Shown here: piece after piece, positions 1-64,000 of the stretch | Position numbering within the stretch: position 1 is the stretch's first letter | Layout of the letters: each line of letters starts with the position of its first letter | Source: Henriciella sp. | Lineage (GTDB): Bacteria > Pseudomonadota > Alphaproteobacteria > Caulobacterales > Hyphomonadaceae | Direction: 5' to 3' | Length of the DNA: 64,000 nt | Assembly: GCA_965228095.1 (NCBI GenBank) | Contig: OZ245793.1 | Location: forward strand, 3,563,516 to 3,627,515 | Program-made: the position numbers and the translations under genes | Notes under the pieces: generated by a model | Database searches by the model: none | The model's input: only the letters and a program-made list of their open reading frames with translations | Told to the model about the DNA's origin: nothing

Positions 1-83
1 TGAAGGACGATGATCAGGCTGAGGATGCAACTCAGCGAATGATCGGCCTGGCTGGCGGCAACATTCCTCACATTCACGACTAA
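1..83 (+). CDS. 3' end of small phage protein upstream of tail tube (partial)
   Basis: Near-identical to the 3' end of ORF 48461..48673; TAA at 81-83 followed by GGAG RBS. Confidence 0.75.
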   Translation, partial: KDDDQAEDATQRMIGLAGGNIPHIHD

Positions 84-93
84 GGAGTAGCCT

Positions 94-1083
94 ATGTCCT
101 CTCGCAAGGGTCGCCTTTCACCGCTTACCGCGGCGATCGCGACAAACATTGAAACACTGCCCGTCGCGAACCCGCATCAGCTCTGCTACTACAGCGAGGG
201 GTTTGATTCACAGGATGGGTTCGTCAACGATCAGGTCATCTGCCACGGGGCAGCGAATGGCCGTGATAAGACTGACCCATCCCCGGCTCTGCGCCAATCC
301 TCTGGCACGCTCAATGTGCCGATGGATGTCGCGCAGCTCTCGTATTTTCTGCCGATGCTTTGCGGTCCAGCCGCCACAGAAGTGGAAGATAACGGCGTCA
401 CGCCGAGTAAATGGACGCGGACCTTCGTGTCAGGATTGGACACTCAGATTATTTCTGCGTTTTCAATCCCTGTTGTGGATGACCGCTTCAAGCTCGTTCA
501 CCCTTCCATGCTCAATTCGCTGAGTTTTAATGTCGGAAAACAAGACGGATTCCGAACCATGGATCTTGGGTTCTTGACCTCGGATGTAACCTTGGAAAGT
601 TCTGAGCCAACATTTGCTGGAGCCGCGAGTCCGCGGTCTTACACGCACAAGAAAGTAGCGGGGAATATCGGAACGATGTCGATTGGCGGTACAGTCGTCG
701 CTGATCTGATTGATGGCACATTCAATTTCTCAAACGGTGGCGAGCTGATCAATCTCGCAGATGGGACAAATCGTGCGCTCGGTCTTGAGACCGGGGATAC
801 ACAGATCCGTTCCGACATCACTGTGCGGTTGAAGAATGGCGTCGGCGCTAATGACATCTTGGATAATTTCCGAGGTGCTGAAGGCGCAGCGTTTGCGGCA
901 AAGTTCAGTTTCCCGATTGATGCGAATGCATCGCTCGAAATTGATATGCCGTTCTGTAAAGGTGAGCGGCGTTCGCCGGTGATCCAGGGTGCCGAGCGTC
1001 AGACGTTCTCTGCGCCTTTTGAGGCGTTCCAGGACGGGGGCAACCCGGCAGCCACCTTCACGCTCATCAATCAGGAAGCCTAG
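94..1083 (+). CDS. Major tail tube protein
   Basis: 329 aa; position before chaperone/frameshift genes and tape measure; paralog of 48685..49677. Confidence 0.75.
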   Translation: MSSRKGRLSPLTAAIATNIETLPVANPHQLCYYSEGFDSQDGFVNDQVICHGAANGRDKTDPSPALRQSSGTLNVPMDVAQLSYFLPMLCGPAATEVEDNGVTPSKWTRTFVSGLDTQIISAFSIPVVDDRFKLVHPSMLNSLSFNVGKQDGFRTMDLGFLTSDVTLESSEPTFAGAASPRSYTHKKVAGNIGTMSIGGTVVADLIDGTFNFSNGGELINLADGTNRALGLETGDTQIRSDITVRLKNGVGANDILDNFRGAEGAAFAAKFSFPIDANASLEIDMPFCKGERRSPVIQGAERQTFSAPFEAFQDGGNPAATFTLINQEA

Positions 1084-1089
1084 TGGCGC

Positions 1090-1126
1090 GAGCGAGGAAA
1101 GCCCCAAGATAGGGGCTGCCTCGCTC
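1090..1126 (+). other. Conserved intergenic RNA hairpin between tail tube and chaperone genes
   Basis: GAGCGAGG/CCTCGCTC outer stem and AGCCCC/GGGGCT inner stem; compensatory changes in copy at 49684-49720. Confidence 0.7.
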
Positions 1127-1142
1127 CGCATAGGAGGTAGAC

Positions 1143-1649
1143 ATGCTTCAAATTGGAAAACGCCAGGATTCGACCTGGCACAATCTCGATTCATTCACTG
1201 GAGAAATGCCACCCGAGGGGGTGGCTTGCGTTGCGTTCAAGATGCGGCAAGCAACTGGGCTGGACGAGTCAATCGCGGAAACCAATGCGCGAGCCAACAT
1301 CGCACGGATGGCTGAAGGTGCAGTAGATGCCGTCGACTATGGTCTGGATGCCGTCGAGTGGGCGCAGGCCATTGTTGATGGTGCTGCGCCGTTGCTCGCC
1401 GGTGTGGGTTATCAGGTTTACACCGTCGAGCTGGCAATGCTCTGCGCGTCTGAGATGCGGGGCGTCGAAGACGAGAACGGCGAACCGGCTGAATGGACGA
1501 AACGAAATGTCGCCCTAGTGCTTCAGTCGCGTCGCCCATCCGCCGAAGCATTTCAGGGGTTGCAGCGCTTGGGCACCACATATGCCGACACGTTTGCGAG
1601 CCTGGCATTGAAAACGGTGCGCGGAGCGCGTGCTGAGGGAAAGCCCTAA
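1143..1649 (+). CDS. Tail assembly chaperone (gpG-like)
   Basis: Between tube and tape measure; ends in G GGA AAG slippery site; GGAGG RBS. Confidence 0.75.
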   Translation: MLQIGKRQDSTWHNLDSFTGEMPPEGVACVAFKMRQATGLDESIAETNARANIARMAEGAVDAVDYGLDAVEWAQAIVDGAAPLLAGVGYQVYTVELAMLCASEMRGVEDENGEPAEWTKRNVALVLQSRRPSAEAFQGLQRLGTTYADTFASLALKTVRGARAEGKP

Positions 1650-1681
1650 GCCGTCGCGCCGAATGGCAATGGGGTGACGGC
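1637..1681 (+). promoter_or_regulatory. Programmed -1 frameshift signal (GGGAAAG plus hairpin)
   Basis: Lambda G/T-type heptamer in correct frame; GCCGTCGC/GTGACGGC stem downstream; -1 frame open to 2023. Confidence 0.85.
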
Positions 1682-2023
1682 CTAGTAGAATGCCGAGGTT
1701 GCCGAGAGGCCGGGGATCCATGTGCTGAAGGGTTGCCGCGCGAAAATGGATTTGTATGCCCGATGCGCGCAAATGCGCCGACGACGCGCGAGGGTGCCCT
1801 AGCCTGGGCGCTGGCCAATCAGCCGGATTTTTGGAGCCAGACTGCGATCGCTGGCATTTCGCAGTCCATGCTCGTGACGCAGGGATTGCGTATTGATGCG
1901 GCGTTGAGTTTCGCACTCTCGCAGCATCCAGACATCAACCAGCTTTATCTGATCATCTGCTTGCAGGCCATCGAGGTGTCCAGATTGGAAGTCGAGGCGC
2001 GGATGCGCGCCAATAAGTCGTAG
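1640..2023 (+). CDS. gpT-like extension of tail chaperone (read in -1 frame)
   Basis: -1 frame reads KALSRRAEWQWGDGLVECRGCREAGDPCAEG into ORF 1733..2023; conserved in prophage B. Confidence 0.8.
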   Translation, partial: KALSRRAEWQWGDGLVECRGCREAGDPCAEGLPRENGFVCPMRANAPTTREGALAWALANQPDFWSQTAIAGISQSMLVTQGLRIDAALSFALSQHPDINQLYLIICLQAIEVSRLEVEARMRANKS

Positions 2024-2032
2024 GAGGTTTGA

Positions 2033-4711
2033 GTGCCGAACCGAAACCAGGAAGTCAGCCTTCGGCTGAGCGTCAAGGAAAAGGAAGTCATTCAGCGCGC
2101 GCTGCGGGAAATCGGCGAAGATGGTGAGCGTATGGCCAATGCTATCGATCGCTCAACTAAGAAAGCCAATCGTGGACTTCAGGCCATGGATCGGGCCGTC
2201 GATTCTGCAAAAGACGGTGTTGACGATCTTGCTGACCGCACGGGACCGCTTGGCGGTGTATTGAAGGCGCTTGGCCCGGCCGGGCTTGCAGCGGGCGCAG
2301 CGCTCGGCGGATTGGTGGTGGCGCTTGGCGCAGCGGTGCGGGTGGGCAAAGAGGCGGTGAGCACTTTCGCCGAGATCGGCAAGCAGGCCGATATCATTGG
2401 CGTAACTGTTGAGACCTTTCAGGCGCTGCGTGCCGAGTCTGATGCCCAGGGCATTTCGTTCTCAATTCTCGAAACCGGAATGAAGGCGCTCGAGGAACGC
2501 CAATCTCAGATCATTCAGGGCCAGGGCGAGTTGTTCACCCGACTGAAGGACACAAACCCGGAGTTGCTAAAACAGCTCGAGGCTTTGGATAGCAACGAAG
2601 ATCGTTTGCGAGCGGTGGCCACGGCTCTGGCAAACGCGGAAACCCAAACTGATCGCAACCGTATTGCGTATGCTGCATTTGGTGAGGCTGGCGTTCAGGT
2701 GTCGAAAGTGTTGCTCGCCACAAATGGCGACATCGATGCGTTGACAACGAAAGGTCGCGAACTTGGTCTGGTGATGGACCAAGAACTCATTCGACGCAGC
2801 CAAGAGCTCCAGGTCGAAATGGACATTGCCAGCCAGGTAATGGACCTCCAGTTAAAGCAGGCTTTTGTTGATTTTGCGCCGATCGCTCTCGATACCGTTC
2901 GTTTCCTGGCCGACATCGCTGGCGGGCTGGCCGAAATCTCCAATCGCATGCGCGAAGTCGAAGATCGCTCATCCCGTTTCAATTTAGGCCGTTTAGAAGA
3001 CCTTCAGCAACGCTTGACTGAAGGCGGGTTCCCGCAATCGAGCTTTATTGGTGCCGGGGTTAATGGTGAACCAATCTCTGAGGCAGATCTGCCGCAGCGC
3101 TTCAACCATATTTCCAGAAGCGAGATGCGCCGGCTCATTCAAGAGTTCAATGATATTGCCGCAATTGAAACACAGCGCGCCGCGGCCGCGTTTATTCAAC
3201 AAACTCGGCGCGAGTTGGCTGGTCTTTCGTCGGAACAACTTGGTACCGAACTCGAGTCGACTCGTGAGGCGATCTCTGAGCGCGCTAACAACACCGCCAA
3301 TTTCGGCATTCGCGGGCTCAACCAGTCTGAGCAACGCGATTTAGAGCGGCGCGCAGACGTGATTGAGAGCTTGATAGCGGAGGCCAAAGCGCGTGAGGCC
3401 GGCGCAAAAGCCACGCGCGAGCAGTTAGCGGCCGAACAGCGTTTGAAGGATGAAACGGCTGAGGTAGAGCGTCAGCGACGCGAGCGCCTGACATTGATGC
3501 GTCAGGCGGCCACTCTTTTGAACGAGCTCGGCGATGCGACACTTGCCCTGCAAATCAAAGAACAAGAACTGGCGAAACTGCGAGATGCTGAGTTGATCAC
3601 GCAAGAGCAGTACGATCAGGCGCTGGCTAAGTATCGCGATCGTGTGACCGGCGTCACAGAGGCTACCGATCGCTGGCAGAAAGTCATCAAAGGCGCAGAG
3701 ACAGAAGTCGAAACTATCCAGGCGGCCATCTCTGATCTCAATGAAGATCTTGCAAGCGGCGCGCTAGGCGACAGCACTGAGGCAACTGAGCTTTATACAC
3801 AAGCGCTCGAGGCTTTGAGCGTCGCATTAGGCAAAGCCAAGGATGCCGAAGCTGAAGCAACCCCTGAGTTTAAGGAGGCCGCGGAAATCCGGGAACGTCT
3901 CTCGCAGGCGCGAAAGGCCTCCATGTCGGAACAGCAGCTCATCGAGGCTGAACAAAGCCGTCTGGATGCTCTTGTCGCGGCCGGCAATCTGACGCGCAGC
4001 GAAGCGACGGAATATCTGCGGCTGTACACGCAAGAGCTCCGCAATGCTCGGGGTCAGGTATCTTTGCTCGAGCGCGCTGAAGGCCTGCTCGATGGTGTCA
4101 TGAATGGTCGCATCCAAACGGTGCAGGATCTTGGCAAGGCGATCGCTGGATTGGTCGTGGACATGATCAGGCAGGCCGCGATCGCACAGGCGCAAGTCGG
4201 AAATGGTCAGGGCTTTGGCGGATTCCTGCAAGGGATTGTGGGAAGCGTTTTGGGTGGGTTCAGTGGTGGCGGCAGTGCGGTCAACCCATCGGGCGTGCCT
4301 CCCATCGTTCCGCAATCGCACAGTGGCAGTGTGGTTGGGTCTGGCTTCCCCGGCGTTCGCAGGTCTGGTCAGCGTCTGATGAGTGATGAGAGAATGGTCG
4401 TGACGCAAGTTGGCCAAGAGATTGTGACCGCAACTGACCGTGCTCAGATCATTGATTATATTCAGCGCGCGAGCAATGAGCGAAACGAACCAAACGAAGT
4501 CATGCGCGCCGGTCCAATTCCATTGGATATCAATCTCAAGATTCGACAAGACGGAGGTGGGCAACCTGCTGAAGTCGAGGCGCGGCAGGGCGGCGACAAT
4601 CAACTTGAAATTGACGTGTTCTTCCGAGACCAGGTGCGCAGCGTTGTATCTTCCGGCGCAGTCGATGAGCCGTTGCAGCAGCGCGGCTTTCGTAGAGACG
4701 CGGTGCGATAA
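2033..4711 (+). CDS. Tail tape measure protein
   Basis: 892 aa, Ala/Glu-rich helical, Gly-rich C-terminal segment; position after G/GT. Confidence 0.9.
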   Translation: MPNRNQEVSLRLSVKEKEVIQRALREIGEDGERMANAIDRSTKKANRGLQAMDRAVDSAKDGVDDLADRTGPLGGVLKALGPAGLAAGAALGGLVVALGAAVRVGKEAVSTFAEIGKQADIIGVTVETFQALRAESDAQGISFSILETGMKALEERQSQIIQGQGELFTRLKDTNPELLKQLEALDSNEDRLRAVATALANAETQTDRNRIAYAAFGEAGVQVSKVLLATNGDIDALTTKGRELGLVMDQELIRRSQELQVEMDIASQVMDLQLKQAFVDFAPIALDTVRFLADIAGGLAEISNRMREVEDRSSRFNLGRLEDLQQRLTEGGFPQSSFIGAGVNGEPISEADLPQRFNHISRSEMRRLIQEFNDIAAIETQRAAAAFIQQTRRELAGLSSEQLGTELESTREAISERANNTANFGIRGLNQSEQRDLERRADVIESLIAEAKAREAGAKATREQLAAEQRLKDETAEVERQRRERLTLMRQAATLLNELGDATLALQIKEQELAKLRDAELITQEQYDQALAKYRDRVTGVTEATDRWQKVIKGAETEVETIQAAISDLNEDLASGALGDSTEATELYTQALEALSVALGKAKDAEAEATPEFKEAAEIRERLSQARKASMSEQQLIEAEQSRLDALVAAGNLTRSEATEYLRLYTQELRNARGQVSLLERAEGLLDGVMNGRIQTVQDLGKAIAGLVVDMIRQAAIAQAQVGNGQGFGGFLQGIVGSVLGGFSGGGSAVNPSGVPPIVPQSHSGSVVGSGFPGVRRSGQRLMSDERMVVTQVGQEIVTATDRAQIIDYIQRASNERNEPNEVMRAGPIPLDINLKIRQDGGGQPAEVEARQGGDNQLEIDVFFRDQVRSVVSSGAVDEPLQQRGFRRDAVR

Positions 4712-5472
4712 TGGCTATTGCCTGGCCAAGTGGCATCCCGACCGCGTTCGTGAGCGAAACTTACGAACGATCGCCAGAAGACGTTGTAAAGCGATCCGAG
4801 GTCGCCGTTGGGCCACCGCTGCGTTTCCTGTGGGCTGCAAGCCGCGCGCAGAATGTCGTCGGCGAACTCAGTCTGTCTGAGGGTCAACTTGCAGTGTTCG
4901 AAGACTGGCGAGTGAACACGCTCGATTATGGCAATGAGGCGTTCGATTTGACCTTGTACGATCACGTATCGCCTAGAACTGTGACTGCACGTCTGCGTGG
5001 ATCACCGTCTGTTAGGGCAAAATCTGGATCTCGCCGCAGAATTCGACTGGAGATGCGAGTGGATCCACCAGAGCCGGCACCAGCTACTTTGTCAGCGCTC
5101 GCTGCGCTCCATAAAGCTGACGCGGCACCGTGGCCGGCAAGCGTGCCCGGGTGCCCGCGTGTGGCTGATTACGAAAAGACTGTGGCGAGCCAAGTCGCGC
5201 GACCGGATGATCGAAATTCACCGGGCGGCGTATTGGTGTCGCGGCTCGAGGGCGGTCAAGAGCGCGTTAGTCTCATACTCTCTGCGACCGAGCTCGAGGC
5301 CTTCGAGGCGTGGTTTGAAGGTGCCGCAGCGCTTGGTGTCCGAGATATCCTCTTCCCGGTACCGGGCGGAGTTCATACCGGCTGTTTCACGTCAGGCTAT
5401 GCCGTGAAGGGCGCTGGAGCGATCAATGGTTGGGGGGTTACGTTTGACCGCTATTTGGAGGCCCGCCCATGA
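4711..5472 (+). CDS. Distal tail / minor tail protein (two-repeat)
   Basis: Directly after tape measure; IAWPSGIP and APWPASVP internal duplication; paralog of 53310..54071. Confidence 0.55.
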   Translation: MAIAWPSGIPTAFVSETYERSPEDVVKRSEVAVGPPLRFLWAASRAQNVVGELSLSEGQLAVFEDWRVNTLDYGNEAFDLTLYDHVSPRTVTARLRGSPSVRAKSGSRRRIRLEMRVDPPEPAPATLSALAALHKADAAPWPASVPGCPRVADYEKTVASQVARPDDRNSPGGVLVSRLEGGQERVSLILSATELEAFEAWFEGAAALGVRDILFPVPGGVHTGCFTSGYAVKGAGAINGWGVTFDRYLEARP

Positions 5473-5942
5473 CCACGGCTCGAGGGGCGACCCGCATTGA
5501 CGTGTATCTCGCGACACTCGAGCACCCAGACCTTGCGCCGCTCACAGGGTTTGTGGATGGCGTCACGATCGATGGAAAGCTGCGCGTCGCCAATTGGAGG
5601 CACAATTTCATTTCTCGAACCTTCACGTTCGCGCCCGGTTTCTTCCAGGTCCAACAGCCCCGCGCCGGCGATCGCCGCGGCATCCTTCAGCTGACCATCG
5701 ATAACGTGGATCAGCGTCTCACCGATGTTGTGAACGCACTGACTGGGCCGGCGACGCTGAAGCTCGAGCGCGTCTATGCTCATTTGCCTGACACTGTCCG
5801 CAATCAGTGGACCCGCCTGGAGCTTAAACTGTTTACCGTGAACGATCGCGAATTAACCGGCAGTTTTGGGCCGCCCGCGACTGAGGGCCAGTTCATGGGG
5901 ATCCGGATCAACCCATCGGGTTATCCAGGAGCGTTTGAGTGA
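5469..5942 (+). CDS. Tail tip protein (DUF1833/gpL-like)
   Basis: LQLTIDNVDQ motif; position before NlpC/P60 gene. Confidence 0.5.
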   Translation: MTTARGATRIDVYLATLEHPDLAPLTGFVDGVTIDGKLRVANWRHNFISRTFTFAPGFFQVQQPRAGDRRGILQLTIDNVDQRLTDVVNALTGPATLKLERVYAHLPDTVRNQWTRLELKLFTVNDRELTGSFGPPATEGQFMGIRINPSGYPGAFE

Positions 5943-6343
5943 GCGAGCTGCGAGAGCGCCTATGGGCGTGGTGCAATGAAGTGCTCGGGCGCCCATACGA
6001 AAAGCAAACGTGGGATTGCTTTCAGTTGTTGCTTGAGGGTCAGAGTGTTGCGGGATGGCACCGCGCGTTTGAGCCAACTTATAGAGAGCAATCGGAGGAA
6101 GCGCCCGGCAAGACCATGCTCCGGAATTTCTCGCGAGGGTTTCGCCGTTTCAAGGAAATTGAAGAGCCACAGCTTGGCGCGGCAGTCTTGTTTCGAGATG
6201 AGCGGGTTCCAATCCATGTCGGGCTTTGGATGGCTCCCAACACTATGATTCACGTCAACACGACGACCGCTACCACCCTGGCAGAAATCGGCCCGGGAAC
6301 TGATTATCATTTCAATCTTGCAGGTTTCTATGTCCCAGCCTGA
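5939..6343 (+). CDS. NlpC/P60 tail assembly protein (gpK-like)
   Basis: GRPY, WDCFQL, HVGLW and IHV catalytic Cys/His motifs. Confidence 0.8.
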   Translation: MSELRERLWAWCNEVLGRPYEKQTWDCFQLLLEGQSVAGWHRAFEPTYREQSEEAPGKTMLRNFSRGFRRFKEIEEPQLGAAVLFRDERVPIHVGLWMAPNTMIHVNTTTATTLAEIGPGTDYHFNLAGFYVPA

Positions 6344-9300
6344 GATCATTGTCGTCGTCAAAGACGATCCATTCTCCGACCGCCCTCCCCGCCTTCTCAA
6401 GGCAAAGAGCGGCACACCAATTTCGGAACTGGTCGACATGGCTGGATTCGAACAGCTCGAGATCGATCACACGGAAGCCAGCATCAATGGTGAGGCGATC
6501 GACGCAGAGCTGTGGGCGGAAACTCCCGGGCAAGACCATGTGCAACTGGTCGTGCTCCCGCAGGGCGGCGGCGACGGCAACAAACTGTTACGCACGGTGT
6601 TGACGATCGCCGTTATTGTCGCTGCGTTTTACCTTGGACCAGAAGTGGCTGCATTCTTCGCTGCTGAAGGAACCAAGGCATTCGCGGCGATCTCCTATTT
6701 GACCACCGCTGTGATTACCACGGTCGGTCAACTTGCGATCAATTCAATCTTACCGCCGCCCACGTACGACTTTGGGGATCAGCCCGATCCTGTTTACTTC
6801 ATTGAGGGTCAGCGAAATCGACTGAACCCACTGCAACCAATCAATACGGTGCTCGGTCGCCACCGTATCGTCCCGAATTTGGGAGCTCGTCCCTACCCCG
6901 AGATCCGCGGCGACGACACCTATTACTACATGGTCGTCGAGCTCGGCCCGATCGACATCGAGGTTACCGATCGGCGCGTGGGCGACACACCGCTGGCTAA
7001 CATTGATGGCGTTGTTTATCAGAGCCGGTTGGTTCCAACCGACCCACACCCGACCATGGCGAGCCGTCAGGTGATCTCTGAAACGGTGGGCGCGACATTG
7101 TTGGTCTCGGATCCGGAGCTCCGCCGCACCGCATCTGACGTGATCGATTGCGATCTCATTTTTGCATTCCCGCAAGGCCTCGGGGGTACGAACAAGAAAG
7201 GCAATCCGACCAGTTTAACTGTCAACATTCAGGTGAGATATCGCGAAGTCATTAATCCTGGACCCGGTGAGACGTTCGGGGATTGGCGCTTCGCGTCTGC
7301 GCGCACCAATGCCTTGTATCCGGAGTTTCGCGGTTTCGAGAATATGTTGGCGCTTTCGGGTGGTGGCATCGGTGGGGATCCAAACTTCGGCACCTCCGCT
7401 TCATTCAGTTTTACCGAAGCGAAGCCGGCGCAGCCTTTTTTCCGGCAAGTTGGGTTCTCGTTCCCGAGCGAGGGCACCTATGAGGTTGAGGTGGAGCGCA
7501 TATCTGCGGATTCGACGGACGCGCGAGAATTCGATGATGTCACCTGGCAGACTATTCTTTCGAAACGCGATGAGCCGATCATCAATCGCGATGATGTGGC
7601 CTATGAAGTTTACCGCTTCAAAGGCACCGATGAAACAAGCGGCGCTATCGATGAGCTCAATATGGTTGTGGGGCGCTGGATGCCGGCATTCCCTGACGCT
7701 GTTTTGGATCAAGCAGACCTTAGCGGTGTCACTGCCGCCGATCTTAGCATCACGAAAGTCAGCTCAAATCCTTGGGAGCAATCTCTGTGGCTTAAGCGCA
7801 ATGGCTTCGGGGCCCGCCAACCGGTCACTGACGATGGATTCGATTGGCCGAGTTTTGCGGCCGCGGCGAAAGATGCTCGCGATCGCGGTCTGAAATTCGA
7901 CTACTACGTCAATCGCGATGTAAACGTTGATGACTTGGTCGACCTGGTCGCAAGATCTGGTGGTGAAGGGCGTGTTTATTCCTACAATAACATTCTGACA
8001 GCGGGCCTCGATCGCCCGATCGCTGCGCCAAGTCACGTCTTTCGTGATCAAACTGCCCGGAACGTCTCGACGGCCAAATCCTTTGCAGAGGAAGTTCACG
8101 CTTACATTGTGACGTTCAACGATGCGAACAATGGTTGGCGCACGCGCGAAGTGACGATTTATGTCGACGGATACGACAAGCAAACGGCGACAAAATTTGA
8201 GTCTATCCAAGTCCCGGGGAAAACAGACTGGGATGATCTGCACCGCGCTGTTGGTCAGCTTTATCGAAATTCTCGGCTTCAAAGTACGACCATGGATCTA
8301 GAGGTGCCGAAAGACAGCCTCGATAACTCATTGCGGCTGATGGGGCGTGTTTCGGTTGCGACTCGCGTGATCACTCAGGTTCAAGGCTCTGGCATCGTTC
8401 GTGGCATCACCGAAAGCGCCGGCGAAGTGACAGATGTGGAACTGGATCAGGAAATCGAGATGGGGCCCAGCTTCCCGGGCCTGGCAATCAAGTGGGTGAG
8501 TTTGGATGGTGATGGGCAGCAAGTCCTGTCTTCCCCTGCCCCACTAGATATTCCCGCCCAGGATGGGCGTGTGACATCGGTCACTTTGACAACGCCGGTG
8601 CCAACAGCATCCGGGCCGGCAGCCGGCAATGATTATATCATCGGGCCGATCGGAACCGATCTCTACGAAGGCTTGCTGCAGAATGCAGAGGATGCCGGCA
8701 GAGATTATGTTCGTCTCTTTTTGAAATCATATGCTGAAGCGCGGTTCGATGAGACTGGATATTCGATCCCGGCCTATGCCATTGAGCCTGTGCTCCCGTT
8801 TGGGTCCAGCCCGCCGTCTCCTGTTTTTGTCAGTGCTGAGGCCAGCAATTTCAAGATCACCGTGAATTTCACTGTGCCAGAGGGTTTCCCGCAACCGCTT
8901 CGCGAGATCCGAGTTTGGCGCGCCTATGCTGCGCCCGATGATGATCCGGATCCGAATGCGCTTTCCGTTTTTGAGCAGCTGCCATCACTTGGTCCTGAAA
9001 TTCGCCAATTGATTGACGCGCCTGGTCAAGTAGGTCAGCGGATCGTTTATCGATTCCAAACAGTATCGGTTCCCGGGCGTTCCAGTCCTATCATGCAGAC
9101 GCCGATTATTACGGTTGCAGACGCCTTGCCGTTCGCGAACAACTTCGCCGCGGTCGGCGCGACCGAAACCGGTTCCAATGGTGTCATCAATCCAGTGATC
9201 GAGGTCACCTGGGATCCAGATGATGATATCTCGATTCAAGAGGCAGTGATCGAGGCGCGCGTTGTCGCAAAAGATGCCGGCGACGTTCGACTTCCCGATG

Positions 9301-10259
9301 CGTCGCAGCCTGATTACACACCGGTTACAAATATCCCGGCGATAAAGGGGCGCTTTACGATCCGTGGTGTGCCGCCAGGCGTGGATATGGATGTTCAGAT
9401 GTTCTACCGCGGCCGCCGCGGTGAGATCGGCACCGCGTACGAAATCCGCGATGTGGCCGTCCCAGATGGTGCTGCCGGCACCACGGGAAGTGTCGATTGG
9501 GGAAACATCATCGGAACACCTTTAGAGCTTGTCGATGGGCGAGTCGGTGCCGGACTGAATGCGTCAGGTGATATTGCGCGCCCTATACCCGTCGCCACCG
9601 CGAATTCGTCAGGATTGCTTCGTTACACTGGCGGTGCGCTCTATACCGGTTCGCTTGATGCAGACAGAACGGCCGTAAACATCGCTGCTGGCTTTCTCAA
9701 TCAAGGTGATCTGGCGACAGAAGATGCGGCGTCCGATCGAGCCTATGCCAACTTCATTGTGGCGACGAGTGGCATCAGTTACTCCAATTCAGAGTTTAGC
9801 GTGGACGCGTCGGATCAGATATGCGGCGTCGATAATATCTATCGAGAAAAAGCGTTCGCTACGGTCAGCTGCGATGGTTCGCCTGTAGAGATTATGTTTA
9901 CCGCGTTCTTCGGCGAAGGCGCTCCCAATACATCTTCAGAAGCTCCAGAGTTGACCGTTTCCGCCCTCATTCGCCGCGTCGAGGGTGCGAAGATTGTATC
10001 GCAGGGCAGTCACGTGGCCGTACTGCGCGCAGACGGTGAATCTGGGACTAGTCGTTCATTCGGGGGCACATTCCGCGTTGTTGACGACGATCCGGGCGGA
10101 ACACCCGGGACCCCGGTTAATCGCACCTATCAGATTTTCCTCGCCACAACACGTACCAGCCCCAAACCGCCAGCGGATTTCGTTGCCATTCTCAATCCCA
10201 ATATTTGGTCCGGAATGAGACTGACCGTGCATCGGGAAAACGCTAACAACATCTCGTAA
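6330..10259 (+). CDS. Central tail tip / host-specificity protein (gpI-like N-terminus fused to gpJ-like)
   Basis: ~1309 aa; N-terminal ubiquitin-like segment ending VVLPQGGG, TM-like segment, PINTVLGRHRIVP motif, FN3-like C-terminal repeats. Confidence 0.85.
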   Translation: MSQPEIIVVVKDDPFSDRPPRLLKAKSGTPISELVDMAGFEQLEIDHTEASINGEAIDAELWAETPGQDHVQLVVLPQGGGDGNKLLRTVLTIAVIVAAFYLGPEVAAFFAAEGTKAFAAISYLTTAVITTVGQLAINSILPPPTYDFGDQPDPVYFIEGQRNRLNPLQPINTVLGRHRIVPNLGARPYPEIRGDDTYYYMVVELGPIDIEVTDRRVGDTPLANIDGVVYQSRLVPTDPHPTMASRQVISETVGATLLVSDPELRRTASDVIDCDLIFAFPQGLGGTNKKGNPTSLTVNIQVRYREVINPGPGETFGDWRFASARTNALYPEFRGFENMLALSGGGIGGDPNFGTSASFSFTEAKPAQPFFRQVGFSFPSEGTYEVEVERISADSTDAREFDDVTWQTILSKRDEPIINRDDVAYEVYRFKGTDETSGAIDELNMVVGRWMPAFPDAVLDQADLSGVTAADLSITKVSSNPWEQSLWLKRNGFGARQPVTDDGFDWPSFAAAAKDARDRGLKFDYYVNRDVNVDDLVDLVARSGGEGRVYSYNNILTAGLDRPIAAPSHVFRDQTARNVSTAKSFAEEVHAYIVTFNDANNGWRTREVTIYVDGYDKQTATKFESIQVPGKTDWDDLHRAVGQLYRNSRLQSTTMDLEVPKDSLDNSLRLMGRVSVATRVITQVQGSGIVRGITESAGEVTDVELDQEIEMGPSFPGLAIKWVSLDGDGQQVLSSPAPLDIPAQDGRVTSVTLTTPVPTASGPAAGNDYIIGPIGTDLYEGLLQNAEDAGRDYVRLFLKSYAEARFDETGYSIPAYAIEPVLPFGSSPPSPVFVSAEASNFKITVNFTVPEGFPQPLREIRVWRAYAAPDDDPDPNALSVFEQLPSLGPEIRQLIDAPGQVGQRIVYRFQTVSVPGRSSPIMQTPIITVADALPFANNFAAVGATETGSNGVINPVIEVTWDPDDDISIQEAVIEARVVAKDAGDVRLPDASQPDYTPVTNIPAIKGRFTIRGVPPGVDMDVQMFYRGRRGEIGTAYEIRDVAVPDGAAGTTGSVDWGNIIGTPLELVDGRVGAGLNASGDIARPIPVATANSSGLLRYTGGALYTGSLDADRTAVNIAAGFLNQGDLATEDAASDRAYANFIVATSGISYSNSEFSVDASDQICGVDNIYREKAFATVSCDGSPVEIMFTAFFGEGAPNTSSEAPELTVSALIRRVEGAKIVSQGSHVAVLRADGESGTSRSFGGTFRVVDDDPGGTPGTPVNRTYQIFLATTRTSPKPPADFVAILNPNIWSGMRLTVHRENANNIS

Positions 10260-10269
10260 CCACTGGAGA

Positions 10270-10512
10270 ATGAAGATGATTAGAGCTGCCCTCGCCGGGC
10301 TGGCATTGATGCTGCCTGGCTGTCAAACAATCAAAGTTCAGGGTGTCGAAATCGATCGGGAAACACAGTTCGTGGCTGCCGCGTTCGCTGTCGCCGGCGC
10401 TTTGGTAATTGCCCATCTGGCGGATGGCGATGATGAGCAGGAAAAGTGCACGCAATATGTGTCCGTCCCGCCAGGCAAAGATGCGCCATTCATGTGCGAA
10501 GATGAATGGTGA
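10270..10512 (+). CDS. Small lipoprotein
   Basis: Signal peptide with LALMLPGC lipobox; GGAG RBS; paralog 58863..59099. Confidence 0.65.
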   Translation: MKMIRAALAGLALMLPGCQTIKVQGVEIDRETQFVAAAFAVAGALVIAHLADGDDEQEKCTQYVSVPPGKDAPFMCEDEW

Positions 10513-10522
10513 GGCGAGTTCA

Positions 10523-10828
10523 ATGAAGCCCATGGAGATTGAAGAGCTCATGCCGATCCTCATAAAGGCGCGGCATACAGAGCTTTTAAATTCGCCGCCG
10601 CGCGCGATCGTGCTGACATATCGAAAACTGAAGTCGAAACAGACTCTCATGGCCGCTGAAAAGCGGCTTTTGTTTGAGTGCTGTTTGATGATCGAGATGT
10701 ACAATTTCAGCAACTCGGCCGGCGAAGCCAGCGAGGTTCGCACAGAGCTGCAGTCTCGCTTCAAGTCCTTCCAATTTCGTCTGAAACCAAAAGCGAAACC
10801 GAAGGCCAAACCGAAAGCAAAGAAATGA
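10523..10828 (+). CDS. Hypothetical protein with basic KPKA C-terminal repeats
   Basis: Conserved in both prophages (59110..59415); ATGA overlap with endolysin. Confidence 0.65.
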   Translation: MKPMEIEELMPILIKARHTELLNSPPRAIVLTYRKLKSKQTLMAAEKRLLFECCLMIEMYNFSNSAGEASEVRTELQSRFKSFQFRLKPKAKPKAKPKAKK

Positions 10829-11289
10829 CCAGTTATCGTATTGATCGCGCCGAGCGAGGTGCGCACAGCCAGTCCTGGGACATTCTAGGTGAAGGTGACA
10901 CGATCGGGCCTGAGCACCACACTCACGCATCCTGGGACCAATTGTGGCGTTGGCCGAACTTCAAGCCTGAAGAGCTGGCAAGCGAGTCCGATGGCATGTT
11001 GATGTTGTACGCGCCTGCGATCGATGCGCTTCAGGCGGTTCGAACGCATCTTGGCCAGCCACTGACCATCAATAGCGCTTACCGGTCGCCGGCGCATAAT
11101 CACAAGATCGGGGGTGCGAAGCGTTCTCGACATCTGGCTGGCGCTGCGTTTGACGTCAGCTGCCCGCCTGGATCGCAAGAGGTTCTGGCAAAGGTTGCGC
11201 GAAGCTTTGGTTTTAACGGCCTCATTTTCTATAACTCATTCGTTCACCTAGATTTCCGTGCTCGTAGATATGAACGGACACGCCGCTGA
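10825..11289 (+). CDS. Endolysin, peptidase M15A family
   Basis: INSAYRS..HN..IGGA..SRHL.G.AFD...FVHLD Zn-peptidase motifs. Confidence 0.85.
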   Translation: MTSYRIDRAERGAHSQSWDILGEGDTIGPEHHTHASWDQLWRWPNFKPEELASESDGMLMLYAPAIDALQAVRTHLGQPLTINSAYRSPAHNHKIGGAKRSRHLAGAAFDVSCPPGSQEVLAKVARSFGFNGLIFYNSFVHLDFRARRYERTRR

Positions 11290-11600
11290 TGGGTGAGCCT
11301 GTCGGGAAGTATCTCTATAAACTGGAGAATGAAGAGGAGGCCTACCTCCTTTTTTTATGCCCAGGTTGCAAGTGCACGCACCCATTCACCATTCGCCGAA
11401 CCGATCTCGCGCGCCCGTGTTGGACCTACAATGAGGATCCGGACGCCCCAACGTTCAGTCCGTCGCTCCTGGTCAATCAACACCATCCTCAATCACGCTG
11501 CCATCTCTTCGTGGAGCGCGGCCGAATTCGCTACCTGCAGGACTGTCATCATGACCTGCGGGGGCAAACGATAGACCTGCCGGCGTACCCGGCAGACTAA
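11289..11600 (+). CDS. DUF6527-like Cys/His protein
   Basis: FLCPGC..H, W..N.D...PTFSPSLLV, CH.FV..GRI.YL.DC.H pattern. Confidence 0.6.
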   Translation: MGEPVGKYLYKLENEEEAYLLFLCPGCKCTHPFTIRRTDLARPCWTYNEDPDAPTFSPSLLVNQHHPQSRCHLFVERGRIRYLQDCHHDLRGQTIDLPAYPAD

Positions 11601-11658
11601 ACAGGCGCGCCGGCTGCCTGCCCCAAACGCCGGTTCCCTCAAAACAAGGAAACTTACT

Positions 11659-11859
11659 ATGGAACCCATTATCCAAATGGTCGTGTCTGCTCTGACGCCT
11701 ATGGGCAAAGAGTTCGCGGAAAAGACCGGTCTCGATGCCGGCGAACATGTTCGAGATCTCGTAGCGGATTCAGAGAACACGCTCGATGACACCGCGGTCG
11801 AGGTGCTGGAAGTCTTTTTGAATTCCTTCATCCAGGGCTTGGGCGATCCCGCCGAGTAA
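11659..11859 (+). CDS. Small acidic hypothetical protein
   Basis: AAGGA RBS; paralog 60246..60446. Confidence 0.65.
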   Translation: MEPIIQMVVSALTPMGKEFAEKTGLDAGEHVRDLVADSENTLDDTAVEVLEVFLNSFIQGLGDPAE

Positions 11860-12090
11860 ATGGATAACGCCCTGATCTGGGGCGGTGTTCTGGTCGTCTT
11901 GTTGGGTGGCGCGCTCTACTTTGCGCGCAAATCCGGCAAGGCGTCTGAGCGGGCGTCCCGTCACGAGGCGAGAGCCAAAGACGAAAAGAAGAAATCCGAT
12001 GCGCTACAAGAAGCTAATGCCACTCCTGCTAATTCCGTTCGCGACCGGTTGCGTCGGTTGGCCCGGAAGCGAGGGGGTATGTCCGATTAG
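11860..12090 (+). CDS. Inner-membrane spanin (Rz-like)
   Basis: N-terminal TM helix then charged helical periplasmic part; overlaps lipoprotein gene. Confidence 0.7.
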   Translation: MDNALIWGGVLVVLLGGALYFARKSGKASERASRHEARAKDEKKKSDALQEANATPANSVRDRLRRLARKRGGMSD

Positions 12091-12202
12091 GCCCATCTAT
12101 AGTGAGGCTGACGTCGAGAACATGTCAGATGAGCTCGCCGAATACCTCCTGGCCGTGGAGCTTCAGGGCGAGAAAATGGGTTGCTGGGACCTGGAAGAAT
12201 AA
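11999..12202 (+). CDS. Outer-membrane spanin lipoprotein (Rz1-like), overlapping frame
   Basis: MRYKKLMPLLLIPFATGC lipobox in +1 frame starting inside the Rz-like gene; same in prophage B. Confidence 0.7.
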   Translation: MRYKKLMPLLLIPFATGCVGWPGSEGVCPIRPIYSEADVENMSDELAEYLLAVELQGEKMGCWDLEE

Positions 12203-12225
12203 ATCTAATCACACGGGGCTGGTGA

Positions 12226-12654
12226 ATGTTTCTATCGACCAAATTTATGCTGCACGGAACGCTGATCGTGTTGTCAGCGATCGCCGGAACCAGCGCGACA
12301 GTGGTGCCGGCAGCGACTTCGGTCGTTGGTCTGTCCGCGATGGTGATCGCCGCGGCCTGCGCCGGCTCGGCGTCCGCAATCCTGTTTCTGATTTTGGATC
12401 AGAAAGAACGTCCGCCCGAGCGAATTTTTCGCCGCGTCTTTTGGGTTGTGGCTGCCTTTGCGCTTGGCGCGGCCTTCGGACTGTTCGTAGGGCCTTCGAT
12501 TGCGAGTTCATCGCCGCTCGATCGAATTGCCGGCACCTATATCGGCGGCCTGGTGGGCTTCGGTGTCATCGGCGTTCTCGTAAGTCCGAAAACCATGAAG
12601 GCGCTTGGGGCCTGGCTCGTCGCGATATTGACCAAGCGCGGAGGTGGCTCATGA
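12226..12654 (+). CDS. Holin-like membrane protein
   Basis: 3-4 hydrophobic helices, basic C-terminus, lysis cluster. Confidence 0.55.
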   Translation: MFLSTKFMLHGTLIVLSAIAGTSATVVPAATSVVGLSAMVIAAACAGSASAILFLILDQKERPPERIFRRVFWVVAAFALGAAFGLFVGPSIASSSPLDRIAGTYIGGLVGFGVIGVLVSPKTMKALGAWLVAILTKRGGGS

Positions 12655-13007
12655 CCTATCTAATCGCGTTCCTGTGCCTGCTGCAGGCCGTTCTCGCCGT
12701 CATCATTATGTATTTCCTTACACAAGTGCCGTCACTGACGCCGCGATGGCCCTGGAAACATCCCTTCAGTCCGGTCTTGGAACGATTGATGAGCACCGGA
12801 ATCAACATGGCCTGGCTGGGCTATATGATCCTGATGATCTATATCGCATCGGCGTTAGCGCTCGGGGAGCTTGATGCTGAAACACTCCTGGAAATGTTGG
12901 CGATGGGTAATCCAGGACTTTTCCTGGCCTTCAGCTTTGGCTCGGTAATCCTAGGTCATTTTGCTTGGTTCGCCTGGCGCGCGGATCATCAGAGGTTCGG
13001 TCCTTAG
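12651..13007 (+). CDS. Membrane protein (holin/antiholin-like)
   Basis: 3 TM helices; ATGA overlap; paralog 61239..61595. Confidence 0.55.
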   Translation: MTYLIAFLCLLQAVLAVIIMYFLTQVPSLTPRWPWKHPFSPVLERLMSTGINMAWLGYMILMIYIASALALGELDAETLLEMLAMGNPGLFLAFSFGSVILGHFAWFAWRADHQRFGP

Positions 13008-13037
13008 AGTCGACTCCCTCCATCTTAGATTTTGTTC

Positions 13038-13066
13038 GCCCCGCCGTTTGGCGGGGCTTTTTCTTT
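13038..13066 (+). terminator. Intrinsic terminator ending late operon
   Basis: GCCCCGCC-gttt-GGCGGGGC followed by TTTTTCTTT; equivalent at 61624. Confidence 0.85.
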
Positions 13067-13148
13067 GCCTTCATTTCTGTTTCATTGGGACGGACTGTTT
13101 TTTTAACCCAACTGTTCAGGTGAAAACTGACGTGGAACTGCATCGAGA

Positions 13149-13916
13149 ATGAACCAAGGCGAACAGAACCAATTCGAAATCATGGCCGCATCTATCAAAG
13201 CGATAGCGGCCGCGACGGATCCCGCGCAGATTCTCGGCATCACCAAACATTTCCTGAGAGATTTCACATTTGGCGTAGAGCACACGGCCCACGATCGCGG
13301 CATGCTTGGCATTTTCATGTTGAAATCAGATGGGCTCGAGGAAGAGAAACGCATTTCGGTTTCGAACTGGACTCCGGCATTCGTCACGGAACGCGCGATG
13401 TTGAATGGCTACACCCACGATCCGTCTGTCATCATGGTCCAACAGGCTGCAAAGCCGTTCACCTGGGCCCAAGGTATGGAAGGCGCTGACAGGGCCTCTC
13501 TCGCGATCGCTGACCTGTGCCAGGAGCACACTGGACAGCGCGATGGCCTCACTTTCCCGATCGCGGATGTGAACATGCTGAAAGGGGCCGCCACGGTTGG
13601 ATTTGATCTGGCGCCCACGGACTTCAGTCCAATCCAGATCGGAATGATGCACCACGTCTTTATCGCCGCATATGCCCGCCTTTACCGCCTGCAGGGGCCG
13701 TTCCCAGAAGATATCTCGCCGAGCTATTCCCCGCGGCAAAGAGAAATCATTCGTCTACTGGCGCTGGGAAAGACGGTGGCGGACGCCGCGAGGATCATGG
13801 GATGCAGCGTGGCCACTGCCCAGGACCACCTGGCGCAGGCCAAACAGAAAGTCGGTGCGCGCACCAATCCGGAACTGATCGCAAAGTCGATCGATAAAAA
13901 TGTGGTGCTGCGCTGA
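13149..13916 (+). CDS. luxR: LuxR-family quorum-sensing regulator (autoinducer-binding domain plus HTH)
   Basis: 255 aa; HDP, PFTW and DGLTFP ligand-domain motifs; SPRQREIIRLLALGKT LuxR HTH. Confidence 0.9.
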   Translation: MNQGEQNQFEIMAASIKAIAAATDPAQILGITKHFLRDFTFGVEHTAHDRGMLGIFMLKSDGLEEEKRISVSNWTPAFVTERAMLNGYTHDPSVIMVQQAAKPFTWAQGMEGADRASLAIADLCQEHTGQRDGLTFPIADVNMLKGAATVGFDLAPTDFSPIQIGMMHHVFIAAYARLYRLQGPFPEDISPSYSPRQREIIRLLALGKTVADAARIMGCSVATAQDHLAQAKQKVGARTNPELIAKSIDKNVVLR

Positions 13917-13936
13917 TACCCTAAAAATTTAGGGTA
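13917..13936. promoter_or_regulatory. lux-box-like 20-bp inverted repeat upstream of luxI
   Basis: TACCCTAAA-AA-TTTAGGGTA with perfect 9-bp arms, centred ~55 bp before luxI ATG. Confidence 0.7.
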
Positions 13937-13980
13937 CCGCGGAAACTGGGAACCCGGACACTCCAATCAAAGGAGTGTTC

Positions 13981-14658
13981 ATGGCCGAGTTGATTTTACC
14001 CGAAAACCGTCACCTCTATCTGCATGTCCTCGATGCGATGCACGTCGCTCGTTTTGAGCTGTTTTTCGATGGCCTCGGATGGGATCCGGTCGAATGTGGC
14101 CTGGATCGGCCGCAAGACAAATATGACAAAGACCAGTTCGATAAAGACGATACGGTGTACATCATTGAGCGCATGCCTGAGACGGGTGAGGTGGTTGGTT
14201 TCTGCCGGATCAATCCGACCACGTCACCGCACATGATGGATCAGGTTTTCGCAGACTATTGCGAATACGATGGTGTTCCGATCGGGGCGAGCATTCATGA
14301 GGTGTCCCGGCTCGGTTATGATTATCGCGTTCTGAAGCGTAACCGCGACGACTGGAAAGAGGTCCGCTTTCGAATGACCAGCGCGATCTCAGAGTACTGT
14401 CTCTTGCGCGGCATCGACCAGGTCACCTATTGCGTTCATGATCATATCTTCAATGCCATCCAACAAGATACGTGGGGTGCCATCCCCCTTGGAAATCAGA
14501 GATATGATAAACGCCTGGATCAGTTCTATCAGGCGGGAATCTCAGATATTACACGAGAGGGCTTGGAGAGATGCCGCGCCGAACTACGTCGACCTGAAGA
14601 TGACGTTTTGACTTATTTCGGCCCGGTCGCGGCCGCACAGTTGAAGGAGGCGGCGTGA
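13981..14658 (+). CDS. luxI: Acyl-homoserine-lactone synthase (LuxI family)
   Basis: RFELF, LGW, DKDQFD, CRINPT, HEVSR match conserved LuxI residues; AAGGAG RBS. Confidence 0.9.
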   Translation: MAELILPENRHLYLHVLDAMHVARFELFFDGLGWDPVECGLDRPQDKYDKDQFDKDDTVYIIERMPETGEVVGFCRINPTTSPHMMDQVFADYCEYDGVPIGASIHEVSRLGYDYRVLKRNRDDWKEVRFRMTSAISEYCLLRGIDQVTYCVHDHIFNAIQQDTWGAIPLGNQRYDKRLDQFYQAGISDITREGLERCRAELRRPEDDVLTYFGPVAAAQLKEAA

Positions 14659-14837
14659 TGGGAAAAGCAGCGCGAAAAGTCGATCCCCTTGAAAATATTG
14701 CTGAGTTGATTGATTGGTTGACCGATCGCGCAACGGACGAAACAGGTGCGAGTGATGCGCTTCGCAAAAAGCTGGCAGAGGCAAAAGAGCAGGCCAAACG
14801 CGACCTGGACACACATCGGTCAGCGAGAGGTTCCTAG
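14658..14837 (+). CDS. Small protein (59 aa) coupled to luxI; smORF-A
   Basis: TGATG overlap with luxI stop; homologous to 61857..62054 (PL..I.EL, AT...GASD.LR, QA..DL). Confidence 0.75.
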   Translation: MGKAARKVDPLENIAELIDWLTDRATDETGASDALRKKLAEAKEQAKRDLDTHRSARGS

Positions 14838-15182
14838 ATCCAATACGGTTAGAACTGCATCCAGGGTTTCGATATCTGCGTTGCGCAGCATCTCTTTCAC
14901 TCGATCCACTCGCAGCTGCCTCGAGGCTGCGTCTCCGACGCTGTCACTCCCGAACGTTTCGGCTTCAGGAAAAAAGTAGCCGGCTTTGACCTCGAGCACA
15001 TCACAGATTTGATCGAGCACGTTGGCGGGAACCGGTCGATCTCCGCGCTCATAGTTGCTAAGGGTCGCGCGTTGGATATCAAGCTTTGCCGCGAGGCGCT
15101 GCTGGCTCAACCGTCTTTCATCGCGCGCTGCGCGTATCGCCTGCCCAATTCGGCGGTCAATTTTTTTCCGTTTAGTCGGCAT
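14820..15182 (-). CDS. XRE-family HTH repressor
   Basis: IRAARDERRLSQQRLAAKLDIQRATLSNYERG HTH_3 motif; paralog 61998..62366. Confidence 0.9.
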   Translation of the reverse strand: MPTKRKKIDRRIGQAIRAARDERRLSQQRLAAKLDIQRATLSNYERGDRPVPANVLDQICDVLEVKAGYFFPEAETFGSDSVGDAASRQLRVDRVKEMLRNADIETLDAVLTVLDLGTSR

Positions 15183-15218
15183 GGTTGATATTATAGGTAT
15201 CTCGCGCGCTGGTGGAAA
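15183..15218 (-). promoter_or_regulatory. Sigma70-type promoter giving a probable leaderless XRE mRNA
   Basis: Minus strand TTTCCA-N17-TATAAT-N7-ATG; same geometry in prophage B. Confidence 0.6.
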
Positions 15219-15447
15219 GTTTACAGAATCGAACATTTTACTACCCCTGCAACGGTGCGTTTCAGGAAACGTGTTTACTGCCCTTAAAACGACCTAATCG
15301 TATGTTGACTCACGCAACACCGATGACAAGTTTGTTTCAAAAATATAACAGCAGTCATCTGCAACTGAACTAAGCCGACAATACACGAAGGCACTTATTG
15401 CGGTGCTTTCTTATAGTACAGAATGTATAATATGGTGGGGTCTCAAA

Positions 15448-15669
15448 TTGACCAATACAGTTAATGATCAAACCGTCGCATCGTTGTTCTCCGGAAAGCT
15501 GATGCGCGCGCAAGACGTGCTCCATGCTGCCGGCACGCTGGCGCGGGTGGTTGAACAAAAGCAAGTCGTATCGGCCGGCGATCGCGATCTCGCCGCCCTG
15601 ATTGGGATCGTCACTTTGGTCCAGGAAGAATTTGACGGATTGCTCGACGAGGTTGCGCGGACTGCCTGA
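15448..15669 (+). CDS. Small protein (73 aa), smORF-B
   Basis: TTG start; homologous and equal in length to 62632..62853 (S.GDRDL.ALI, V..EF..L). Confidence 0.7.
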   Translation: MTNTVNDQTVASLFSGKLMRAQDVLHAAGTLARVVEQKQVVSAGDRDLAALIGIVTLVQEEFDGLLDEVARTA

Positions 15670-15821
15670 CCAGCGCGGTGGAAGAACAAACCAAGTTGTT
15701 CTTCCCCCATATTTCCCCCACATACCACGTTTGTTCCGGTCATTTGGCGACAATTCGCGACAATTGCCGACAAAACCCTCTTGCCTATGATTCCCATGTT
15801 TATTAGGGGTTTCCGCTCTGC

Positions 15822-15862
15822 GGAGAGGTGGCCGAGTGGCTGAAGGCGCTCCCCTGCTAAGG
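15822..15862 (+). pseudogene. 5' fragment of tRNA-Ser(GCT); putative att junction between the prophages
   Basis: GGAGAGGTGGCCGAGTGGCTGAAGGCGCTCCCCTGCTAAGG covers acceptor 5' strand, D arm and GCT anticodon loop; no variable or T arm follows. Confidence 0.85.
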
Positions 15863-15903
15863 TCCAAAGCATTTCAGTTAGACCCCTGATTCTTCTCATT
15901 TAA

Positions 15904-15919
15904 AACCGAACGCCGTTCG
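15904..15919 (-). repeat. 16-bp motif CGAACGGCGTTCGGTT, copy 1
   Basis: Identical copies at 24689, 32782 and 38124. Confidence 0.85.
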
Positions 15920-15927
15920 GCTCTTCC

Positions 15928-16542
15928 CTAGTTCTTCCGCAGCTCTTCATTCGGTGTCTCGGCCTGGGCTGCGAATTTCTCAATGATTTCAGCGCATCGC
16001 AGGCCGCCACCTGAGGCAGACAGCTGGTCGGCAATCTCGCGTCGGCGTTCCGGATCCGTTCGCTTGTTCGGATCAAAGGCAATCGCATCTGCGTCCTGGA
16101 CATCGAGCGCGCGAAGCTCCGGATGTGTGCGCAGCAGCTCGGCCGCCTTGCGACTGATATAAAGCCGGGGAGGATTGAAGCGCGTTTGCTCGTCGCGCAG
16201 TACATCTGTCATCATGATTTCGCTATCCCGCAATCCGGAGAAAGCGAGCGCGATATTGATCAGCGTTGCGTCATAGAGTTTGCGGTTTCTCGGATTGCCC
16301 ATCCGGCCTTCAGGGGTATGAAGCCCGCGCCTGGCGAGCGCCGCTTTCAAGTCTATGAGTGACTTCTTGCCGAAATTTGGCTGCGACAACCACCAGGCTT
16401 CAGTTTGCGCCGCAGCCTCTTCCCATGTCCAAACGCCGGCTATCCGAAGTGCATTTATTGTTCTGGCCTGCAGCTCATCTCCAAATTTGTCGCGATATCT
16501 CTCAATCTCGGCATTGTATTCGGATAGTGATTGATAGGTCAT
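15928..16542 (-). CDS. Protein with RNA polymerase alpha-CTD-like domain
   Basis: ELQARTINALRIAGV...WLSQPNFGKKSLIDLKAALARRGL resembles RpoA CTD (R..N.L, PNFGKKSL). Confidence 0.7.
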   Translation of the reverse strand: MTYQSLSEYNAEIERYRDKFGDELQARTINALRIAGVWTWEEAAAQTEAWWLSQPNFGKKSLIDLKAALARRGLHTPEGRMGNPRNRKLYDATLINIALAFSGLRDSEIMMTDVLRDEQTRFNPPRLYISRKAAELLRTHPELRALDVQDADAIAFDPNKRTDPERRREIADQLSASGGGLRCAEIIEKFAAQAETPNEELRKN

Positions 16543-16997
16543 ATGGATGTTCCAGCCTTCTCTGCATCTGTACGGGCCATGAAATCCGGATAGTAGTTCC
16601 GAAACATGGTCTCGATATCGTCTGCCATAGGCTCGTAACCCGATCTGGAGCGATATACGTTCAACACATTTTCGGTTCCCCTAATAAACAATTCCATCTC
16701 CAGAGAGGGCACTCTGTCTTGAAGTGCGTTTAAGTAATTCGGATCCTCAGGGTACGGATCTGGCACCGATGATATGCTTAAAATCTTAGTTTCATGAGAC
16801 GGCTCGTCTTCGTCCGCGAACTTGCGGCTGAAATGGTCCAGATCCTCGACAATGATGGTCGCATCAAGAACGTCAAAACGCGTACACAATAACTCGGTTT
16901 GGCGATTGCCGTCAGAATAAGTGCGCTCAACCTGGATGAACAAAATAGCGGGAGAAAGTGCGGTCATCCTAACGGTTCCTGGTTCTTCGGATTCCAT
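16539..16997 (-). CDS. Hypothetical protein
   Basis: 152-aa ORF overlapping its neighbours in the int operon. Confidence 0.55.
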   Translation of the reverse strand: MESEEPGTVRMTALSPAILFIQVERTYSDGNRQTELLCTRFDVLDATIIVEDLDHFSRKFADEDEPSHETKILSISSVPDPYPEDPNYLNALQDRVPSLEMELFIRGTENVLNVYRSRSGYEPMADDIETMFRNYYPDFMARTDAEKAGTSI

Positions 16998-17518
16998 CTC
17001 GCGCGCGCAATACGTTTTGCCTGCTCCAGGGTTGTCACACCAATCACCTGAGACGTCGTACCAACCAATTCCGTAACAGGTCGACTGCTGCCCTCATTGT
17101 AGGCGTCGATCGCCGCGTGAATGTCGTCGACGATCTCTTCGTGCGTTTGGCCCTGCTCAATGAACGACCGTGCAAATCCGGGTATGGCCTCCAGATCGCC
17201 CGGCCCGAGCATTGGGTCAGCAACCACGACATCACCGTCTCGGGTAAAATCGCCGGCGCGAGGTTTGTATAATGGGCTGCTGCTGGAGATGTTTTGCGGG
17301 TCAAAATCGCCTGGCAGGAACCCGATCAATTCCCCCGCTTGTTCAACCGGCAACATCCAGGAACTGTCTAGTTCGTCCGGAAATCCAAGGTTTGCGAGCG
17401 CCTGGCGCAAGCCAAGCTGCGAGATCATTTCGACCGGGACTCGGATGTGTTCTCCGCCCGAGAGTTTGAAGGATCTGCGATCGTTCATGCGATCTTCGAA
17501 ATTGGTAATCTCTTTCAT
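16964..17518 (-). CDS. Hypothetical protein
   Basis: Start MKEITNF overlaps integrase stop. Confidence 0.55.
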   Translation of the reverse strand: MKEITNFEDRMNDRRSFKLSGGEHIRVPVEMISQLGLRQALANLGFPDELDSSWMLPVEQAGELIGFLPGDFDPQNISSSSPLYKPRAGDFTRDGDVVVADPMLGPGDLEAIPGFARSFIEQGQTHEEIVDDIHAAIDAYNEGSSRPVTELVGTTSQVIGVTTLEQAKRIARARWNPKNQEPLG

Positions 17519-18612
17519 TTTACGGCTCTGAGATTCGGTTGTTGAGTTGGGGCTTGTTTTTGGAGCGCTGGATTTACAAAGCTCCAACCGTGATCGCGAA
17601 CGCGCTGCGCGAGGTCGGCCGGCGCGAGCTTGGTGTAGCGCAGCGCCATATCGGGTTTGCGCCAGCCGCCATGTTCCATCAACCAGGTCAGATTGTGACC
17701 GGTGGCGGCATAATACCAGGTCGCCCAGGTGTGGCGCAGAACGTGCGGGGTGACGGCATTCTCGCCTTCACTGTCAAAGCCGGCCAGTTCGCGCGCCTTG
17801 TTGAAGATGCCGGCAAACTGCCCGCCGCCATGTTCGCGGATCTTGTATTCAATGCCCCGCGGTGTGCGAAACAATCCGCCGGCGTCCGGGCAATTGCTGG
17901 TGAGCGCCGGAAAGGCGCGGGAGGCCTCCACGGGGATCCATCGTGCATCGCCATTTTTCGACGGCCCAATATAGAGCTGACGTGTCGGTGAGTTGATATT
18001 GTCGACCTGGGCTTTGATCAGCTCGCGGGTGCGGCAGCCAGTCCCGAGCAAGGTCAGAACCAGGCGCTCACAGCCATAGCCGATCGCGCGCTTGTCGCTG
18101 TCGCGATCAACCATTTGGGCGCATTCGATCAGGCGTTCAGCTTCTTCAGGCGTCAGCCACCGGATCCGCTGATTGTCGACAAGCTTTTTGCGCGGGCCGC
18201 CGCGGCGCTCATAGTTCAACACGGCGTTCGTCGGCGTCACTACCTGGCGATGTTGAGTTTGAGGTTTGGCATTCGGGTAAAGTGCCCAGGCCATGGCCTC
18301 GATAACCTGTGGGGTGACCTCTTCGCACAGCGCGTCCGGGCCCAAATGCAGAAGGATCGGTTTCAGATATCGACCGCCCCGCGGAATGGCTTTCATGTAC
18401 TTAATCGCGGCTTCAGCGAAGGTAGTTTGCGGGCCGTACATGGCCTCGTGATCGAGCTTTTCGATCAGCTCAATTAATTTCCGGTACGCGAGTGCTCTGT
18501 TGCACGTTCCAGTGCTTGTTTCCACACGTCTTCCCGTGGCTTCGTGTGTCCCTCGGATGTAATAGTTTGCGTACTTCGCGCGGTCACCCGGCGGTTTGAG
18601 TTCAAGCGGCAT
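17515..18612 (-). CDS. int: Tyrosine integrase
   Basis: TGCRTRE, HVLRHTWATW and GGW..PDMALRY catalytic motifs. Confidence 0.93.
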   Translation of the reverse strand: MPLELKPPGDRAKYANYYIRGTHEATGRRVETSTGTCNRALAYRKLIELIEKLDHEAMYGPQTTFAEAAIKYMKAIPRGGRYLKPILLHLGPDALCEEVTPQVIEAMAWALYPNAKPQTQHRQVVTPTNAVLNYERRGGPRKKLVDNQRIRWLTPEEAERLIECAQMVDRDSDKRAIGYGCERLVLTLLGTGCRTRELIKAQVDNINSPTRQLYIGPSKNGDARWIPVEASRAFPALTSNCPDAGGLFRTPRGIEYKIREHGGGQFAGIFNKARELAGFDSEGENAVTPHVLRHTWATWYYAATGHNLTWLMEHGGWRKPDMALRYTKLAPADLAQRVRDHGWSFVNPALQKQAPTQQPNLRAVK

Positions 18613-18797
18613 GGTTCTTCCTCCAGGACCTCGAGCAGCTTGTTTATGTGGTGTGGCTGCAGGTATCGAGATCGGCCTTTTCTTAAGCATGACCGGGGAG
18701 TCCGGTCTAGGATGTCACGAATGTAACGCAGACCGAACCCCTGGAATTCCGGAAGGGCCAGAAGTTCGGTGTCGTGGATGGATGCGCCGCGGGTCAT
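18474..18797 (-). CDS. Probable excisionase-like protein overlapping int start
   Basis: ATGA-coupled to upstream gene, overlaps int 5' end, basic HTH-like core. Confidence 0.45.
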   Translation of the reverse strand: MTRGASIHDTELLALPEFQGFGLRYIRDILDRTPRSCLRKGRSRYLQPHHINKLLEVLEEEPCRLNSNRRVTARSTQTITSEGHTKPREDVWKQALERATEHSRTGN

Positions 18798-18982
18798 CTG
18801 AAGCCATCTCCCATGAATTCGCCTTGGCCGTCGCACGCCGGACATTCTCCCCAACCATCGCAGAGATCACAGTGCGGCTCGCCGAGTTCACCGCCGTCGC
18901 ATTCTGGGCAAACACCCTGCCCGGCGCACATTTCGCAAGTCTCTGCGTCTGCTGAATCGAGATCGTCCAGGAGTTCGGTCAT
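18794..18982 (-). CDS. Stand-alone DnaJ-type zinc finger protein
   Basis: Four CxxCxGxG-like repeats: CEMCAGQG, CPECDGG, CDLCDGWG, CPACDGQG. Confidence 0.7.
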   Translation of the reverse strand: MTELLDDLDSADAETCEMCAGQGVCPECDGGELGEPHCDLCDGWGECPACDGQGEFMGDGFR

Positions 18983-19179
18983 TGTGCTTTTCGCTCCGCC
19001 ATGTGCTGGGCGAGGTTTCGCAACTCTTCCAAAGAGCGATTGCAGAACCTGCAACGTCCTTCACCCCATTTGCCGGACCCTCTCCAGCCAGTATCTGGCC
19101 AGCTGTGACGAGATCCAACGCGCTTGCCGGTCTTTGGGCTGATGCCGAAGCAAGGTGGAAGTGAGGGTCGTTCGGTCAT
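18979..19179 (-). CDS. Small early protein
   Basis: Overlap-coupled in leftward operon. Confidence 0.5.
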   Translation of the reverse strand: MTERPSLPPCFGISPKTGKRVGSRHSWPDTGWRGSGKWGEGRCRFCNRSLEELRNLAQHMAERKAQ

Positions 19180-19433
19180 AAGGCAGCTTTCAGCGCTTTG
19201 ATGGCGCGTTTCGCGGTGGACTTTTTTGTGATGAGAACGGGTGTTCGGCCTTTAAGGCTGTAGGCGTTCCAACGATTTTTCGCCGACCTAGAAACAAATC
19301 CCTCGACGAATGCAGGTTGCTCGTCCCGGGGGTGTCGGCGCGCGTTCATCCCGACGACTTTCCAGAATGGGTATCCACGACGGTTTGTTCGGCGATCAAG
19401 ATAATAGACGTTGAAGAAGACGATCTTGGTCAT
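19176..19433 (-). CDS. Small basic early protein
   Basis: Overlap-coupled in leftward operon. Confidence 0.5.
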   Translation of the reverse strand: MTKIVFFNVYYLDRRTNRRGYPFWKVVGMNARRHPRDEQPAFVEGFVSRSAKNRWNAYSLKGRTPVLITKKSTAKRAIKALKAAL

Positions 19434-19699
19434 TCTGCCGCGACCTCCTGTTCTGACGCGTCATCCATTGTAAACTTCACTTCCTGCTGCAGGGCGATGC
19501 AGATCAGGGAGATTTGTTCCATGTTGAGATTGGATGGGTAGGTCAGTGCTTCATCGAGCTTTTGCGCAGACCAATCGATTGTCGCTGCGATATCGGCGAG
19601 GGTCAGGCCCTGCTGAAGGCGCGCTTCAGTCACGGCCATGTTAAGCGCGATGACGAAATTCTTGCGGGTTAGGTCGCAGTGTTCCACCGGCGTGATCAT
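19430..19699 (-). CDS. XRE-like HTH protein
   Basis: ARLQQGLTLADIAATIDWS HTH pattern. Confidence 0.6.
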   Translation of the reverse strand: MITPVEHCDLTRKNFVIALNMAVTEARLQQGLTLADIAATIDWSAQKLDEALTYPSNLNMEQISLICIALQQEVKFTMDDASEQEVAAE

Positions 19700-19992
19700 G
19701 ATGCGCCTCGCTCGGACCGCCCGCTCTTTTGATAGAGATCCCATGCGCAGTCATATTCTTCAGGCGATGCCTCCGACTCGAGACCGTAGCTGTAGCCGGC
19801 GTTGAAAACTTCCTTGGCCAAATCTTGGTTGAACAGGCTTTCAAGGCCTTCAGCGATCTTGAGTGCTGATCGTCTGGCCGCTTCAACGGTCCAGGGCGAG
19901 GCGGCACGGTGCGCCGTCATCTTGTCTTCAGAGAAGAGACCCGGGTGAAGGTGCTCGGCGATTCGGAGCCGCATCGGTTTGGTCTTATTCAT
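19696..19992 (-). CDS. Hypothetical early protein
   Basis: Overlap-coupled ORF. Confidence 0.5.
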   Translation of the reverse strand: MNKTKPMRLRIAEHLHPGLFSEDKMTAHRAASPWTVEAARRSALKIAEGLESLFNQDLAKEVFNAGYSYGLESEASPEEYDCAWDLYQKSGRSERGAS

Positions 19993-20173
19993 TTTTGATC
20001 ACCCAATCTGACATTCTCTTCGCGCGCAGCATCAACTCGTCAGTAGTTATGAGCCGATCAGCGTTACCGAAGCTGCGTGCTGCGGCTTCAACGCAGCGCA
20101 TCCGGTATTCCCGCTCTTGGGTCGGGTTGCGATGAGCGCTTGCGGGGGAGATTGAGGCCTTAGATTCAGACAT
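19985..20173 (-). CDS. Small early protein
   Basis: Overlap-coupled ORF. Confidence 0.45.
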   Translation of the reverse strand: MSESKASISPASAHRNPTQEREYRMRCVEAAARSFGNADRLITTDELMLRAKRMSDWVIKNE

Positions 20174-20366
20174 TCTCTGCCTCCAATCCCCACTCAATCA
20201 GCAAACGGATTTGTTGGGCGACGCTCGTGTTCTCGCGGATCGCTCGCTCGCGGATTTCGTTGAACGTTTCATCATCTAGTCGAACGACTAGCTGCTTCCA
20301 TCCATCCCGACCTGGGCACGTGGATCCATTGGCTGGGCCTGATGAGAGTTGTTGCCCTTCTCTCAT
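20166..20366 (-). CDS. Ribbon-helix-helix (Arc/CopG-like) DNA-binding protein
   Basis: KQLVVRLDDETFNEIRERAIRENTSVAQQIRLLIE pattern. Confidence 0.7.
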   Translation of the reverse strand: MREGQQLSSGPANGSTCPGRDGWKQLVVRLDDETFNEIRERAIRENTSVAQQIRLLIEWGLEAENV

Positions 20367-20539
20367 TCGACGCTCCTGGATTTCGTGGATCGTTCAACCG
20401 GGATCTGTTTCCGCGACCAGCCGATTTTGCGAAGGTAAGCATCACCTTCCCGCATGTCTTTTGCCAACGCTGAGCATGCCAAAGTGTGCCCCCCATTTAA
20501 GGATCCGCAGTAACTGCATTTCGTGTCGCGATTTGTCAT
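20363..20539 (-). CDS. Small CxxC protein
   Basis: CSYC...H..AC; overlap-coupled. Confidence 0.45.
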   Translation of the reverse strand: MTNRDTKCSYCGSLNGGHTLACSALAKDMREGDAYLRKIGWSRKQIPVERSTKSRSVE

Positions 20540-20850
20540 GATGCTTCCTTCTTTCTTCGCCAATCCACGCCGTTTTCCTCGAGCACGCTGATGGTGATTT
20601 TTTTGACCTCTTCGCTGCAGTGCTCCATCGCATCCTCCCACGTTGGCGATCGGCCGTGATCTGCGTGAAATGCGGTTTGGTAGTAGAGTGACTGTTGGTT
20701 GTGCGGCGCGCGCTCGTCATGGCTCGCTCCGCAAACCTGGCAGCAATCAGCAGGTGGCGGCAGTAGGTCCATCGTGATGGCGTGGACGGTTTCTTCTCCG
20801 GTCTCGAGATCCACTTCGATCATAGTGGTGGGCAGTTTTTTGACGGTCAT
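20536..20850 (-). CDS. Hypothetical early protein
   Basis: CQVCG..H...PH and PTWEDAMEHC motifs; overlap-coupled. Confidence 0.55.
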   Translation of the reverse strand: MTVKKLPTTMIEVDLETGEETVHAITMDLLPPPADCCQVCGASHDERAPHNQQSLYYQTAFHADHGRSPTWEDAMEHCSEEVKKITISVLEENGVDWRRKKEAS

Positions 20851-21203
20851 GACGCGTCCTTCCGCGGTTGGTGGAAGATGTTTTGAATTGGCATGGTAGA
20901 CTCGAGGTCGTCGCGCTGGAGCAAGCGAGTGAGGCATTCGCGATAGTACCGCTCGTTGGCGTCATCAGCTCCGGTTCGGATGCTTGCCGAAACATTGGAT
21001 AACAGTCCGGCGACGCCTAATATGATCACCTCTGTTGAGGCGCCTCTATGATACAGCAGATGTCCGGAATACCCGAGACTGAGCTGCGATGTGAGCCGCC
21101 ATTCATCGGTCGATGATGGATTATCTTCGTGCAAAATCTGACTGATCTCAGCAGAGAGTTCCATCAACCTATCTTGCATTTCCTTTTCGGTTCGCTCGCT
21201 CAT
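20847..21203 (-). CDS. Hypothetical early protein
   Basis: Overlap-coupled ORF. Confidence 0.5.
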   Translation of the reverse strand: MSERTEKEMQDRLMELSAEISQILHEDNPSSTDEWRLTSQLSLGYSGHLLYHRGASTEVIILGVAGLLSNVSASIRTGADDANERYYRECLTRLLQRDDLESTMPIQNIFHQPRKDAS

Positions 21204-21655
21204 TCTTCGTCCTCGTCGATAATCAGCAGCATCGCGCCCGGCACCGTTTGCACGATCGCTGGCGGGGATAGCCATTCCGGTGTGATGTTTTCCATGAACT
21301 CGACCGCGGCGGCTTCGGCGCGTGTGGCAGTCGCTTTCTTTCCGCCTTCGCGGGGGACTATGAAGCTGCCCACCCAAAACGAGCGCCGACCGGGGTATTG
21401 GCATTCGGCTACCCAATTTTCCTCGAGCAGCTCGGCTTTCTCGCAGCGATACTTGATCGGGATCAGGTCAGATTTCTTTCCCGACCATCCGCATGGGCAT
21501 TCGATTTGCAGCGTTTCAATCGGTTCCTTCGGCACCCGCCAAGCGCCTTGACGGTATTCAGTCGCGAATACCGCCCTGCCCGCGAGTCCGGTTGATTTCT
21601 TGCACTTTGGGCATGCCGGGCGCGTTAGTTTGCGAGTGGGTTTAGTCGTACTCAT
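21200..21655 (-). CDS. Zn-ribbon-containing early protein
   Basis: CPKC and CPCG motifs. Confidence 0.55.
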   Translation of the reverse strand: MSTTKPTRKLTRPACPKCKKSTGLAGRAVFATEYRQGAWRVPKEPIETLQIECPCGWSGKKSDLIPIKYRCEKAELLEENWVAECQYPGRRSFWVGSFIVPREGGKKATATRAEAAAVEFMENITPEWLSPPAIVQTVPGAMLLIIDEDEE

Positions 21656-22035
21656 TCGTCGATCCACCTTGCGATAATGGCTTCGTCCGCAGTCAGGCCG
21701 CTCTCGTACTGGCCTCTCCACACATCAGTTCCGGTCTCGTCAGTGATGGGGCGTCTCGAGCCATTTGGTCGGCGCTTGGCGTAGGCCTCGTTCAGCTGAT
21801 GCAGCCAGAGGTCAAACGTCAGCGTCGCACGGGTGCCGGCTCTCGCGCGCCAATGCGGCGTCGCATCGTATTCCCAACCCCAGTCAATTGGATGGATGCA
21901 GGTCCCGCACGCAGAGCAGCGCCAGGATCTGGAGCTGTGGGTGCGCCCGCATTCATAGCAAGTGCACGTGCTCGGACCGGCCCAGGTCTCTTTGATACGC
22001 GACAGAAGCGCACGAAGAAACACGATCGGTTTCAT
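21652..22035 (-). CDS. Zn-ribbon-containing early protein
   Basis: CTCYEC and CSAC motifs. Confidence 0.5.
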   Translation of the reverse strand: MKPIVFLRALLSRIKETWAGPSTCTCYECGRTHSSRSWRCSACGTCIHPIDWGWEYDATPHWRARAGTRATLTFDLWLHQLNEAYAKRRPNGSRRPITDETGTDVWRGQYESGLTADEAIIARWIDE

Positions 22036-22142
22036 CGATTGGCGCTTCCGTGGGTGGCGAAGCAGAAGATGGACGTTGCCGCGAGCGCCACCCAAAGGAC
22101 TGAGCTTAAAGCGGCGCGCCAGAAGGCTGGATCCTCGAGCAT
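22032..22142 (-). CDS. 36-aa membrane peptide (not in ORF track)
   Basis: MLEDPAFWRAALSSVLWVALAATSIFCFATHGSANR; TAATG overlap with mucR stop and ATGA overlap downstream. Confidence 0.5.
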   Translation of the reverse strand: MLEDPAFWRAALSSVLWVALAATSIFCFATHGSANR

Positions 22143-22531
22143 TATGATTTCTTTCCAAGGCCGATCTTCTTTGCGAAATCTGAGCGTCGTTGGGCGTATT
22201 CGGGAGCGACCATTGGATAGTCTGCCGGCAGGCCCCAGCGAGCGCGGTACTCATCCGGCGACATGTTGTAGTGCGTGCGCAAATAGCGCTTCAGCATCTT
22301 CAGTTTCGCGCCGTCTTCCAGGCAGATAATATGATGGTCGGTCACCGATTTTTTGATTGGGACCGCCGGTTCTGGTTGCGGGTCGACCGTGTCACCCAGT
22401 GCGCACAAGCTATTGTGCGTTTCTGCAATCAGCCCCTGAAGGTCATTCCTGTGGATCTGATTGTTGGACGCATAGGCGCACACAATTTTCGTCGTATGCT
22501 CAATCAGCAATTCTGCGGAATTGTCGCTCAT
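22142..22531 (-). CDS. mucR: MucR/Ros-family transcriptional regulator
   Basis: T.KIV.AY..NN, PAVPIKKSVT...IICLEDG..KMLKRYL, WGLPADYPMVAP.YA..RS..AK..GLG. Confidence 0.92.
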   Translation of the reverse strand: MSDNSAELLIEHTTKIVCAYASNNQIHRNDLQGLIAETHNSLCALGDTVDPQPEPAVPIKKSVTDHHIICLEDGAKLKMLKRYLRTHYNMSPDEYRARWGLPADYPMVAPEYAQRRSDFAKKIGLGKKS

Positions 22532-24570
22532 ACTTTTCCTCCGTTGAGTAGTTTTTGTTCGAGCTTGCGAGCTTTGTTTTCGTCGACAAATCGCGCTTCG
22601 ATTGGATGGTGATCTGACGTGATGGCCTCGGCGACCTGGCCGTCGGCGTCCTTCTTCTTCAGGCGAGAGATTTCGTCTGTGTCGAGAAACAGACCATAGG
22701 CGTCGATCAGGCGCGCCTGCTGAGCTTTCGTATATTTCTTCGCCCAGTCGGCATCTACGATTTCGCCATCCGGATTGTGAACGTAACCTGCGTCACACAT
22801 AGCGATGGCTTCGCCCATCGCGCCGGGCCCGGCCGTCCAATGGCAATCGATTGTCAGATCTGCGACCATGGACGTGAATATTCGGTCGACAAGCTCTGGA
22901 TCTTCGATCAGCGCCAACAGCGCCTTGCGCCGATCGGAGACTTCTCCATTTTTGTTGAAGCCTTCCAAGTGGCTCGCCAGAATGATGGACTCGTGTGCAT
23001 TGCCGCGCCCTATCTCAAGAGCATCTCCTGAAGGGTTATCCCGGCACACGCGAACCAGAGTCGCGTCCCAGCTCGATTGAGGAGCGAGCGCCAAAATCAT
23101 CAGCGCCTTGGCAATATTGACGTCGTCGGTGATCGCCTCGCGCAGCGCATTCGTGCGCGCGATTGCGCCGGCTTTCCAAAGCCCGCGTGTCAGCGCTTTG
23201 ACTGGCTCGCCGCCATCAGCAGGTGTCACTTGTGTTTTCTGCTTTTTCAGCCAGGCGTCGTACGACTCGCGCTTTACAACGGGGTGGTAGTGCTTGACCT
23301 TCAGAGAATGGCGATCGATCACGCATAAGACCTGGTGCAAGCTTTCCGGTGGATTCGGCTTCAGGTCTTTCGCCGCGGGATATGACCAGTCGGAGTAATA
23401 GGACTCCTGGGAGTGCTCTCGCTGATATTTCTTGTCCGCGGTGATTTTCTCAGCTTCGGTCTCCGCGGCCTTGACGGCGAGCGTGCGGGCAAGTCCAGAA
23501 TTGACCAGCTGCACGTTGCCCTCGTCGTCGGGCTCACTGAGGGCCCCGCCCGCCTCAACATAGGCGTCGACTTCGAAGGGCAACTCGCCGACCGGAACGG
23601 CGTCCCCCGCCAACCAATTCTTCAACTCGGTTTCGGTTGTGATCCGATCCCATCGAGAGTTCATTTGCTCGACGGCCTGTTCCTGCATTTCATGCGGCCA
23701 TCGCCCGAGTTCGTCGGCCCACTTCACGCTTGTGAAAACGCCGTCCATCATTGCCTGCTGAACCTTTGGCGAAAGCCGGCGCACCATGTTGACGCGGATC
23801 TGTGCCCAGCGCTCTGTCAGTCCAAGTTTTTCGCCGATTTCGCGACAGACGGCGCGAGCGTCTGAAACGTTTCCAGCTTTTACCCTTGCGTCCTGCAGGG
23901 CCGCGATCGCCCTCGCCTCTTCCATCGGGTGCACGTCTTCGCGCTGACGGTTCTCCATAACCGCAATTTCGAGCACTTCGATATCGTCGAGATCTTTACG
24001 GTGGATCCGGATCGGATGGTTCTTCGGCAGCTTGCCGGCATCGATGAGGTCTCGGAACGCCCGCCATCTTCGCTCGCCGGCGACAACCTCCCACCGAAAT
24101 TGATCGTCTGATGTGGGCACCACGCGGCGTACGACGATCTCTTGCAATTGACCTTCCTTCAATAGGCTGGCCGCAAGTTCGTCGATTGAGTCCTGGTTGA
24201 ACGTCTTGCGATAGTTCAGTCCGCTTGGCCGGATCTGATCCCAGGGCGCCATTGTCAGGGGCGCAGATGTGTCGCTGCCATTTGCGGTAACAGAGCTCGG
24301 GGTATTCTCTGTTTCGCGTTCGGCCGGTCCTGGGGGCGGCAGCGACACACCTGCAAGCCGAGCGCCCTCTGGCGTGAGCGTGAGCGTCTCGGCTTTAACG
24401 AGTTCAGACTTGCGATGATTTGCAAGGCTGCGAGCGATATTCGACCTTGATAGCCCGGCTGCGTCGGCGAGCGCGCCGGGTTGGATATCTGGACCATGTT
24501 TATGGATGGCCGTCAGAAGATCCTTATCAAAAGTAATGGTTGCCATATTGGTCAGTTCGGGGCCGTTCAT
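22528..24570 (-). CDS. Large ParB/Spo0J-family protein with extra N-terminal HTH
   Basis: LQEIVVR, VVAGERRWRA, MENRQREDVHPMEEA and HTH, plus long C-terminal region. Confidence 0.85.
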   Translation of the reverse strand: MNGPELTNMATITFDKDLLTAIHKHGPDIQPGALADAAGLSRSNIARSLANHRKSELVKAETLTLTPEGARLAGVSLPPPGPAERETENTPSSVTANGSDTSAPLTMAPWDQIRPSGLNYRKTFNQDSIDELAASLLKEGQLQEIVVRRVVPTSDDQFRWEVVAGERRWRAFRDLIDAGKLPKNHPIRIHRKDLDDIEVLEIAVMENRQREDVHPMEEARAIAALQDARVKAGNVSDARAVCREIGEKLGLTERWAQIRVNMVRRLSPKVQQAMMDGVFTSVKWADELGRWPHEMQEQAVEQMNSRWDRITTETELKNWLAGDAVPVGELPFEVDAYVEAGGALSEPDDEGNVQLVNSGLARTLAVKAAETEAEKITADKKYQREHSQESYYSDWSYPAAKDLKPNPPESLHQVLCVIDRHSLKVKHYHPVVKRESYDAWLKKQKTQVTPADGGEPVKALTRGLWKAGAIARTNALREAITDDVNIAKALMILALAPQSSWDATLVRVCRDNPSGDALEIGRGNAHESIILASHLEGFNKNGEVSDRRKALLALIEDPELVDRIFTSMVADLTIDCHWTAGPGAMGEAIAMCDAGYVHNPDGEIVDADWAKKYTKAQQARLIDAYGLFLDTDEISRLKKKDADGQVAEAITSDHHPIEARFVDENKARKLEQKLLNGGKV

Positions 24571-24603
24571 TCTTATCGACGGAATGCCCGGCCCCGCCTC
24601 TGC

Positions 24604-24726
24604 TTAAGCGGCCCTTGCGGGCAGACGTGCGGATCCCGATCGGTCACCACGGCGAATTGGAAAATTCGGCAGCTCAGCCTGCGCAAAGCGAACGGCGTTC
24701 GGTTTATCTGGCGATGAGTGAGACAT
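24604..24726 (-). CDS. 40-aa ORF, first gene of leftward early operon (not in ORF track)
   Basis: CAGGAG RBS then ATG; MSHSSPDKPNAVRFAQAELPNFPIRRGDRSGSARLPARAA. Confidence 0.4.
   Translation of the reverse strand: MSHSSPDKPNAVRFAQAELPNFPIRRGDRSGSARLPARAA
24689..24704 (+). repeat. 16-bp motif CGAACGGCGTTCGGTT, copy 2
   Basis: Identical to the other three copies. Confidence 0.85.
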
Positions 24727-24762
24727 GCAGTTTCTCCTGTGAGGAGACCTATTGTCATCTCT

Positions 24763-24802
24763 CACCAACAATTTCAAGAAAAAAATGTTGATTACAGCAA
24801 CA
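24763..24802. promoter_or_regulatory. OL-like operator region
   Basis: 17-bp TGTTGATT-A-CAGCAACA (24786-24802) plus CACCAACA half-site; matches operator at 25538. Confidence 0.6.
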
Positions 24803-24870
24803 ATTGATTTTGCCTATCCGGCAAAATTGTTACTTCACAGACTACAAATCGTAGGAGATTCGGTGTTGTC

Positions 24871-25194
24871 TTACCGCTTACCAATTGCGGTCACGACGCA
24901 TCCCGCAGCAGTAAATATTGCACCTGAGATGATTATGATTGGTGCAAGAAATAAAGCCCAGCTCGCGAATAACATTTCACGCTCAAACCCATAGCTTTCC
25001 AATCCATCAGTAAACGCCGGATCGACATTTTTGTACGCGATCACTTCCGGTGAAGTGAAGAAATGCCAGCCCAATATGCAAGTCCCGATAATCATCAGGA
25101 CAACGCCCAACACTCCGAGGCTGGACACGTCAGTTTCTTCGCTTTGTTCCGCCTCACTTTTCAGTTTCGATTGCGGCTCCGGCATATTGCTCAC
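24871..25194 (-). CDS. Two-TM membrane protein downstream of repressor (possible immunity/exclusion)
   Basis: Two hydrophobic helices; co-oriented with cI. Confidence 0.55.
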   Translation of the reverse strand: MSNMPEPQSKLKSEAEQSEETDVSSLGVLGVVLMIIGTCILGWHFFTSPEVIAYKNVDPAFTDGLESYGFEREMLFASWALFLAPIIIISGAIFTAAGCVVTAIGKR

Positions 25195-25504
25195 TAAGTC
25201 CCTTGGCTACGTTTACGACAGCATCGCGTTGTTCGGGTTGCTCGATCTGCAAGAAGTATTGTTGCAGTTTGGCCAATGTTGGATTGAAGGCGTCGGGCTT
25301 TGAGAATAGCGCAGGCACGCTCGGAGCTGACACCCCTTCTGCGTATGCGGTCAGAAACTGAAGAGTCACGTTGGTCGTTTGAACTTCAGAGTTAGCGATG
25401 TGGCCACGCGAGTATCCAATCTTGTGAGCAAGTTGCTCTTGGGTGAGGCCCGCATTTTTGCGCCAGGCCGCCAGGTGCAACTCCGGAGGTTCGAACTTAT
25501 TCAT
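25154..25504 (-). CDS. CI-like XRE repressor
   Basis: LAAWRKNAGLTQEQLAHKIGYSRGHIAN HTH; divergent from cro-like gene. Confidence 0.8.
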   Translation of the reverse strand: MNKFEPPELHLAAWRKNAGLTQEQLAHKIGYSRGHIANSEVQTTNVTLQFLTAYAEGVSAPSVPALFSKPDAFNPTLAKLQQYFLQIEQPEQRDAVVNVAKGLSEQYAGAAIETEK

Positions 25505-25537
25505 GTGAACACATTGCCACAGCGCGAAATCACGCGC

Positions 25538-25588
25538 TGTTGGTGACACCAACAATTTTCTTGTCGGAAAATGTTGGTGTGATATTAC
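25538..25588. promoter_or_regulatory. OR-like operators between cI and cro
   Basis: Perfect 17-bp palindrome TGTTGGTG-A-CACCAACA (25538-25554) and second TGTTGGTG half-site at 25572. Confidence 0.7.
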
Positions 25589-25595
25589 AAACGAC

Positions 25596-25877
25596 ATGAC
25601 GATTCTCGATGATTGGAAATCAGCCAAAGGCGTGAACGATACGCAAGCTTCTGAAATGCTTGGTATTTCTCGTGGCTTTTTTGTCGCCCTCAGACGCGAG
25701 AATGCACTGCCATCCGTGCCAGTACTGATTCGGATGCGGCGCGTTACCGGACTGAGCTTCGATGATCTGTTGAAGAAGTGGGTAGAAGAAGATGCACGAG
25801 AGCATGCCGAGAAAAATGCCCCGGGCACACAGCTTTCTCTACCCCAATTGCCAAATCAAAGTGGGGTAGCTGCATGA
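25596..25877 (+). CDS. Cro-like HTH protein
   Basis: LDDWKSAKGVNDTQASEMLGISRGF HTH; divergent from cI. Confidence 0.75.
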   Translation: MTILDDWKSAKGVNDTQASEMLGISRGFFVALRRENALPSVPVLIRMRRVTGLSFDDLLKKWVEEDAREHAEKNAPGTQLSLPQLPNQSGVAA

Positions 25878-26197
25878 ATCTATTCAATTTTCTCACCGCC
25901 TATTGGCGTGTGTACGCTGATAGCGGGTTTTACTGGTGGCAGGTTGGACTGTTCTGCTTGCTCATCACCGCCATCATTATGATTATCCGTCCACCCGTCA
26001 CGAAGACGAAGTATCTGCATTGGGTGCTTGGTGCGTGGTTGCTGATTGCAGCATTGGTTTGGACCGTGACGATGATTGTGGCTCTGGGCGGCCCACCAGT
26101 CATGCTGGTCTGTGCTTGGGGTTTCATCGCGTATTGCAAGCCACCCCTCACTGCATCGTTTTTTCGACGAAGTGGGGTGGCCAATGACGACGCGTAA
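25874..26197 (+). CDS. Membrane protein (3-4 TM)
   Basis: Hydrophobic helices; ATGA overlap with cro. Confidence 0.55.
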   Translation: MNLFNFLTAYWRVYADSGFYWWQVGLFCLLITAIIMIIRPPVTKTKYLHWVLGAWLLIAALVWTVTMIVALGGPPVMLVCAWGFIAYCKPPLTASFFRRSGVANDDA

Positions 26198-26621
26198 AGC
26201 TCCCAACTCTTTGAAGGCGGCGATAGAGCGAGCGGCCCGGCCGTTGGGCGGGCTCTCCAACGCTTCACTTGCGATCGGTCGAGATCGATACACGATCCCG
26301 CACGCGGCCAATCCAAACCGCTCTGAAATGTTGCGCCTGGATGATGCGATCAAGTTGGATCAGGCCTGCTTCGATGCCGGCGGCGGTACGCCGATCCTGG
26401 ATCACTATGAGGGGGCCATTGAACATTTCGAGGGTCCGCGACTGAGCTGGTTCGATCATGCGGCCAACACTGTTCGCGAGAGCGCTGAACTGGCGGCAGA
26501 AATCATGGATGCGCTGAAGGATGGGAAAATCTCCAAGTCCGAAAAGCGCGAGATCCAAAAGGCCATCCATGACTCCCAACAGGTTCTCAGCGCTCTAGCC
26601 GCCGATCTGGAGGCGCAGTGA
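26184..26621 (+). CDS. CII-like phage regulatory protein
   Basis: Position after cro; ANPN, ESAELAAEIMDALKDGKISKSE pattern. Confidence 0.6.
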   Translation: MTTRKAPNSLKAAIERAARPLGGLSNASLAIGRDRYTIPHAANPNRSEMLRLDDAIKLDQACFDAGGGTPILDHYEGAIEHFEGPRLSWFDHAANTVRESAELAAEIMDALKDGKISKSEKREIQKAIHDSQQVLSALAADLEAQ

Positions 26622-26872
26622 TGTCGGGATCTGGGACATTCTGCAGCGATTGCGCGTGGCCTTACGAATGCGCCCGCGAAAATGGTTGCCGGCGTCGGGA
26701 TCAGGGCAAGATCCGCGCTCGTCAGTATCGCGAGCGGCCCTTCAAGCAGATTGAGTTCTCGATGAGAGGCGCAACGGCGCCTTCCGTCGACGAGGCAATC
26801 AACGAAATGCCCGCGTCAGCATTCGATGCCGTACGCCAGAGCGCCGAAGCCATGTCGCGAGGTAAGGCATGA
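26618..26872 (+). CDS. Small Cys-rich protein
   Basis: CSDC.W...C....C; overlap-coupled. Confidence 0.5.
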   Translation: MMSGSGTFCSDCAWPYECARENGCRRRDQGKIRARQYRERPFKQIEFSMRGATAPSVDEAINEMPASAFDAVRQSAEAMSRGKA

Positions 26873-27561
26873 CCAAGATCATCCACCTCGGGGCGAACAA
26901 TTACGGCGACGATGACGCCCAACTCTATGAGACGCCGCGTGAAGCCGTTCACGCCTTAATCGCTGCAGATCCGTGGCTTCGTTCCGGAAGCCGGCTCATT
27001 TTGGAGCCAGCCTGTGGGCCAGGCGCGATCACTGCTTCTCTGCAATCAGCAGGGCACGTGGTCATTTCCAGCGACCTCAATCAGTACGAGCTTCGTTGGA
27101 AAGGCAAACCAGGTAAGGGCCTGCAAGCTCCAACCTGGAATGTGAACTTCTTCGACTACAGCCCGTCGGTGTTGTCTGAAACGATCGGCAGTCGCGAATT
27201 CGCAGTGGTCACTAATCCGCCCTATGGCGGAGAGAGAGACTTGGGCAGCAAAGCAGCTCGATTTGTCGCCCATGCGTTAGAACTCGCGCCCCGCGTTTAC
27301 ATGCTGCTCGAGCTTGGTTTTCAGCAGGGCGGCAATCGCTGTGAGTATCGCGACCAGCTGATGGATGGCCCGAACTTCACGGGCTATTTTCCGTTTCGCG
27401 AACGCCTTCGAATGCATCGCGATGAGTATGAAGGCCCCACGAACAATCAGACCCGTCTGCACGCTTGGTATCGTTGGGAGCGTGAGCCGAGTGGGCCCTT
27501 CGTGCATCGCCGACTGACCTGTGATCCCCCCGGCCCCTGCAAATTGCGGAGGGTCGGATGA
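26869..27561 (+). CDS. DNA N6-adenine/N4-cytosine methyltransferase
   Basis: YETP, ILEPACGPG (motif I), VTNPPY (motif IV). Confidence 0.85.
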   Translation: MTKIIHLGANNYGDDDAQLYETPREAVHALIAADPWLRSGSRLILEPACGPGAITASLQSAGHVVISSDLNQYELRWKGKPGKGLQAPTWNVNFFDYSPSVLSETIGSREFAVVTNPPYGGERDLGSKAARFVAHALELAPRVYMLLELGFQQGGNRCEYRDQLMDGPNFTGYFPFRERLRMHRDEYEGPTNNQTRLHAWYRWEREPSGPFVHRRLTCDPPGPCKLRRVG

Positions 27562-28196
27562 AGCAACAGCAATTTCAGTACATGGGCACTGGGCAACCGC
27601 GGGATCCGCGATGGCATCGCCATTCTTCGCCTGAGGATGGCAAATGGTGCATCACGCGGCGGTCCCCTGTCATGCAATTGCTTGCCGCTGGAAAAACGTG
27701 GGGGTTCACCACGTCATATGGTCCGCCTCCCGAAATGATCGGACACAAGCTTGGTTTACATGTCGGCGCCAGTAAGGAGCCGCTCAAGACATTCTCTGAC
27801 TCAGCGAAGGCTGCGATCTCGATGTTGCATGGGTTGCCATTCGAAGAGTGGCGCGAGGCCTTTCGCAATTGGGAAGACAACGACGCTGGAAAGTTCGTTG
27901 GATCCGCAACGCTCGTTGCAGCGTTTCGAACCGGCGGTCTGATGCAGGATTGTGTTCGGCCTTACCGACAGGATTCACTCGGCCACACCTATCTCGGCGA
28001 TTGGTCACGGTTCTCAGGCAGGCTCATCCGTCCGGTAGGGAACTGGGATCCAGGTCGTTGGGTCTGGTGCTTCGATAGCCCTGCCCCCACGCCCTCGAGC
28101 AAAACAAATCCACGCATCAACGGATGGGGTTGGGTTTGGAACGCCAGCAAGGGCCTCAAAATCAGACAAAACGAACAAAAAGGCCTGCTCGTATGA
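27558..28196 (+). CDS. ASCH/PUA-like domain protein (degenerate)
   Basis: GK.W....G..LGLH, VGSATLV, GRWVWCF, GWGWVW resemble ASCH motifs. Confidence 0.45.
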   Translation: MKQQQFQYMGTGQPRDPRWHRHSSPEDGKWCITRRSPVMQLLAAGKTWGFTTSYGPPPEMIGHKLGLHVGASKEPLKTFSDSAKAAISMLHGLPFEEWREAFRNWEDNDAGKFVGSATLVAAFRTGGLMQDCVRPYRQDSLGHTYLGDWSRFSGRLIRPVGNWDPGRWVWCFDSPAPTPSSKTNPRINGWGWVWNASKGLKIRQNEQKGLLV

Positions 28197-28226
28197 GGCG
28201 GGTATCAATCCAAAGGAGGATAAGTC

Positions 28227-29078
28227 ATGGCGGATACGGAACGCGAACCATCTGGTGACGAAAGCTCTCTACGGCCGATCCTAGCGATAGAGGCGAAGGG
28301 GCTGAGGCCAGCGAACTTGTCTCAAATGGAAATGCCTGACCTTCGGTGGCTGTCGCTGGATGTCCTCGTCATCAACGACCAATATCAGCGATCGCTGTCG
28401 AGCAGCTCTCTCAGATCAATCCGGCGCATCGTTCAGAACTTCGATTGGGCTCGCCTTAAGGCGCTGAACGTCACTCCGACCCAGGACGGTTTTTACGAGG
28501 TGGTCGATGGTCAGCATACGGCGATTGCGGCCGCCACTCATGGCTACATCGATGAGTTACCCTGCCTGATATCTGCAACTCGCGATCTCGCGGAGCGTGC
28601 CGGTGACTTTGTGGGCCTGAACAAAGACCGCGTCGCCATTCACCCGCTTCAGCTGTATCGCGCGGAACTAGCGGCTGGGGACGAATTGGCACTCGAGGTT
28701 GAGCAAGGAGTGAAATCGGCTGGTGGGCGCATCATCCCGAGCACAACTGGAATAAGACTTCGGCCTGGCGACTCCTGCGCCATTCAGGCGCTCAAGAAAC
28801 TGGCCAATACAGGCGGGCCAGCTTACGTCAAACGAATTGTCGGCCTCGCTGTCAGCGCTGATCTCGCGCCGCTGACAGCTAACATGATCGCGGCACTGGC
28901 TGAGCTTGCTTGGGAAGATGAGTTCTCGCAGGTGTCCGACGAAGTGATCGTCGATACGCTGCGGGTCTATGGCGCTAATAAACTCGTTTCCCGAGCTAAA
29001 GAGCTGAAGTCGGACACTCCGGGACTGCCGCTGAAGCGCGCCATAGCGGTTGTGATTGCGAGGCTCGCCCGTGTCTGA
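28227..29078 (+). CDS. ParB/Srx-like N-terminal domain protein (DUF6551-like)
   Basis: LVINDQYQR, FDW, YEVVDGQHTAIAA. Confidence 0.7.
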   Translation: MADTEREPSGDESSLRPILAIEAKGLRPANLSQMEMPDLRWLSLDVLVINDQYQRSLSSSSLRSIRRIVQNFDWARLKALNVTPTQDGFYEVVDGQHTAIAAATHGYIDELPCLISATRDLAERAGDFVGLNKDRVAIHPLQLYRAELAAGDELALEVEQGVKSAGGRIIPSTTGIRLRPGDSCAIQALKKLANTGGPAYVKRIVGLAVSADLAPLTANMIAALAELAWEDEFSQVSDEVIVDTLRVYGANKLVSRAKELKSDTPGLPLKRAIAVVIARLARV

Positions 29079-29406
29079 TCTGTTTTCCGCCGGCAGGCCT
29101 TCAGCCGTTCCTCACGCCCGGGACAAGCTCAAATCCGCGCTCAAGTTTGGTGAAGTTGCGAGCGACCTTGGGTTGGCAGGATCGTCGCGTCGCGGTTGGG
29201 ACTGCCCGAGTTGTGGTGCGGAGTTCGCCGTTCGGGAAACTGAAAACCACCGTGGCGGACGCTGCAAATCATGCGGCGAAGGGTTCGATATCATCAACCT
29301 CGTTCGCGAAACTGAGGATCTCGGATTTGAGGCAGCGCTGAAGCGGTTGTCTTCAATTCTCGATGAAAAGTCCAACCCCAAAAAAGGCATGCGGAGACTG
29401 TTTTGA
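29071..29406 (+). CDS. CHC2-like zinc finger protein (primase Zn domain-like)
   Basis: CPSC...CKSCGEGFDIINLV....LGFEAALK.L. Confidence 0.65.
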   Translation: MSDLFSAGRPSAVPHARDKLKSALKFGEVASDLGLAGSSRRGWDCPSCGAEFAVRETENHRGGRCKSCGEGFDIINLVRETEDLGFEAALKRLSSILDEKSNPKKGMRRLF

Positions 29407-30575
29407 CCAAGCATGGAACTGGAATCGAATGGACGCATATCCCGGGTTTCAAAGGTGAGACCTGGAACCCAATAGTTGGGTGCAGCGTGATCAGTCCTGG
29501 CTGCACGAACTGCTACGCGATGAGCATGGCTGCGCGGCTCGAGAAAATGAAGCTGCAACAGTACATGGGCACCACGGTCCCCTCCAAGGCCGGACCGGTT
29601 TGGACGGGGCGATTGAACATCGCATCCGAACAAGTGCTGACCAAACCGCTGCGGTGGTCAAAGCCCCGAGCCATATTCGTGAACTCTATGGGCGATTTGT
29701 TCCACGAAGACGTTCTCGAAGATTGGGTCGCGCGAATATTCGCCATTATGGCACTTTGTCCGCAGCACATCTTCATCGTGCTTACCAAGCGATCAGAGCG
29801 GATGCGTTCCCTGCTGAGCGAAAAAAGCGATGGATGGTTGTTGGGAGACTCCTCACGGCCCGGAACATTGTGTCATGAGATTTACTCAACTGGTTTTAAG
29901 ATCCAGCGCGAGCTTTTTCCCGACCGGGCGCCCGCGGAAAAGGGGCGTGAGCTGGATAGGAAATGGCCGCTACCCAATGTGTGGTTAGGGGTTTCGGTTG
30001 AGGATCAGGTTCGAGCAAATGAGCGCATCCCTGATCTCCTGACCACGCCAGCGAGCAGGCGTTTCTTGAGCTGTGAGCCTCTGCTTGCTCCGGTCGATTT
30101 GAGAGACATCGATGATGGCAGCTATGGCATCGACGCTTTGTCGGGCGAGGTCCATGATATGTTTCGCCCCTGTCGGCCGGTGCCTCCGATCGATTGGGTG
30201 ATCGCAGGGGGCGAGTCTGGGCACAAGGCGCGCCCCGTTCACCCTTATTGGATTTCATCCCTGCGTGATCAGTGTGCAGCAGCTGACGTACCGTTCTTCT
30301 TCAAACAGTGGGGTGAGTGGATGCCTGTCTGCGAGATGACTGACGAATTCTCACAGACGTTACACTATCCCGCGCCCAAGCAAGATCCGCTGCGTACTAC
30401 GCGGAGCAAATACGACCACTGCGTAATCGATGCCGCAGGTACCGTCCGAAAGATCAGCGATGGTATGGCATTCACCGGTGAGCTGCCGATGGGCGTCTAC
30501 AAAGTCGGCAAGGGTAAGGCCGGAAGCAATCTCGCAGGTGAGACGCTCCACAATTGGCCCGAGGTGTCGTCGTGA
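29403..30575 (+). CDS. Phage Gp37/Gp68 (DUF5131) radical-SAM-like protein
   Basis: IEWT, TWNPIVGCSVISPGCTNCYA, IFVNSMGDLFH, FLSCEPLL, WVIAGGESG, FFFKQWG. Confidence 0.9.
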   Translation: MTKHGTGIEWTHIPGFKGETWNPIVGCSVISPGCTNCYAMSMAARLEKMKLQQYMGTTVPSKAGPVWTGRLNIASEQVLTKPLRWSKPRAIFVNSMGDLFHEDVLEDWVARIFAIMALCPQHIFIVLTKRSERMRSLLSEKSDGWLLGDSSRPGTLCHEIYSTGFKIQRELFPDRAPAEKGRELDRKWPLPNVWLGVSVEDQVRANERIPDLLTTPASRRFLSCEPLLAPVDLRDIDDGSYGIDALSGEVHDMFRPCRPVPPIDWVIAGGESGHKARPVHPYWISSLRDQCAAADVPFFFKQWGEWMPVCEMTDEFSQTLHYPAPKQDPLRTTRSKYDHCVIDAAGTVRKISDGMAFTGELPMGVYKVGKGKAGSNLAGETLHNWPEVSS

Positions 30576-30853
30576 GCGTTTACGTCGACGATATGCACAC
30601 CACCCCAATGGGGAAGCTCGGGCGCATGAAAATGTGCCACATGATCGCTGACACCACCGATGAATTGCTCGCCATGGCTGATCGCATCGGCGTTCAGCGC
30701 AAGTGGCTTCAAAAGGCCGGCACACCTCACGAACATTTCGACATTTCGATGTCTAAGCGAGCGCTCGCGGTCGCGGCCGGTGCCGTCGAAATAACCATGC
30801 GGGATCTCGCTCGTAAAACCCGCGCTAAGCGAAAGGCCATCGCCGATGACTGA
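30572..30853 (+). CDS. DUF4031 family protein
   Basis: VYVDD, MCHMIAD..DEL.AMA..IG..RKW.Q, HFDI. Confidence 0.8.
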   Translation: MSVYVDDMHTTPMGKLGRMKMCHMIADTTDELLAMADRIGVQRKWLQKAGTPHEHFDISMSKRALAVAAGAVEITMRDLARKTRAKRKAIADD

Positions 30854-31463
30854 AGATCCAAATCGCCCCTTTTTTGATCGTGAGAAAATCTCGCATGTGA
30901 CCAATCCGGGTCACGGATATGCGCTCGTGAACGGTTGTCAGGGGATATTCGTCGATAGCGTATGTTGGGACTATGAGCAGGCGCTGAAGCAGTGGGTTGA
31001 AAACGGTGGATTCAAAAATGGGGACGATGAACAAATTGTCCGTGTGGCCGTATCGATAATTCATGACTTTGGGCGACCTGAAGATGCGGAACACATTGAT
31101 GATCCGACACTAGGGACGGATCCTCATTTCACGACTGAACGGTTTTCCAAACCGTGCGGTTGTCGTGAAGCGTCGTGTCTCTGCAACGTCGGCGCGGAAC
31201 AGCGAGCCGCATTCGCAATGATCGATGCATTTGCCTTTAAAATGAAAGACAAGTTCGTTCGTTCCAAAGCACTAAAAGGCAAAACAGGTTGGGACGAAGA
31301 GAACTGGTCTTGGTCGTGCTGGCGTCAAATGCGCTCCCATTGCGCTAAAGGTGATCCGGTGGATGTCGCTCTGTTCTCGGCTTTCGCGTGGAATATGAGC
31401 CCAGATGCGGAGGCCTCCGCGGACGGTGCCGTGTTTATGCAAAATACAGGGCGCACGCGATGA
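30846..31463 (+). CDS. Hypothetical phage protein
   Basis: C-terminal KM..K...KG..GW...H..KGDPVDVA pattern seen in phage early genes. Confidence 0.6.
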   Translation: MTEDPNRPFFDREKISHVTNPGHGYALVNGCQGIFVDSVCWDYEQALKQWVENGGFKNGDDEQIVRVAVSIIHDFGRPEDAEHIDDPTLGTDPHFTTERFSKPCGCREASCLCNVGAEQRAAFAMIDAFAFKMKDKFVRSKALKGKTGWDEENWSWSCWRQMRSHCAKGDPVDVALFSAFAWNMSPDAEASADGAVFMQNTGRTR

Positions 31464-31777
31464 CCCACCAACAGCTGTTTCGATGCTTGTACGTGCTGTC
31501 CGTTCTGAAAGATCATGGGCGCATCAACCGCTCCGATCTCGTTGAGTGTTTCGGAATTGGTACCTGTCAGGCCTCGCTGGATTTGACGCGCGTCACAGAG
31601 CTGTGGCCCGAAGCGATGCATTACGACCCAAGCGAGAAAGCTTACCTCGTCGGCACACTGCCATTTGGCGTCCATTGGAAGGGTGTGCACGAAGCAATTC
31701 GATTGGCGGCCGAGCACACAGGTCAGTTGCTAGAGTTGCTGGATCCCTGGTTGCCCGAGAGCGGGGCTTCAGCATGA
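31460..31777 (+). CDS. Stand-alone winged HTH resembling CapW/BrxR N-terminal domain
   Basis: GRINRSDLVECFGI...QASLDL......P....YDPSEKAY; no WYL domain follows. Confidence 0.6.
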   Translation: MTHQQLFRCLYVLSVLKDHGRINRSDLVECFGIGTCQASLDLTRVTELWPEAMHYDPSEKAYLVGTLPFGVHWKGVHEAIRLAAEHTGQLLELLDPWLPESGASA

Positions 31778-32460
31778 CCGACCGTCCCGTAATTTTCTCC
31801 GGTGCGATGGTATTGGCGATGCTGTCTGACGCAAAGACGCAGACGCGTCGTCTCGCCTCATCACCGCTCGCAAAGTGTGTTCCAGGCGATCGACTCTATG
31901 TTCGCGAAGCATTCGGCGATGTGAACCTTTATGGCGCTCCAGGAATTCTCTATCGGGCGGACAAGCACCGATGGGCATTGATGGATGACCCGACTTATCT
32001 CTGCGACGATGGGTCGATGAATTACGATCACCCGCACGGTGACAAGTATCTTTGGGCACAATGGGTAGATGACCTGGAGAGCGGCGCCGAGGGGAATTGG
32101 CGTCCGAGCATTCACATGCCGCGATGGGTGTCTCGCCTATGGCTTTCCGTGACGGATGTCACATTTGAAGCTCTGCAGGATCTGACAGACGACGCGGCCG
32201 AGGCTGAGGGAATGATCTCGGGTTCATTCGGCTGGGACGGTACAACCAAATGGGCCCATGCTGGTGCATGGCGCCTCGATGAGGATCGTAGGCCGCATGC
32301 CGAAACGGCGATGCTGGCGAACTCACCGAAGCATGCCTTCGCGAAGCTGTGGGATACGTTGCACGGATCCAAACAAGGTGAGGCCTGGTCAGACAATCCG
32401 GACGTCGTGGCGCTGACCTATACCGTGCACCGCGGAAACATCGATGGGGGTGATCGTTAA
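31774..32460 (+). CDS. Phage ASCH/PUA-like protein (KTQTRR family)
   Basis: RPVIFSGAMV.A....KTQTRR, GDRLYVRE, WRPSIHMPRW.SR, W..NP.V. Confidence 0.7.
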   Translation: MTDRPVIFSGAMVLAMLSDAKTQTRRLASSPLAKCVPGDRLYVREAFGDVNLYGAPGILYRADKHRWALMDDPTYLCDDGSMNYDHPHGDKYLWAQWVDDLESGAEGNWRPSIHMPRWVSRLWLSVTDVTFEALQDLTDDAAEAEGMISGSFGWDGTTKWAHAGAWRLDEDRRPHAETAMLANSPKHAFAKLWDTLHGSKQGEAWSDNPDVVALTYTVHRGNIDGGDR

Positions 32461-32668
32461 GATGCGCATCATCGATTCTGAGCTTGGGCAATCCGTCATT
32501 CGCCATGCCAAGACCATCGGCTGGATCATCAAGCAAATCTGCCTGGTTTGGGTGATTGTGACCCTCATGATCGTGTTCACAATCGGCTCGCTCTTCGGCG
32601 CGATACCCGGCCTGTATGGCGCGATCCATCGCCAGACTGCCGCCAGCAAGGTTTTGAAGCCTCCATAG
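32444..32668 (+). CDS. Small membrane protein
   Basis: One long hydrophobic segment. Confidence 0.45.
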   Translation: MGVIVKMRIIDSELGQSVIRHAKTIGWIIKQICLVWVIVTLMIVFTIGSLFGAIPGLYGAIHRQTAASKVLKPP

Positions 32669-32699
32669 GTTCAAACCCCGCATCCTCGACGCGGGCAAT

Positions 32700-33884
32700 A
32701 TGGGGCACCGCGTCCACAATTCTTCGGCCAATTTTTTTAACATGGGGGTTTCCGTGAGCGGGAAACGTATATCCGAAAAAACGAACGGCGTTCGGTTGTT
32801 GCTGAACGCTCAAAACGCCGTCTTGGAGCCATCCGGGCGCGCTGGCTGGCTTGGGGCGCTGGCAATGTTCACCGATGCGCAGACGGGGTATTCTGCGTGC
32901 TCTCTCGCCGGCCTTCGCATCGTCGCACGTCAAGACGGCAGATCCTTTCGACGGGCTCTAGAGGCCTGGTCTGGCGATGACTTGCAGCATTTGGTGCTCG
33001 ACCTCGATGCTCGCCGCGGCGGGCCTTTTGACGCGCGTTTGTTTCGTGTCCACTGGGAGCGCCTGCAATGGCTTGCTCGCGGGCTCATGATCACGCGTCG
33101 GCGCATTGGGGCCGGCGCCGCACGTGCGCTCGAGCGCCGAAACCTGATCGGCGCCCCAGCAACTGCTGAGAATTGTGCGGCCGTCATCGCAGCGCTTCAG
33201 GGGGCGCTTTTGGCTGAACAAGAGTTCCAGGCGGCGCGTGAGATAGAGGCCTGCCAGAGCGGGCTTGTTGCCGCCTTCGATGGTTGGCCATCTCGGATCC
33301 TCGATCATGCGAGCGAACTCACCGCGCTCCAGTTTGAAGACCGGGTCGAAATGCTCGCCCCTTCGGCTGTGGAAAAAGACGGACCGCAAAATGGTTTTCT
33401 GGACGCTAACTCGGACATTTTGTCCGCTTACTCGGACATTTTGTCCACGGACCATTATAAGGATGATTCACCCCAAGGGATTCAAAAGCGCGCACGCGAC
33501 GCCAGTCTGTGGACAAAATCGCAACCGTCACTTCCAGGCGGAAACTCTGGCATGGCGGTTCAGGGGGATCGTGCTCAGGCGGACCTGCCATTCTTCAGAT
33601 CGATCAGCGCTCAGTACCTCGCCGCCCGTCTAGGCGGGAGTGGCAAATGGCGGGCTCATATCGGCGAGGCCTTGCTCGGGTGCAGGGTTTGGCAAATCGA
33701 ACAATGCCTGGTGATCGCAGCCACCGATGGTGAGCACGTTGGCAGGCTGCACGAAATCATTGGCTCAAAGCTGGTCGATAATCTTCAGGACCTCGGATTT
33801 GACGGATATCAGATCACTGTTCGACGGGACGATGTCGCCGAAGACGAGGCCCAGACATCGGAGGGTGGTCATGTCGAAACGTAA
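32700..33884 (+). CDS. Probable replication initiator (lambda O position), C-terminal DnaA_N-like domain
   Basis: Position before late activator; internal tandem repeats; start codon uncertain (32700 or 32742). Confidence 0.5.
   Translation: MGHRVHNSSANFFNMGVSVSGKRISEKTNGVRLLLNAQNAVLEPSGRAGWLGALAMFTDAQTGYSACSLAGLRIVARQDGRSFRRALEAWSGDDLQHLVLDLDARRGGPFDARLFRVHWERLQWLARGLMITRRRIGAGAARALERRNLIGAPATAENCAAVIAALQGALLAEQEFQAAREIEACQSGLVAAFDGWPSRILDHASELTALQFEDRVEMLAPSAVEKDGPQNGFLDANSDILSAYSDILSTDHYKDDSPQGIQKRARDASLWTKSQPSLPGGNSGMAVQGDRAQADLPFFRSISAQYLAARLGGSGKWRAHIGEALLGCRVWQIEQCLVIAATDGEHVGRLHEIIGSKLVDNLQDLGFDGYQITVRRDDVAEDEAQTSEGGHVET
32782..32797 (+). repeat. 16-bp motif CGAACGGCGTTCGGTT, copy 3
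   Basis: Identical to the other three copies. Confidence 0.85.
33405..33446 (+). repeat. Two tandem 21-bp repeats (iteron-like)
   Basis: GCT(A/T)ACTCGGACATTTTGTCC x2, each with GGACA-TTT-TGTCC dyad. Confidence 0.75.
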
Positions 33885-34725
33885 GAAAATCAAAGCGGCG
33901 GATCTCTACCCTGACCATGACATCACCATCGAGCCGGAAGCTGATTCGCAGGGAAATCAACCGGCGCCGCCCAAGCAACCGCGTGCGCCTGAGCCGGAAG
34001 CAGAGCCAAATCCTCGAGCAACATTCGTGAGCTTGGGCGAGCTGTACAATCAGCGTGATGATGCCGAGAAACGAGGTTGGAACGACAAAGCCCGAGACAT
34101 CGAAGGGGCGATTGCCGATCGGTTGAAGGATCAACACCGCAAGGATGTCACCATCAATGAGATCCTGGCTGAGGCGCGATCTCAGCGCCGAGCGGTTCAC
34201 CCTTTCATCGTGACTGTCGGCGCTTGCGAAGAACTGACGTTGGTTCACCTAGACATTGGATTGCGGCTCAATGGCCTGCTCGATGGGGTGCCGATGGTTG
34301 GTAGCAATTGGCGCGATCCCGGTGCGGCTATCGTTGCCTCGCATTCGAAGGTTGCGAACCGTGCGGTCTATTCCAAGCACAAGCACAAGCGCAAACAGGA
34401 TCCGGTCAAGACGTTCGAGCCAAAGGTTTCCAAGTCTATCCGGCGTGGCGGCGATGGGGGGATGGCTGCCCGGGTTGATCGACTGCGAGAAACGGAAGGC
34501 ATCTGGCCAACGTTCCTCGCCATCACCGAATCGGAAGGCGAGCGCCTAACGGGCAAGGCGGGCTTTTCGCAGGTCTGCGCGGCGGTGATTCGCGGTGATT
34601 CGGGTATTGAAACCGCCATCAAAGGTAGGGTTCGCGGAAAAATTTCAGTGCTTCGTGAGGCAGCGAGATCTTCGATGGTTGCAGGGCTCGACGCGGTTGC
34701 ACCCATGTTTGCACGCAAGCGGTGA
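33871..34725 (+). CDS. Hypothetical protein at late-activator (Q-like) position
   Basis: GGAGGG RBS; last gene before terminase. Confidence 0.55.
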   Translation: MSKRKKIKAADLYPDHDITIEPEADSQGNQPAPPKQPRAPEPEAEPNPRATFVSLGELYNQRDDAEKRGWNDKARDIEGAIADRLKDQHRKDVTINEILAEARSQRRAVHPFIVTVGACEELTLVHLDIGLRLNGLLDGVPMVGSNWRDPGAAIVASHSKVANRAVYSKHKHKRKQDPVKTFEPKVSKSIRRGGDGGMAARVDRLRETEGIWPTFLAITESEGERLTGKAGFSQVCAAVIRGDSGIETAIKGRVRGKISVLREAARSSMVAGLDAVAPMFARKR

Positions 34726-34824
34726 GCGCAAGTATCGGTTGACGGGGACGCGATATGGCATCAGGAAAACTACATTCCAAAATCTATGTCAGACGGCCAG
34801 ATTGCCCGTGTTTATTGCGGTTTC

Positions 34825-34876
34825 GGGTCCTTCCAGCGTTCAAATACGTTACGGGGGCGCGAAGCGCGTTTTTTTT
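34825..34876 (+). other. Possible packaging/cos-region sequence with short hairpin and T-run
   Basis: GGGTCCTTCC...ACGGGGGCGCGAAGCGCG-T8 just upstream of small terminase; assignment by position only. Confidence 0.3.
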
Positions 34877-34961
34877 CACCAGAGCCAGATCGCCGAAACA
34901 CCTGCAAGTATTTGGAACCTAGTACCACCCATGCAAACTTTAGCCATCGGAGATCTTCGTC

Positions 34962-35714
34962 ATGTCAGGCGCTCCCGACGGCTGGCGCTCCGGGAAGGAC
35001 ACCGAAAAGTATTTCGCCGACCAAGGCATCGAAGTTCACCTCTCAACCATCACGCGCCAGCGCAAAAAATATCCTGAGCTATTCCAGAAAATCGGCCGCA
35101 CGCTGTTCATTGATGCAGAAGCGCTGATCAAAAAGTACCGTGATGACTATCGCGGCGCGATTCACGCTGGTGAGACCAGCAATAAGCGGCCTTCGCGACT
35201 GACTGCGAAGCCCGCGGTACCGGATTCCGTTCGAGCAGCGGCGCCAAAACCGAAGGCGAAGCCTGACACGCCTGACGATGCAGCGGCCGCCCAGCCCGAG
35301 CCGGAAGCGGATCGAACAGTTGTCCCGTTGGATCCAACCCGCCGCAAAGCCCACTACGAGGCGATGCGGCTCGAACGCAACGAGTATGAGGCTCAGGGCT
35401 TGCTGATCCCGGCCACCAGCGCCCATGCCGCGATTGCATACGCCATTGCGGAGGGACAAGGGCAGCATTTGCGCGCCATCGGACCCGCGGCTGAGCGCAT
35501 TGCCGCCATGTTCGCGTCTGAAGAACGCTCGGCAGAGGTCAAAGCGATCTTGGATGACGTTTTTCGGGGCGGATGGAACGGTTTTGCCGCCGCTGCCAGC
35601 CGCGAGATAACGGATTCCAACCCTGAAGCTCTCGATCGCTTTAAGCAGCTGGAGGAATTCGCACATCAGCTGATGTCAGGAGACGATCATGCTCCTGAGG
35701 CCCAGGCTGGATGA
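34962..35714 (+). CDS. Terminase small subunit (Nu1-like)
   Basis: N-terminal HTH-like region, coiled-coil RLERNEYE..GLLIP; directly before large subunit. Confidence 0.7.
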   Translation: MSGAPDGWRSGKDTEKYFADQGIEVHLSTITRQRKKYPELFQKIGRTLFIDAEALIKKYRDDYRGAIHAGETSNKRPSRLTAKPAVPDSVRAAAPKPKAKPDTPDDAAAAQPEPEADRTVVPLDPTRRKAHYEAMRLERNEYEAQGLLIPATSAHAAIAYAIAEGQGQHLRAIGPAAERIAAMFASEERSAEVKAILDDVFRGGWNGFAAAASREITDSNPEALDRFKQLEEFAHQLMSGDDHAPEAQAG

Positions 35715-37888
35715 CGCCGGAGGAGCTACGGAAAACCTTCACTGGCCTCGCATCAGCGTTCGCAGTCGTTGGCGGCGCGATTGCGGAGGAAGCGCCGGTA
35801 GAAGAACCACTCCTGGTTCACGAATGGGCGGCGAAGTATCGCTTCGTTAGCGCTGAATCTGGATCCCCGAAGCCCGGGCAATGGTCGAATGACCTTTTGC
35901 CCTATCTGAAGGTGCCGATGGATCGCATGGGCCCGGAAGATCCTGTGCAAACGGTGACAATCCGAGGATCCGCTCAAACCGGAAAGTCAGAATGCGCTCT
36001 GAATGCAGGCCTATCGCGTGTCGATCAGTCGCCGTGTTCAATGTTGTATTTGCTTCCGTCGACTGACGAGGCGAAAAAATACAACAAGGTCAAATTTGAC
36101 GCGACCGTGCAGGCCTCGCCGCAAATCACGCGGAAGATCGCGAGCCAGACCGGGCGAACTTCCGAAAAGTCGACTGGATCCTTCAAGCGGTTCCCTGGTG
36201 GTTTCGCGATTATCGACTCCGCCGGCACCTCGAAGCCGCTGCAAATGGTCTCGATTGGCTTCATTGTGGCCGAAGAAGCGACTGAGTACGATGACGACGT
36301 CGACAATCGCGGTCACCCGATTGACCAGGCCCGTAAGCGCGGCACGTTTTTTGGACCTGAATTCAAACTGGTCATTCCGTCCACGCCTGGAAAGAAGGCG
36401 CTGAAGGGAGAGGCCGGCGGCTGCCGCGTTACCGCTGAATTTGAAGCAGGCGATCAGGCTCAATATGTGGTGCCATGTCCACATTGCGGCGATTTCAGCG
36501 CGCTAAAGTTTGAAAATATGGTCGGTCCGACCCCTGAAGATCCGGACCAAACTGTTGGGTTCTACTGCAAGGCATCCGGGCCCGAACAGGAGAACCAGGG
36601 CTGCGGCGCGCTCGCTGAGAGTTACCAGCGCCATGACATGATCCAACAGGGCCGATGGGTTCCGTATTTCCCGAGCGATCGGGAAGACAATCCGCAGCCA
36701 CCCGAGATCATTCCAGCCGATGAGATCGATCGATGGGCGTTCCGTCGTGAGGGGCGCCGATGGGTGAGCCCAAGAAACTGCGAGGGCCGGCCGGCGAGTT
36801 TCCAGATCTGGCAGGCCATGAACCCGCAAATTGCCTGGAACGTGATCTGGCGCGAATGGCGAGAGGTTGTTGAGGGGCGTTTTGAAGCCAAGGTGTTCTT
36901 TCAGCAAACGCTTGGCTTGCCTTTCGACGGAATTGTTGACCGTCCCGAGGTAGCAGCGTTGCTCGAGGCCTCTGGTCGTGTATGGGAAGAAGGTACAGTG
37001 CCGCCATTCTGCGCGGTGCTGACCATGGCCGTCGACGTCCAGGTGAACCGCCTAGAATGGGCGGTTTACGCCTGGGGCCGCGGGGGAGTCGGGTTCAGGG
37101 TGGCCAAAGGCATCCTGCCCGGCGACCCAACCAAGCTGCAGGTCTGGAAAGACCTGGATGCTCAACGGAAACAAACCTGGGCTGGGCCGGCTTTCAAAGC
37201 AGCTGCGCCGTCTCGTTGTTTCGTCGACTCCGGTAATTGGACGCAGGAAGTCTACGCGTACTGCCGTGGTCGCATGGCCGAAGGCGTGTTTGCGATTTTC
37301 GGGGCAAAAGGGCGAAATGCTCACGAAGCGCCCGCGGTCACGCAGTCGACGCCGAAGAAGGTCAAGATCAATAAGCGGACCGTGTCTAAAATCGTTCCTC
37401 TCCAAGTCGGTGGTCACACTTTGAAAGGCAGGTTTTACGGCGGAATGGGCGATGGGCTGCTGGCCGAAAAAGGCAAGCCCCTGCCTTCGCGAGCCATCCT
37501 GTTTCCGGCCGATTTGACTGAGGAAGAGGCGAAGCAACTCACCGCTGAGAAACTCAGCTTTAGCGATCCGAAAAAATCGTACGGCGAGTGGGTGAAGATC
37601 AGCGGGCAGCCGAACGAAGCGCTGGACCTTGGCGTCTACAATTTGGCGGCCGCGTGCTCGCTTCAAATCGACACCTGGGATGAAAAGCGCTGGGATGATG
37701 TTTACGCATCTGTGTTGCCAGACGAAGATCCGACACTGGCTGATGCCGGCGGCCTTGAGAGGCTTTGGAACGAAATCGCGGCACCCGCTGCCGCAGAAGA
37801 TGACGCCAAGCCTGAAGGGTTGAGCGATGAAGACAAACGCCGGCTCGAGGAACTCGGTCGCAAACATGGACATGGAGGGACGAGCTGA
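35711..37888 (+). CDS. Terminase large subunit (lambda GpA family)
   Basis: Walker A GSAQTGKSE, AEEATEY, STPG, YVVPCPHCG, VDVQ.NRLE, VDSG, NEALDL. Confidence 0.95.
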   Translation: MTPEELRKTFTGLASAFAVVGGAIAEEAPVEEPLLVHEWAAKYRFVSAESGSPKPGQWSNDLLPYLKVPMDRMGPEDPVQTVTIRGSAQTGKSECALNAGLSRVDQSPCSMLYLLPSTDEAKKYNKVKFDATVQASPQITRKIASQTGRTSEKSTGSFKRFPGGFAIIDSAGTSKPLQMVSIGFIVAEEATEYDDDVDNRGHPIDQARKRGTFFGPEFKLVIPSTPGKKALKGEAGGCRVTAEFEAGDQAQYVVPCPHCGDFSALKFENMVGPTPEDPDQTVGFYCKASGPEQENQGCGALAESYQRHDMIQQGRWVPYFPSDREDNPQPPEIIPADEIDRWAFRREGRRWVSPRNCEGRPASFQIWQAMNPQIAWNVIWREWREVVEGRFEAKVFFQQTLGLPFDGIVDRPEVAALLEASGRVWEEGTVPPFCAVLTMAVDVQVNRLEWAVYAWGRGGVGFRVAKGILPGDPTKLQVWKDLDAQRKQTWAGPAFKAAAPSRCFVDSGNWTQEVYAYCRGRMAEGVFAIFGAKGRNAHEAPAVTQSTPKKVKINKRTVSKIVPLQVGGHTLKGRFYGGMGDGLLAEKGKPLPSRAILFPADLTEEEAKQLTAEKLSFSDPKKSYGEWVKISGQPNEALDLGVYNLAAACSLQIDTWDEKRWDDVYASVLPDEDPTLADAGGLERLWNEIAAPAAAEDDAKPEGLSDEDKRRLEELGRKHGHGGTS

Positions 37889-38121
37889 TGGCTAGATCTT
37901 GCACCGAAATCGAGGCTGACATCTCTGCTCTGAAAGCGCGATTGACCGCTATGTCGACTGGAAAGGTGCTGGAAGAGACGGGATATGCCGGTAGCAAGGC
38001 TCGCTTCCATATCGCATCGCCTGACGAAATTCGGCGTCAGATCCTCGAACTGGAACAAGAGGCGCGCGATTGCGGTTGCCCCAATGCTCCGCGGGGCGGA
38101 GGGATCCGCGTCGGATTATAA
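37888..38121 (+). CDS. Head-tail joining protein gpW-like
   Basis: 77 aa directly after terminase; LKARL.AM.TGK...E..Y.G....F...S..EIRR.I.ELE. Confidence 0.75.
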   Translation: MARSCTEIEADISALKARLTAMSTGKVLEETGYAGSKARFHIASPDEIRRQILELEQEARDCGCPNAPRGGGIRVGL

Positions 38122-38123
38122 GC

Positions 38124-38139
38124 CGAACGGCGTTCGGTT
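38124..38139 (+). repeat. 16-bp motif CGAACGGCGTTCGGTT, copy 4
   Basis: Identical to the other copies; 22-bp identity with 15901-15922 in reverse orientation. Confidence 0.85.
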
Positions 38140-38144
38140 TTAGA

Positions 38145-39100
38145 GATCGCATGTGAATCGCTTGTAGGGGACTGCAGGCCATCCGGTGACGACTGAGGGA
38201 ATTACCAACATGCGAATTGAGTGGCGGCGTGGAAAGTAGACACGCTGCAATCCCAAAAAGTCTGTGACCATGCCTCGGCTGACTTGCGGGATAAGAAAGA
38301 GACGCCGAGGCTGGCGAGCCACCCGTGTGCCAGGAGGTGGAAATTGGTCCCTAAAATAGGGACTTGACCAGGGAAGAGACCATCGCCGGAGTAACGCCCG
38401 GCCCACTCAACATTTTCAGTTTGCCAGCGCTTACTCTACTCGCACTGGCCGGGGCTGGTTCGTACATGCAGGCGGGCCAGCCCCATTCAAAATACCCGAG
38501 AGGGGGTCAGAGTTAGCTCGCAAGGCGCTCTGCACTTGATCCGCGAGATAGCCCGGTTGGGACGGCGCCAGATCAAGTTGAGGAGACCGGGTGACCGGGA
38601 AACCAAAACGAACGTGAGGCCGATCCGGCAACTGTCTCTTGCGCTGAGGCAGGTCGGTCACGCCGTGCTGTTGCCCCCGTTAAAAACGGGGCTCGCCCGC
38701 CAAGCAGATGCTGGCAGCGCAGGGTGAGCCCCAACTTTTTCAAATCTGCCATAGGGCCATAATAGCCTGAAAGCGGAGGTGATGGCGTCCCGGACGGGGT
38801 TTTCTAAGTAATTTTCCCTCGTCTCCCCCAGTCTTTGACTTGCGTGTGACCGTCATCGCCGCGCCCAAGCCCGGTTTCTCGCTGACCTTATCGGGTCAGG
38901 CATTACGTCTCGGCTTGGGCGTACTTTTTTCAATCGATCTGCCTCGCGCGCCATCGCCAGTTTGGCGACGCGATGAGCGATCGCGGACAGGCGGGTCGCC
39001 TGAACTTCCGGCCTGTCCGTCGAATTTCGGATCGCTCGAGTTCCTCCCGAGCGTCCCTGCGTCCCGGCTCCCGATTTCGCGAGCCGGGACGGCTTTTTCT
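38145..39100 (+). ncRNA. Candidate large structured noncoding RNA(s) between gpW and portal
   Basis: ~1 kb with no credible ORF; more than 12 helices of 6-11 bp, GNRA tetraloops, tRNA-like domain; boundaries approximate. Confidence 0.65.
38862..38930 (+). terminator. Terminator-like stem with U-tract inside the gpW-portal insert
   Basis: GCGCCCAAGCC/GGCTTGGGCGT stem then ACTTTTTT. Confidence 0.45.
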
Positions 39101-39101
39101 T
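39061..39101 (+). terminator. Terminator-like hairpin just upstream of portal RBS
   Basis: Perfect 10-bp GTCCCGGCTC/GAGCCGGGAC then GGCTTTTTCTT. Confidence 0.55.
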
Positions 39102-39115
39102 GTCTTGGAGCCCCC

Positions 39116-40729
39116 ATGAACCCGTCTCGTCAAAACGCGCTCAAACGCGTTCACCGTCGCAATGCGAACAGCTTACCGGTACCGACACGCTCTGCGTCAG
39201 TCTCTGAGGCGGCGACGCGTGGTGGCCCAAGTCTGATTGGCTGGACGCCGCCGCTGACGCCGCCGGATCAGGAGAATCGAACATTAGGGCGCGACCTCGC
39301 GGTATCGCGTGCTCGCGATTTGACGGCGAATGAGCCCCTGGCGCAGGCCGCTAATGATCGCCGCATCGATATGGCGTTCGGCATGCGCGGGCTTCGTTTT
39401 TCGGCGCTGCCGGACGGTGCGGCCTTGGGCTTGGACCCCGATCAAACTGCCGAGCTCGCTGATGAGATCGAGCGGGTTTTCAACGACTGGTGTGAGGATG
39501 CACTCTGGCGGTGCGATTGGGAGCAAGACGAAAATTGGGGTGGCCTGTGCAACCTGATCGCCCGACATTATTTCCGCGACAATGAAGCTTTCGTCGTTCT
39601 GCGTTGGGACGAAGTGCCGGCATATGGTTTTCCGTTTCGTACAAGTTTGCACGTGATCGACCCGGATCGCGTCAGCAATCCAGATAACGCGCCCGATACG
39701 CCAACGCTCCGCTCGGGCGTTGAGTCGAATGGCCGACATGTTGTTCGCTACCACATCCGGAACGCCCACCCTCAAGACTGGACGTCCGGTGGCACCGGCG
39801 ACGCGATGAAATGGACGGCTGTTCCCAAACAAAATGAATATGGCCGACCCGTCGTCCTGCACTTGCGTCGAAAAGAGCGAGCGGACCAGCGGCGCGGTTG
39901 GGGCAGCCTGATGGCCACGCTGAAAAAGTTCAAAGATCTGTCTCGATACAGCGATGCTGAGATTCAGTCGGCTGTCGTGCGAGCTGTGATGGCTATGGTG
40001 ATCTATACGGATCGCTCCACGACCGGCATCGAGGATGCATTGAGCGTTGACGATATCGTCAAGTTTCAAAACGCGTCAGATGCCTATTACGGCGCCAAGG
40101 GCCCGCGGCTCGCCGACGGCACGCGGATCCAAAAGCTGTTTCCGACTGAGAAAGTCGAAATGCTCACGTCCAACGCTGAGGGTGGCGACTTCGAGGCTTT
40201 TGCGGGTGTGTTCTCGCGGCACATCGCGAGTGCGTTGGGTCTCTCGTACGAACAACTGACTATGGACTGGACGAAAACCAACTATTCGAGCGCGCGCGCC
40301 GCGCTCGTCGAGGTTTGGCGATCGGTTGAAAGTTTCATCGATTTGTTTGTTTCGAAAGTGGCGCGGCCCGTTCTGCTTTGCGTCATTGATGACGCAGAGG
40401 ATTCTGGCGAGCTGAAGGTTCCGCCGGCACTACCAGACCTGTTTGCGAAACCGCGCGCCTGGCTTGATGGTATTTGGCTTGGTTCTGCTCGCGGTTGGGT
40501 TGACCCAACCAAAGAACCGATGGGTGCCGGCATCGAGATGGAAATCGGCGCCTCCAGCTTGCAAGACGTCACGGCCAAGCAGGGTCGCGATTGGCAAAAA
40601 GTCACGATGCAGCGCGCCCGTGAAGCCAAGTTCTTCGAGAAACTCAACGTCACCCCGCCTAAGCCGATGGCTGAGGTCGCCGCGCTTATCGAGAATAAGC
40701 CAGAGCCCGTTCAAGAGGAAAATGCCTGA
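39116..40729 (+). CDS. Portal protein (lambda family)
   Basis: ARDL..N, DGE-like NEAFVVL, IDPDRVSNP, RG...L, DW...NYSSARA, WVDP.KE; GGAG RBS before ATG 39116. Confidence 0.95.
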   Translation: MNPSRQNALKRVHRRNANSLPVPTRSASVSEAATRGGPSLIGWTPPLTPPDQENRTLGRDLAVSRARDLTANEPLAQAANDRRIDMAFGMRGLRFSALPDGAALGLDPDQTAELADEIERVFNDWCEDALWRCDWEQDENWGGLCNLIARHYFRDNEAFVVLRWDEVPAYGFPFRTSLHVIDPDRVSNPDNAPDTPTLRSGVESNGRHVVRYHIRNAHPQDWTSGGTGDAMKWTAVPKQNEYGRPVVLHLRRKERADQRRGWGSLMATLKKFKDLSRYSDAEIQSAVVRAVMAMVIYTDRSTTGIEDALSVDDIVKFQNASDAYYGAKGPRLADGTRIQKLFPTEKVEMLTSNAEGGDFEAFAGVFSRHIASALGLSYEQLTMDWTKTNYSSARAALVEVWRSVESFIDLFVSKVARPVLLCVIDDAEDSGELKVPPALPDLFAKPRAWLDGIWLGSARGWVDPTKEPMGAGIEMEIGASSLQDVTAKQGRDWQKVTMQRAREAKFFEKLNVTPPKPMAEVAALIENKPEPVQEENA

Positions 40730-42435
40730 TGCCTACATACGCCGCGCTTCAGGCGCGTTTTTCGTCCATGATTGGTCGCCCGCTGCTGATGATGCCTCAA
40801 GGCGCAGAACAGATCGCTCAATTGATCATGCAGGCTGAGCCAACGGCCTTCAATTCTCCAATGCGGTTCGAGGCCTGGCGGCGCGCTCGTGGCACCCGGC
40901 CCGCGCCAGCCGCTTTCGACGATGACGACGTAATCGCTCAATCACCCCCGCCGCTGCCTCCAGGAGGTCTTGCCTACGCTCCCATGTGGATGGGTGAGCC
41001 CGATGACGAACTCGACTGGGGCATGTCTCTCAAGGATGGCGTCGCCTGCTTGTGCGTTGATACTGCCATCGATGCCAAGGGTGAGGATTGGTGCGGGACC
41101 TGGTATCATGGATATGACAGTCTGCACGCGGCTGTTTCAACGGCTATGGAAGATCCTCGTGTCGAAGGTCTGTTCATTCACATGGATAGCCCGGGCGGCG
41201 TCGTCGAAGACGGTATTTTCAAACTCACAGAATTGATGCGCGAGGCTCGCGCAGCAAATGGCGGTAAACCCATTCACGTTCACGGCGAGCTGATTGCCAG
41301 TGCGGCCTATTGGATCGGATCACAGGCGGATCGAATAACCGCGAGCCGCACCGCTGCGGTCGGGTCAATTGGTGCGGTGATGATCCACCAGGATGTCAGC
41401 GGCGCAATGGCGAAACACGGCATTCGGGTCACGCCCATCCAGGGTGGTCGCCGAAAAACCGAATTCGCGAGTTTTCAAGGTCTCGACGAAGAGGCCATTA
41501 TAAATCTGCAGGCGATGATCGATCAGGTGTATCGCGATTTCGTCGGTGAAGTCGTCGCCGGTCGCCCTGCCCTGAACGAAGATTTGCTCTACGAAACCGA
41601 AGCTCGGCTGTTCGATGCGCGCAATGATCTCGCAGATCATTCAGGCCTTGATCACGGGCTCATTGATGCAATCGAGTCTGAGGAAGCCGCGTTCGACAAT
41701 CTTCGCGCCCTCATTTCCAAAAATACCCCGGCGGCGGGGTCAACGCCGACCATCGACTCGCAATCCCGCGAGCGCAACAAGGAGAACGCTATGTCGTCAA
41801 CACGAAAAGCCCTTGCCGCCCTGTCTGGCGACGGCAAGGCCACCGACCGGATCGCTGCCGCTATTGAATTGCTGCCAAAAGGAAGTGCGGCTCGCGGCAT
41901 TCTTTTGGGCTCCGGTGCGACCGAAACTCGAATTTCGCGCGCCAAAGTAAAGTTGGCTGAGCAGTTGGACGATGAAAACGCCAACCAGGATCCAGATCCG
42001 GATGCGAATGATGATCCGGATAACTCAACGAATGGCGAGGGCGATGATCCAGATCCGGACGCTGAAGACGATCCGGATCCTGATGCTGAGGATGATCCGG
42101 ACCCTGACGCTGAAGATGAGCCGGATCCAGATGCGGACGACGATCCAGACCCTGATGCCGAAGATGAGCCCGACGATGAGATGGCTCGCGCTCAGGCGAT
42201 CCTGGATCTGCCTGAAGCGACAGGCCGCGAGGCGCTCGCGAAAAAGCTTGCCTTCCAGAAGGGCATGACCGTCGCGAATGCGAAAGATCTGCTTGCGACC
42301 GCACCGAAAGGCGGTCGGCGCAAGGTTGAGGATCCAAACATCTCAGGCAATGCGGGAGGCGGCGGCAATTCCGCCTCTCCGGATGACCGCCTCATTCAGT
42401 CATCGCTGAAGCTGCGCGAACAACGCGGCCGCTAA
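40729..42435 (+). CDS. Head maturation protease (S49) with C-terminal scaffold
   Basis: MDSPGGVVED, IASAAYWIGSQAD, VGSIG. Confidence 0.92.
   Translation: MPTYAALQARFSSMIGRPLLMMPQGAEQIAQLIMQAEPTAFNSPMRFEAWRRARGTRPAPAAFDDDDVIAQSPPPLPPGGLAYAPMWMGEPDDELDWGMSLKDGVACLCVDTAIDAKGEDWCGTWYHGYDSLHAAVSTAMEDPRVEGLFIHMDSPGGVVEDGIFKLTELMREARAANGGKPIHVHGELIASAAYWIGSQADRITASRTAAVGSIGAVMIHQDVSGAMAKHGIRVTPIQGGRRKTEFASFQGLDEEAIINLQAMIDQVYRDFVGEVVAGRPALNEDLLYETEARLFDARNDLADHSGLDHGLIDAIESEEAAFDNLRALISKNTPAAGSTPTIDSQSRERNKENAMSSTRKALAALSGDGKATDRIAAAIELLPKGSAARGILLGSGATETRISRAKVKLAEQLDDENANQDPDPDANDDPDNSTNGEGDDPDPDAEDDPDPDAEDDPDPDAEDEPDPDADDDPDPDAEDEPDDEMARAQAILDLPEATGREALAKKLAFQKGMTVANAKDLLATAPKGGRRKVEDPNISGNAGGGGNSASPDDRLIQSSLKLREQRGR
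41791..42435 (+). CDS. Nested in-frame scaffolding protein (Nu3-like)
   Basis: Internal AAGGAG RBS 6 nt before in-frame ATG; acidic and helical C-terminal region. Confidence 0.6.
   Translation: MSSTRKALAALSGDGKATDRIAAAIELLPKGSAARGILLGSGATETRISRAKVKLAEQLDDENANQDPDPDANDDPDNSTNGEGDDPDPDAEDDPDPDAEDDPDPDAEDEPDPDADDDPDPDAEDEPDDEMARAQAILDLPEATGREALAKKLAFQKGMTVANAKDLLATAPKGGRRKVEDPNISGNAGGGGNSASPDDRLIQSSLKLREQRGR
41989..42180 (+). repeat. Coding tandem repeat, 24-bp unit (DPDPDAED)
   Basis: About six copies of gatcc.ga.cc.ga.gc.ga.ga. with synonymous variation. Confidence 0.9.
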
Positions 42436-42457
42436 CCCGTTCCGACTCCGGAAAAAC

Positions 42458-42492
42458 AGGCCTGCCGGGTTCGCCGGGCAGGCCTTTCTTTT
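42458..42492 (+). terminator. Intrinsic terminator-like hairpin before head decoration gene
   Basis: AGGCCTGCC/GGCAGGCCT stem then TTCTTTT. Confidence 0.6.
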
Positions 42493-42518
42493 AACCCCTA
42501 ATCTCAGGGAGGCCTCTT

Positions 42519-42908
42519 ATGGTCGAGAAATTCAATCAACCCCGGGCGGAAACACTCGTCCTGAAGCACTTCGTAACTCGCGAACTTTGCTTCGAAGAAG
42601 TCGAAATCAAAGGCACCGGTACCGCGCGCACGCTCGAGGTCGGGCAGGTTTTGGCGAAGTACACCGGCGGCGCAGACGTTGGCACCTATGTCGAAGCCAC
42701 GGTTGGTGGTGCGAACGGTGCCGATACGGCGAAAGCCGTGCTCACCGCCAATATTGACGTTCCCGCTTCGGGCAGCGTCAAGGTCGCCGCGATCGAACGC
42801 CTCGGGATCCTCGATACGTCCGAATTGATCTTCGCGGGCTCCCCGAACGCTGCCGAGCAACAAGCGTTCATTGACCAGTTGGCCACGGCTCATCTGATCG
42901 CGCGCTAA
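42519..42908 (+). CDS. Head decoration protein (gpD-like)
   Basis: 129 aa between protease and capsid; L..GQVLAK...G.Y, AKAVL pattern. Confidence 0.8.
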   Translation: MVEKFNQPRAETLVLKHFVTRELCFEEVEIKGTGTARTLEVGQVLAKYTGGADVGTYVEATVGGANGADTAKAVLTANIDVPASGSVKVAAIERLGILDTSELIFAGSPNAAEQQAFIDQLATAHLIAR

Positions 42909-42990
42909 GCGCTCTTCCTTGATTGGCAGGTCGACCTCGCCCTGCCCGTCAAACCCTTCCCTTTTCACTCTAGAAAAAAGGAGGCCAATC

Positions 42991-44022
42991 GTGGCTTTCA
43001 ATTTCCTTTATACCGCTGTTGGCCTCACACAGGCCGTAAACAACATTCCGAATGTCTACGGCCTGCTCGGCGACATGAATGTCTCTCCAGGTCGCGGCAT
43101 TGCCGAAACCCATGTGCGCATCGATGTCCAGGGCAGTGTCGTAAAAGTCCTGCCAGCGGTGCCGCGCGGTGGTCCGTCCAAGCTGCATGAGCGCGTCAGC
43201 GACAAAGCGGTGCTGATCGATGTTCCCCACTTTCCGAGCATGGACCTGATCACGCCCGCTGACATTCAAAATCTCGAGCGCGTGCAAAACGGTCAACTTC
43301 AAACGGTGACGGTTGAGGATGAACTCAATCGCCGCCTGGAAGAGACACGGCAACCGCATGACCAGACACTCGAATATATGCGTGTCGGCGCGCTCAAAGG
43401 TCTGATCACCGACGGCGCAGGCAACACGCTCCTGAATCTCTACGATGCGTTTGATCTGTCCGAACAGGTGTTTGACCTGGATCTGGACAATGCCAGCGCA
43501 GATCTCATTGGGATCTGCAGCGCGATCTATAACCACGTCACGACGAATCTGCTCGGTGAGAGTTTCACCGAAATTCAGATCCCGTGTAGCTCCTCTGCGT
43601 TCAATCGCCTGGTCGCGCACCCGAAGGTTGAGCAGTACTGGCTGAACCAGGAAGCTGCGACTTCGATGGCGAATATGATCCGCGAGGATAAGAGTGGTGG
43701 TCAGGCCGGAACGCGTGGGCGTCGGTTCACGTTCCAGAACCTGACCTTTGTTGAGTACCATGGCAGCGTTGTGCTGGACGATGGTACCGCTTCGCCGCTG
43801 ATCGCTGCCAATACTGGTCATGCGTTCCCGGCGGGCATGCGCTCTGGTTGGGAAACCTTCTTCGCACCAGCTCATGACATTCGCCAGGTCAACACCATGG
43901 GCACGCATATCTATGTGTCGCCGAAAGAGCTGGATCACGGCGAAGGCATTGAGCTGAAGACTCAATCCAACCCGATCTCTGTTCTCAAGAAAATCGGAGC
44001 GACCGCCCGCATCATCATGTAG
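42991..44022 (+). CDS. Major capsid protein (lambda gpE family)
   Basis: LTQAVNNIP, VPHFP..D.I.P.DIQ, EY.R.GALKG, FAPA, IELKTQSNP; AGGAGG RBS. Confidence 0.92.
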   Translation: MAFNFLYTAVGLTQAVNNIPNVYGLLGDMNVSPGRGIAETHVRIDVQGSVVKVLPAVPRGGPSKLHERVSDKAVLIDVPHFPSMDLITPADIQNLERVQNGQLQTVTVEDELNRRLEETRQPHDQTLEYMRVGALKGLITDGAGNTLLNLYDAFDLSEQVFDLDLDNASADLIGICSAIYNHVTTNLLGESFTEIQIPCSSSAFNRLVAHPKVEQYWLNQEAATSMANMIREDKSGGQAGTRGRRFTFQNLTFVEYHGSVVLDDGTASPLIAANTGHAFPAGMRSGWETFFAPAHDIRQVNTMGTHIYVSPKELDHGEGIELKTQSNPISVLKKIGATARIIM

Positions 44023-44113
44023 GCGCTCGCCGATCAACTAATTGGGGGCGGCGCACTTATCGCCGCCCCTGCTTCCAATCCAAAATTCAAACCAACTCCT
44101 GCAGGAGGAAATC

Positions 44114-44509
44114 ATGTCTACACGCAAGCCCAAGACGCCGAACAAATCGAACCTGGCGCATTTTGTAACCCTCGCCGGCATCACCATCGCCGATGCCGAA
44201 CAAGACGGCGGTCTTCGCCACGTCGCGACCGGGGTGGATTGTAAAACGGGCGGCTTCACCGTCGAGCAAGCCAAAAAATACCTCGAGATGGGCCTTGTCG
44301 GTGAGCGTGCCGCATTGGTGAAAAGCGACGCGGGTGGCGACAAGTCTTCCGAGGCAACGATCGCTGACCTTCGGACGCAGCTGGCGGCTGAAAAAACGCG
44401 CGCTGATGAGGCTGAGACCAAGGCCGAAGAGAATGAAAAGCTCGCCGCAAAAGCCGGCGCAGATCTCAAGAAAGCCAACGACGAATTGGCAAAGCTGAAG
44501 GCGAAGTAA
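44114..44509 (+). CDS. Hypothetical virion/packaging protein (gpFI position)
   Basis: GGAGG RBS; C-terminal coiled coil. Confidence 0.55.
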   Translation: MSTRKPKTPNKSNLAHFVTLAGITIADAEQDGGLRHVATGVDCKTGGFTVEQAKKYLEMGLVGERAALVKSDAGGDKSSEATIADLRTQLAAEKTRADEAETKAEENEKLAAKAGADLKKANDELAKLKAK

Positions 44510-44517
44510 ACTAAGCA

Positions 44518-44853
44518 ATGAGCACATTCGCTCAAGAACACCTGGATGCGATTTACGATTCCGTGATCGCCGACGATGCGCGCGTCACGCCAAAGTCCGG
44601 CGCCGATGCATTCCAGGTCCGGGTGTTCCCGCTGCAGCCCGATCAAACACTCGGGATCGGGCTGCAATCTCAGCCAATCTTGGGGACCTCGGTACTCGAG
44701 GTGCGCAAGACGGACTGGGCAAAGCCAGAACGTCAAGATGTGGTCGAGATACTGTCGGACGGATCCGTCACTCGTACGCTTCGTGTTGTGGATGAGCCGA
44801 TGTCCATCGATGACAAGCGGCTGGTCTGGACGGTCAACTGCGCTGAGGCTTGA
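44518..44853 (+). CDS. Head-tail joining protein (gpFII-like)
   Basis: Size, position and beta-rich pattern. Confidence 0.6.
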   Translation: MSTFAQEHLDAIYDSVIADDARVTPKSGADAFQVRVFPLQPDQTLGIGLQSQPILGTSVLEVRKTDWAKPERQDVVEILSDGSVTRTLRVVDEPMSIDDKRLVWTVNCAEA

Positions 44854-44858
44854 TCGCA

Positions 44859-45551
44859 ATGAAGATGCGATTGGATGCGTCGGACTTCACATTGGCGCTC
44901 AACGGTCAACTTTCGAAATGGCGCGCAGGTGTCGGTGAGGCTGTCGTGCGCGCCAATCGTGGTGCGCTCGAGGCCACGTCTGATTTTGCGAAGCGTACCT
45001 TGAGGGCGGATCTGCGCGAAGCCGGTCTCGGCGCGCTCGAAAAGACTTGGCAGACGGACATCTATCCTCGCAAGGGGCTCGCATACGAGCCGGCGTTGCG
45101 GATCTATTCCAAGGCTGAAGTCATCGTCAGCGCGTTTGATGAAGGTCCGACTATCAAACCAACCGGCGATGGTATGCTCGCCATTCCCATTCCTGGTGGG
45201 TTTGCCGAAGATTTTCCAAATCCGAAGGGACCGGACGACAAAGTCGACTATGCGCGCCGAAAGTTTGGTGATCGGTTGTTCGTGATCCCTGCCAACGGCA
45301 ACAGACCAGCCATTCTCGCAGCCGAATTGGTCGGCGTTTCCAAGGGCGGCCGCCTCGGGCCAAGAAAGAAAACGAAGACCGGAAAATTCACCAAAGGCAC
45401 GCAAACCGCGATGCTGTTTTATTTGGTTCCGCAGGCGAGATTGCCGAAGCTCCTGGATATTCGGCGAGACTTCCGGCGCATCGAAAAATTTCTAATCGAA
45501 GAATACCCGCGCGCCCTCAAACGAGAGCTTCGTGAGGTTGGGATCCTGTAG
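44859..45551 (+). CDS. Neck/tail completion protein (gpZ position, DUF6441-like)
   Basis: Basic; FDEG.TIKP..G.MLAIP, FYLVPQARLPK.LD. Confidence 0.6.
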   Translation: MKMRLDASDFTLALNGQLSKWRAGVGEAVVRANRGALEATSDFAKRTLRADLREAGLGALEKTWQTDIYPRKGLAYEPALRIYSKAEVIVSAFDEGPTIKPTGDGMLAIPIPGGFAEDFPNPKGPDDKVDYARRKFGDRLFVIPANGNRPAILAAELVGVSKGGRLGPRKKTKTGKFTKGTQTAMLFYLVPQARLPKLLDIRRDFRRIEKFLIEEYPRALKRELREVGIL

Positions 45552-45552
45552 C

Positions 45553-47904
45553 ATGGCAACCGATATCGAGTCCGCCTTCCGGGCGTTACAGCAAATTTTG
45601 ACGACGGCGGCGCTGGGGTCCGATGCATTGCCGGACCAAGTCCGTCGAAATGCAAGTCTGCGTGATGTCTTTGGCCAAATTACCGGCTCAAGTCTCGCCT
45701 ATTTGAACCTGATCGATGATGACCCCGTTTTGTACGATACGATCATCGGTCCTGCAGGCGTTTATCAGGACGAATTTGGTCAACGCGGCGTTGTCGAACT
45801 GATAATCGCTGAAATCGATGACGATATCCGCGATGCGACGTTTGCTGAGGCCCTCGCGGTCGTAACGGCTGCCCTCAGAGGCGCTAGGTCTCTGCCAATG
45901 CTCGCGGCGATGAACATCTTGGCTCCGGAAAAGGCAAATCTGGCCGCCGGCCCCCTGCCAGGCATCAAAGCGGCGCGAATTACCTTCGAGTTTCCGGTCA
46001 CAGCGCCGGACATGCTCGGAAACATCCTCGCCGATCGCGTCACGGCGACGATCGAACCAATTGCCATGTCGAGCGAGCTGGAGATTAACCGCGGATCAAT
46101 GTTGGTCGGTCTGCTTGACCCAATTGTGGCGGCTTCGCAGCTGAAATCACTGATTGATGCGCAGCTAGCCACTGGAATTGAGCCAATTCTAAACGGCAGC
46201 TCGGCCGCGGTACGATTGGCGGCATCTTCCGCGATAGGCGTTGCTGACATCTTGGGAGCTGGCGACGGGGATCTAATCGTCGGCATAACCGGCGCCGGCA
46301 TTGTCGGCGACATTTTAGGGAGTGGTGACGCGAGCGTGCCCCAACCAGGTGGCAGCGGTTTCTTTTCACTCGAACCTATACTCGGCGCCGGCGACGCTGC
46401 CGTTGAGATCGCGGGAGCGATGGGTGGTGTAATCGGTGCCATCGTTGGATCGGGTGCTGTTTTCACCAATCCTGGAGCAAATGCAAATGCCTGGCTCGAT
46501 CCGGTTCTCGCCAGCGGGGATACAGCTCTCCTAGTCACCGCTCAGAGCGGCGGCGTGTTGGACGATATCGTTGGCTCCGGAGGCGTTGCTGTTCTGGCCG
46601 AGGCGAGCGGCGGTGGAGAAGTTGAGGCCATCCTTTCATCCGGACAGGCCGGCCAGCCGCAATTAGTCTTGAGTGGCAACGGGATTGTGGAGCCGATTAT
46701 CGCTACGAGTGGCGCGCAGTTACTGGCGTCCCTGCAATCAGCGCCACAAATTGAGCCCATCCTTGGAACCGGAGATGCCAGGCTCCTGGTGGACGGGACG
46801 ATAGGCGGCCAAATCGATCCTATCGTGTCATCGATCACCGGGACTCTTTCGATCACGGCAAATGCTGGGGCGTTGGTGGATCCAATTGTGAGCGCGTCTG
46901 TGGCTAGCGTCGCGCTGCAGGCGTCGAGTTCTGGACAGGTCGACCCGATACTTGGCTCTGGTGATGCTTCTAGCGCAGTCGTGGCAGATGGTGGCGGGAA
47001 CGTGGAGCAAATCATCTCCGCTGCAGATGCGGATGTTCAGATTGCTGCCGCCAGTGGAGGCATTCTAGACGCCATTCTCGGAACCGGCGACGCAGCGGCG
47101 CTTGTTCAAGCCAGCTCAGGTGGCGTCATCGACTCTATTTTGGGTTCAGGCGACGCCGCTGTCGCCGGTGCTTCCAATGAACCTGAAACAGATGCCTTCA
47201 TTGCTCGCATGAACACCGCGCCGACCGCAAGCGTGGAAACGGCGCTGAACACTTTGATTGCTCAGCTGAAAACAGACGGCATTTGGAGCAAGCTCGACGC
47301 TTTGTTCCTGTACGGCCTGCCAGATGTAAACGATGCCGTTCTAAATGTGGTCTCGGCAAGCTTCCCGATGGTGCTCGGAGACCAGGGGCATGTTCCGTCG
47401 ACTGGATTGGTCAATCAGACGTCTGGCAGCAATGCGATGACGAATGCGTTCTCTCCGTCTCAAGGTGTCAACTGGACCAGTGATGAAGCGCACTGGGGCA
47501 TCAAAATGAAGCAGGACGATAGTGCAAACCACTCTTCGTTCTATGAGACTACCGATTCTGCGCATTTTGACCTGTATATCGAAAGCGACGGTTCGTTTTT
47601 CTATGCGATCGGTGGTGCCTTCACTTCATATTCGGGTGCTGGAACTTTTAGCGGCACTGCGCACGATCACCTTGTGTTGTCTGTCAACCGCAACACCAAC
47701 GACTTAGAGCTGGCAATGAACGGCGCGATTATCGCCACCGACACATTCACTCCCAGTGATATGAACGGGACTGGCACGATGCTGATTATGCAGGACGACC
47801 AGTCGCTCCAGGAGCATTCCGTAATGCACTGGGGCGGATATCTGACGCCAGCGGAAATCGCAAACTTGAACACGGCTCTGAACGCCTGGTTTGCGGCCAT
47901 TTAG
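45553..47904 (+). CDS. Tail terminator-like domain fused to ~22-aa repeats and a C-terminal lectin-like domain
   Basis: N-terminal ~150 aa at gpU position; ~16-18 [IVL][ED]PI[LV]G[ST]GDA repeats; C-terminal LKTDGIWSKLDALFL and beta-rich domain. Confidence 0.6.
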   Translation: MATDIESAFRALQQILTTAALGSDALPDQVRRNASLRDVFGQITGSSLAYLNLIDDDPVLYDTIIGPAGVYQDEFGQRGVVELIIAEIDDDIRDATFAEALAVVTAALRGARSLPMLAAMNILAPEKANLAAGPLPGIKAARITFEFPVTAPDMLGNILADRVTATIEPIAMSSELEINRGSMLVGLLDPIVAASQLKSLIDAQLATGIEPILNGSSAAVRLAASSAIGVADILGAGDGDLIVGITGAGIVGDILGSGDASVPQPGGSGFFSLEPILGAGDAAVEIAGAMGGVIGAIVGSGAVFTNPGANANAWLDPVLASGDTALLVTAQSGGVLDDIVGSGGVAVLAEASGGGEVEAILSSGQAGQPQLVLSGNGIVEPIIATSGAQLLASLQSAPQIEPILGTGDARLLVDGTIGGQIDPIVSSITGTLSITANAGALVDPIVSASVASVALQASSSGQVDPILGSGDASSAVVADGGGNVEQIISAADADVQIAAASGGILDAILGTGDAAALVQASSGGVIDSILGSGDAAVAGASNEPETDAFIARMNTAPTASVETALNTLIAQLKTDGIWSKLDALFLYGLPDVNDAVLNVVSASFPMVLGDQGHVPSTGLVNQTSGSNAMTNAFSPSQGVNWTSDEAHWGIKMKQDDSANHSSFYETTDSAHFDLYIESDGSFFYAIGGAFTSYSGAGTFSGTAHDHLVLSVNRNTNDLELAMNGAIIATDTFTPSDMNGTGTMLIMQDDQSLQEHSVMHWGGYLTPAEIANLNTALNAWFAAI

Positions 47905-48047
47905 GCCCGCTTCTTTCTTGAGCGCTTTAGGCGCTTTCCTGTGATCTTGCCGGGTCACTCTCTCAAAATCTGACCGCTTCAACGCGGCCTGATCGCAGGC
48001 TCGGCGCACCGGGCCATTTTCTCAAAATTCAACCGAAGGAGGCCAGA

Positions 48048-48455
48048 ATGGCCCTCAAATTCTCTGTCGCGATGCGGAATGATCTGTTGTCGGCGATTAC
48101 GGCCCGCATCAGCGCAACGGCGCAACTCAAAATGTTTGAAGGCGCAGCGCCTGCAAACATCACCGATCCGGACTCGGGGACGGTCATCGCTGTCGTTGAG
48201 ATTCCGGACACCCCGTTCGCGGCTCCTGTGAATGGCGTGATGGCGAAGTCGGGCACTTGGGAAGATCCCGCTGCCGATAATGCCGGCACGCTGGGGCACT
48301 TCCGCATCTATGAAGACGGCGGCACGACTGTCTTGATGCAGGGCACAATCACGGCGACCAGCGGTGGTGGTGATATGGAAGTCGACAATACGATTGTCGC
48401 TGCTGGCCAGACCATCACGATCAATACGCTGTCTCTGACTGCCCAGAACACGTAA
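48048..48455 (+). CDS. Small beta-rich virion protein
   Basis: AAGGAGG RBS; G.W....A...GT.GHFRI, GGGDM.V pattern. Confidence 0.6.
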   Translation: MALKFSVAMRNDLLSAITARISATAQLKMFEGAAPANITDPDSGTVIAVVEIPDTPFAAPVNGVMAKSGTWEDPAADNAGTLGHFRIYEDGGTTVLMQGTITATSGGGDMEVDNTIVAAGQTITINTLSLTAQNT

Positions 48456-48460
48456 TCGCC

Positions 48461-48673
48461 ATGCCGGCGAAGAAGAAGCCTAAAGGGGAGGCTAGACCCC
48501 AAGAGCTCGTGTTCGTGCGACTTAAGGTGCCTACCAACGGCATCGTCGCCGGACGCGTCGTTACCGCCAGCTCCAAGAAAGCTAAGCAGCTCAAGGATGA
48601 CGATCACGCTGAGGATGCAACTCAGCGAATGATCGGCCTGGCTGGCGGCAGCATTCCTCACATTCAAGACTAA
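48461..48673 (+). CDS. Small phage protein upstream of tail tube
   Basis: 3' end near-identical to window positions 1-83. Confidence 0.65.
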   Translation: MPAKKKPKGEARPQELVFVRLKVPTNGIVAGRVVTASSKKAKQLKDDDHAEDATQRMIGLAGGSIPHIQD

Positions 48674-48684
48674 GGAGATCGCCG

Positions 48685-49677
48685 ATGGCATCCTCTCGCA
48701 AAGGTCGCCTGTCGCCAATTACAGGCGCGGTCGCGACCGATATCACCACTCTGCCGACCGATAACCCGCATCAGCTTTGCTACTACAGCGAGGGGTTCGA
48801 CTCTCAAGATGGCTTCATCAATGATCAGGTGATCTGCCATGGAGCGGCGAACGGCCGGGATAAAACCGACCCGTCGCCTGGTCTGCGGCAATCGTCCGGC
48901 TCAATGAACGTGCCGATGGACGTCGCGATGCTCAGCTATTTCATGCCCATGTTGTGCGGAGCGGCGACATCGGAAGTTGAAGACGCCGGTGTGTCACCAA
49001 GCAAATGGACCCGAACATTTGTGTCTGGTCTGGACACTCAGGTGCTGTCGGCATTTTCGCTGCCTGTGACTGATGACAAGTGGAAGCTGATCCACCCATC
49101 TTACCTGAACACGCTCAGCTTCAACGTTGGTAAGCAAGACGGTTTCCGAACGATGGATCTCGGGTTCCTGACGTCAGACGTCGAAACCGTGACGTCAGAA
49201 CCGACATTTGCCGGCGCGGCGAGCCCCCGATCGTACACGCACCGAAAAGTGCCCGGTGAGGTCGGAACCATGTCGATCGATGGCACCGTTGTCGCTCAGC
49301 TGATTGATGGGACGTTCAATTTCTCTAATCAGGCCGAACTGATCAATCTCGCGGACGGTACCAACCGTGCACTTGGCCTCGAACCTGGCGATACGCAGAT
49401 CCGCACGGATATGACGATGCGTGTCGTGAGCGGTGTTGGTGTCAACGATATTCTGGATCTCTTCAAAGGGGCGCAGGGTCCGAGCTTTGCGGCGACGCTT
49501 AACTTCCCAATCGATGCCAATGCATCGCTGGAGGTCAGCATGCCATTCTGCAAAGGCGAACGACGATCTCCAATCATTGGTGGCTCAGAACGCCAGACGT
49601 TCTCGGCTCCGTTCGAAGCGTTCCAGGATGGCGGAAACCCCGCTGCGACGTTCACTCTGATCAACCAGGAAGCCTAA
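48685..49677 (+). CDS. Major tail tube protein
   Basis: Paralog of 94..1083. Confidence 0.75.
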   Translation: MASSRKGRLSPITGAVATDITTLPTDNPHQLCYYSEGFDSQDGFINDQVICHGAANGRDKTDPSPGLRQSSGSMNVPMDVAMLSYFMPMLCGAATSEVEDAGVSPSKWTRTFVSGLDTQVLSAFSLPVTDDKWKLIHPSYLNTLSFNVGKQDGFRTMDLGFLTSDVETVTSEPTFAGAASPRSYTHRKVPGEVGTMSIDGTVVAQLIDGTFNFSNQAELINLADGTNRALGLEPGDTQIRTDMTMRVVSGVGVNDILDLFKGAQGPSFAATLNFPIDANASLEVSMPFCKGERRSPIIGGSERQTFSAPFEAFQDGGNPAATFTLINQEA

Positions 49678-49683
49678 GTTCGC

Positions 49684-49720
49684 GAGCGGGGACGGCCTTA
49701 ACATAAAGGCTGCCCCGCTC
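49684..49720 (+). other. Conserved intergenic RNA hairpin (second copy)
   Basis: GAGCGGGG/CCCCGCTC and GGCCTT/AAGGCT stems; covaries with 1090-1126. Confidence 0.7.
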
Positions 49721-49736
49721 CGATTTGGAGGAATAC

Positions 49737-50246
49737 ATGCTGCAAATTGGCAAAAGCCAGGAGATGACCTGGCACAATCTCGAGTCGTACACTGGAGAGA
49801 TGCCGCCCGACGATGCGCCGCCGTGCGTCGCGTTCAAAATGCGCCAGGCGACGGGATTGGATGAGGCTATGGCCGAAACGAGCGCACGCGCCGCGATTAC
49901 GAATATGTCGACATCCGCGGTCGATGCAAAAGACTATGGATACGACAATGTCGATTGGGCAGAGGCAATCGTTGAGGGCAACGTGCCGCTTTTCTCGGGC
50001 GTTGGATTTCAAGTCTACGCGGTCGAATTGGCGTGGCTGTGCGGTAGTGAGATGCGCGGCGTGGAGGGCGTGGACGGCGAAAAACCGGAATGGTCGCGCA
50101 GAAATATCGCCCTCGTATTGCAATCACGTCGGCCCGGCGCGCAGCCGTTCGCCACCATGGCAAGCGCCGGATCGACTTTCGCGGACACGTTCATGGCCTT
50201 AGCGCTGAAATCCGTGCGCGAGGCTCGCATTGAGGGAAAGCCTTAA
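49737..50246 (+). CDS. Tail assembly chaperone (gpG-like)
   Basis: Paralog of 1143..1649; ends in G GGA AAG. Confidence 0.75.
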   Translation: MLQIGKSQEMTWHNLESYTGEMPPDDAPPCVAFKMRQATGLDEAMAETSARAAITNMSTSAVDAKDYGYDNVDWAEAIVEGNVPLFSGVGFQVYAVELAWLCGSEMRGVEGVDGEKPEWSRRNIALVLQSRRPGAQPFATMASAGSTFADTFMALALKSVREARIEGKP

Positions 50247-50278
50247 GCCGTCGCGCCGAGTGGCAATGGGGCGACGGC
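50234..50278 (+). promoter_or_regulatory. Programmed -1 frameshift signal
   Basis: GGGAAAG plus GCCGTCGC/GCGACGGC stem; -1 frame open to 50632. Confidence 0.85.
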
Positions 50279-50632
50279 CTAATTGAGTGTCGCGCCTGCC
50301 GCGAGGTGGGCGATCCGTGCGCAGAAGGATTTCCGCGCGATAACGGGTTTGTGTGCCCGATGCGCGCTAACTCACCAACAACTCGCGAAGGTGCCTTGGC
50401 TTGGACGCTGGCCAATCAGCCGGCGCTTTGGACGCAGATGGCGGTGGCTGGGATCTCTCAGTCCCTGCTCATCACACAAGGGTTGCGCATCGATGAGGCT
50501 CTGAACCTCGCACTCTCGCAGCATCCAGACATCAACCAACAATATTTGATCATCTGCCTGCAGGCTATCGAGGCTGCGCGGTTGGAGGTCGAAGCGCGCA
50601 TGCGTGCCCAAAAATCGCAGGAGGGTTCATAG
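50237..50632 (+). CDS. gpT-like extension (read in -1 frame)
   Basis: KALSRRAEWQWGDGLIECRACREVGDPCAEG continues into ORF 50306..50632. Confidence 0.8.
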   Translation, partial: KALSRRAEWQWGDGLIECRACREVGDPCAEGFPRDNGFVCPMRANSPTTREGALAWTLANQPALWTQMAVAGISQSLLITQGLRIDEALNLALSQHPDINQQYLIICLQAIEAARLEVEARMRAQKSQEGS

Positions 50633-53310
50633 TGCCACGTCGAGACCAGGAAGTTAGCCTTCGGCTGAGTGTCAAAGAGCGCGAAGTCATTCGAAAAGCG
50701 CTCCAAAATATCGGTGAAGATGGCGAGCGCATGGCCAAGATCCTCGACCGGCAAACAAAAAAGGCCAATCGTGCACTCCAGGCGCTCGACCAAACGACAA
50801 GTAAAGCTCGAGATGGCATGGAAGATTTGGCTGATAGTGCCGGACCTCTCGGCGGGATCTTGAAGTCATTGGGACCTGCAGGGATCGCCGCGGGCGCGGC
50901 CATTGGTGGACTGGTGCTTGGCTTAGGTGCCGCAGTTCGAGTTGGTACTGAAGCGGTCAACACATTCGCTGAGATCGGCAAACAAGCAGATGTGTTGGGC
51001 ATTACCGTGGAGACATTCCAGGCGCTTCGGGCAGAGTCCGACGCTCAGGGCATCTCATTTTCTGTCCTTGAAACCGGGATGCGGGCGCTCGAAGAGCGAC
51101 AATCTCAAATCGTACAGGGGCAAGGTGAACTGTTCACTCGGCTGAAGGACACCAATCCAGAACTGCTCAAACAATTGGAGGCGCTCGACAATAATGAAGA
51201 CCGCCTTCGTGCTGTCTCGCAAGCGCTCGCAGACGCTGAAACGCAAACCGATCGAAACCGAATTGCGTATGCCGCATTTGGTGAGGCTGGTGTGCAGGTT
51301 TCAAAAGTGCTGCTCTCTACAGGGGGTAGTATTGATGAATTGGTCGCCAAGGGCCGAGACCTGGGTCTGGTCTTAGATGAAGAGCTAATTCGTCGAAGCC
51401 AGGCGCTGCAGGTCGAAATGGATGTCACGAGCCAGGTTATCGACCTACAGCTAAAGCAGGCGTTTATCGACCTGGCGCCATTGGGAAACGAAGCGGCAAA
51501 AATGTTCGCGAGGGTTGCTCGCGAGGTTGCTAACGTCGCCGAAGCGATGCGGGAGGTCGAAGATCGTTCGTCACGTTTTAATCTCGAGCGTATTTCCAAC
51601 ATCCAATCCCGACTCATCGAGGGTGGGTTTAGCCAGTCAGCGTTCATAGGTGCGGGGATAGGCGGAAATCAGATTTCGGAGTCTGATCTGCCGAACAGGT
51701 TTAACCACGTTAGCCGCCGTGAGATGCAGCGCCTCATTCGCGAATTCAATGAAATCGCTGCGACTGAAACACAGCGAGCTGCTAGCGCGTTCATTCAGGA
51801 AACCCGGCGTGAACTTGCGGGGCTGTCGGCAGAGCAACTGGGGACTGAACTCGAACGAACCAGGCAGGAAATCGCAGCCGTTGAAGATGGGGCAGTGTTG
51901 TTTCAAGGCGAACCATTGCTGGGCACAGACAATGATGAACGACAGCGCCGTGCCGACATCATCGAGTCGCTGATCGAAGAAGCAAAAGCACGCGAAGCCG
52001 GAGCGGCAGCCACTCGGGAAATGCTCGAGGCCGAACAGCGTCTTAAGGACGAACAAACCCAGGCTGATAAGGATCGGCGTGAGCGGCTAACTTTGGTGCG
52101 TCAAGCTGCAACTCTTTTGCAGGAGCTTGGCGATGCTACGCTCGCCTTGCAGCTCAAAGAGAGCGAGCTGACCAAGCTCCGGGAAAAGGGCCACATAACA
52201 CAAGAGCAGTTCGATCAGGCGCTGCAATCTTATCGCGACAAACTCACAGGCGTCACAGCGGCGACGGAACGATGGACCAAAGTCGTCGATGGTGCCGACA
52301 CTGAAGTCGAAACGCTTCAAAAGACCATTGCCGAGTTGAACGATGACCTGGCGAGCGGAGCGCTTGGCGAAGGGACTGAAGCGACAAAGCTCTACACCGA
52401 TGCCCTCAAGGCCTTGTCCGACGCCTTGGGGCTCGCCAAACAGGCTGAAGCCGAAGCGACCGATGAATTCAAAGCGGCCGCTGAGATTCGAAAGAAACTC
52501 GCGACGGCGCGGCAAGCGGCGGCATCGGAACAGGATTTGGTTGCTGCTGAGCAGAAGCGGTTGGATGCGCTCGTCGCGGCTGGCAATCTAACCCGTGATG
52601 AGGCGACCGAGTTTCTGAAGCTCTACACGCGGCAACTGCGCGAGGCCCGGGGGCAAGTCTCCCTTCTGGAGCGGGCGGAGACCGTCCTGGATGGTGTGAT
52701 GACCGGCCGGATCAAAACTGTTGGCGATCTTAAGCGGGCGATCGGCGCGCTTGTCGTCGATATGATCAGGCAGGCGGCGATCGCGCAGGCGCAAATCGGA
52801 AACGGTCAAGGTTTCGGGGGCTTTTTGCAGGGGCTCGTTGGAAACGTGTTGGGTGGCTTTGGCGGATCCGGAAACGGGGGCCTCAATCCCTCGGGAACAC
52901 CTCCAATCGTGCCCCAATCTCACAGTGGCAGTCGGGCCCCTAACTTCCCCACCCTGCGTAGCATGCGACAACCCATGATGAGCAACGAAAGAATGGTCGT
53001 TGTTGAGGATGGGCAGGAAATCATCAATGACAACCATCGCGCCCAGATCATCGATTATGTGCGCGCAGCGAGTAATATGCGCAATCAACCGAATGCTCTT
53101 ATGCGAGCTGGCCCTATTCCTCTGGCCATCAATCTGAACATTCGGCAGGAGGGCGGCGATCGCGACGCCGAAGTTTCGGCAAGCCAGTCTGGTGATAATC
53201 AGCTGGATATTGATGTGTTCATGAGAGATGGCGTCCGCGGAGTTGCCTCGAGTGGCGGCCTGGATGATCTCTTGGAGCGGCGCGGGTTTGTCCGCCAGTC
53301 GGTCGGGTAA
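50632..53310 (+). CDS. Tail tape measure protein
   Basis: 892 aa; paralog of 2033..4711. Confidence 0.9.
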   Translation: MPRRDQEVSLRLSVKEREVIRKALQNIGEDGERMAKILDRQTKKANRALQALDQTTSKARDGMEDLADSAGPLGGILKSLGPAGIAAGAAIGGLVLGLGAAVRVGTEAVNTFAEIGKQADVLGITVETFQALRAESDAQGISFSVLETGMRALEERQSQIVQGQGELFTRLKDTNPELLKQLEALDNNEDRLRAVSQALADAETQTDRNRIAYAAFGEAGVQVSKVLLSTGGSIDELVAKGRDLGLVLDEELIRRSQALQVEMDVTSQVIDLQLKQAFIDLAPLGNEAAKMFARVAREVANVAEAMREVEDRSSRFNLERISNIQSRLIEGGFSQSAFIGAGIGGNQISESDLPNRFNHVSRREMQRLIREFNEIAATETQRAASAFIQETRRELAGLSAEQLGTELERTRQEIAAVEDGAVLFQGEPLLGTDNDERQRRADIIESLIEEAKAREAGAAATREMLEAEQRLKDEQTQADKDRRERLTLVRQAATLLQELGDATLALQLKESELTKLREKGHITQEQFDQALQSYRDKLTGVTAATERWTKVVDGADTEVETLQKTIAELNDDLASGALGEGTEATKLYTDALKALSDALGLAKQAEAEATDEFKAAAEIRKKLATARQAAASEQDLVAAEQKRLDALVAAGNLTRDEATEFLKLYTRQLREARGQVSLLERAETVLDGVMTGRIKTVGDLKRAIGALVVDMIRQAAIAQAQIGNGQGFGGFLQGLVGNVLGGFGGSGNGGLNPSGTPPIVPQSHSGSRAPNFPTLRSMRQPMMSNERMVVVEDGQEIINDNHRAQIIDYVRAASNMRNQPNALMRAGPIPLAINLNIRQEGGDRDAEVSASQSGDNQLDIDVFMRDGVRGVASSGGLDDLLERRGFVRQSVG

Positions 53311-54071
53311 TGGCCATTGCGTGGCCGGCGGGCGTACCCAACGCATTCGTAAAAGACACCTATCAGCGCGCTCCGGAAGACGTCATTCGGCGCTCCGAAG
53401 TAGCGGTTGGCCCGCCCCTCAGAAATCTCTGGGCGGCGAGCCGTGCCCAAAACATCGTCGGCGAACTGATTTTAACAGAAACCGCTTACGCTGCGTTTGA
53501 GGCCTGGCGACAAGATGACCTCAATCTTGGCCGCGATGCTTTCGATCTCACATTGTTTGATCACCCTGTCGCTCGCGTTGTCTCCGCACGATTTCGCGGA
53601 GCTCCAGTTGTTCGTGCGTCGTCTGGAACCGGACGACGCGTGCGGCTTGAATTGCGTTCCGACCCACCGGCGCCAAGTGCCGGTACGCTTTCGGCGTTGG
53701 CGGCGTTGCACAAAGCGCAACCTGCAACCTGGCCAGTGGGCGTGCCTGGTTGTCCGAGAACGGCTGATTATGAGCGGTCGGCAGTCAGCCAGGTTGCGCG
53801 TCCGGATGACCGAAATTCACCGGGCGGCGTTTTGGTGTCGAGGCTGGAAGGCGGGAGAGAGCGGGTCAGTCTCACATTGAGTCCGGTAGAACTCGAAACG
53901 TTCGAGACGTGGTTTGAGGATACGGCGGCACTGGGCGTTCGTGATATTCTGTTTCCAGTCCCGGGCGGCACGCACACAGGCTGCTTCACGTCCAGTTACA
54001 CCGTTGGAGGATCCGGAGCTGGCGAAAACTGGCGTGTCGGGTTTGAGCGTTATCTGGAGGCGCGCCCATGA
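53310..54071 (+). CDS. Distal tail / minor tail protein
   Basis: Paralog of 4711..5472. Confidence 0.55.
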   Translation: MAIAWPAGVPNAFVKDTYQRAPEDVIRRSEVAVGPPLRNLWAASRAQNIVGELILTETAYAAFEAWRQDDLNLGRDAFDLTLFDHPVARVVSARFRGAPVVRASSGTGRRVRLELRSDPPAPSAGTLSALAALHKAQPATWPVGVPGCPRTADYERSAVSQVARPDDRNSPGGVLVSRLEGGRERVSLTLSPVELETFETWFEDTAALGVRDILFPVPGGTHTGCFTSSYTVGGSGAGENWRVGFERYLEARP

Positions 54072-54541
54072 CCACCGCTCGCGGAGCTACTCATATCGAT
54101 GTGTTTCTCGCCACGCTCGAACATCCGGACATTGCCGCGCTCACCGGTTTCGTGGACGGCGTGACGCTTGACGGAAAGCTGCGTGTTGCGAACTGGCGGC
54201 ATAATTTCACTTCGCGCGGTGATGTGTTTGCGCCTGGTTTCCTGCGAGTAAAACCGCCGCGTGCCGGAGATCGCCGCGGGATCCTTCAGCTGGCTATCGA
54301 CAACGTAGATGAGCGCGTGAAAGACGTGGTCAAAGCGCTCACAGGAAAGGCGACTTTGGTACTGGAGCAGGTTTATGCTCACGATCCGGATACAGTTCGA
54401 AATCAGTGGACGCGCCTCGAGTTAAAACTGTTCGAAACTGATGCTCGATTTCTCACCGGAAGTTTTGGTCCACCGCCTACCGAAGGGCGGTTCATGGGCA
54501 TCACAATCAATGCCGCTGATTTTCCGGGTGCGTTCGGTTGA
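54068..54541 (+). CDS. Tail tip protein (DUF1833/gpL-like)
   Basis: Paralog of 5469..5942. Confidence 0.5.
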   Translation: MTTARGATHIDVFLATLEHPDIAALTGFVDGVTLDGKLRVANWRHNFTSRGDVFAPGFLRVKPPRAGDRRGILQLAIDNVDERVKDVVKALTGKATLVLEQVYAHDPDTVRNQWTRLELKLFETDARFLTGSFGPPPTEGRFMGITINAADFPGAFG

Positions 54542-54942
54542 CCGAAATCAAAGACGCGCTTTGGGCGTGGTGCAACGGCGTTCTGGGTCGGCCTTACGAG
54601 AAACAAGACTGGGACTGCTTTCAACTTCTCCTGGATGGTCAAGGCGTTGCCGGCTGGCATCGAGCGTTCGAACCAACCTATCGCAGTCACACTGCCGAGC
54701 AGCCGGGCATGACCATGCTCCGGAATTTCTCGCGGGGGTTTAGGAAGTTCAAAGAAATCGAAGTGCCGCAGCTTGGTGCTGCCGTGTTGTTCCGAGTGGA
54801 CCAAGTTCCGGTTCATGTCGGGCTCTGGATGGCGCCAAACCTCATGGTGCACGTGAACACCACGACCGCAACGACGCTCGCCGAGTTCGGTCCCGGAACA
54901 GACTATCACTTCAATCTCGCAGGTTTCTATGTCCCACGATGA
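54538..54942 (+). CDS. NlpC/P60 tail assembly protein
   Basis: WDCFQL and HVGLW motifs. Confidence 0.8.
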   Translation: MTEIKDALWAWCNGVLGRPYEKQDWDCFQLLLDGQGVAGWHRAFEPTYRSHTAEQPGMTMLRNFSRGFRKFKEIEVPQLGAAVLFRVDQVPVHVGLWMAPNLMVHVNTTTATTLAEFGPGTDYHFNLAGFYVPR

Positions 54943-57900
54943 GTTAATCGTCGTCGTCAAAGACGATCCATTTTCCGACCGGCCCCCGCGATTGATCAAA
55001 GCAGAGGCCGGCACGCCAATCTCTGAGCTGGTAGATATGGCCGGCTTTGAGCAGATCGCGCTTGATCATGCAGAAGCCAGTATCAATGGCGAAGCAATCG
55101 ACGCTGAGCTATGGGCGGAGACGCCAGGGCGCGATCATGTTCAGATCGTTGTGCTGCCGCGTGGTGGTGATGATGGTAATAAGCTTCTGCGAACCGTCCT
55201 GACGATCGCGGTCATTGTAGCTGCGTTCTATCTGGGCCCCGAGGTGGCCGCGATTTTTGCAGCAGAAGGAACGAAAGCGTTTGCGGCCATTTCTTACCTG
55301 ACAACTGCTGTCGTGACGACGGTCGGGCAGTTGGCGATCAACTCAATTGTGCCGCCGCCCAGCTTCGAGTTCGGAGAGCAGCCTGATCCGGTCTACTTTA
55401 TAGAGGGCATCCGCAACCAACTTTTCCCTCTACAGCCGGTGCAAACCGTGCTGGGGCGCCACCGTATCGTGCCTCGCTTGGGGGCGCGGGCATACCCGGA
55501 AATCCGCGGTGACGACACCTACTATTACATCGTCGTAGAACTCGGACCCATCGATGTTGAGGTGACAGATCGCAAAGTCGGAGACACGCCGCTCGCGAAT
55601 ATTGATGGCGTCGTTTATCAAAGCCGGCTGGTTCCAACGGATCCTCATCCGACAATGGCGAGCCGGCAAACCTTCTCAGAGAGCGTCGGCGCCACTCTGC
55701 TCGAGTCAGATCCGGAGGTTCGTCGAACCGCTTCGGACGTCATTGATTGCGATCTGATTTTCGCATTCCCGCAGGGCTTGGGCGGCACGAACAAGAAAGG
55801 CAATCCCACCAGTCAGTCGGTAAACGTGCAGGTCCGCTATCGCGAAGTCATTAATCCCGGGCCGAGTGAGACATTCGGAGATTGGCGATTTGCGTCAGCT
55901 CGAACGAACGCGATTTACCCGGAGTTTCGAGGGTTCGAAAACCTGCTGGCACTGAGTGGTGGCGGCATTGGCGGAGATCCAAACTTTGGCACATCGGCGT
56001 CGTTTCGCTTTGTTGAGGCGAAGCCGGCGCAGCCATTCTTCCGCCAGGTCGGATTTTCCTTTCCGAGTGAGGGCACGTACGAAGTCGAGGTTCTGCGCAT
56101 CAGTCCAGATTCAAACGATGCGCGTGAATTCGATGATATTGTCTGGCAAACAATTCTCTCCAAGCGCGATGAGCCGGTCATAAACCGCGACGATGTCGCC
56201 TATGAGGTTTATCGTTTCAAAGGTACGGACGAAACGAGCGGCGCAATCGATGAGCTGAACATGGTTGTCGGTCGCTGGATCCCCGCGTTTCCGGATTCTG
56301 TTCTCGATCAGGCGGATTTAAGCGGCGTCACCGCCGCTGATTTGAGTGTCACCAAAGTCAGCTCTAATCCGTGGGAGCAATCGCTGTGGATCATGCGCAA
56401 CGGCTTCAATGCCCGCGAAGCGGTAACCGACGATGGTTTCGATTGGCCCAGCTTTGCGGCCGCCGCCAAGGATGCGCGCGATCGCGGCCTGAAGTTCGAT
56501 TATGTCGTCAGACAAAATGTGACAGTTGGTGATTTGGGCAACCTGGTCGCCAGCTCGGGTGGCGAGGGCCGGATTTATTCGTACAACAACATTTGGACCG
56601 CGGGCGTTGACCGCCCCATCCCAGCCCCATCGCACGTATTCCGTGATGGAACAGCGCGAAACATTTCTTCCACCAAGTCATTTCCGGAAGAAGTGCATGC
56701 CTTCATCGTCACCTTCAACGATGCCAATAATGGTTGGCGCACGCGCGAGGTCACGATCTACGTCGACGGGTTCACTAAAGCTACCGCGACAAAGTTCGAG
56801 CGCATTTCGATTCCCGGGAAAACAGACTGGGACGACCTGCATCGCGCCATCCTGCAGCTCTACCGAAACTCGCGGCTGCAGAGCGAAACCACGAATTTAG
56901 AGGTTCCAAAAGACAGTCTCGACAATACGCTTCGTCCCATGGGCCGCATTTCCGTGGCGAGCCGTGTGATCACACAGGTTCAGGGATCTGGCATTCTTCG
57001 GGGCATAACCACAAGTTCGGGTCAGGTGACTGAGGTAGAACTTGATCAGGAACTCAATCAGGGGCCCAGCTATCCGGGACTGGCTCTCAAATGGGTCAAC
57101 AGCGATGGAACGCTATCAGATCCTGCGCCGCTCGTAATTCCTGGATCCGATGGGTTGAGTGCGACGGCAACGCTCGACACACCGGTCGCGGAAGCTGGTG
57201 GCCCTGTCGCCGGCGCAGACTATATCATCGGCCCGATTGGCACCGACCTGTTTGAGGGTTTGCTCGAGACCGCAGAAGATGCCGGCGACGAATGGATCCG
57301 TCTCAGCCTCAAGTCCTATGCACCTGCCCGATTTGACGAGACCGGATCCGTCATTCCGCCTTATGCGATTGAGCCGGTCTTACCGTTGGGGTCGAGCCCT
57401 CCGACGCCGGTGTTTGTCAGCGCCGAGGCGAGCAACTTCAAGATTACGGTCACCTTCACTGTGCCGGAGGGGTATCCGCAGCCTTTGCGCGAAATTCGCG
57501 TGTGGCGAGCTTATGCTGCGCCAGACGACGATACGGATCCCGACGCGCTGTCGGTCTTCGAGCAGCTGCCATCGCTCGGGCCGGAGGTTCGCCAATTGAT
57601 CGATGCTCCAGGTCAAGTAGGTCAGCGCATCGTCTATCGGTTCCAGACAGTGGCTGTGACGGGTCGAACAAGCCCGGTGATGGAAACGCCATACATCACG
57701 GTCGCTGACGTCCTGCCATTCGCGAATAACTTCGCCGCGGTCGGCGGAACCGAAACTGGCTCGAATGGCGTGATCAATCCCGTGATTGAAGTCACGTGGG
57801 ATCCGGATGACGATATCGCCATCCAGGAAGCGGTGATTGAGGCGCGGGTTGTTGCGAAGGATGTCAGCGACGTTCGATTGCCTGATGCGTCACAGCCTGA

Positions 57901-58846
57901 CTACACGCCGGTGACCAATATACCCGCCATCAAAGGGCGATTCACCATTCGTGGGGTGCCTCCTGGCGTCGACATGGACGTTCAGATGTTCTATCGCGGC
58001 CGCCGCGGCGAGATCGGAACGGCCTACGAAGTCCGCGACGTTGCTGTGCCAGATGGTGCGGCCGGCACCACGGGGAGCGTCGATTGGGGCAACATCATTG
58101 GTACGCCTCTCGAGCTAGTTGATGGGCGAGTCGGAGCTGGGCTCGACGCATCTGGAGATCTGGCCCGACCGATACCGGTCGCGACTGCAAATTCGTCTGG
58201 GCTGCTCCGCTACACGGGCGGCGCGCTCTATACTGGTTCGCTCGATGCTGATCGAACCCTTGTGAACATCGCAGCCGGCTTTCAGGGTCAAGGCGATCTC
58301 GCGAGTGAAGACGCCGCGTCTGATCGCGCTTATGCAAATTTCATCGTCGCCACGAGCGGAATTGGATACACCAATTCAGAGTTCAACGTGAATGGATCTG
58401 ATCAGATCTGCGGCGTCGACAATATCTATCGAGAAAAGGCCTTCGCGACCGTTAGCTGCGATGGCTCGCCCGTGGAGATTATGTTTACCGCTTACTTTGG
58501 TGAGGGCGCGCCAAACACATCGTCCGAAGCCCCCGAGCTGACGGTGTCTGCGCTCATTCGGCGCGTGGAAGGAACGAAGATCATCTCGCAGGGCAGTCAT
58601 GTTGCTGTGCTGCGGGCCGATGCCGAAACAGGGACAAGTCGTTCATTCGGCGGCACGTTCCGTGTTGTTGATGATGATCCTGGCGGCACGCCGGCTAACC
58701 CCGTCAATCGCACCTATCAGATCTTCTTCGCGACAACTCGCACAAGCCCCAAACCGCCGGCAGATTTCGTCGCAATCCTCAATCCCAATATTTGGTCTGG
58801 AATGAGACTGACCGTGCATCGGGAAAACGCTAACAACATCACATAA
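54929..58846 (+). CDS. Central tail tip / host-specificity protein (gpI-gpJ-like fusion)
   Basis: 1305 aa; paralog of 6330..10259. Confidence 0.85.
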   Translation: MSHDELIVVVKDDPFSDRPPRLIKAEAGTPISELVDMAGFEQIALDHAEASINGEAIDAELWAETPGRDHVQIVVLPRGGDDGNKLLRTVLTIAVIVAAFYLGPEVAAIFAAEGTKAFAAISYLTTAVVTTVGQLAINSIVPPPSFEFGEQPDPVYFIEGIRNQLFPLQPVQTVLGRHRIVPRLGARAYPEIRGDDTYYYIVVELGPIDVEVTDRKVGDTPLANIDGVVYQSRLVPTDPHPTMASRQTFSESVGATLLESDPEVRRTASDVIDCDLIFAFPQGLGGTNKKGNPTSQSVNVQVRYREVINPGPSETFGDWRFASARTNAIYPEFRGFENLLALSGGGIGGDPNFGTSASFRFVEAKPAQPFFRQVGFSFPSEGTYEVEVLRISPDSNDAREFDDIVWQTILSKRDEPVINRDDVAYEVYRFKGTDETSGAIDELNMVVGRWIPAFPDSVLDQADLSGVTAADLSVTKVSSNPWEQSLWIMRNGFNAREAVTDDGFDWPSFAAAAKDARDRGLKFDYVVRQNVTVGDLGNLVASSGGEGRIYSYNNIWTAGVDRPIPAPSHVFRDGTARNISSTKSFPEEVHAFIVTFNDANNGWRTREVTIYVDGFTKATATKFERISIPGKTDWDDLHRAILQLYRNSRLQSETTNLEVPKDSLDNTLRPMGRISVASRVITQVQGSGILRGITTSSGQVTEVELDQELNQGPSYPGLALKWVNSDGTLSDPAPLVIPGSDGLSATATLDTPVAEAGGPVAGADYIIGPIGTDLFEGLLETAEDAGDEWIRLSLKSYAPARFDETGSVIPPYAIEPVLPLGSSPPTPVFVSAEASNFKITVTFTVPEGYPQPLREIRVWRAYAAPDDDTDPDALSVFEQLPSLGPEVRQLIDAPGQVGQRIVYRFQTVAVTGRTSPVMETPYITVADVLPFANNFAAVGGTETGSNGVINPVIEVTWDPDDDIAIQEAVIEARVVAKDVSDVRLPDASQPDYTPVTNIPAIKGRFTIRGVPPGVDMDVQMFYRGRRGEIGTAYEVRDVAVPDGAAGTTGSVDWGNIIGTPLELVDGRVGAGLDASGDLARPIPVATANSSGLLRYTGGALYTGSLDADRTLVNIAAGFQGQGDLASEDAASDRAYANFIVATSGIGYTNSEFNVNGSDQICGVDNIYREKAFATVSCDGSPVEIMFTAYFGEGAPNTSSEAPELTVSALIRRVEGTKIISQGSHVAVLRADAETGTSRSFGGTFRVVDDDPGGTPANPVNRTYQIFFATTRTSPKPPADFVAILNPNIWSGMRLTVHRENANNIT

Positions 58847-58862
58847 TCACTGGAGAAATAGG

Positions 58863-59099
58863 ATGATTAGAGCTGCCCTCGCCGGGCTGGCATTGATGCT
58901 GCCTGGCTGTCAAACAATCAAAGTTCAAGGCGTGGAAATTGACCGCGAAACTCAATTTGTGGCCGCTGCGTTTGCCGTCGCCGGCGCCTTGGTGATCGCC
59001 CATCTCGCAGACAGCGATGATGAGCAGGAAAAGTGCACGCAATATGTGGCCGTCCCGCCCGGCAAAGATGCGCCTTTCATGTGCGAAGAAGAGTGGTGA
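58863..59099 (+). CDS. Small lipoprotein
   Basis: LALMLPGC lipobox. Confidence 0.65.
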   Translation: MIRAALAGLALMLPGCQTIKVQGVEIDRETQFVAAAFAVAGALVIAHLADSDDEQEKCTQYVAVPPGKDAPFMCEEEW

Positions 59100-59109
59100 G
59101 GTGAAGCGC

Positions 59110-59415
59110 ATGAAACCGATGGCGCTAGACAAGCTGATACCGCTTCTCAAGGAAGCCCGGCATACAGAACTTCTAAACTCGCCGGCGCGGGCCGTGATGG
59201 GGACGTATCGAAAACTGAAGTCAAAAGACACACTCCGGGCCGCTGAAAAGCGGCTTTTGTTTGAGTGCTGTTTGATGATCGAGACCTACAATTTCAGCAA
59301 TTCTGCAGGGGAAGCGAACGCCGTTCGGATTGACCTGCAGTCTCGCTTTAAGACCTTCCGGTTCCGTCCAAAACCGAAGGCGAAGCCGAAGGCCAAATCA
59401 AAGGCGAAGAAATGA
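59110..59415 (+). CDS. Hypothetical protein with KPKA repeats
   Basis: Paralog of 10523..10828. Confidence 0.65.
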   Translation: MKPMALDKLIPLLKEARHTELLNSPARAVMGTYRKLKSKDTLRAAEKRLLFECCLMIETYNFSNSAGEANAVRIDLQSRFKTFRFRPKPKAKPKAKSKAKK

Positions 59416-59876
59416 CCAGCTATCGCATTGATCGCGTCGAGCGTGGCGCGCATGGCCAATCCTGGGATATCCTTGGCGAAGGTGACACGATCGGGCCTGA
59501 GCATCACACCCACGCGTCGTGGGATCAGTTGTGGCGTTGGCCGAACTTTAAACCTGAAGAGCTAGCGAGCGAGTCCGATGGCGTATTGATGCTGTACGCG
59601 CCGGCGATCGATGCGCTTCAGGAAGTTCGATCCCACCTTGGCCAACCGCTGACAATCAACAGCGCTTACCGGTCGCCGGCGCATAATCACAAGATTGGCG
59701 GCGCGAAACGATCGCGCCATCTCGCCGGCGCAGCGTTTGATGTGGCCTGTCCCGAAGGGTTTCAGGCGCCACTCGCGAATGTTGCGCGCAGGTTTGGCTT
59801 TAACGGCATCATTTTTTACCACACATTCGTGCATCTGGACTTCCGGGCGCGAAGGTATGAGCGGACGCGCCGCTGA
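59412..59876 (+). CDS. Endolysin, peptidase M15A family
   Basis: INSAYRS, SRHL.G.AFD and FVHLD motifs. Confidence 0.85.
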   Translation: MTSYRIDRVERGAHGQSWDILGEGDTIGPEHHTHASWDQLWRWPNFKPEELASESDGVLMLYAPAIDALQEVRSHLGQPLTINSAYRSPAHNHKIGGAKRSRHLAGAAFDVACPEGFQAPLANVARRFGFNGIIFYHTFVHLDFRARRYERTRR

Positions 59877-60187
59877 TGGGTGAGCCTGTCGGGAAGTATC
59901 TCTACAAATTGGAAAATGAGGAGGAGACTTACCTCCTTTTTTTGTGCCCTGGATGCGGTCTGACGCACCCGTACATCATCCGGGCGACGGATCCATCGCG
60001 GCCCAAATGGTCGTACAATGGCGATGAGGCGGCACCGACATTCAGCCCCTCGCTCCTGGTCAATAAGGACCACCCCCAATCCCGCTGCCATCTCTTCGTG
60101 GAGGGCGGCCGAATTCGCTACCTGCAGGACTGTCACCATGACCTGCGGGGGCAAACGATAGATCTGCCGGCATACCCGTCAGACTAA
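59876..60187 (+). CDS. DUF6527-like Cys/His protein
   Basis: Paralog of 11289..11600. Confidence 0.6.
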   Translation: MGEPVGKYLYKLENEEETYLLFLCPGCGLTHPYIIRATDPSRPKWSYNGDEAAPTFSPSLLVNKDHPQSRCHLFVEGGRIRYLQDCHHDLRGQTIDLPAYPSD

Positions 60188-60245
60188 ACAGGCGCGCCGG
60201 CTGCCTGTCCCAAACGCTGGTTTTCTCAAAACAAGGAAACTTACT

Positions 60246-60446
60246 ATGGAAACCATCATTCCAATGGTTGTTGCTGCCCTCACACCTATGGGCAAAGACT
60301 ATGCTGCAAAGACCGGCTTTGATGCCGGCGAAAAGCTCCGCGATCTGATCGCCGAGAGCGAAAACGAACTCGACGATACCGCCGTCGAGATCGCGGAAGT
60401 GTTCGTCACGAACCTTCTCGAAGGTCTGAACACCCCAGCCGAGTAA
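60246..60446 (+). CDS. Small acidic hypothetical protein
   Basis: Paralog of 11659..11859. Confidence 0.65.
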   Translation: METIIPMVVAALTPMGKDYAAKTGFDAGEKLRDLIAESENELDDTAVEIAEVFVTNLLEGLNTPAE

Positions 60447-60662
60447 ATGGACAATGCCCTGATCTGGGGCGCAGTTCTGGTCGTCTTGCTGGCCGGCGCG
60501 CTGTTCTTTGCGCGCAGATCTGGCAAGGCGACTGAGCGGGCGTCCCGTCATGAGGCGAGAGCCAAAGACGAAAGAGGAAAATCCGATGCGCTTCAGGAAG
60601 CTAATGCCACTCCTACTCGTTCCATTCGCGACCGGCTGCGTCGGAATGCTCGGAAGCGATAG
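60447..60662 (+). CDS. Inner-membrane spanin (Rz-like)
   Basis: N-terminal TM; paralog of 11860..12090. Confidence 0.7.
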   Translation: MDNALIWGAVLVVLLAGALFFARRSGKATERASRHEARAKDERGKSDALQEANATPTRSIRDRLRRNARKR

Positions 60663-60789
60663 GATCTGTCCAATCAAGCCGGTCTATACCGAAGAAGAGA
60701 TCGAATTTTGGTCCGACGAGCACGTTGAGTACGTGTTTGCTGTTGAGCTTCAGGGCGAACAGATGGGTTGTTGGGACCTGGAAGAATAA
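60586..60789 (+). CDS. Outer-membrane spanin lipoprotein (Rz1-like)
   Basis: MRFRKLMPLLLVPFATGC lipobox in overlapping frame. Confidence 0.7.
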   Translation: MRFRKLMPLLLVPFATGCVGMLGSDRICPIKPVYTEEEIEFWSDEHVEYVFAVELQGEQMGCWDLEE

Positions 60790-60813
60790 ACCTTAATCAC
60801 ACGGGGCTGGTGA

Positions 60814-61242
60814 ATGTTTCTATCGACCAAATTTATGTTGCACGGAACGTTGATCGTGCTGTCGGCGATCGCCGGCACCAGTGCGACAGTGGTGCCGGCA
60901 GCGAACTCGGTCGTTGGCTTGTCGGCTATGGCGATCGCGGCAGCATGCGCAGGCTCGGCGTCGGCGATCTTGTTTTTGATCCTGGATCAGAAAGAACGAC
61001 CGCCCGAGCGAATATTTCGCCGTGTCTTTTGGGTCATGGCAGCCTTTGCGCTTGGCGCGGCCTTTGGCTTATTTGTTGGGCCATCGATCGCGAGTTCATC
61101 GCCGCTCGATCGAATAGCCGGCATCTATATCGGTGGCTTGGTTGGCTTTGGGGTCATCGGCGTTCTCGTCAGTCCTAAAACCATGAAAGCGCTTGGGGCC
61201 TGGCTTGTCGCGATGTTGACCAAGCGCGGAGGTGGCTCATGA
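60814..61242 (+). CDS. Holin-like membrane protein
   Basis: Paralog of 12226..12654. Confidence 0.55.
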   Translation: MFLSTKFMLHGTLIVLSAIAGTSATVVPAANSVVGLSAMAIAAACAGSASAILFLILDQKERPPERIFRRVFWVMAAFALGAAFGLFVGPSIASSSPLDRIAGIYIGGLVGFGVIGVLVSPKTMKALGAWLVAMLTKRGGGS

Positions 61243-61595
61243 CCTACGTAATCGCGTTCCTGTGCCTGCTGCAGGCCGTTCTCGCCGTCATTATCATGTA
61301 CTTCCTGACACAGGTCCCGTCGCTAACGCCGCGATGGCCCTGGAAGCACCCTTTCAGCCCTGTCCTGGAGCGATTGATGAGTACGGGGATCAACATGGCC
61401 TGGATGGGCTATATGATCTTGATGATCTATATCGCTTCAGCATTGGCGTTGGGCGAACTCGACGCTGAGACACTGCTGGAAATGCTCGCCATGGGTAACA
61501 CTGGGCTGTTTCTTGCCTTCACCTTTGGCGCCGTGATCCTCAGCCATTTCGCGTGGTTCGCCTGGCGCGCGGATCATCAGAGGTTCATGCCATAG
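61239..61595 (+). CDS. Membrane protein (holin/antiholin-like)
   Basis: Paralog of 12651..13007. Confidence 0.55.
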   Translation: MTYVIAFLCLLQAVLAVIIMYFLTQVPSLTPRWPWKHPFSPVLERLMSTGINMAWMGYMILMIYIASALALGELDAETLLEMLAMGNTGLFLAFTFGAVILSHFAWFAWRADHQRFMP

Positions 61596-61623
61596 TCGAG
61601 CACTCAGAATTCGGTTCGATTTT

Positions 61624-61653
61624 GCCCCGCCCCTGTGGCGGGGTTTTTTCTTT
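61624..61653 (+). terminator. Intrinsic terminator ending late operon
   Basis: GCCCCGCC-cctgt-GGCGGGGT then TTTTTCTTT. Confidence 0.85.
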
Positions 61654-61856
61654 GGGTTCTTTCCAGGCGAAGCGTGTGCTAAAATGAACCTGTGGTGGAA
61701 TTCCCGCCTTTTTCAATCTTCTTTCAGTTTCGTGGACGTCAATTCAGTAGAGAAAAATTAAATATCGATGCGGATAAATTTCTGGGCGCTCATGACTTTC
61801 GGTATATTTTACGTGGCAGGCCTACGCCGCTTGGTTTTTCCGGAGAGAATAGACTG

Positions 61857-62054
61857 ATGCATCCGCTTGTGCAGATCCAGGAACTGCTAGTCCATATAGA
61901 AGAACTGGCGACGGCCGATATCGGGGCAAGTGATGAATTGCGTGAGCGGATCGCCGCTGCGACAAGACAGGCAGAACTCGACCTATATGCGGCTGAACTA
62001 CTTGGATCGGCTGGAGAGATCGAGAATGTGGAGGATCATATCGAGGGTGACTAG
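61857..62054 (+). CDS. Small protein (65 aa), smORF-A homolog
   Basis: GGAGA RBS; aligns to 14658..14837. Confidence 0.75.
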   Translation: MHPLVQIQELLVHIEELATADIGASDELRERIAAATRQAELDLYAAELLGSAGEIENVEDHIEGD

Positions 62055-62366
62055 GGCTGTGTCCGGTCCCATTTTTCGATTGATCTCTTCAATGCGTTGT
62101 TTGCGGGCAGCTGCATCACCGTTTGCATCACTGCCAGTCGCTTCAGCTTCACGAAAGAAATGTCCTGGCTTGATGTCCAACGCGATTGCAATTCGATTGA
62201 GCGTGCGTGCAGGAATGGGTCGAGCGCCACGTTCATAGTATCCGAGCGTCGCGCGCAAAATCGACACTCTCGCCGCCAGGCGCTCCTGGCTCCAACCTTT
62301 CGCGCGTCTCGCCGATCGAATTGCTGTGCCCAGCTGTTGATCAAAAATTTGGGGCGTCTCGACCAT
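61998..62366 (-). CDS. XRE-family HTH repressor
   Basis: IRSARRAKGWSQERLAARVSILRATLGYYERG; paralog of 14820..15182. Confidence 0.9.
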   Translation of the reverse strand: MVETPQIFDQQLGTAIRSARRAKGWSQERLAARVSILRATLGYYERGARPIPARTLNRIAIALDIKPGHFFREAEATGSDANGDAAARKQRIEEINRKMGPDTALVTLDMILHILDLSSRSK

Positions 62367-62402
62367 GGTAGAGAATATAGAGATCTCGCTCACTGGTGGA
62401 AA
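62367..62402 (-). promoter_or_regulatory. Promoter giving a probable leaderless XRE mRNA
   Basis: Minus strand TTTCCA-N17-TATATT-N7-ATG. Confidence 0.6.
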
Positions 62403-62631
62403 GTTTACAGACTCAGCCATAATCGCCATCCTGCAACACAGCGTTTCAGAAATCATTCCGATCTCTTAAAAAAGACAAATTGTCTATGTTGACTCGTGCA
62501 ATACGCGTGCTCAGTTTGTTTCAAAAATATAGCAACAATCTTCTGCAACTGAACTAAGCCGAAAATACAAATGCGTACTCTCGACGGTCCGCATTAATAA
62601 TACAGAACGTATAGTATGGTGGGTAATAGCA

Positions 62632-62853
62632 TTGTCGAAAGCAAGTATTGATAGGGACGTCACACCCTTAATGTCCGTTCGGTTAATCCGGACTCGAGCG
62701 ATGATACATTCGGTAAAAACGATGGCCGATGCGGTCGACGGAAAGGCCAACATTCAATCAGGAGACCGCGATCTCGAGGCTCTGATCGCAATGGCGTCGG
62801 TGGTTCACGATGAGTTTGAGAGTTTGATGGCGGATTTCGACCAGCAGACCTGA
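62632..62853 (+). CDS. Small protein (73 aa), smORF-B homolog
   Basis: TTG start; aligns to 15448..15669. Confidence 0.7.
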   Translation: MSKASIDRDVTPLMSVRLIRTRAMIHSVKTMADAVDGKANIQSGDRDLEALIAMASVVHDEFESLMADFDQQT

Positions 62854-63234
62854 TCAGCTCGCCTTTGCGTCGCTCTCGTCAAGTTGCAGCGCTTCTCGCA
62901 AGATCGCATTCATCCGGGTCTGCCAGCCAGTCCCATCTGCCTGTAACGCTTTAATCACGTCGTCGTCCAGGCGAACGGTTTTTTGAGTTTTCCTGGATCC
63001 AACCGGCCGGCCACGTTTGCGAACCATGACTAGCTTGCCGGACTCGATGTCTTCGGGCGTTATCGGCATGTTGTCTGGATCGTACGGATTGTCGGACGGC
63101 TTGGTTGCCGGCTTCTTCGCACGTAATCCGGATTGGCGCATTGTCGATGCGCGCACAATTCTGCCGTCCTTTGCGAACGATCGAGCAAACTTAGCAGGGC
63201 TGGTTTTTGGTTTTCGTTTCGGTGGTTTAGTCAT
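62854..63234 (-). CDS. brnA: BrnA-family antitoxin
   Basis: RGRP...KTQKTVRLDDDVI..L...G.GWQTRMNAILR. Confidence 0.88.
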   Translation of the reverse strand: MTKPPKRKPKTSPAKFARSFAKDGRIVRASTMRQSGLRAKKPATKPSDNPYDPDNMPITPEDIESGKLVMVRKRGRPVGSRKTQKTVRLDDDVIKALQADGTGWQTRMNAILREALQLDESDAKAS

Positions 63235-63502
63235 GGTACATTCTCCTTTCTTGAGGAGTTGAGCGGCGAAGGGAAATGATGCGAATGCGCTCGCCGCGAT
63301 ATGTGAAGCTCATGGTGTGCAACCGGCCTTGGATCAGTCCGATGGCTGTTGAGCGAACCTCGTCATAATTGAATCGGTCGTCTTCAAACTCCGTGCACGT
63401 ATCCCAATCAAAATTGGACGCCGCTTCGAACGAGACACCGTGCGTATCGATATTGGAGACATTTTTTGCTTCATCCCATTCGTATTCCGGCGTCTCGCTC
63501 AT
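63227..63502 (-). CDS. brnT: BrnT-family toxin (RNase)
   Basis: EWDEAKN..N...HGVSFE.A, E.R...IG, IRIISLR. Confidence 0.9.
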   Translation of the reverse strand: MSETPEYEWDEAKNVSNIDTHGVSFEAASNFDWDTCTEFEDDRFNYDEVRSTAIGLIQGRLHTMSFTYRGERIRIISLRRSTPQERRMYHD

Positions 63503-63551
63503 GGATTTAATGTAGTTACATTAAATAAGTTTTCAAGAGATGAAGCAGCGA

Positions 63552-63965
63552 TCAATTTGAATGTGCTGGATGCTGAACGATTTCGATGATTTCGCCGTCA
63601 TACATGATCCAAGCCTGACCTGCCTTCACTTCTGTGTGAACCTGGATGCGGGTGCCGTTGATATTATCGACCACGGCCGATTGGGCGCCGCCATGCTTGC
63701 CGATCAGGTTGAACGGTGGGACCTGGCCGCCTTCCTTTTGATACTCCTGAAGGTCGCTCAAGGCGAAATGAACCTCAAAGAGTGTGGCATCGTAGCCGGC
63801 GCGCGAGCGCTGCTCGATGCGGTGATCCGTCAGGCGTGTCATCGCGACCTTGATCAGGCCGTGAAGGAAAAGCGGGTTTGGTTCAGTTGAGGGTGCGGTC
63901 ATGCAGATCTCCAGGTTGCCGGTCTTATAATTCCGCGGCGTGAATTCTCCAGTCCGTTCGTTCAC
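63552..63965 (-). CDS. Hypothetical protein
   Basis: 137-aa ORF upstream of brnT; start uncertain near window edge. Confidence 0.45.
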   Translation of the reverse strand: MNERTGEFTPRNYKTGNLEICMTAPSTEPNPLFLHGLIKVAMTRLTDHRIEQRSRAGYDATLFEVHFALSDLQEYQKEGGQVPPFNLIGKHGGAQSAVVDNINGTRIQVHTEVKAGQAWIMYDGEIIEIVQHPAHSN

Positions 63966-64000
63966 TGCGAAGCGTTTCGGAATAGAAGCGATCGACGGAA

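What the first reader, a model, noticed from the sequence alone, without database searches (positions are those of the whole stretch)
13149..14837. Prophage-encoded complete LuxR/LuxI quorum-sensing module wired to a small protein
Seen: luxR and luxI with intact hallmark motifs sit between the late terminator (13038) and the att junction. luxI is coupled by a TGATG overlap to a 59-aa protein that converges on an XRE repressor. The sister prophage has the same smORF and XRE but no luxRI, so luxRI was gained or lost as a unit upstream of smORF-A. Established: LuxI makes AHLs; phage VP882 uses a quorum-sensing receptor to induce a small antirepressor (Qtip); arbitrium lets phages count infections with their own signal. 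Inference: this prophage makes and senses its own acyl-HSL-type signal and uses it to drive smORF-A, an arbitrium-like or density-dependent switch in a Gram-negative host, possibly biasing competition with prophage B.
Basis: partly seen in the sequence, partly recalled or inferred. Interest (0 to 1): 0.9.

Follow-up and report, generated by a model that had tools for sequence, protein, structure and literature searches.

The report
Prophage quorum-sensing module driving small protein
A dormant virus in a marine Hyphomonadaceae bacterium carries its own complete LuxR/LuxI signal-and-receptor pair joined to a tiny protein gene; phage quorum sensing of this kind was first described in a 2026 preprint, but this gene layout and host group are new.

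Summary
The window contains two tandem sister prophages in tRNA-Ser(GCT). The att cores lie at window -31195, 15822 and 64146. Prophage A carries luxR (13149-13916), a 20-bp dyad (13917-13936), luxI (13981-14658) and a 59-aa smORF joined by a TGATG overlap (14658-14837). The smORF converges on an XRE gene (14820-15182). All of this lies 1.2 kb inside A's right att core. Prophage B has the smORF, XRE and 73-aa cassette at 38-48% identity but no luxRI.

New evidence:
- This luxI is the genome's only LuxI, and the host has two LuxR solos.
- The dyad is unique in the 3.7-Mb genome.
- The order luxR-luxI-smORF-convergent XRE recurs in nine other loci, down to 36% LuxI identity and on different phage backbones.
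- Three dyad classes co-vary with three LuxR recognition-helix classes.
- The smORF is under purifying selection and models as a helical hairpin.

The most likely reading is a phage-private autoinduction loop whose direct output is the smORF, feeding a phage regulatory switch. The direction (lysis or lysogeny) and the smORF's target are not shown.

Prophage LuxI/LuxR systems were described in Roseobacter prophages in 2026 (Bunsick et al.), and transcription-factor-plus-smORF modules in 2023 (Silpe et al.). I class this as a new variant of a known kind. The scan had not found it on other DNA.

The parts
13038..13066 (+). Intrinsic terminator that closes the late (lysis) operon of prophage A
   Evidence: G+C-rich 8-bp stem followed by a T-run. 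Prophage B has the equivalent terminator at about 61625-61650.
13149..13916 (+). luxR, a 255-aa LuxR-type receptor and transcription factor with a non-canonical ligand pocket
   Evidence: Pfam Autoind_bind and GerE both score above their cut-offs. PDB sequence matches are RhlR, TraR, LasR and CviR. W74, F78, R82, D91, P92, W106 and G133 are conserved across the phage family.
13917..13936 (.). lux-box-like dyad TACCCTAAAAATTTAGGGTA, centred 54 bp before the luxI ATG
   Evidence: It is unique in the 3.7-Mb genome at up to 3 mismatches. A dyad sits at the same place in all 12 related loci, and the three dyad classes co-vary with three LuxR recognition-helix classes.
13956..13980 (+). Conserved hairpin that pairs with the luxI Shine-Dalgarno sequence
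   Evidence: The region 13940-13990 folds at -19.6 kcal/mol, z = -3.1 against shuffles. The sequence GGACACTCC..AGGAGTG is kept in L005, L006 and L011.
13981..14658 (+). luxI, a 225-aa acyl-homoserine-lactone synthase homologue and the only LuxI in the genome
   Evidence: Pfam Autoind_synth 5.6e-14. It is the only PF00765 match in the genome. A family profile matches BjaI (5w8a, 5e-22), TofI and RpaI. R24, F28, W34, D49, D51, R76, E107, S109 and R110 are invariant.
14658..14837 (+). smORF-A, a 59-aa helical-hairpin protein translationally coupled to luxI through a TGATG overlap
   Evidence: A stop/start overlap is conserved in 10 loci. dN/dS is 0.28-0.42. The AlphaFold model has pLDDT 87.8 with helices 10-24 and 33-58. 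No known family or fold matched.
14820..15182 (-). XRE-family regulator, 120 aa (138 aa if it starts at 15236), convergent with the smORF and overlapping it by 18 bp
   Evidence: HTH_3 3.9e-13; matches PHROG repressor and regulator families. Convergent 3' overlaps of 18-57 bp are kept in all loci. A promoter-like site TTTCCA-17-TATAAT at 15218-15190 would give a nearly leaderless mRNA.
15183..15447 (.). Conserved control region between XRE and the 73-aa gene, with divergent promoter-like sites
   Evidence: It is the only part of the right arm that prophages A and B share at DNA level (76% identity). Long invariant blocks span six loci.
15448..15669 (+). 73-aa helical-hairpin protein with a TTG start, transcribed divergently from XRE
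   Evidence: Homologues sit at the same place in B, L005, L006, L009, L010, L011 and L036. The AlphaFold model has pLDDT 80.9 with helices 4-37 and 46-72. No family or fold matched.
15822..15861 (+). att core at the junction of prophages A and B: the 5' 40 nt of tRNA-Ser(GCT)
   Evidence: Three exact copies exist in the genome, and the intact tRNA is at 64146-64236.
61857..62853 (.). The cassette of prophage B without luxRI: smORF-B 61857-62054 (+), XRE-B 61998-62366 (-), 73-aa gene 62632-62853 (+)
   Evidence: BLASTP identity to the prophage A proteins is 44%, 48% and 38%. About 200 bp of non-coding DNA lies upstream of smORF-B where A has luxR-luxI.

Best explanation
Prophage A is a 47-kb siphovirus-like prophage integrated in tRNA-Ser(GCT). 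It carries a self-contained acyl-HSL-type quorum-sensing circuit whose direct output is a small protein.

Shown by sequence and comparison:
- luxR, a dyad operator that starts 1 nt after the luxR stop codon, and a luxI-smORF bicistron lie 1.2 kb inside the right att core.
- luxI is the genome's only LuxI.
- The dyad is the only site of its kind in the genome.
- The gene order and the luxI/smORF overlap are conserved across diverged phages.
- The dyad sequence co-varies with the LuxR recognition helix.

Inferred:
- LuxR bound to the LuxI product binds the dyad and controls luxI-smORF. This would give autoinduction, and smORF production would then report the density of cells that carry this phage.
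- The 59-aa helical-hairpin smORF acts on a phage regulator. The candidates are the adjacent XRE/73-aa switch, which convergent transcription into the overlapping XRE gene could also affect, and the 224-aa HTH_3 protein of the main switch.
- The signal thereby enters the lysis-lysogeny or superinfection decision.

The direction is unresolved. A phage-made signal reports lysogens, and the only tested phage LuxI/LuxR systems promote lysogeny, so I lean (about 55:45) towards signal favouring lysogeny. Induction through an antirepressor of the Silpe type is the alternative.
For: - Inside the prophage: att cores at -31195, 15822 and 64146.
- A 48.3-kb metagenome contig (L005) joins the luxRI-XRE side to the integrase side across the same partial tRNA core, like an attP joint.
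- Family membership and catalytic residues.
- Only LuxI in the genome.
- The dyad is unique in the genome.
- Synteny luxR-luxI-smORF-convergent XRE in L005, L006, L009, L010, L011/L012, L013, L016 and L018. These sit on different tail and lysis backbones, with LuxI identity as low as 36%.
- L007, a phage with DnaB and RusA genes, keeps luxR-luxI-smORF.
- Three dyad classes match three LuxR helix classes.
- smORF dN/dS is 0.28-0.42 and it models confidently as a helical hairpin.
- The LuxI C-terminus ends in invariant Ala-Ala (Glu-Ala-Ala in 9 of 11). It overlies the smORF ribosome-binding site.
- Precedents: a phage XRE-LuxR pair activates a smORF that inactivates cI (PMC10432266); prophage LuxI/LuxR controls lysogeny (PMC13345283).
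Against: - There are no expression, signal or binding data.
- The LuxR score is only just above the Pfam cut-off. Two ligand-contact positions are non-canonical (F78, R82), so the ligand may not be a standard AHL.
- No sigma-70-like promoter was found for luxR.
- XRE shows no sign of controlling the rest of the phage, and each prophage has a separate canonical switch.
- The module sits in the accessory region, where prophage B carries a BrnT/BrnA pair.
- Phage-type luxRI also occurs without smORF or XRE next to host genes (L015, L017).
- L007 has no adjacent XRE.
Confidence: 0.55

Rival explanations
1. The module is a moron that benefits or manipulates the host. The prophage supplies the only AHL synthase to a host that has two chromosomal LuxR solos. 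The main effect would be on host group behaviour, such as biofilm or competition, and the smORF would be incidental or serve host regulation.
For: The phage luxI is the only LuxI in the genome, and two LuxR solos are flanked by housekeeping genes. The module lies between the late terminator and att, the usual place for morons, where prophage B carries BrnT/BrnA. LuxI is patchy in the genus, found in 13 of 71 genomes. Bunsick et al. report a phage autoinducer that activates host quorum sensing (PMC13345283).
Against: The module has its own receptor, and the only predicted operator drives luxI-smORF. The tight luxI-smORF-XRE linkage is conserved across phages. The smORF/XRE/73-aa cassette is a conserved feature of prophage right ends even without luxRI.
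Confidence: 0.2
2. The cassette is a density-gated accessory function. Under this reading smORF, XRE and the 73-aa protein form a small immunity, exclusion or toxin-antitoxin-like unit. The quorum-sensing input switches it on at high lysogen density to protect the lysogen from other phages, and it does not set prophage A's own lysis-lysogeny choice.
For: The XRE protein matches antitoxin-type and defence-regulator HTH models (HipB/Y4mF, PezA, CapH, restriction-modification control proteins). Two small helical proteins flank it. It lies at the prophage end beside a BrnT/BrnA pair in B. No XRE-region motif appears at the main switch.
Against: Neither small protein matches any PADLOC, Pfam or NCBIfam model, or any toxin-like fold. 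The HTH matches are generic.
Confidence: 0.15
3. The module is an inactive remnant: luxR or luxI no longer functions, and the arrangement persists only because it was acquired recently.
For: Low family scores, below the NCBIfam equivalog cut-offs. The LuxR pocket is altered.
Against: All frames are intact and the LuxI catalytic residues are invariant. dN/dS is 0.12-0.13 for luxR and luxI across relatives whose synonymous sites are saturated. The pocket substitutions are family-wide rather than private.
Confidence: 0.05

Closest known systems
Prophage hth / xre-luxR-luxI quorum-sensing switches of Roseobacter prophages (Phaeobacter inhibens T5 phages A and B; Bunsick et al., bioRxiv 2026, PMC13345283)
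   Same: A complete LuxI plus LuxR pair is encoded by an integrated prophage of a marine alphaproteobacterium. An XRE regulator and a divergent small gene sit beside it. The module is exchangeable: present in one phage and absent from a close relative. The host is a polylysogen.
   Different: - Here XRE is not the first gene of a xre-luxR-luxI operon. It is convergent with luxI and overlaps its downstream gene.
- luxI is translationally coupled to a smORF that the Roseobacter modules are not reported to have.
- XRE's divergent partner is a 73-aa helical hairpin with no recognisable HTH.
- The host is Hyphomonadaceae (Henriciella/Hyphomonas-like by RecA), whereas the paper found its modules only in the Roseobacter clade.
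- The host has no luxI of its own, so the paper's screen for genomes with two or more luxI genes would have missed it.
- There is no detectable LuxI match in the phage record collection.
TF-smORF modules, in particular XRE-LuxR plus smORF of Aeromonas phages ARM81ld and Apop (Silpe et al., Nature 2023, PMC10432266; Silpe and Bassler, mBio 2019, PMC6456758)
   Same: A phage LuxR-type receptor sits next to an XRE protein and a roughly 50-aa ORF, and the small protein is the proposed output to a repressor. A relative keeps XRE plus smORF but lacks luxR (prophage B here; the Shigella phages in that paper).
   Different: - Those phages have no luxI and listen to the host's C4-HSL.
- Their smORF is counter-oriented to xre-luxR; here it is co-oriented and coupled to luxI.
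- They are linear plasmid-like phages; this one integrates at a tRNA.
- The smORF showed no match to any family or fold library. It was not compared directly with their smORFs. That the smORF acts on a repressor is untested here.
Arbitrium (AimR-AimP-AimX) of SPbeta-like Bacillus phages
   Same: The logic is the same: the phage makes and senses its own diffusible signal and passes the result to a small downstream effector.
   Different: The components are unrelated (a peptide signal and a TPR receptor against an HSL-type signal and a LuxR receptor). This is an analogy only.
VP882 VqmA(Phi)-Qtip
   Same: A phage quorum-sensing receptor drives a small protein.
   Different: That receptor is of the VqmA type and senses host DPO. 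The phage makes no synthase. Qtip is an antirepressor shown to sequester cI. (From my own knowledge of the literature.)

Membership tests
LuxI-type acyl-HSL synthase (Pfam PF00765) | Sequence match above the curated cut-off | tested here: met
   52.5 bits against a cut-off of 24. A family profile matches BjaI, TofI, RpaI, LasI and EsaI structures. Scores are below the NCBIfam TraI equivalog cut-offs.
LuxI-type acyl-HSL synthase (Pfam PF00765) | Conserved N-terminal catalytic and SAM-binding residues (the R24, F28, W34, D45/D48, R68-70, E97-101, S, R pattern; named from my own knowledge of LuxI/TraI work) | tested here: met
   R24, F28, W34, D49, D51, R76, E107, S109 and R110 are invariant in 11 family members.
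LuxI-type acyl-HSL synthase (Pfam PF00765) | Makes an acyl-HSL | not testable with these tools
   This needs heterologous expression with LC-MS or biosensors. The best structural relatives, BjaI and RpaI, are known (from my own knowledge) to use acyl-CoA substrates, so a non-fatty-acyl HSL should be looked for.
LuxR-type autoinducer receptor | Autoinducer-binding domain plus a C-terminal GerE/LuxR helix-turn-helix | tested here: met
   PF03472 25.5 bits against 23, and PF00196 30.6 against 23.5. Full-length alignments to RhlR, TraR and LasR.
LuxR-type autoinducer receptor | Canonical ligand-pocket residues (TraR W57, Y61, D70, P71, W85, G113) | tested here: not met
   D91, P92, W106 and G133 are present, but W57 is F78 and Y61 is R82. 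Both substitutions are conserved in all or nearly all of 10 relatives. The fold and the aspartate are kept, but the ligand may be atypical.
LuxR-type autoinducer receptor | Binds an 18-20-bp dyad (lux box) at a target promoter | tested here: inconclusive
   There is no binding assay. A unique dyad lies in front of luxI, and three dyad classes co-vary with three recognition-helix classes over 10 loci.
Roseobacter-type prophage QS switch (hth <-> xre-luxR-luxI; PMC13345283) | luxR and luxI carried inside a prophage | tested here: met
   att cores bracket the module.
Roseobacter-type prophage QS switch (hth <-> xre-luxR-luxI; PMC13345283) | A three-gene xre-luxR-luxI operon with a counter-oriented hth gene upstream | tested here: not met
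   The order here is luxR, luxI, smORF on the + strand and XRE on the - strand. XRE's divergent partner has no HTH.
TF-smORF induction module (PMC10432266) | A transcription factor gene next to a small ORF that it activates | tested here: inconclusive
   Adjacency, coupling and the dyad are shown. Activation was not tested. The orientation is co-directional rather than counter-oriented.
TF-smORF induction module (PMC10432266) | The small protein inactivates the phage master repressor and causes lysis | not testable with these tools
   The smORF has no homology to the XRE C-terminal domain and no informative fold match.

The most novel reading that the evidence does not exclude
This would be a phage-private chemical channel with a protein effector. 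Prophage A makes and senses its own, possibly non-canonical, HSL in a host that has no other synthase. The signal would then count only this phage's lysogens. The count would pass through a luxI-coupled 59-aa hairpin protein to a three-gene smORF/XRE/73-aa switch, which sets lysogeny against lysis. The tandem sister prophage B keeps the switch but lacks the sensor, so it would be a 'deaf' competitor or free-rider. This would be a third architecture of phage quorum sensing, combining the 2023 TF-smORF logic with the 2026 LuxI/LuxR logic, and it lies outside the Roseobacter clade.
Probability: 0.4. Interest if true: 0.75.

Novelty: new variant of a known kind. Interest (0 to 1): 0.6.

Why it matters
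Phage-encoded LuxI/LuxR communication has so far been shown experimentally in one preprint, whose survey reported it as confined to Roseobacter prophages with one gene layout. This locus shows the idea in another family of marine bacteria and with different wiring: the synthase gene is translationally coupled to a small effector protein that converges on an XRE regulator.

It also offers a clean natural experiment. Two sister prophages sit in tandem at one att site, one with the sensor and one without. The host has no AHL synthase of its own but has two LuxR solos. The set of related loci gives three matched pairs of LuxR helix and operator, which could be used to study how phage signalling channels become insulated from each other.

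Tried and rejected
- SinI/SinR-type mechanism (small protein homologous to the repressor's oligomerisation domain): profile-profile comparison of smORFs against XREs found nothing (probability 0.2%).
- Fold searches with the smORF and 73-aa models against BFVD and PDB: no match better than E 0.5, only generic helical hairpins. The 73-aa protein is all-helical, so it does not look like an Xis-type winged helix.
- Rfam on 12900-16100: only sub-threshold hits on the terminator.
- PADLOC, NCBIfam and PHROGs: nothing for the smORF, the 73-aa protein or LuxI; only generic HTH hits for XRE.
- LuxI and LuxR against GenBank phages, and LuxI against PLSDB plasmids: no match.
- Pattern scans of GTDB representative genomes and IMG/VR for the LuxI family: no relative.
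- Looking for more luxRI-less cassettes through XRE: only the known contigs, a close relative of prophage B (L035) and a truncated contig (L036).
- Shared operator words between the XRE control region and the rest of each prophage: none convincing.
- No alphaproteobacterial SOS box (GTTC-N7-GTTC) was seen by eye upstream of smORF-B or luxR.
- Host naming: the RecA cluster look-up gave no name. The RecA homologue search points to Henriciella/Hyphomonas.
As a result I could not check reads for attP circles or transcripts, or fetch wider context of G075, G045, G037 and G052.
Full report
**1. What is in the sequence**

- luxR, 13149-13916: Autoind_bind plus GerE.
- luxI: Autoind_synth, 52.5 bits. 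It most likely starts at the ATG at 13981, 5 nt after AAGGAG.
- A 59-aa ORF whose ATG shares the A of the luxI TGA (TGATG, 14656-14660).
- A convergent XRE/HTH_3 gene whose 3' end overlaps the smORF by 18 bp.

A strong terminator at 13038-13057 closes the lysis operon.

**2. Prophage boundaries**

Self-comparison shows that window 1-12998 is a 70-82% identical copy of 48593-61586. The whole genome (3.7 Mb, one contig) holds a second integrase 82% identical to the one at 17515-18690.

A 40-nt core, the first 40 nt of tRNA-Ser(GCT), occurs exactly three times, at window -31195, 15822 and 64146. Only the last copy continues into a full tRNA.
- Prophage A spans about -31155 to 15861 (47 kb).
- Prophage B spans 15862 to 64185 (48.3 kb).
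- luxRI lies 1.2 kb inside A's right end.

In a 48.3-kb metagenome contig (L005) the same partial tRNA core joins the luxRI-XRE side directly to the integrase side, like an attP joint.

**3. Comparison with sister prophage B**

B has homologues of the smORF (44% identity), XRE (48%) and a divergent 73-aa gene (38%). It has no luxRI: about 270 bp stand where A has 1.66 kb. The XRE/73-aa control region is the only right-arm DNA that the two phages still share at nucleotide level (76%). It is strongly conserved across six loci.

Each prophage also has a separate, canonical-looking switch: a 224-aa HTH_3 protein facing a CII-like gene (25154-25828 and 26076-26621 in B, 62-69% identical in A). XRE is therefore not obviously the master repressor. 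No sequence words of its control region recur elsewhere in either prophage.

**4. Genome context**

The phage luxI is the only PF00765 match in the genome. Two further LuxR-type receptors are chromosomal solos flanked by housekeeping genes. RecA places the host in the Henriciella/Hyphomonas group of Hyphomonadaceae. In 262 genomes of the family, 97 have some LuxI. In the host's genus only 13 of 71 do, and the closest is 52% identical.

**5. Relatives of the module**

The LuxI family is small.
- 12 proteins at 57-77% identity among 5.8 billion.
- 15 clusters at E ≤ 1e-30 among 1.84 billion representatives.
- None in GenBank phages, PLSDB, IMG/VR or the GTDB pattern scans.

Seven related sequences were inspected. 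Six of them (L005, L006, L009, L010, L011/L012, L013) have the same order:
- luxR, then luxI, then a 54-60-aa ORF that overlaps the luxI stop;
- a convergent XRE gene that overlaps the small ORF;
- a small divergent gene.

They lie behind different tail and lysis modules. The seventh, L007, a phage with DnaB and RusA genes, keeps luxR-luxI-smORF without an adjacent XRE.

Two genomes of the host's genus keep the full arrangement with LuxI at only 42% and 36% identity (L016, L018). Two others have phage-type luxR-luxI alone next to host genes (L015, L017). Typical host systems in another genus have a different partner gene and no smORF.

The smORFs fall into at least two sequence types that travel with matching XRE types. 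They show dN/dS of 0.28-0.42 and model as a confident two-helix hairpin.

**6. The operator**

A dyad starts within a few bases of the luxR stop in all 12 loci and is centred 42-63 bp before the luxI ATG. The window's dyad, TACCCTAAAAATTTAGGGTA, has no other copy in the genome at up to three mismatches.

The dyads fall into three classes that match three LuxR recognition-helix classes:

| Dyad class | LuxR helix class |
|---|---|
| ACCC...GGGT | CSVATAQDH-like |
| CTGTCC-N4-GGCCAG | C(A/T)RRTAK(H/Y)H |
| TATCAGATCTGATA | T(S/T)(E/Q)(S/A)NVRMQ |

This is the best available evidence that LuxR binds there and that luxI-smORF is its direct, and perhaps only, target.

A conserved hairpin covers the luxI Shine-Dalgarno sequence (z = -3.1). 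The LuxI C-terminus ends in invariant Ala-Ala (Glu-Ala-Ala in 9 of 11) and overlies the smORF ribosome-binding site.

**7. Are the enzymes credible?**

The LuxI catalytic residues are invariant. The closest solved structures are BjaI, TofI and RpaI.

LuxR keeps D91, P92, W106, G133 and the DNA-binding signature. It has F78 and R82 where TraR has W57 and Y61, and these substitutions are shared by the whole phage family. The signal may therefore be an unusual HSL.

**8. Mechanism**

Shown:
- A complete synthase-receptor pair inside an apparently intact prophage.
- A single operator in front of luxI-smORF.
- Deeply conserved coupling of luxI to a small protein gene and to an XRE cassette.

Inferred:
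- Autoinduction.
- smORF production as a read-out of lysogen density.
- Action of the smORF, and of convergent transcription, on XRE or on the main-switch repressor.
- An effect on the lysis-lysogeny decision.

The direction is open. Silpe-type smORFs trigger lysis (PMC10432266). The only tested phage LuxI/LuxR circuits stabilise lysogeny (PMC13345283), and a signal made only by lysogens argues the same way.

The rivals are a host-directed moron, a density-gated accessory or immunity unit, and an inactive remnant. They are weighed in their own sections.

**9. Novelty**

Prophage LuxI/LuxR modules were reported in July 2026 (PMC13345283). They are described as hth/xre-luxR-luxI cassettes found only in the Roseobacter clade. 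That screen required two or more luxI genes per genome, which this genome would fail.

The present module differs in gene order, in the luxI-coupled smORF, in the non-HTH divergent partner and in host family. The preprint's main text does not mention Hyphomonadaceae, and no other paper on such a system in that family was found. I class it as a new variant of a known kind.

**10. Limits**

All functional statements beyond family membership are inference.

Noticed in passing
15764-15861 and 64088-64236: The phages integrate into the 5' half of tRNA-Ser(GCT), not the usual 3' end. The 74 nt upstream of the core are identical at the A/B junction and at attR of B, and they include a promoter-like TTGCCG-16-TATGAT. 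The phage therefore appears to supply the promoter and the 5' half of the working tRNA.
   Followed up: partly
genome G000:C1:3159583-3160020 and 3284553-3284981 (outside the window): Two chromosomal LuxR solos sit beside housekeeping genes (gatB; mazG and glnA) in a genome whose only LuxI is phage-borne. They are candidates for phage-to-host signalling.
   Followed up: partly
12 loci: window 13917-13936, L005-L007, L009-L011, L013, L015-L018: Three classes of LuxR recognition helix match three classes of dyad operator, while the LuxI proteins stay 57-77% identical. This is a natural set of specificity swaps.
   Followed up: yes
13956-13980: A conserved hairpin pairs with the luxI Shine-Dalgarno sequence (-19.6 kcal/mol, z = -3.1). 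It may be a translational brake or part of the promoter.
   Followed up: partly
15183-15447 and 62367-62631: The XRE/73-aa intergenic region is more conserved across diverged phages than the flanking coding DNA. It has repeated GTTTCA(G/A)AAAT and TGCAAC blocks. No Rfam family matched.
   Followed up: partly
13113-13126: A near-palindrome TGTTCAGGTGAAAA lies upstream of luxR. In L005 the palindrome is perfect (TGTTCAcaTGAACA). It may be an operator for another regulator of luxR.
   Followed up: no
62854-63502: Prophage B carries a BrnT toxin (4.6e-25) and BrnA antitoxin (2.8e-17) pair between the cassette and attR. Prophage A lacks it.
   Followed up: yes
25154-26621: A second, canonical-looking switch in prophage B: a 224-aa HTH_3 protein without a peptidase domain faces a CII-like (CP76) gene. 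Homologues in prophage A are 62% and 69% identical.
   Followed up: partly
22142-24570: The early operon encodes a full-length Ros/MucR regulator (4.5e-45) and a 680-aa protein with a ParB_N domain.
   Followed up: no
15928-16542: A 204-aa protein with an RNA polymerase alpha C-terminal-domain-like region (PF03118, 24.9 bits against a cut-off of 23.8) lies between the att core and the integrase of prophage B.
   Followed up: no

What the first reader, a model, noticed from the sequence alone, without database searches (positions are those of the whole stretch)
13917..13983. lux-box-like palindrome plus RBS-sequestering hairpin in the 64-bp luxR-luxI spacer
Seen: TACCCTAAA-AA-TTTAGGGTA starts immediately after the luxR stop and is centred ~55 bp before the luxI ATG. 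Downstream, GGACACTCC-aatcaaa-GGAGTGTTC can form a 9-bp stem covering the Shine-Dalgarno. Established: lux/tra boxes are 18-20-bp dyads near -42. Inference: a positive-feedback loop with a translational brake, consistent with a working threshold switch rather than a decayed cargo.
Basis: partly seen in the sequence, partly recalled or inferred. Interest (0 to 1): 0.65.

Follow-up and report, generated by a model that had tools for sequence, protein, structure and literature searches.

The report
Phage quorum-sensing promoter with fold-back hairpin
The 64-base gap between a prophage's signal-receptor gene (luxR) and signal-synthase gene (luxI) holds the receptor's docking site and a weak promoter, and transcription probably starts inside the hairpin, so the hairpin would silence only stray read-through transcripts rather than brake the feedback loop.

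Summary
Both features exist at the stated coordinates: the dyad at 13917-13936, and a 9-pair hairpin (13956-13964 with 13972-13980) whose 3' arm holds the GGAG ribosome site just before the luxI ATG at 13981.

The cassette lies in a prophage, between the lysis genes and an XRE repressor. Ten close relatives and 24 more distant luxR-luxI tandems also carry a dyad early in the spacer. In the 11 close loci, four dyad types match four LuxR recognition-helix types without exception. Two of those loci were checked only after the rule had been stated.

An automated test put a NANNNT hexamer (GACACT here, 13957-13962) 30-31.5 nt past the dyad centre in 26 of 35 spacers. That is the classic lux-box geometry, with the box at -42.5. 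It predicts a start near A13969, in the hairpin loop. Four relatives without a ribosome site have their start codon 0-1 nt from the predicted start, which fits leaderless mRNA.

My reading is that the hairpin masks the ribosome site only in read-through RNA from luxR, as in IS10 fold-back inhibition. No start site or binding data exist. Covariation in the stem is weak.

This scan has noted ordinary lux boxes in other genomes. Verdict: a new variant of a known kind, of moderate interest.

The parts
13038..13067 (+). Intrinsic terminator of the upstream late/lysis unit. It implies that luxR has its own promoter in 13068-13148.
   Evidence: Stem of 8 G-C pairs followed by a T run. Similar terminators lie upstream of luxR in L016, L017 and L023.
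13149..13916 (+). luxR (255 aa): an AHL-type receptor with a GerE helix-turn-helix. Its recognition helix is of class A (CSVATAQDH).
   Evidence: Pfam PF03472, PF00196. Alignment A1. C-terminal comparison.
13917..13936 (.). Predicted LuxR operator (lux-box equivalent). The core is ACCCT-N8-AGGGT (13918-13935), centred at 13926.5.
13935..13938 (+). TACC. T and A at +9/+10 from the dyad centre are invariant in all 11 close loci across four box classes. The left flank is not symmetric to this. It may be the promoter-proximal edge of the site or a contact in the -35 region.
   Evidence: information content 2.0 and 1.6 bits.
13957..13962 (+). Predicted weak -10 hexamer GACACT of the LuxR-dependent promoter P_luxI. 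It lies inside the 5' arm of the hairpin.
   Evidence: Fixed 30.5-31.5 nt from the dyad centre in 11 of 11 close loci, while its distance to the ATG varies. An automated test gave 26 of 35 loci.
13968..13971 (+). Predicted transcription start, about A13969, 7 nt after the hexamer. This puts the dyad centre at -42.5. It lies in the hairpin loop. Inferred, not mapped.
   Evidence: the bimodal predicted leader lengths agree with presence or absence of an SD.
13956..13980 (+). Fold-back hairpin: 5' arm 13956-13964, loop 13965-13971, 3' arm 13972-13980 containing SD GGAG (13972-13975).
13981..14658 (+). luxI (225 aa), AHL synthase. It is the only luxI found in the genome.
   Evidence: Pfam PF00765. 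Own-genome search. N-terminus MAELILP invariant in 11 relatives.
14658..14837 (+). Small ORF (59 aa). Its ATG overlaps the luxI stop (TGATG). It has its own SD, AAGGAGG, at 14643-14650. It is probably the second gene of the P_luxI unit.
   Evidence: A 49-60 aa ORF follows luxI in all nine relatives whose contigs show full gene calls downstream. A homologue without luxRI lies in the sister prophage at 61857-62054.
14820..15236 (-). Convergent XRE/cI-type HTH repressor gene. Its 3' end overlaps the small ORF.
   Evidence: Pfam HTH_3/HTH_31 and PHROG repressor families. Same synteny in L016-L018, L020, L021/L022, L024 and L028; the gene at that position has no Pfam hit in L023 and L019 has no convergent HTH gene.

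Best explanation
The spacer is a compact LuxR-dependent promoter of the classic lux-box (class II) type, and a fold-back RNA hairpin is built into it.

1. The 20-bp dyad right after the luxR stop is the operator of the adjacent phage LuxR (probability about 0.85).
2. GACACT at 13957-13962 is its weak -10 element. Transcription of luxI and the small ORF starts near A13969, which puts the dyad at -42.5 and leaves a 12-nt leader with a free GGAG (about 0.65).
3. The 5' arm of the hairpin lies upstream of that start. The hairpin can therefore form only in RNA that reads through from the luxR promoter, since no terminator separates the genes. In that RNA it buries the ribosome site. LuxI is then made from LuxR/AHL-activated transcripts and not from constitutive luxR read-through (about 0.5).

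This is the logic of IS10 fold-back inhibition, applied to a quorum-sensing autoinduction loop on a prophage. The sequence features, their conservation and the geometry are shown here. LuxR binding, the start site and any effect on translation are inferred.
For: Prophage context. Tail fibre J, M15 endolysin, XRE repressor and integrase flank the cassette. Most related contigs show the same tail or lysis genes upstream of the cassette.

Operator.
- All 11 close loci carry a dyad at the luxR stop. Its sequence falls into four classes.
- The classes match four recognition-helix classes exactly: A, CSV[AST]TA with ACCCY-N8-AGGGT; B, RRTAK with CTGTCC-N4-GGCCAG, a canonical CTG-N10-CAG box; C, NVRMQ with TATC-N6-GATAAT; D, ENTAK with CTACC-N6-GGTAG.
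- L026 and L027 were examined after the rule had been stated, and both fitted it.
- As RNA, the class C dyads fold at only -1.1 to -4.1 kcal/mol. None of the close loci has a T run after the dyad.

Promoter geometry.
- GANANT lies 30.5-31.5 nt from the dyad centre in 11 of 11 close loci, while its distance to the ATG varies from 7 to 21 nt.
- With the dyad centre chosen purely by symmetry, NANNNT peaks at +30 to +31.5 in 26 of 35 tandem spacers across the order. Most other bins hold 0-4, with one bin of 7.
- Predicted leader lengths are bimodal. They are 0-1 nt in four loci, all of which lack an SD. They are 11-25 nt in 25 loci, all of which have an SD.
- No consensus sigma-70 promoter and no terminator lies in the spacer.

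Hairpin.
- It is present in 10 of 11 close loci, and the predicted start lies in the loop or between the arms.
- The stems differ in sequence in L018, L019, L020 and L023 and in L010, L009 and L007.
- Opening the ribosome site costs 10-17 kcal/mol in read-through RNA and 0.6-9.4 in the predicted P_luxI RNA. In 9 of 11 loci the read-through cost exceeds nearly all controls with a shuffled upstream part.
Against: - There is no experimental start site. The RNA runs under the same species label do not hold this prophage.
- GACACT matches TATAAT at only 3 of 6 positions.
- Formal covariation in the seven alignable hairpins is weak. There is one compensatory pair, and shuffles reach the observed score in 204-227 of 500 trials. 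The inner stem could be conserved simply because it is a -10 element plus an SD.
- The occlusion ranks only 4th of 23 in the window.
- In the wider clade the occlusion is inconsistent, ranging from 5 to 18 kcal/mol.
- L024 has no hairpin. The leaderless relatives keep hairpins that cannot be masking an SD.
- The small ORF has its own strong SD, so the hairpin would not directly block its translation.
- Read-through from luxR is assumed, not shown.
Confidence: 0.55

Rival explanations
1. The LuxR-activated mRNA starts upstream of 13956 and carries the whole hairpin, which damps LuxI translation and sharpens the threshold of the feedback loop.
For: The hairpin is stable, at -13.8 to -14.8 kcal/mol, and covers the SD. 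A non-conserved GAAACT at 13942-13947 could serve as a -10 and would give a start near 13954.
Against: A start upstream of 13956 puts the dyad centre at -29 or closer. GAAACT at that offset is not conserved, whereas the hexamer at +31 is. In the relatives without an SD, the start codon lies 0-1 nt from the start predicted from the +31 hexamer.
Confidence: 0.15
2. The hairpin is incidental. The complementarity is a by-product of two independently constrained elements, the -10 region GACACTCC and the SD region GGAGTG, and has no regulatory role.
For: Pairs -4 to -9 are nearly invariant and coincide with the hexamer and the SD. Covariation statistics are not significant. Occlusion is not extreme for this genome and is inconsistent in the wider clade.
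Against: Stems of unrelated sequence end just before the start codon in L018, L020, L023, L019, L010, L007 and L009. The outer pairs show G-C/A-U and G-C/C-G exchanges. In 9 of 11 loci the read-through opening cost exceeds nearly all shuffled-upstream controls.
Confidence: 0.2
3. The inverted repeat at 13956-13980 acts at the DNA level. It would be the operator of a second regulator, such as the neighbouring XRE protein or one of the two host LuxR solos, which sits on the -10 and start region and represses P_luxI.
For: It overlaps the predicted -10 and start. In Roseobacter prophages a host LuxR represses a phage quorum-sensing promoter (10.64898/2026.07.02.736140, abstract, read; section heading listed). 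The host here encodes two further Autoind_bind proteins.
Against: The spacing between arms varies among relatives (4, 7, 8, 9, about 20 nt) and the arm sequences differ. The repeat keeps its position relative to the start codon, not relative to the promoter. The window copy pairs through a G-U, which is a mismatch in DNA.
Confidence: 0.1
4. The dyad is an RNA element, either a 3' stabiliser or a weak terminator of luxR mRNA, or it is a LuxR repressor site of the EsaR type. It would not be an activator site.
For: It starts at the first base after the luxR stop and folds at -9.4 kcal/mol. In the distant relative L007 an equivalent dyad is followed by a run of T's, like a terminator.
Against: No close locus has a T run. 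The class C dyads are almost unstructured as RNA. The central bases are palindromic, as in a DNA site, in L017, L018, L024 and L003. The dyad class tracks the DNA-recognition helix. The fixed distance to a -10-like hexamer with no -35 is typical of activation.
Confidence: 0.08

Closest known systems
Vibrio fischeri lux box / luxI promoter, and the TraR tra boxes (class II-type LuxR activation)
   Same: A 18-20-bp dyad next to its luxR gene. It is centred about 42.5 nt upstream of the inferred start. There is a weak -10 and no recognisable -35, and the promoter drives the AHL synthase, giving autoinduction. The class B relatives carry the canonical CTG-N10-CAG. The -42.5 position in V. fischeri is from my own knowledge (Egland and Greenberg, 1999).
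   Different: The window's half-sites are ACCCT/AGGGT, not CTG/CAG. The box abuts the luxR stop codon in a tandem layout with a 64-nt spacer. The system is phage-borne. The family has split into at least four operator/recognition-helix specificity classes while the ligand domain stays about 75% identical.
IS10/Tn10 fold-back inhibition (Davis, Simons and Kleckner, Cell 1985; cited in PMC13181058) and SD sequestration in IS200 tnpA (PMC4513863)
   Same: One arm of a hairpin lies upstream of the gene's own start site and the other covers the ribosome site. Only transcripts entering from outside are translationally silenced.
   Different: Here the 'outside' transcription would come from the circuit's own receptor gene. 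The protected gene is an AHL synthase followed by a small ORF, not a transposase. Nothing has been tested experimentally.
Phage quorum-sensing switches: hth / xre-luxR-luxI modules of Roseobacter prophages (Bunsick et al. 2026, bioRxiv 10.64898/2026.07.02.736140) and XRE-LuxR plus smORF modules of Aeromonas phages (Silpe et al. 2023, PMC10432266)
   Same: A prophage-encoded LuxR, here with a LuxI as well, sits next to an XRE-type regulator and a small ORF, close to the lysogeny genes.
   Different: The gene order here is luxR-luxI-smORF converging on the XRE gene. There is no upstream xre in the operon, and the small ORF is co-directional, not divergent. The hosts belong to a different order from the Roseobacter clade, to which the preprint found its phage modules confined. 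The sections of those two papers that I read or searched did not mention a spacer hairpin; I did not read them in full.
SD-masking RNA thermometers in quorum-sensing genes, such as P. aeruginosa lasI and rhlAB-rhlR (Grosso-Becerra et al. 2014; my own knowledge)
   Same: A hairpin occludes the ribosome site of an AHL synthase mRNA.
   Different: There is no ROSE or fourU motif and no Rfam match. The stem has 9 pairs at about -14 kcal/mol, which is unlikely to melt at marine temperatures, and it is predicted to be absent from the main transcript.

Membership tests
lux-box-type LuxR-dependent (class II) promoter | Dyad-symmetric site of 18-20 bp | tested here: met
   Arms of 9 + 9 bp with a 2-bp centre at 13917-13936. 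Dyads lie at the same place in 11 of 11 close loci and early in the spacer in most distant ones.
lux-box-type LuxR-dependent (class II) promoter | A cognate LuxR-family protein (AHL-binding domain plus GerE HTH) is encoded nearby, and its DNA-reading residues track the site | tested here: met
   Pfam PF03472 + PF00196. Four helix classes match four box classes, including two loci checked after the rule was stated.
lux-box-type LuxR-dependent (class II) promoter | Site centred near -42.5 from the transcription start, overlapping -35, with a -10 but a poor -35 | tested here: inconclusive
   The -10-like hexamer lies at +30.5/31.5 from the centre in 26 of 35 loci. No consensus promoter is present. 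The relatives that lack an SD fit the predicted +1. The start site itself is not mapped, because no RNA run holds the locus.
lux-box-type LuxR-dependent (class II) promoter | Canonical CTG-N10-CAG core sequence | tested here: not met
   The window has ACCCT-N8-AGGGT. Only the class B relatives (L018, L024) have CTG-N10-CAG. This sequence core is typical of the family but is not required for function.
lux-box-type LuxR-dependent (class II) promoter | AHL-dependent binding of LuxR and activation of the promoter | not testable with these tools
   Needs EMSA or footprinting and reporter assays.
Fold-back inhibition of read-through transcripts (IS10 type) | The 3' arm covers the SD or start codon, and the 5' arm lies upstream of the gene's own start site | tested here: inconclusive
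   The 3' arm covers GGAG up to position -1. The 5' arm lies upstream of the predicted start in all 10 loci with a hairpin, but that start is inferred.
Fold-back inhibition of read-through transcripts (IS10 type) | Transcription enters from upstream | tested here: inconclusive
   No terminator lies between luxR and luxI. The co-transcript has not been observed.
Conserved regulatory RNA hairpin | Compensatory base changes that preserve pairing | tested here: inconclusive
   One compensatory pair among 9. Shuffle controls are not exceeded. Stems of different sequence that cannot be aligned recur at the same place.
Intrinsic terminator (for the dyad) | G+C-rich stem followed by a U tract | tested here: not met
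   The 10 nt after the dyad hold one T. The terminator scan finds none there. Only the distant L007 has a T run.
Known Rfam cis-regulatory RNA or RNA thermometer | Match to a curated covariance model | tested here: not met
   No hit in 13917-13983 at E up to 1.
hth / xre-luxR-luxI prophage module (Bunsick et al. 2026) | xre is the first gene of the luxR-luxI operon, with a divergent hth gene upstream | tested here: not met
   A terminator and a non-coding stretch precede luxR. The XRE gene lies downstream and converges on the cassette. The module is described.

The most novel reading that the evidence does not exclude
A family of prophage quorum-sensing cassettes (luxR-luxI-smORF) uses a promoter-embedded fold-back switch. 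LuxI, and through transcriptional polarity the small ORF, would then be made only from LuxR/AHL-initiated transcripts. Relatives reach the same logic in a second way, with a leaderless luxI mRNA that starts exactly at the ATG. In parallel, the operator and the recognition helix have diversified into at least four orthogonal classes while the ligand domain stays conserved. This would be an immunity-group-like arrangement: related phages could share a signal while keeping their promoters private.
Probability: 0.35. Interest if true: 0.7.

Novelty: new variant of a known kind. Interest (0 to 1): 0.55.

Why it matters
Phage-encoded LuxI/LuxR circuits have only recently been shown to steer lysis-lysogeny decisions, and so far only in Roseobacter prophages with a different gene order. 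This spacer gives a concrete, testable wiring diagram for a second type of module. It names an operator, a -10 element, a predicted start site and an RNA device that would uncouple synthase production from receptor transcription.

If the fold-back reading holds, it shows how a tandem luxR-luxI layout with no terminator can still give tight, all-or-none autoinduction. The four matched operator/helix classes would also be a natural set of orthogonal LuxR-promoter pairs. That set is useful for studying how DNA-binding specificity evolves and for building circuits.

If the reading fails, what remains is an ordinary lux box with a structured leader.

Tried and rejected
- Extra LuxR boxes. Searches of the window and the genome with the exact dyad and with the relaxed class A core ACCCY-N8-RGGGT found only this site plus one other site at chance level. 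No wider regulon is visible.
- More relatives. Exact-pattern scans of genome, viral and metagenome contig collections gave nothing new beyond L016. Relatives came from the protein database and from searches of genomes in the same order.
- RNA-seq for start-site mapping. Runs that hold the locus are of unknown or DNA type. The RNA runs with the same species label hold none of it.
- Rfam. No family matches in the spacer.
- Consensus promoter scan. None in the spacer, as expected for an activator-dependent promoter.
- Formal covariation on the alignable hairpins. Not significant, and reported as such.
- Mean unpaired probability over -14 to +3. It did not discriminate and was replaced by opening energies.
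- Dyad as a terminator or RNA stabiliser. Rejected for the close family.
- RNA thermometer and CsrA-site readings. Considered and set aside: there is no motif, the GGA lies in the stem rather than a loop, and the stem is too stable.

Full report
OBSERVATION

The luxR stop (TGA, 13914-13916) is followed at once by TACCCTAAA-AA-TTTAGGGTA (13917-13936). Further on, GGACACTCC (13956-13964), the loop AATCAAA and GGAGTGTTC (13972-13980) form a 9-pair stem with one G-U. The 3' arm carries GGAG and ends one base before the luxI ATG at 13981. The spacer is 64 nt, and the dyad centre lies 54.5 nt before the ATG. Pfam confirms a LuxR-type receptor (Autoind_bind + GerE) and an AHL synthase.

The spacer folds with z = -4.0. 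A perfect repeat of this size is expected about 1.3 times per 64 kb by chance and is seen at two places. The case for the dyad therefore rests on where it lies and on its conservation, not on the palindrome itself. It is the only copy in the 3.7-Mb genome.

CONTEXT

The cassette lies in a prophage.
- Upstream are a tail fibre J homologue (6318-10259), an M15 endolysin (10678-11289) and a strong terminator (13038-13067).
- Downstream are a 59-aa ORF whose ATG overlaps the luxI stop, a convergent XRE/cI-type repressor (14820-15236, minus strand) and an integrase (17515-18690, minus strand).
- This luxI is the only one in the genome. The host has two further LuxR-type genes.
- A second, related prophage in the window has the small ORF and the XRE gene but no luxRI.

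RELATIVES

A search of the protein database found 12 LuxI proteins at 57-77% identity. I fetched the contigs of eleven. Ten of them cover the luxR-luxI spacer, and on those luxR lies directly upstream of luxI. Where the contig reaches downstream, luxI is followed by a 49-60 aa ORF, and in most cases by a convergent HTH repressor, with phage tail, lysis or integrase genes nearby. Searches of genomes in the same genus and order added 24 more distant luxR-luxI tandems at 27-52% LuxI identity.

THE DYAD IS THE LuxR OPERATOR

Every close locus has a dyad at the luxR stop, but the sequence differs. There are four types:
- A: ACCCY-N8-AGGGT (window, L016, L017, L021, L026)
- B: CTGTCC-N4-GGCCAG, a canonical CTG-N10-CAG lux box (L018, L024)
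- C: TATC-N6-GATAAT (L019, L020, L027)
- D: CTACC-N6-GGTAG (L023)

The LuxR proteins are about 75% identical overall. Their most variable stretch is the recognition helix, and it falls into four matching types: CSV[AST]TA, RRTAK, NVRMQ and ENTAK. L026 and L027 were fetched after the rule had been stated, and both obeyed it.

Read as RNA, the class C dyads are nearly unstructured (-1.1 to -4.1 kcal/mol), and no close locus has a T run after the dyad. A DNA-protein site therefore explains the data better than a terminator or an mRNA stabiliser does. The classes are clades, so this amounts to about four independent observations, not eleven.

THE PROMOTER GEOMETRY

A hexamer GANANT (GACACT in the window, 13957-13962) starts 30.5-31.5 nt after the dyad centre in all 11 close loci. 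The sequence in between is unrelated from locus to locus, and the distance to the ATG varies from 7 to 21 nt.

In an automated test on 35 tandem spacers, the dyad centre was chosen only by best symmetry. NANNNT then starts at +30 to +31.5 in 26 loci, while most other offset bins hold 0-4 and one holds 7.

A -10 hexamer at -12 to -7 puts the dyad centre at -42.5 or -43.5. That is the classic lux-box position (my own knowledge of the V. fischeri luxI promoter). No consensus sigma-70 promoter is present, which is usual for an activator-dependent promoter.

There is an independent check. If the start is taken as 7 nt after the hexamer, the predicted leaders are bimodal. They are 0-1 nt in four loci (L018, L024, L003, L005), which are exactly the loci without a Shine-Dalgarno sequence. 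They are 11-25 nt in 25 loci, all of which have one. The conserved N-terminus MAELILP fixes the start codons.

For the window this predicts a start at about A13969 and the leader AAAGGAGTGTTC.

WHAT THE HAIRPIN DOES

The predicted start lies in the hairpin loop, and the -10 hexamer is part of the 5' arm. The same holds in the 10 of 11 close loci that have a hairpin. The LuxR-activated mRNA should therefore lack the 5' arm, and the hairpin can form only in RNA that arrives from upstream.

No terminator separates luxR from luxI, so such read-through RNA is plausible. Opening the ribosome site costs 10-17 kcal/mol in read-through RNA and 0.6-9.4 kcal/mol in the predicted short RNA. In 9 of 11 loci the read-through cost exceeds nearly all controls in which the upstream part was shuffled.

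This is the logic of IS10 fold-back inhibition (Davis, Simons and Kleckner 1985, cited in PMC13181058; compare IS200). I infer that it keeps LuxI from being made off constitutive receptor transcription. If untranslated luxI RNA is prone to Rho termination, it would also limit the small ORF. Autoinduction would then depend strictly on LuxR plus AHL.

The leaderless relatives would reach the same end by another route, because an internal AUG without an SD is poorly used in read-through RNA.

CAVEATS

- The start site, LuxR binding and read-through are all inferred.
- GACACT is a weak match to a -10 consensus.
- In the seven alignable hairpins, only one pair shows a compensatory change, and shuffles match the observed scores. 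The inner stem may be conserved simply because it is a -10 element plus an SD.
- Support for selection on the structure comes from unrelated stems that end at the start codon in other loci. Those cannot be aligned.
- The window's occlusion ranks 4th of 23, and in the wider clade occlusion is inconsistent.
- L024 has no hairpin. The leaderless loci keep hairpins around the -10 whose role this model does not fully explain.
- The small ORF has its own strong SD (14643-14650).

The lux-box reading is supported. The reading of the hairpin as a translational brake is not compatible with a box at -42. The verdict is partly supported.

COMPARISON WITH WHAT IS KNOWN

Lux boxes in luxR-luxI spacers are ordinary, and this scan has noted several on other DNA.

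Phage LuxR and LuxI systems are known in two forms. One is the XRE-LuxR plus smORF module of Aeromonas phages (PMC10432266). The other is the hth / xre-luxR-luxI module, which its authors reported as confined to Roseobacter prophages (10.64898/2026.07.02.736140). The module here has a different gene order and lies in a different bacterial order.

The sections of those two papers that I read or searched did not mention a spacer hairpin; I did not read them in full. A full-text search for lux box, hairpin, Shine-Dalgarno and read-through found nothing relevant.

I class the finding as a new variant of a known kind and score its interest at 0.55.

Noticed in passing
window 50632-62456 compared with 2033-15236: Two related prophages lie in tandem, with parallel tail modules of 892, 253, 157, 134 and about 1310 aa. 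The second has the late terminator, a homologous small ORF (61857-62054) and a convergent XRE gene (61998-62456), but no luxR-luxI. The cassette therefore looks like an insertion or a deletion between the terminator and the small ORF.
   Followed up: partly
G000:C1:3159583-3160020 and 3284553-3284981 (outside the window): The host genome encodes two further LuxR-type (Autoind_bind) proteins, and the prophage copy is its only luxI. The phage may therefore supply the signal for the host's LuxR solos.
   Followed up: partly
L018, L024, L003, L005 (spacers upstream of luxI): Four relatives lack any Shine-Dalgarno sequence, and their start codon lies 7-8 nt after the conserved -10-like hexamer. This predicts leaderless luxI mRNAs. 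No predicted leader of intermediate length (2-10 nt) occurs among 29 loci.
   Followed up: yes
window 13935-13938 and the equivalent positions in 10 close loci: T and A at +9/+10 from the dyad centre are invariant across all four box classes, while the mirror positions on the left are not. This is an asymmetric element at the promoter-proximal edge of the box.
   Followed up: partly
window 15928-16542 (-): A 204-aa phage protein has a weak Pfam match to the C-terminal domain of the RNA polymerase alpha subunit (E = 1.7e-5). It lies two genes from the quorum-sensing cassette. Activators of the LuxR type commonly contact alpha-CTD.
   Followed up: no
window 63505-63526: This is the only other perfect palindrome with 9-bp arms in the window: ATTTAATGT-AGTT-ACATTAAAT. 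It lies in a short gap near the right end.
   Followed up: no
L007 (G056:C13), luxR-luxI spacer: In a distant relative from another family, the equivalent dyad (TACCCCCTC-AAAA-GAGGGGGTA) is followed by TCTTTTTT, so it looks like an intrinsic terminator. An SD-covering hairpin (CAACCTC/GAGGTTG) is present there too.
   Followed up: partly
window 14643-14660: The small ORF's ATG overlaps the luxI stop (TGATG). It is preceded by a strong SD, AAGGAGG, inside the end of luxI, so its translation need not depend on translation of luxI.
   Followed up: no

What the first reader, a model, noticed from the sequence alone, without database searches (positions are those of the whole stretch)
14658..15669. 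Conserved smORF-A / XRE / smORF-B regulatory cassette at the right end of both prophages
Seen: a three-gene unit far from the main cI/cro switch (also 61857-62853). smORF-A overlaps the XRE gene tail-to-tail, smORF-B has a TTG start and is 73 aa in both copies, and the AT-rich spacer keeps blocks such as TATGTTGACTC, AGTTTGTTTCAAAAATATA and CTGCAACTGAACTAAGCCGA. Established: transcription factor plus small-ORF modules are described as SOS-independent prophage induction switches in polylysogens. Inference: a second switch whose input is interchangeable (quorum sensing in A, unknown in B). The conserved GACTC is also a GANTC site, so CcrM methylation could modulate it.
Basis: partly seen in the sequence, partly recalled or inferred. 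Interest (0 to 1): 0.7.

Follow-up and report, generated by a model that had tools for sequence, protein, structure and literature searches.

The report
Prophage XRE and small-protein switch
Both tandem prophages of this Henriciella genome end in the same conserved three-gene unit (small protein, XRE regulator, small protein), usually attached to a phage-made quorum-sensing system; it is most likely an extra switch, apart from the main repressor, for deciding between dormancy and lysis.

Summary
The cassette 14658-15669 has a true homologue at 61857-62853, and all three ORFs are conserved proteins under purifying selection. I found it in 7 more loci of a main clade and, as far as short contigs show, in a distant clade. 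It always lies at the lysis-gene/att end of lambda-like temperate phages. In 6 of 9 main-clade copies, smORF-A is the last, translationally coupled gene of a luxR-luxI-smORF-A operon that converges on the XRE gene with an 18-nt tail overlap.

The XRE/smORF-B spacer holds islands that are invariant although synonymous sites are saturated. These are an apparently leaderless XRE promoter with a palindromic 13-mer, an invariant GTTGAC, and a hairpin with compensatory changes in the smORF-B leader.

smORF-B is a 73-aa acidic two-helix hairpin that always starts with TTG or GTG. The main repressor has no protease domain.

Best reading (about 0.45): an accessory lysis-lysogeny switch of the TF-smORF type described by Silpe et al. 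2023, with quorum sensing as an exchangeable input. The sign of regulation and the targets are inferred, not shown. The CcrM/GANTC idea gets no support. I rate it a new variant of a known kind, in a new host order and phage type.

The parts
13149..13916 (+). luxR (AHL receptor); input module attached to cassette copy A
   Evidence: Pfam Autoind_bind plus GerE. The same gene sits in the same place in L008, L009, L010, L011 and L014.
13917..13936 (.). 20-bp lux-box-like palindrome directly after the luxR stop, about 54 nt before the luxI ATG
   Evidence: Alignment of 6 luxR-luxI spacers. The dyad is kept while its arms change together. No second copy lies in the cassette spacer.
13975..14658 (+). 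luxI (AHL synthase; probable ATG at 13981), the only one in this genome
   Evidence: Pfam Autoind_synth 5.6e-14. It is the only PF00765 match in G000.
14658..14837 (+). smORF-A, 59 aa. Its ATG overlaps the luxI stop (TGATG) and a GAAGGAGG Shine-Dalgarno lies upstream
   Evidence: It is conserved in 8 independent copies with no stops; 49 of 52 third codon positions vary; dN/dS is 0.15-0.42.
14820..15182 (-). XRE regulator, 120 aa counted from the proximal ATG (the frame stays open up to 15236)
   Evidence: HTH_3 3.9e-13. AF2 gives a confident HTH at residues 1-70 and two low-confidence C-terminal helices. Foldseek top hits are C.BclI, ClgR, C.AhdI, C.Esp1396I and SinR. The start was chosen.
15183..15236 (-). 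Nearly invariant XRE promoter/operator core: -10 at 15195-15190, weak -35 at 15218-15213, ATG 7 nt after the -10 (probably a leaderless mRNA)
   Evidence: Mean pairwise identity is 85% here against 52-59% in the ORFs and the rest of the spacer. Only 9 of 19 third positions vary, against 118 of 119 in the XRE body. The promoter scan finds the same site in both copies.
15209..15226 (.). Invariant 18-mer holding the imperfect palindrome TGGAAA-G-TTTACA (15213-15225); candidate XRE operator over the -35
   Evidence: In L008 it is a perfect 5+1+5 dyad, and L047 of the distant clade has TGGAAT-ATTCCA nearby.
15257..15270 (.). Block II, a 14-bp dyad (CGTTTC-AG-GAAACG in copy A), kept as GCGTTnCnGAAATC in all 12 spacers
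   Evidence: The related word GTTTCARAAAT has exact matches only inside the two cassettes.
15304..15310 (+). Invariant GTTGAC(T): -35-like element of the proposed smORF-B promoter. GACTC here is the GANTC site
   Evidence: Invariant in 12 of 12 spacers. A weak -10 lies 16 nt downstream and an invariant CA lies at the predicted start, about 15339 (inference).
15387..15410 (+). Conserved hairpin (8-bp stem, 8-nt loop) in the proposed smORF-B leader
   Evidence: RNAalifold. 82% of cells are paired, 7 of 9 pairs show compensatory change, 0 of 500 shuffles reach this, and slid controls reach at most 51%. G-U pairs favour the + strand.
15448..15669 (+). smORF-B, 73 aa, TTG start, GGTGG 8-9 nt upstream; acidic two-helix hairpin
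   Evidence: AF2 pLDDT 80.6, helices 3-37 and 46-72. dN/dS is 0.11-0.43. Only 8 representatives exist among 1.84 billion proteins.
15822..15862 (+). att core (5' half of tRNA-Ser GCT) joining prophage A to prophage B
   Evidence: Three exact copies in the genome. The intact tRNA lies only at the right end of B.
61857..62054 (+). smORF-A of copy B (65 aa), with no luxR-luxI upstream
61998..62366 (-). XRE of copy B (122 aa from the proximal ATG)
62367..62631 (.). Spacer of copy B, with the same islands as copy A: 18-mer 62393-62410, block II 62443-62453, GTTGACT 62488-62494, hairpin about 62570-62595
62632..62853 (+). smORF-B of copy B (73 aa, TTG start)

Best explanation
The cassette is an accessory lysis-lysogeny decision module of the TF-smORF type, carried by a small family of lambda-like temperate phages of Hyphomonadaceae.

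Proposed working: a two-domain XRE regulator is made from a tightly constrained, probably leaderless promoter. It binds dyads in the shared spacer and so sets its own level and that of the divergent smORF-B promoter. smORF-B is a 73-aa acidic helical hairpin whose translation is kept low by a non-AUG start and a structured leader. It is the effector, and it acts by protein contact on the phage's short main repressor, which has no protease domain. The phage-made AHL signal enters through LuxR and the lux box in front of luxI. This drives luxI-smORF-A transcription, which produces smORF-A protein and reads antisense into the XRE gene across the 18-nt tail overlap. Phages without luxR-luxI keep the core and must use another input.

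Shown: the anatomy, conservation, purifying selection, nucleotide-level constraint on the spacer, linkage to luxR-luxI, and the folds.

Inferred: the promoter and operator assignments, the partners of smORF-A and smORF-B, and whether AHL favours lysis or lysogeny. Because the phage itself is the only AHL source, stabilising lysogeny at high lysogen density is as plausible as triggering lysis.
For: 1. The unit is conserved in 9 main-clade loci. In the distant clade, L047 shows all three genes; L048 and L049 show a truncated XRE plus smORF-B, and L046 shows smORF-B only. In the contigs long enough to show context it sits between lysis genes and att/integrase.
2. All three ORFs are under purifying selection while synonymous sites are saturated. 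The spacer islands are nevertheless invariant.
3. Six of 9 copies carry luxR-luxI-smORF-A with overlapping stop and start codons, and a lux-box dyad stands before luxI.
4. The layout matches XRE(+LuxR)/counter-oriented smORF modules, in which the smORF inactivates cI and relatives lacking luxR exist (PMC10432266).
5. The XRE fold's best matches (C.BclI, ClgR, C.AhdI, C.Esp1396I) are the same structures reported for TF72 and TF63 in that paper.
6. smORF-B is a helical hairpin, not an HTH, has no family in Pfam, PHROGs, PADLOC or NCBIfam, and belongs to a tiny family, as the published smORFs do.
7. The main repressor is 116 aa without an S24 domain, so induction needs an antirepressor-type route.
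8. The candidate XRE dyads occur only in the cassette and not in the cI-cro region, so any effect on the main switch must go through a protein.
Against: There are no expression data: the RNA runs of the species label do not hold this DNA. No interaction or induction data exist.

The published TFs activate their smORF. Here the smORF-B promoter has a consensus -35 and dyads near its predicted start, which looks more like repression.

The gene order differs from every described module. The role of smORF-A is unassigned. Multimer prediction was not possible with these tools. The promoter calls are consensus matches only. There are only 7-8 independent sequences in the main clade.
Confidence: 0.45

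Rival explanations
1. The cassette tunes the phage's own quorum-sensing or lysogenic-conversion genes and has no role in induction. XRE would act like RsaL on luxI or luxR, and smORF-A like a TraM- or Aqs1-type small anti-activator of LuxR. The output would be AHL level or host behaviour in the lysogen.
For: The cassette is tightly linked to luxR-luxI in 6 of 9 copies, and smORF-A is translationally coupled to luxI. It lies in the 'moron' position between lysis genes and att. The phage luxI is the only AHL synthase in the genome and the host has two LuxR solos. There is a weak RsaL-like HTH match (E 0.083).
Against: The full core is kept in three phages with no luxR-luxI. One of them is in a genome with no luxI at all (G005). 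The candidate XRE dyads lie in its own spacer, not near luxR or luxI. smORF-A matches no TraM- or QslA-type family.
Confidence: 0.25
2. The cassette is a self-contained SinR/SinI-like (or P1 C1/Coi/Lxc-like) toggle. smORF-B and/or smORF-A bind the C-terminal helices of XRE itself. One would antagonise and the other support its DNA binding, giving bistability. The downstream output would then be whatever XRE controls.
For: XRE has SinR-like domain order: an HTH plus a two-helix tail of low confidence that may fold on a partner. The SinR/SinI complex is among the fold hits. The tail motif TLDxxLxxLDL is the best-conserved part outside the HTH. Two small helical proteins flank the gene.
Against: Profile comparison finds no similarity between either smORF and the XRE tail, whereas SinI does resemble the SinR tail. 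No XRE-type dyads were found outside the cassette, so an output is missing unless smORF-B also acts elsewhere. This rival overlaps the best explanation rather than excluding it.
Confidence: 0.15
3. The cassette is a toxin-antitoxin, abortive-infection or superinfection-exclusion moron, with XRE as antitoxin-like repressor and smORF-B as a small toxin.
For: XRE gives weak sub-threshold matches to HipB, MqsA and PezA antitoxin HTH models and to defence-system regulators. The cassette sits among cargo genes, with BrnT/BrnA next to copy B.
Against: The genes are divergent, not co-transcribed. smORF-B is acidic and soluble-looking with no membrane helix. Neither smORF has a PADLOC, Pfam or NCBIfam match. 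All XRE matches are generic HTH hits far below the family cut-offs.
Confidence: 0.05
4. CcrM methylation of the GANTC over the -35-like GTTGACTC gates the smORF-B promoter in a cell-cycle-dependent way. This is an add-on to any of the models above, not an exclusive alternative.
For: The site is present in all three copies known to be hosted by Henriciella and in L008. A second GANTC is shared by A, B and L008. The host order, Caulobacterales, uses CcrM (established knowledge).
Against: The site is lost in 8 of the 12 spacers aligned, although GTTGAC stays invariant. GANTC is not enriched (2 against 1.2 expected, P=0.34).
Confidence: 0.1

Closest known systems
TF-smORF modules of linear plasmid-like phages, especially XRE-LuxR/smORF of Aeromonas phages Apop and ARM81ld (Silpe et al. 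2023, PMC10432266)
   Same: A phage XRE regulator faces a counter-oriented orphan small ORF. A LuxR-type receptor is an optional partner, and relatives keep xre and the smORF without luxR. It is an accessory pathway apart from cI. The TF fold class is the same (C-proteins, ClgR).
   Different: Here the phage is an integrated lambda-like prophage at tRNA-Ser in an alphaproteobacterium. luxR is not in an operon with xre but in a luxR-luxI-smORF-A operon that converges on it. The phage also makes the signal (luxI). There is a second small ORF. There is no sequence similarity, and the function is untested.
Four-gene quorum-sensing switches of Phaeobacter prophages, hth | xre-luxR-luxI (Bunsick et al. 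2026 preprint, 10.64898/2026.07.02.736140)
   Same: Alphaproteobacterial prophages encode both LuxI and LuxR next to an XRE regulator with a divergent promoter pair. Two co-resident prophages carry related modules. The modules are exchangeable cassettes.
   Different: There, xre heads the luxR-luxI operon, the counter-oriented gene is an HTH protein, and the module replaces cI/cro. Here xre is convergent, the counter-oriented gene is a helical hairpin without an HTH, and a separate repressor/cro pair exists. Their screen required at least 2 luxI genes per genome and found phage modules only in the Roseobacter clade. This genome has one luxI.
immI region of phage P22 (mnt / arc-ant), and LexA-controlled small antirepressors of Gifsy phages and phage 186 (from my own knowledge)
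   Same: It is a second regulatory region far from the main repressor, in which a dedicated repressor is divergent from an antirepressor gene.
   Different: There is no homology. smORF-B is far smaller than Ant. No LexA box is present. The quorum-sensing link is absent in those systems.
SinR/SinI of Bacillus subtilis
   Same: An XRE HTH with a helical tail is paired with a small helical partner protein encoded next to it. The SinR/SinI complex appears among the fold hits.
   Different: SinI resembles the SinR tail and is co-directional with sinR. Here no such similarity is found and the genes are divergent or convergent.
Arbitrium aimR-aimP-aimX of Bacillus phages (from my own knowledge)
   Same: The logic and order are the same: a phage-made signal, its receptor, and a small effector gene directly downstream (compare luxR-luxI-smORF-A). 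The signal reports the abundance of the phage's own lysogens.
   Different: The chemistry differs (AHL against peptide), the proteins are unrelated, and the role of smORF-A is unknown.
Controller (C) proteins of restriction-modification systems
   Same: These are the best fold matches for the HTH domain. They are small dimeric regulators that bind dyads over their own -35 to autoregulate, often on leaderless transcripts.
   Different: C-proteins lack the C-terminal tail and control R-M genes. No R-M genes are present here.

Membership tests
TF-smORF prophage induction module (Silpe 2023) | Phage-encoded transcription factor with a divergently transcribed small ORF (<100 aa) that lacks homologues and domains | tested here: met
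   XRE on the minus strand and the 73-aa smORF-B on the plus strand share a 265-nt spacer. smORF-B has no Pfam, PHROGs, PADLOC or NCBIfam family and only 8 representatives in 1.84 billion proteins.
TF-smORF prophage induction module (Silpe 2023) | The TF (alone or with LuxR and AHL) activates the smORF promoter | not testable with these tools
   Only promoter-like and dyad elements could be mapped. RNA runs lack this DNA.
TF-smORF prophage induction module (Silpe 2023) | The smORF protein inactivates the phage's cI repressor and triggers lysis independently of SOS | not testable with these tools
   Indirect evidence only: the main repressor has no S24 domain and the spacer has no LexA box.
TF-smORF prophage induction module (Silpe 2023) | Residence in linear plasmid-like (telomere) phages at the repA-telN or par locus | tested here: not met
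   These are integrated prophages bounded by tRNA-Ser att cores, with an integrase and a GpJ-type tail.
Phage LuxI/LuxR switch, hth | xre-luxR-luxI (Bunsick 2026) | Prophage encodes both luxI and luxR | tested here: met
   Pfam on 13149-14658, and the same pair in 5 related contigs. Copy B, L007 and G005 lack them.
Phage LuxI/LuxR switch, hth | xre-luxR-luxI (Bunsick 2026) | xre-luxR-luxI operon with a counter-oriented HTH gene, serving as the phage's only switch (no cI/cro) | tested here: not met
   The order here is luxR-luxI-smORF-A converging on xre. The counter-oriented gene folds as a helical hairpin. A separate repressor/cro pair lies at 25157-25877.
XRE/Cro-C1 HTH regulators (Pfam HTH_3) | HTH_3 domain above the gathering score | tested here: met
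   49.6 and 40.3 bits against a cut-off of 23; confident five-helix HTH in the AF2 model.
SinR/SinI pair | The small antagonist is homologous to the regulator's C-terminal helical hook | tested here: not met
   hhalign probability is below 1% for either smORF against XRE.
Type II toxin-antitoxin | Co-transcribed adjacent toxin and antitoxin, with the toxin in a recognisable family | tested here: not met
   The genes are divergent or convergent, and neither smORF has a toxin family match.

The most novel reading that the evidence does not exclude
The cassette is a shared-operator network between co-resident prophages. Prophages A and B have different main-repressor operators, so they are probably heteroimmune. 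Their cassette spacers, however, carry identical candidate XRE sites. The AHL system of prophage A, the only AHL source in the cell, could therefore steer both prophages in trans through XRE and smORF-A. smORF-A would act as an AimX-like output of a phage-made AHL 'arbitrium', and the diverged smORF-B proteins would give each phage its own private effector.
Probability: 0.2. Interest if true: 0.8.

Novelty: new variant of a known kind. Interest (0 to 1): 0.6.

Why it matters
Induction switches that bypass SOS, and phage-encoded quorum sensing, have been shown in the laboratory only for vibrio and aeromonad plasmid-like phages and, very recently, for Roseobacter prophages.

This cassette would extend both ideas to lambda-like integrated prophages of Caulobacterales. 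Its wiring differs in four ways. Signal synthase, receptor and a coupled small protein converge on the regulator. There are two orphan small proteins. The regulator's mRNA is probably leaderless. The regulatory DNA is far more conserved than the proteins.

The strain is a natural double lysogen: one prophage carries the quorum-sensing input, the other lacks it, and the host makes no AHL of its own. That makes it a clean system for asking how prophages share or steal each other's signals. It also shows that screens requiring several luxI genes per genome miss such phages.

Tried and rejected
- Known RNA families: none at gathering score in the whole window, and only one chance-level hit in the cassette.
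- An sRNA ending at the hairpin: the stem is supported, but the tail is U-rich only in copy A. I read it as a leader element instead.
- A second lux box in the spacer: none within 6 mismatches of each phage's own box.
- LexA (GTTC-N7-GTTC) and CtrA (TTAA-N7-TTAA) boxes: not conserved.
- CcrM: no enrichment or conservation of GANTC.
- Homology among smORF-A, smORF-B and the XRE tail: none.
- The 'derepression protein' (PF25738) lead from the protein atlas (score 0.87): no match to it when the 12 smORF-B family members were scanned against Pfam, which may not hold that model.
- Fold search with smORF-B: only generic helical hairpins, best E 0.9.
- The 138-aa XRE start: rejected in favour of the 120-aa start. 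Third codon positions in the extension are frozen, L049 lacks the extension, and three gene callers chose 120-121 aa.
- Isolated phage genomes: no luxI or smORF-B relative, only generic HTH hits. IMG/VR gave no family member.
- RNA-seq: the runs of the species label do not contain the prophage.
- The longer contigs L008-L010 could not be searched for their repressors because they are not held.
Full report
**Observation**

The region 14658-15669 and its proposed twin 61857-62853 align over their whole length. Protein identities are 48% for XRE, 38% for smORF-B and 44% for smORF-A.

- smORF-A and XRE overlap tail to tail, by 18 nt in copy A and 57 nt in copy B.
- smORF-B is 73 aa from an aligned TTG in both copies.
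- The quoted spacer blocks are identical between the copies.
- Both cassettes lie at the right end of a prophage. The 41-nt att core (the 5' half of tRNA-Ser GCT) occurs three times in the 3.7-Mb genome. It delimits prophage A (about 47.0 kb) and prophage B (about 48.3 kb), and the only intact tRNA-Ser is at the far right.

**Relatives**

The genus is Henriciella: the one other species genome with the cassette is a Henriciella MAG.
- Only 2 of 72 species genomes of the genus hold the spacer.
- A profile of the XRE protein found eight full-length family members among 5.8 billion clusters. Their contigs were fetched.
- A profile of smORF-B found only 8 representatives among 1.84 billion proteins. 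These include a distant clade; one of its short contigs (L047) shows the full order smORF-A / XRE / smORF-B, and the others show parts of it.
- In every contig long enough to show context, the cassette sits after the tail (GpJ) and lysis genes and before att or the integrase side.
- In 6 of 9 main-clade copies (A, L008, L009, L010, L011, L014) it is directly preceded by luxR-luxI. Copy B, its near-twin L007 and G005 lack these genes but keep smORF-A.
- No isolated phage genome and no IMG/VR contig has a relative of luxI or smORF-B.

**The three proteins**

All three frames stay open in all copies. Third codon positions vary at 49 of 52 (smORF-A), 118 of 120 (XRE) and 71 of 73 (smORF-B) codons. 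dN/dS is 0.1-0.4 where dS is not saturated. So these are real genes under purifying selection at a depth where neutral sites are randomised.

XRE:
- It has an HTH_3 domain.
- The AF2 model gives a confident HTH at residues 1-70 and two low-confidence helices at 82-113.
- Foldseek ranks C.BclI, ClgR, C.AhdI and C.Esp1396I first. The SinR/SinI complex is also listed.

smORF-B:
- It folds as two long antiparallel helices (pLDDT 80.6).
- It has only generic structural neighbours and no family in four HMM libraries.
- Its start codon is TTG or GTG in 12 of 12 members.

smORF-A is about 60 aa with the conserved motif GASDELRxKL.

Profile comparison finds no relation among the three proteins.

**The spacer**

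Between the XRE body and the distal in-frame ATG (15180-15236), mean pairwise identity is 85%. In the ORFs and the rest of the spacer it is 52-59%. In that stretch only 9 of 19 third positions vary, against 118 of 119 in the XRE body. The constraint is therefore on the nucleotides, not on a peptide. One distant member (L049) lacks the extension altogether.

I therefore place the XRE start at the proximal ATG (15182, 120 aa). Seven nucleotides upstream lies a conserved -10 (TATAAT or TATAnT), with a weak -35. That geometry fits a leaderless mRNA, which is common in Caulobacterales (established knowledge; the assignment is an inference).

The other conserved islands are:
- An invariant 18-mer over the -35 (15209-15226). 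It holds the imperfect dyad TGGAAA-G-TTTACA, which is perfect in L008 and echoed by TGGAAT-ATTCCA in L047.
- A 14-bp dyad, block II (15257-15270), kept in all 12 spacers.
- An invariant GTTGAC (15304-15309), with a weak -10 sixteen nt on and an invariant CA at the predicted start near 15339.
- An AT-rich dyad around that start (block IV).
- A hairpin at 15387-15410. Its sequence varies but its pairing is kept: 82% of cells are paired, 7 of 9 pairs show compensatory change, and 0 of 500 shuffles reach this.

No Rfam family, LexA box or CtrA box is present.

**Link to quorum sensing**
- The luxI stop overlaps the smORF-A start in every luxI-bearing copy.
- A 20-bp dyad stands directly after the luxR stop in all six, with arms that change together. 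It is the only such box in the locus.
- AHL-bound LuxR should therefore drive luxI-smORF-A. Because the smORF-A and XRE ends overlap without a conserved terminator, that transcription runs antisense into XRE (inference).
- The phage luxI is the only AHL synthase gene in the genome, and the host has two LuxR solos.
- G005, whose cassette lacks luxR-luxI, has no luxI at all.

**Relation to the main switch**

The 'cI at 25154' is over-extended in a naive ORF list. The real gene is a 116-aa HTH protein (25157-25504) without a protease domain, divergent from a cro-like gene. Prophage A and G005 have homologues at 66% and 69% identity.

The repressor-cro spacers carry long dyads that differ between A and B, so the two phages are probably heteroimmune. 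The cassette's candidate operators are identical in A and B and do not occur in those spacers.

**Mechanism**

The best-supported reading is an accessory decision switch. XRE autoregulates and controls smORF-B. smORF-B acts by protein contact, most plausibly on the protease-less main repressor. Quorum sensing, where present, modulates the unit through smORF-A and convergent transcription.

This parallels the XRE-LuxR/smORF modules of Aeromonas phages, where both regulators activate a counter-oriented smORF that inactivates cI, and where Shigella relatives lack luxR (PMC10432266). It also parallels the exchangeable luxI/luxR modules of Phaeobacter prophages.

The sign of regulation cannot be read from sequence. 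A consensus -35 with dyads near the start suggests that XRE represses smORF-B. Because the signal reports the phage's own lysogens, AHL could favour lysogeny, as in Phaeobacter, rather than lysis.

The rivals (a quorum-sensing homeostasis unit, a SinR/SinI-type toggle, a toxin-type moron, CcrM gating) are scored in their own sections. The GANTC idea is weak, since the site is kept in only 4 of 12 spacers and is not enriched.

**Novelty**

No paper in the held library describes phage quorum sensing in Hyphomonadaceae. The Phaeobacter preprint's screen required at least two luxI genes per genome and found phage modules only in the Roseobacter clade. This genome has a single, phage-borne luxI, so that screen would have missed it.

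The gene order, the second small ORF coupled to luxI, the integrated lambda-like phage type and the host order all differ from described modules. The logic is familiar, so I class it as a new variant of a known kind.

**Caveats**
- There are only 7-8 independent main-clade sequences, and the distant clade comes from short contigs.
- All promoter and operator assignments are consensus-based.
- No transcript data exist for this prophage.
- No multimer modelling could be run.

Noticed in passing
window 13917-13981: The luxR-luxI spacer has a lux-box dyad and, after it, a stem (about 13958-13964 with 13971-13977) that covers the luxI Shine-Dalgarno. A LuxR-dependent start placed 42.5 nt from the dyad centre would fall inside the stem. 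Read-through transcripts from luxR could then be translationally masked while LuxR-activated ones are not. The stem is present in 4 of 6 related phages.
   Followed up: partly
window 25157-25877: The main immunity region of prophage B is a 116-aa HTH repressor with no S24 protease domain, divergent from a 93-aa cro-like HTH gene. The spacer holds a long dyad (CACCAACAATTTTC arms). Prophage A and G005 have 66-69% identical repressors with different dyads.
   Followed up: partly
window 15822-15862; genome G000 3532320, 3579337, 3627661: The two prophages are tandem insertions at one tRNA-Ser(GCT). The repeated core is the 5' half of the tRNA, and only the rightmost copy continues into an intact gene (just past the window end, about 64146).
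   Followed up: yes
window 15928-16542 (-): The first gene of prophage B next to att encodes a protein with an RNA polymerase alpha C-terminal-domain match (Pfam 1.7e-05).
   Followed up: no
window 62854-63502 (-): A BrnA/BrnT toxin-antitoxin pair sits between cassette B and attR. It is absent from prophage A, whose smORF-B ends about 150 nt before the att core.
   Followed up: no
genome G000 3159583-3160020 and 3284553-3284981: The host chromosome has two LuxR-type receptors but no AHL synthase, so they could listen to the phage-made signal. luxI is present in only 16 of 72 species genomes of the genus.
   Followed up: partly
window 61857-62853 versus L007:5114-6179: Between prophage B and its metagenomic near-twin, dS is 0.011 in XRE, 0.09 in smORF-A and 0.30 in smORF-B. 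This suggests a recombination boundary inside the cassette, or faster turnover of smORF-B.
   Followed up: no
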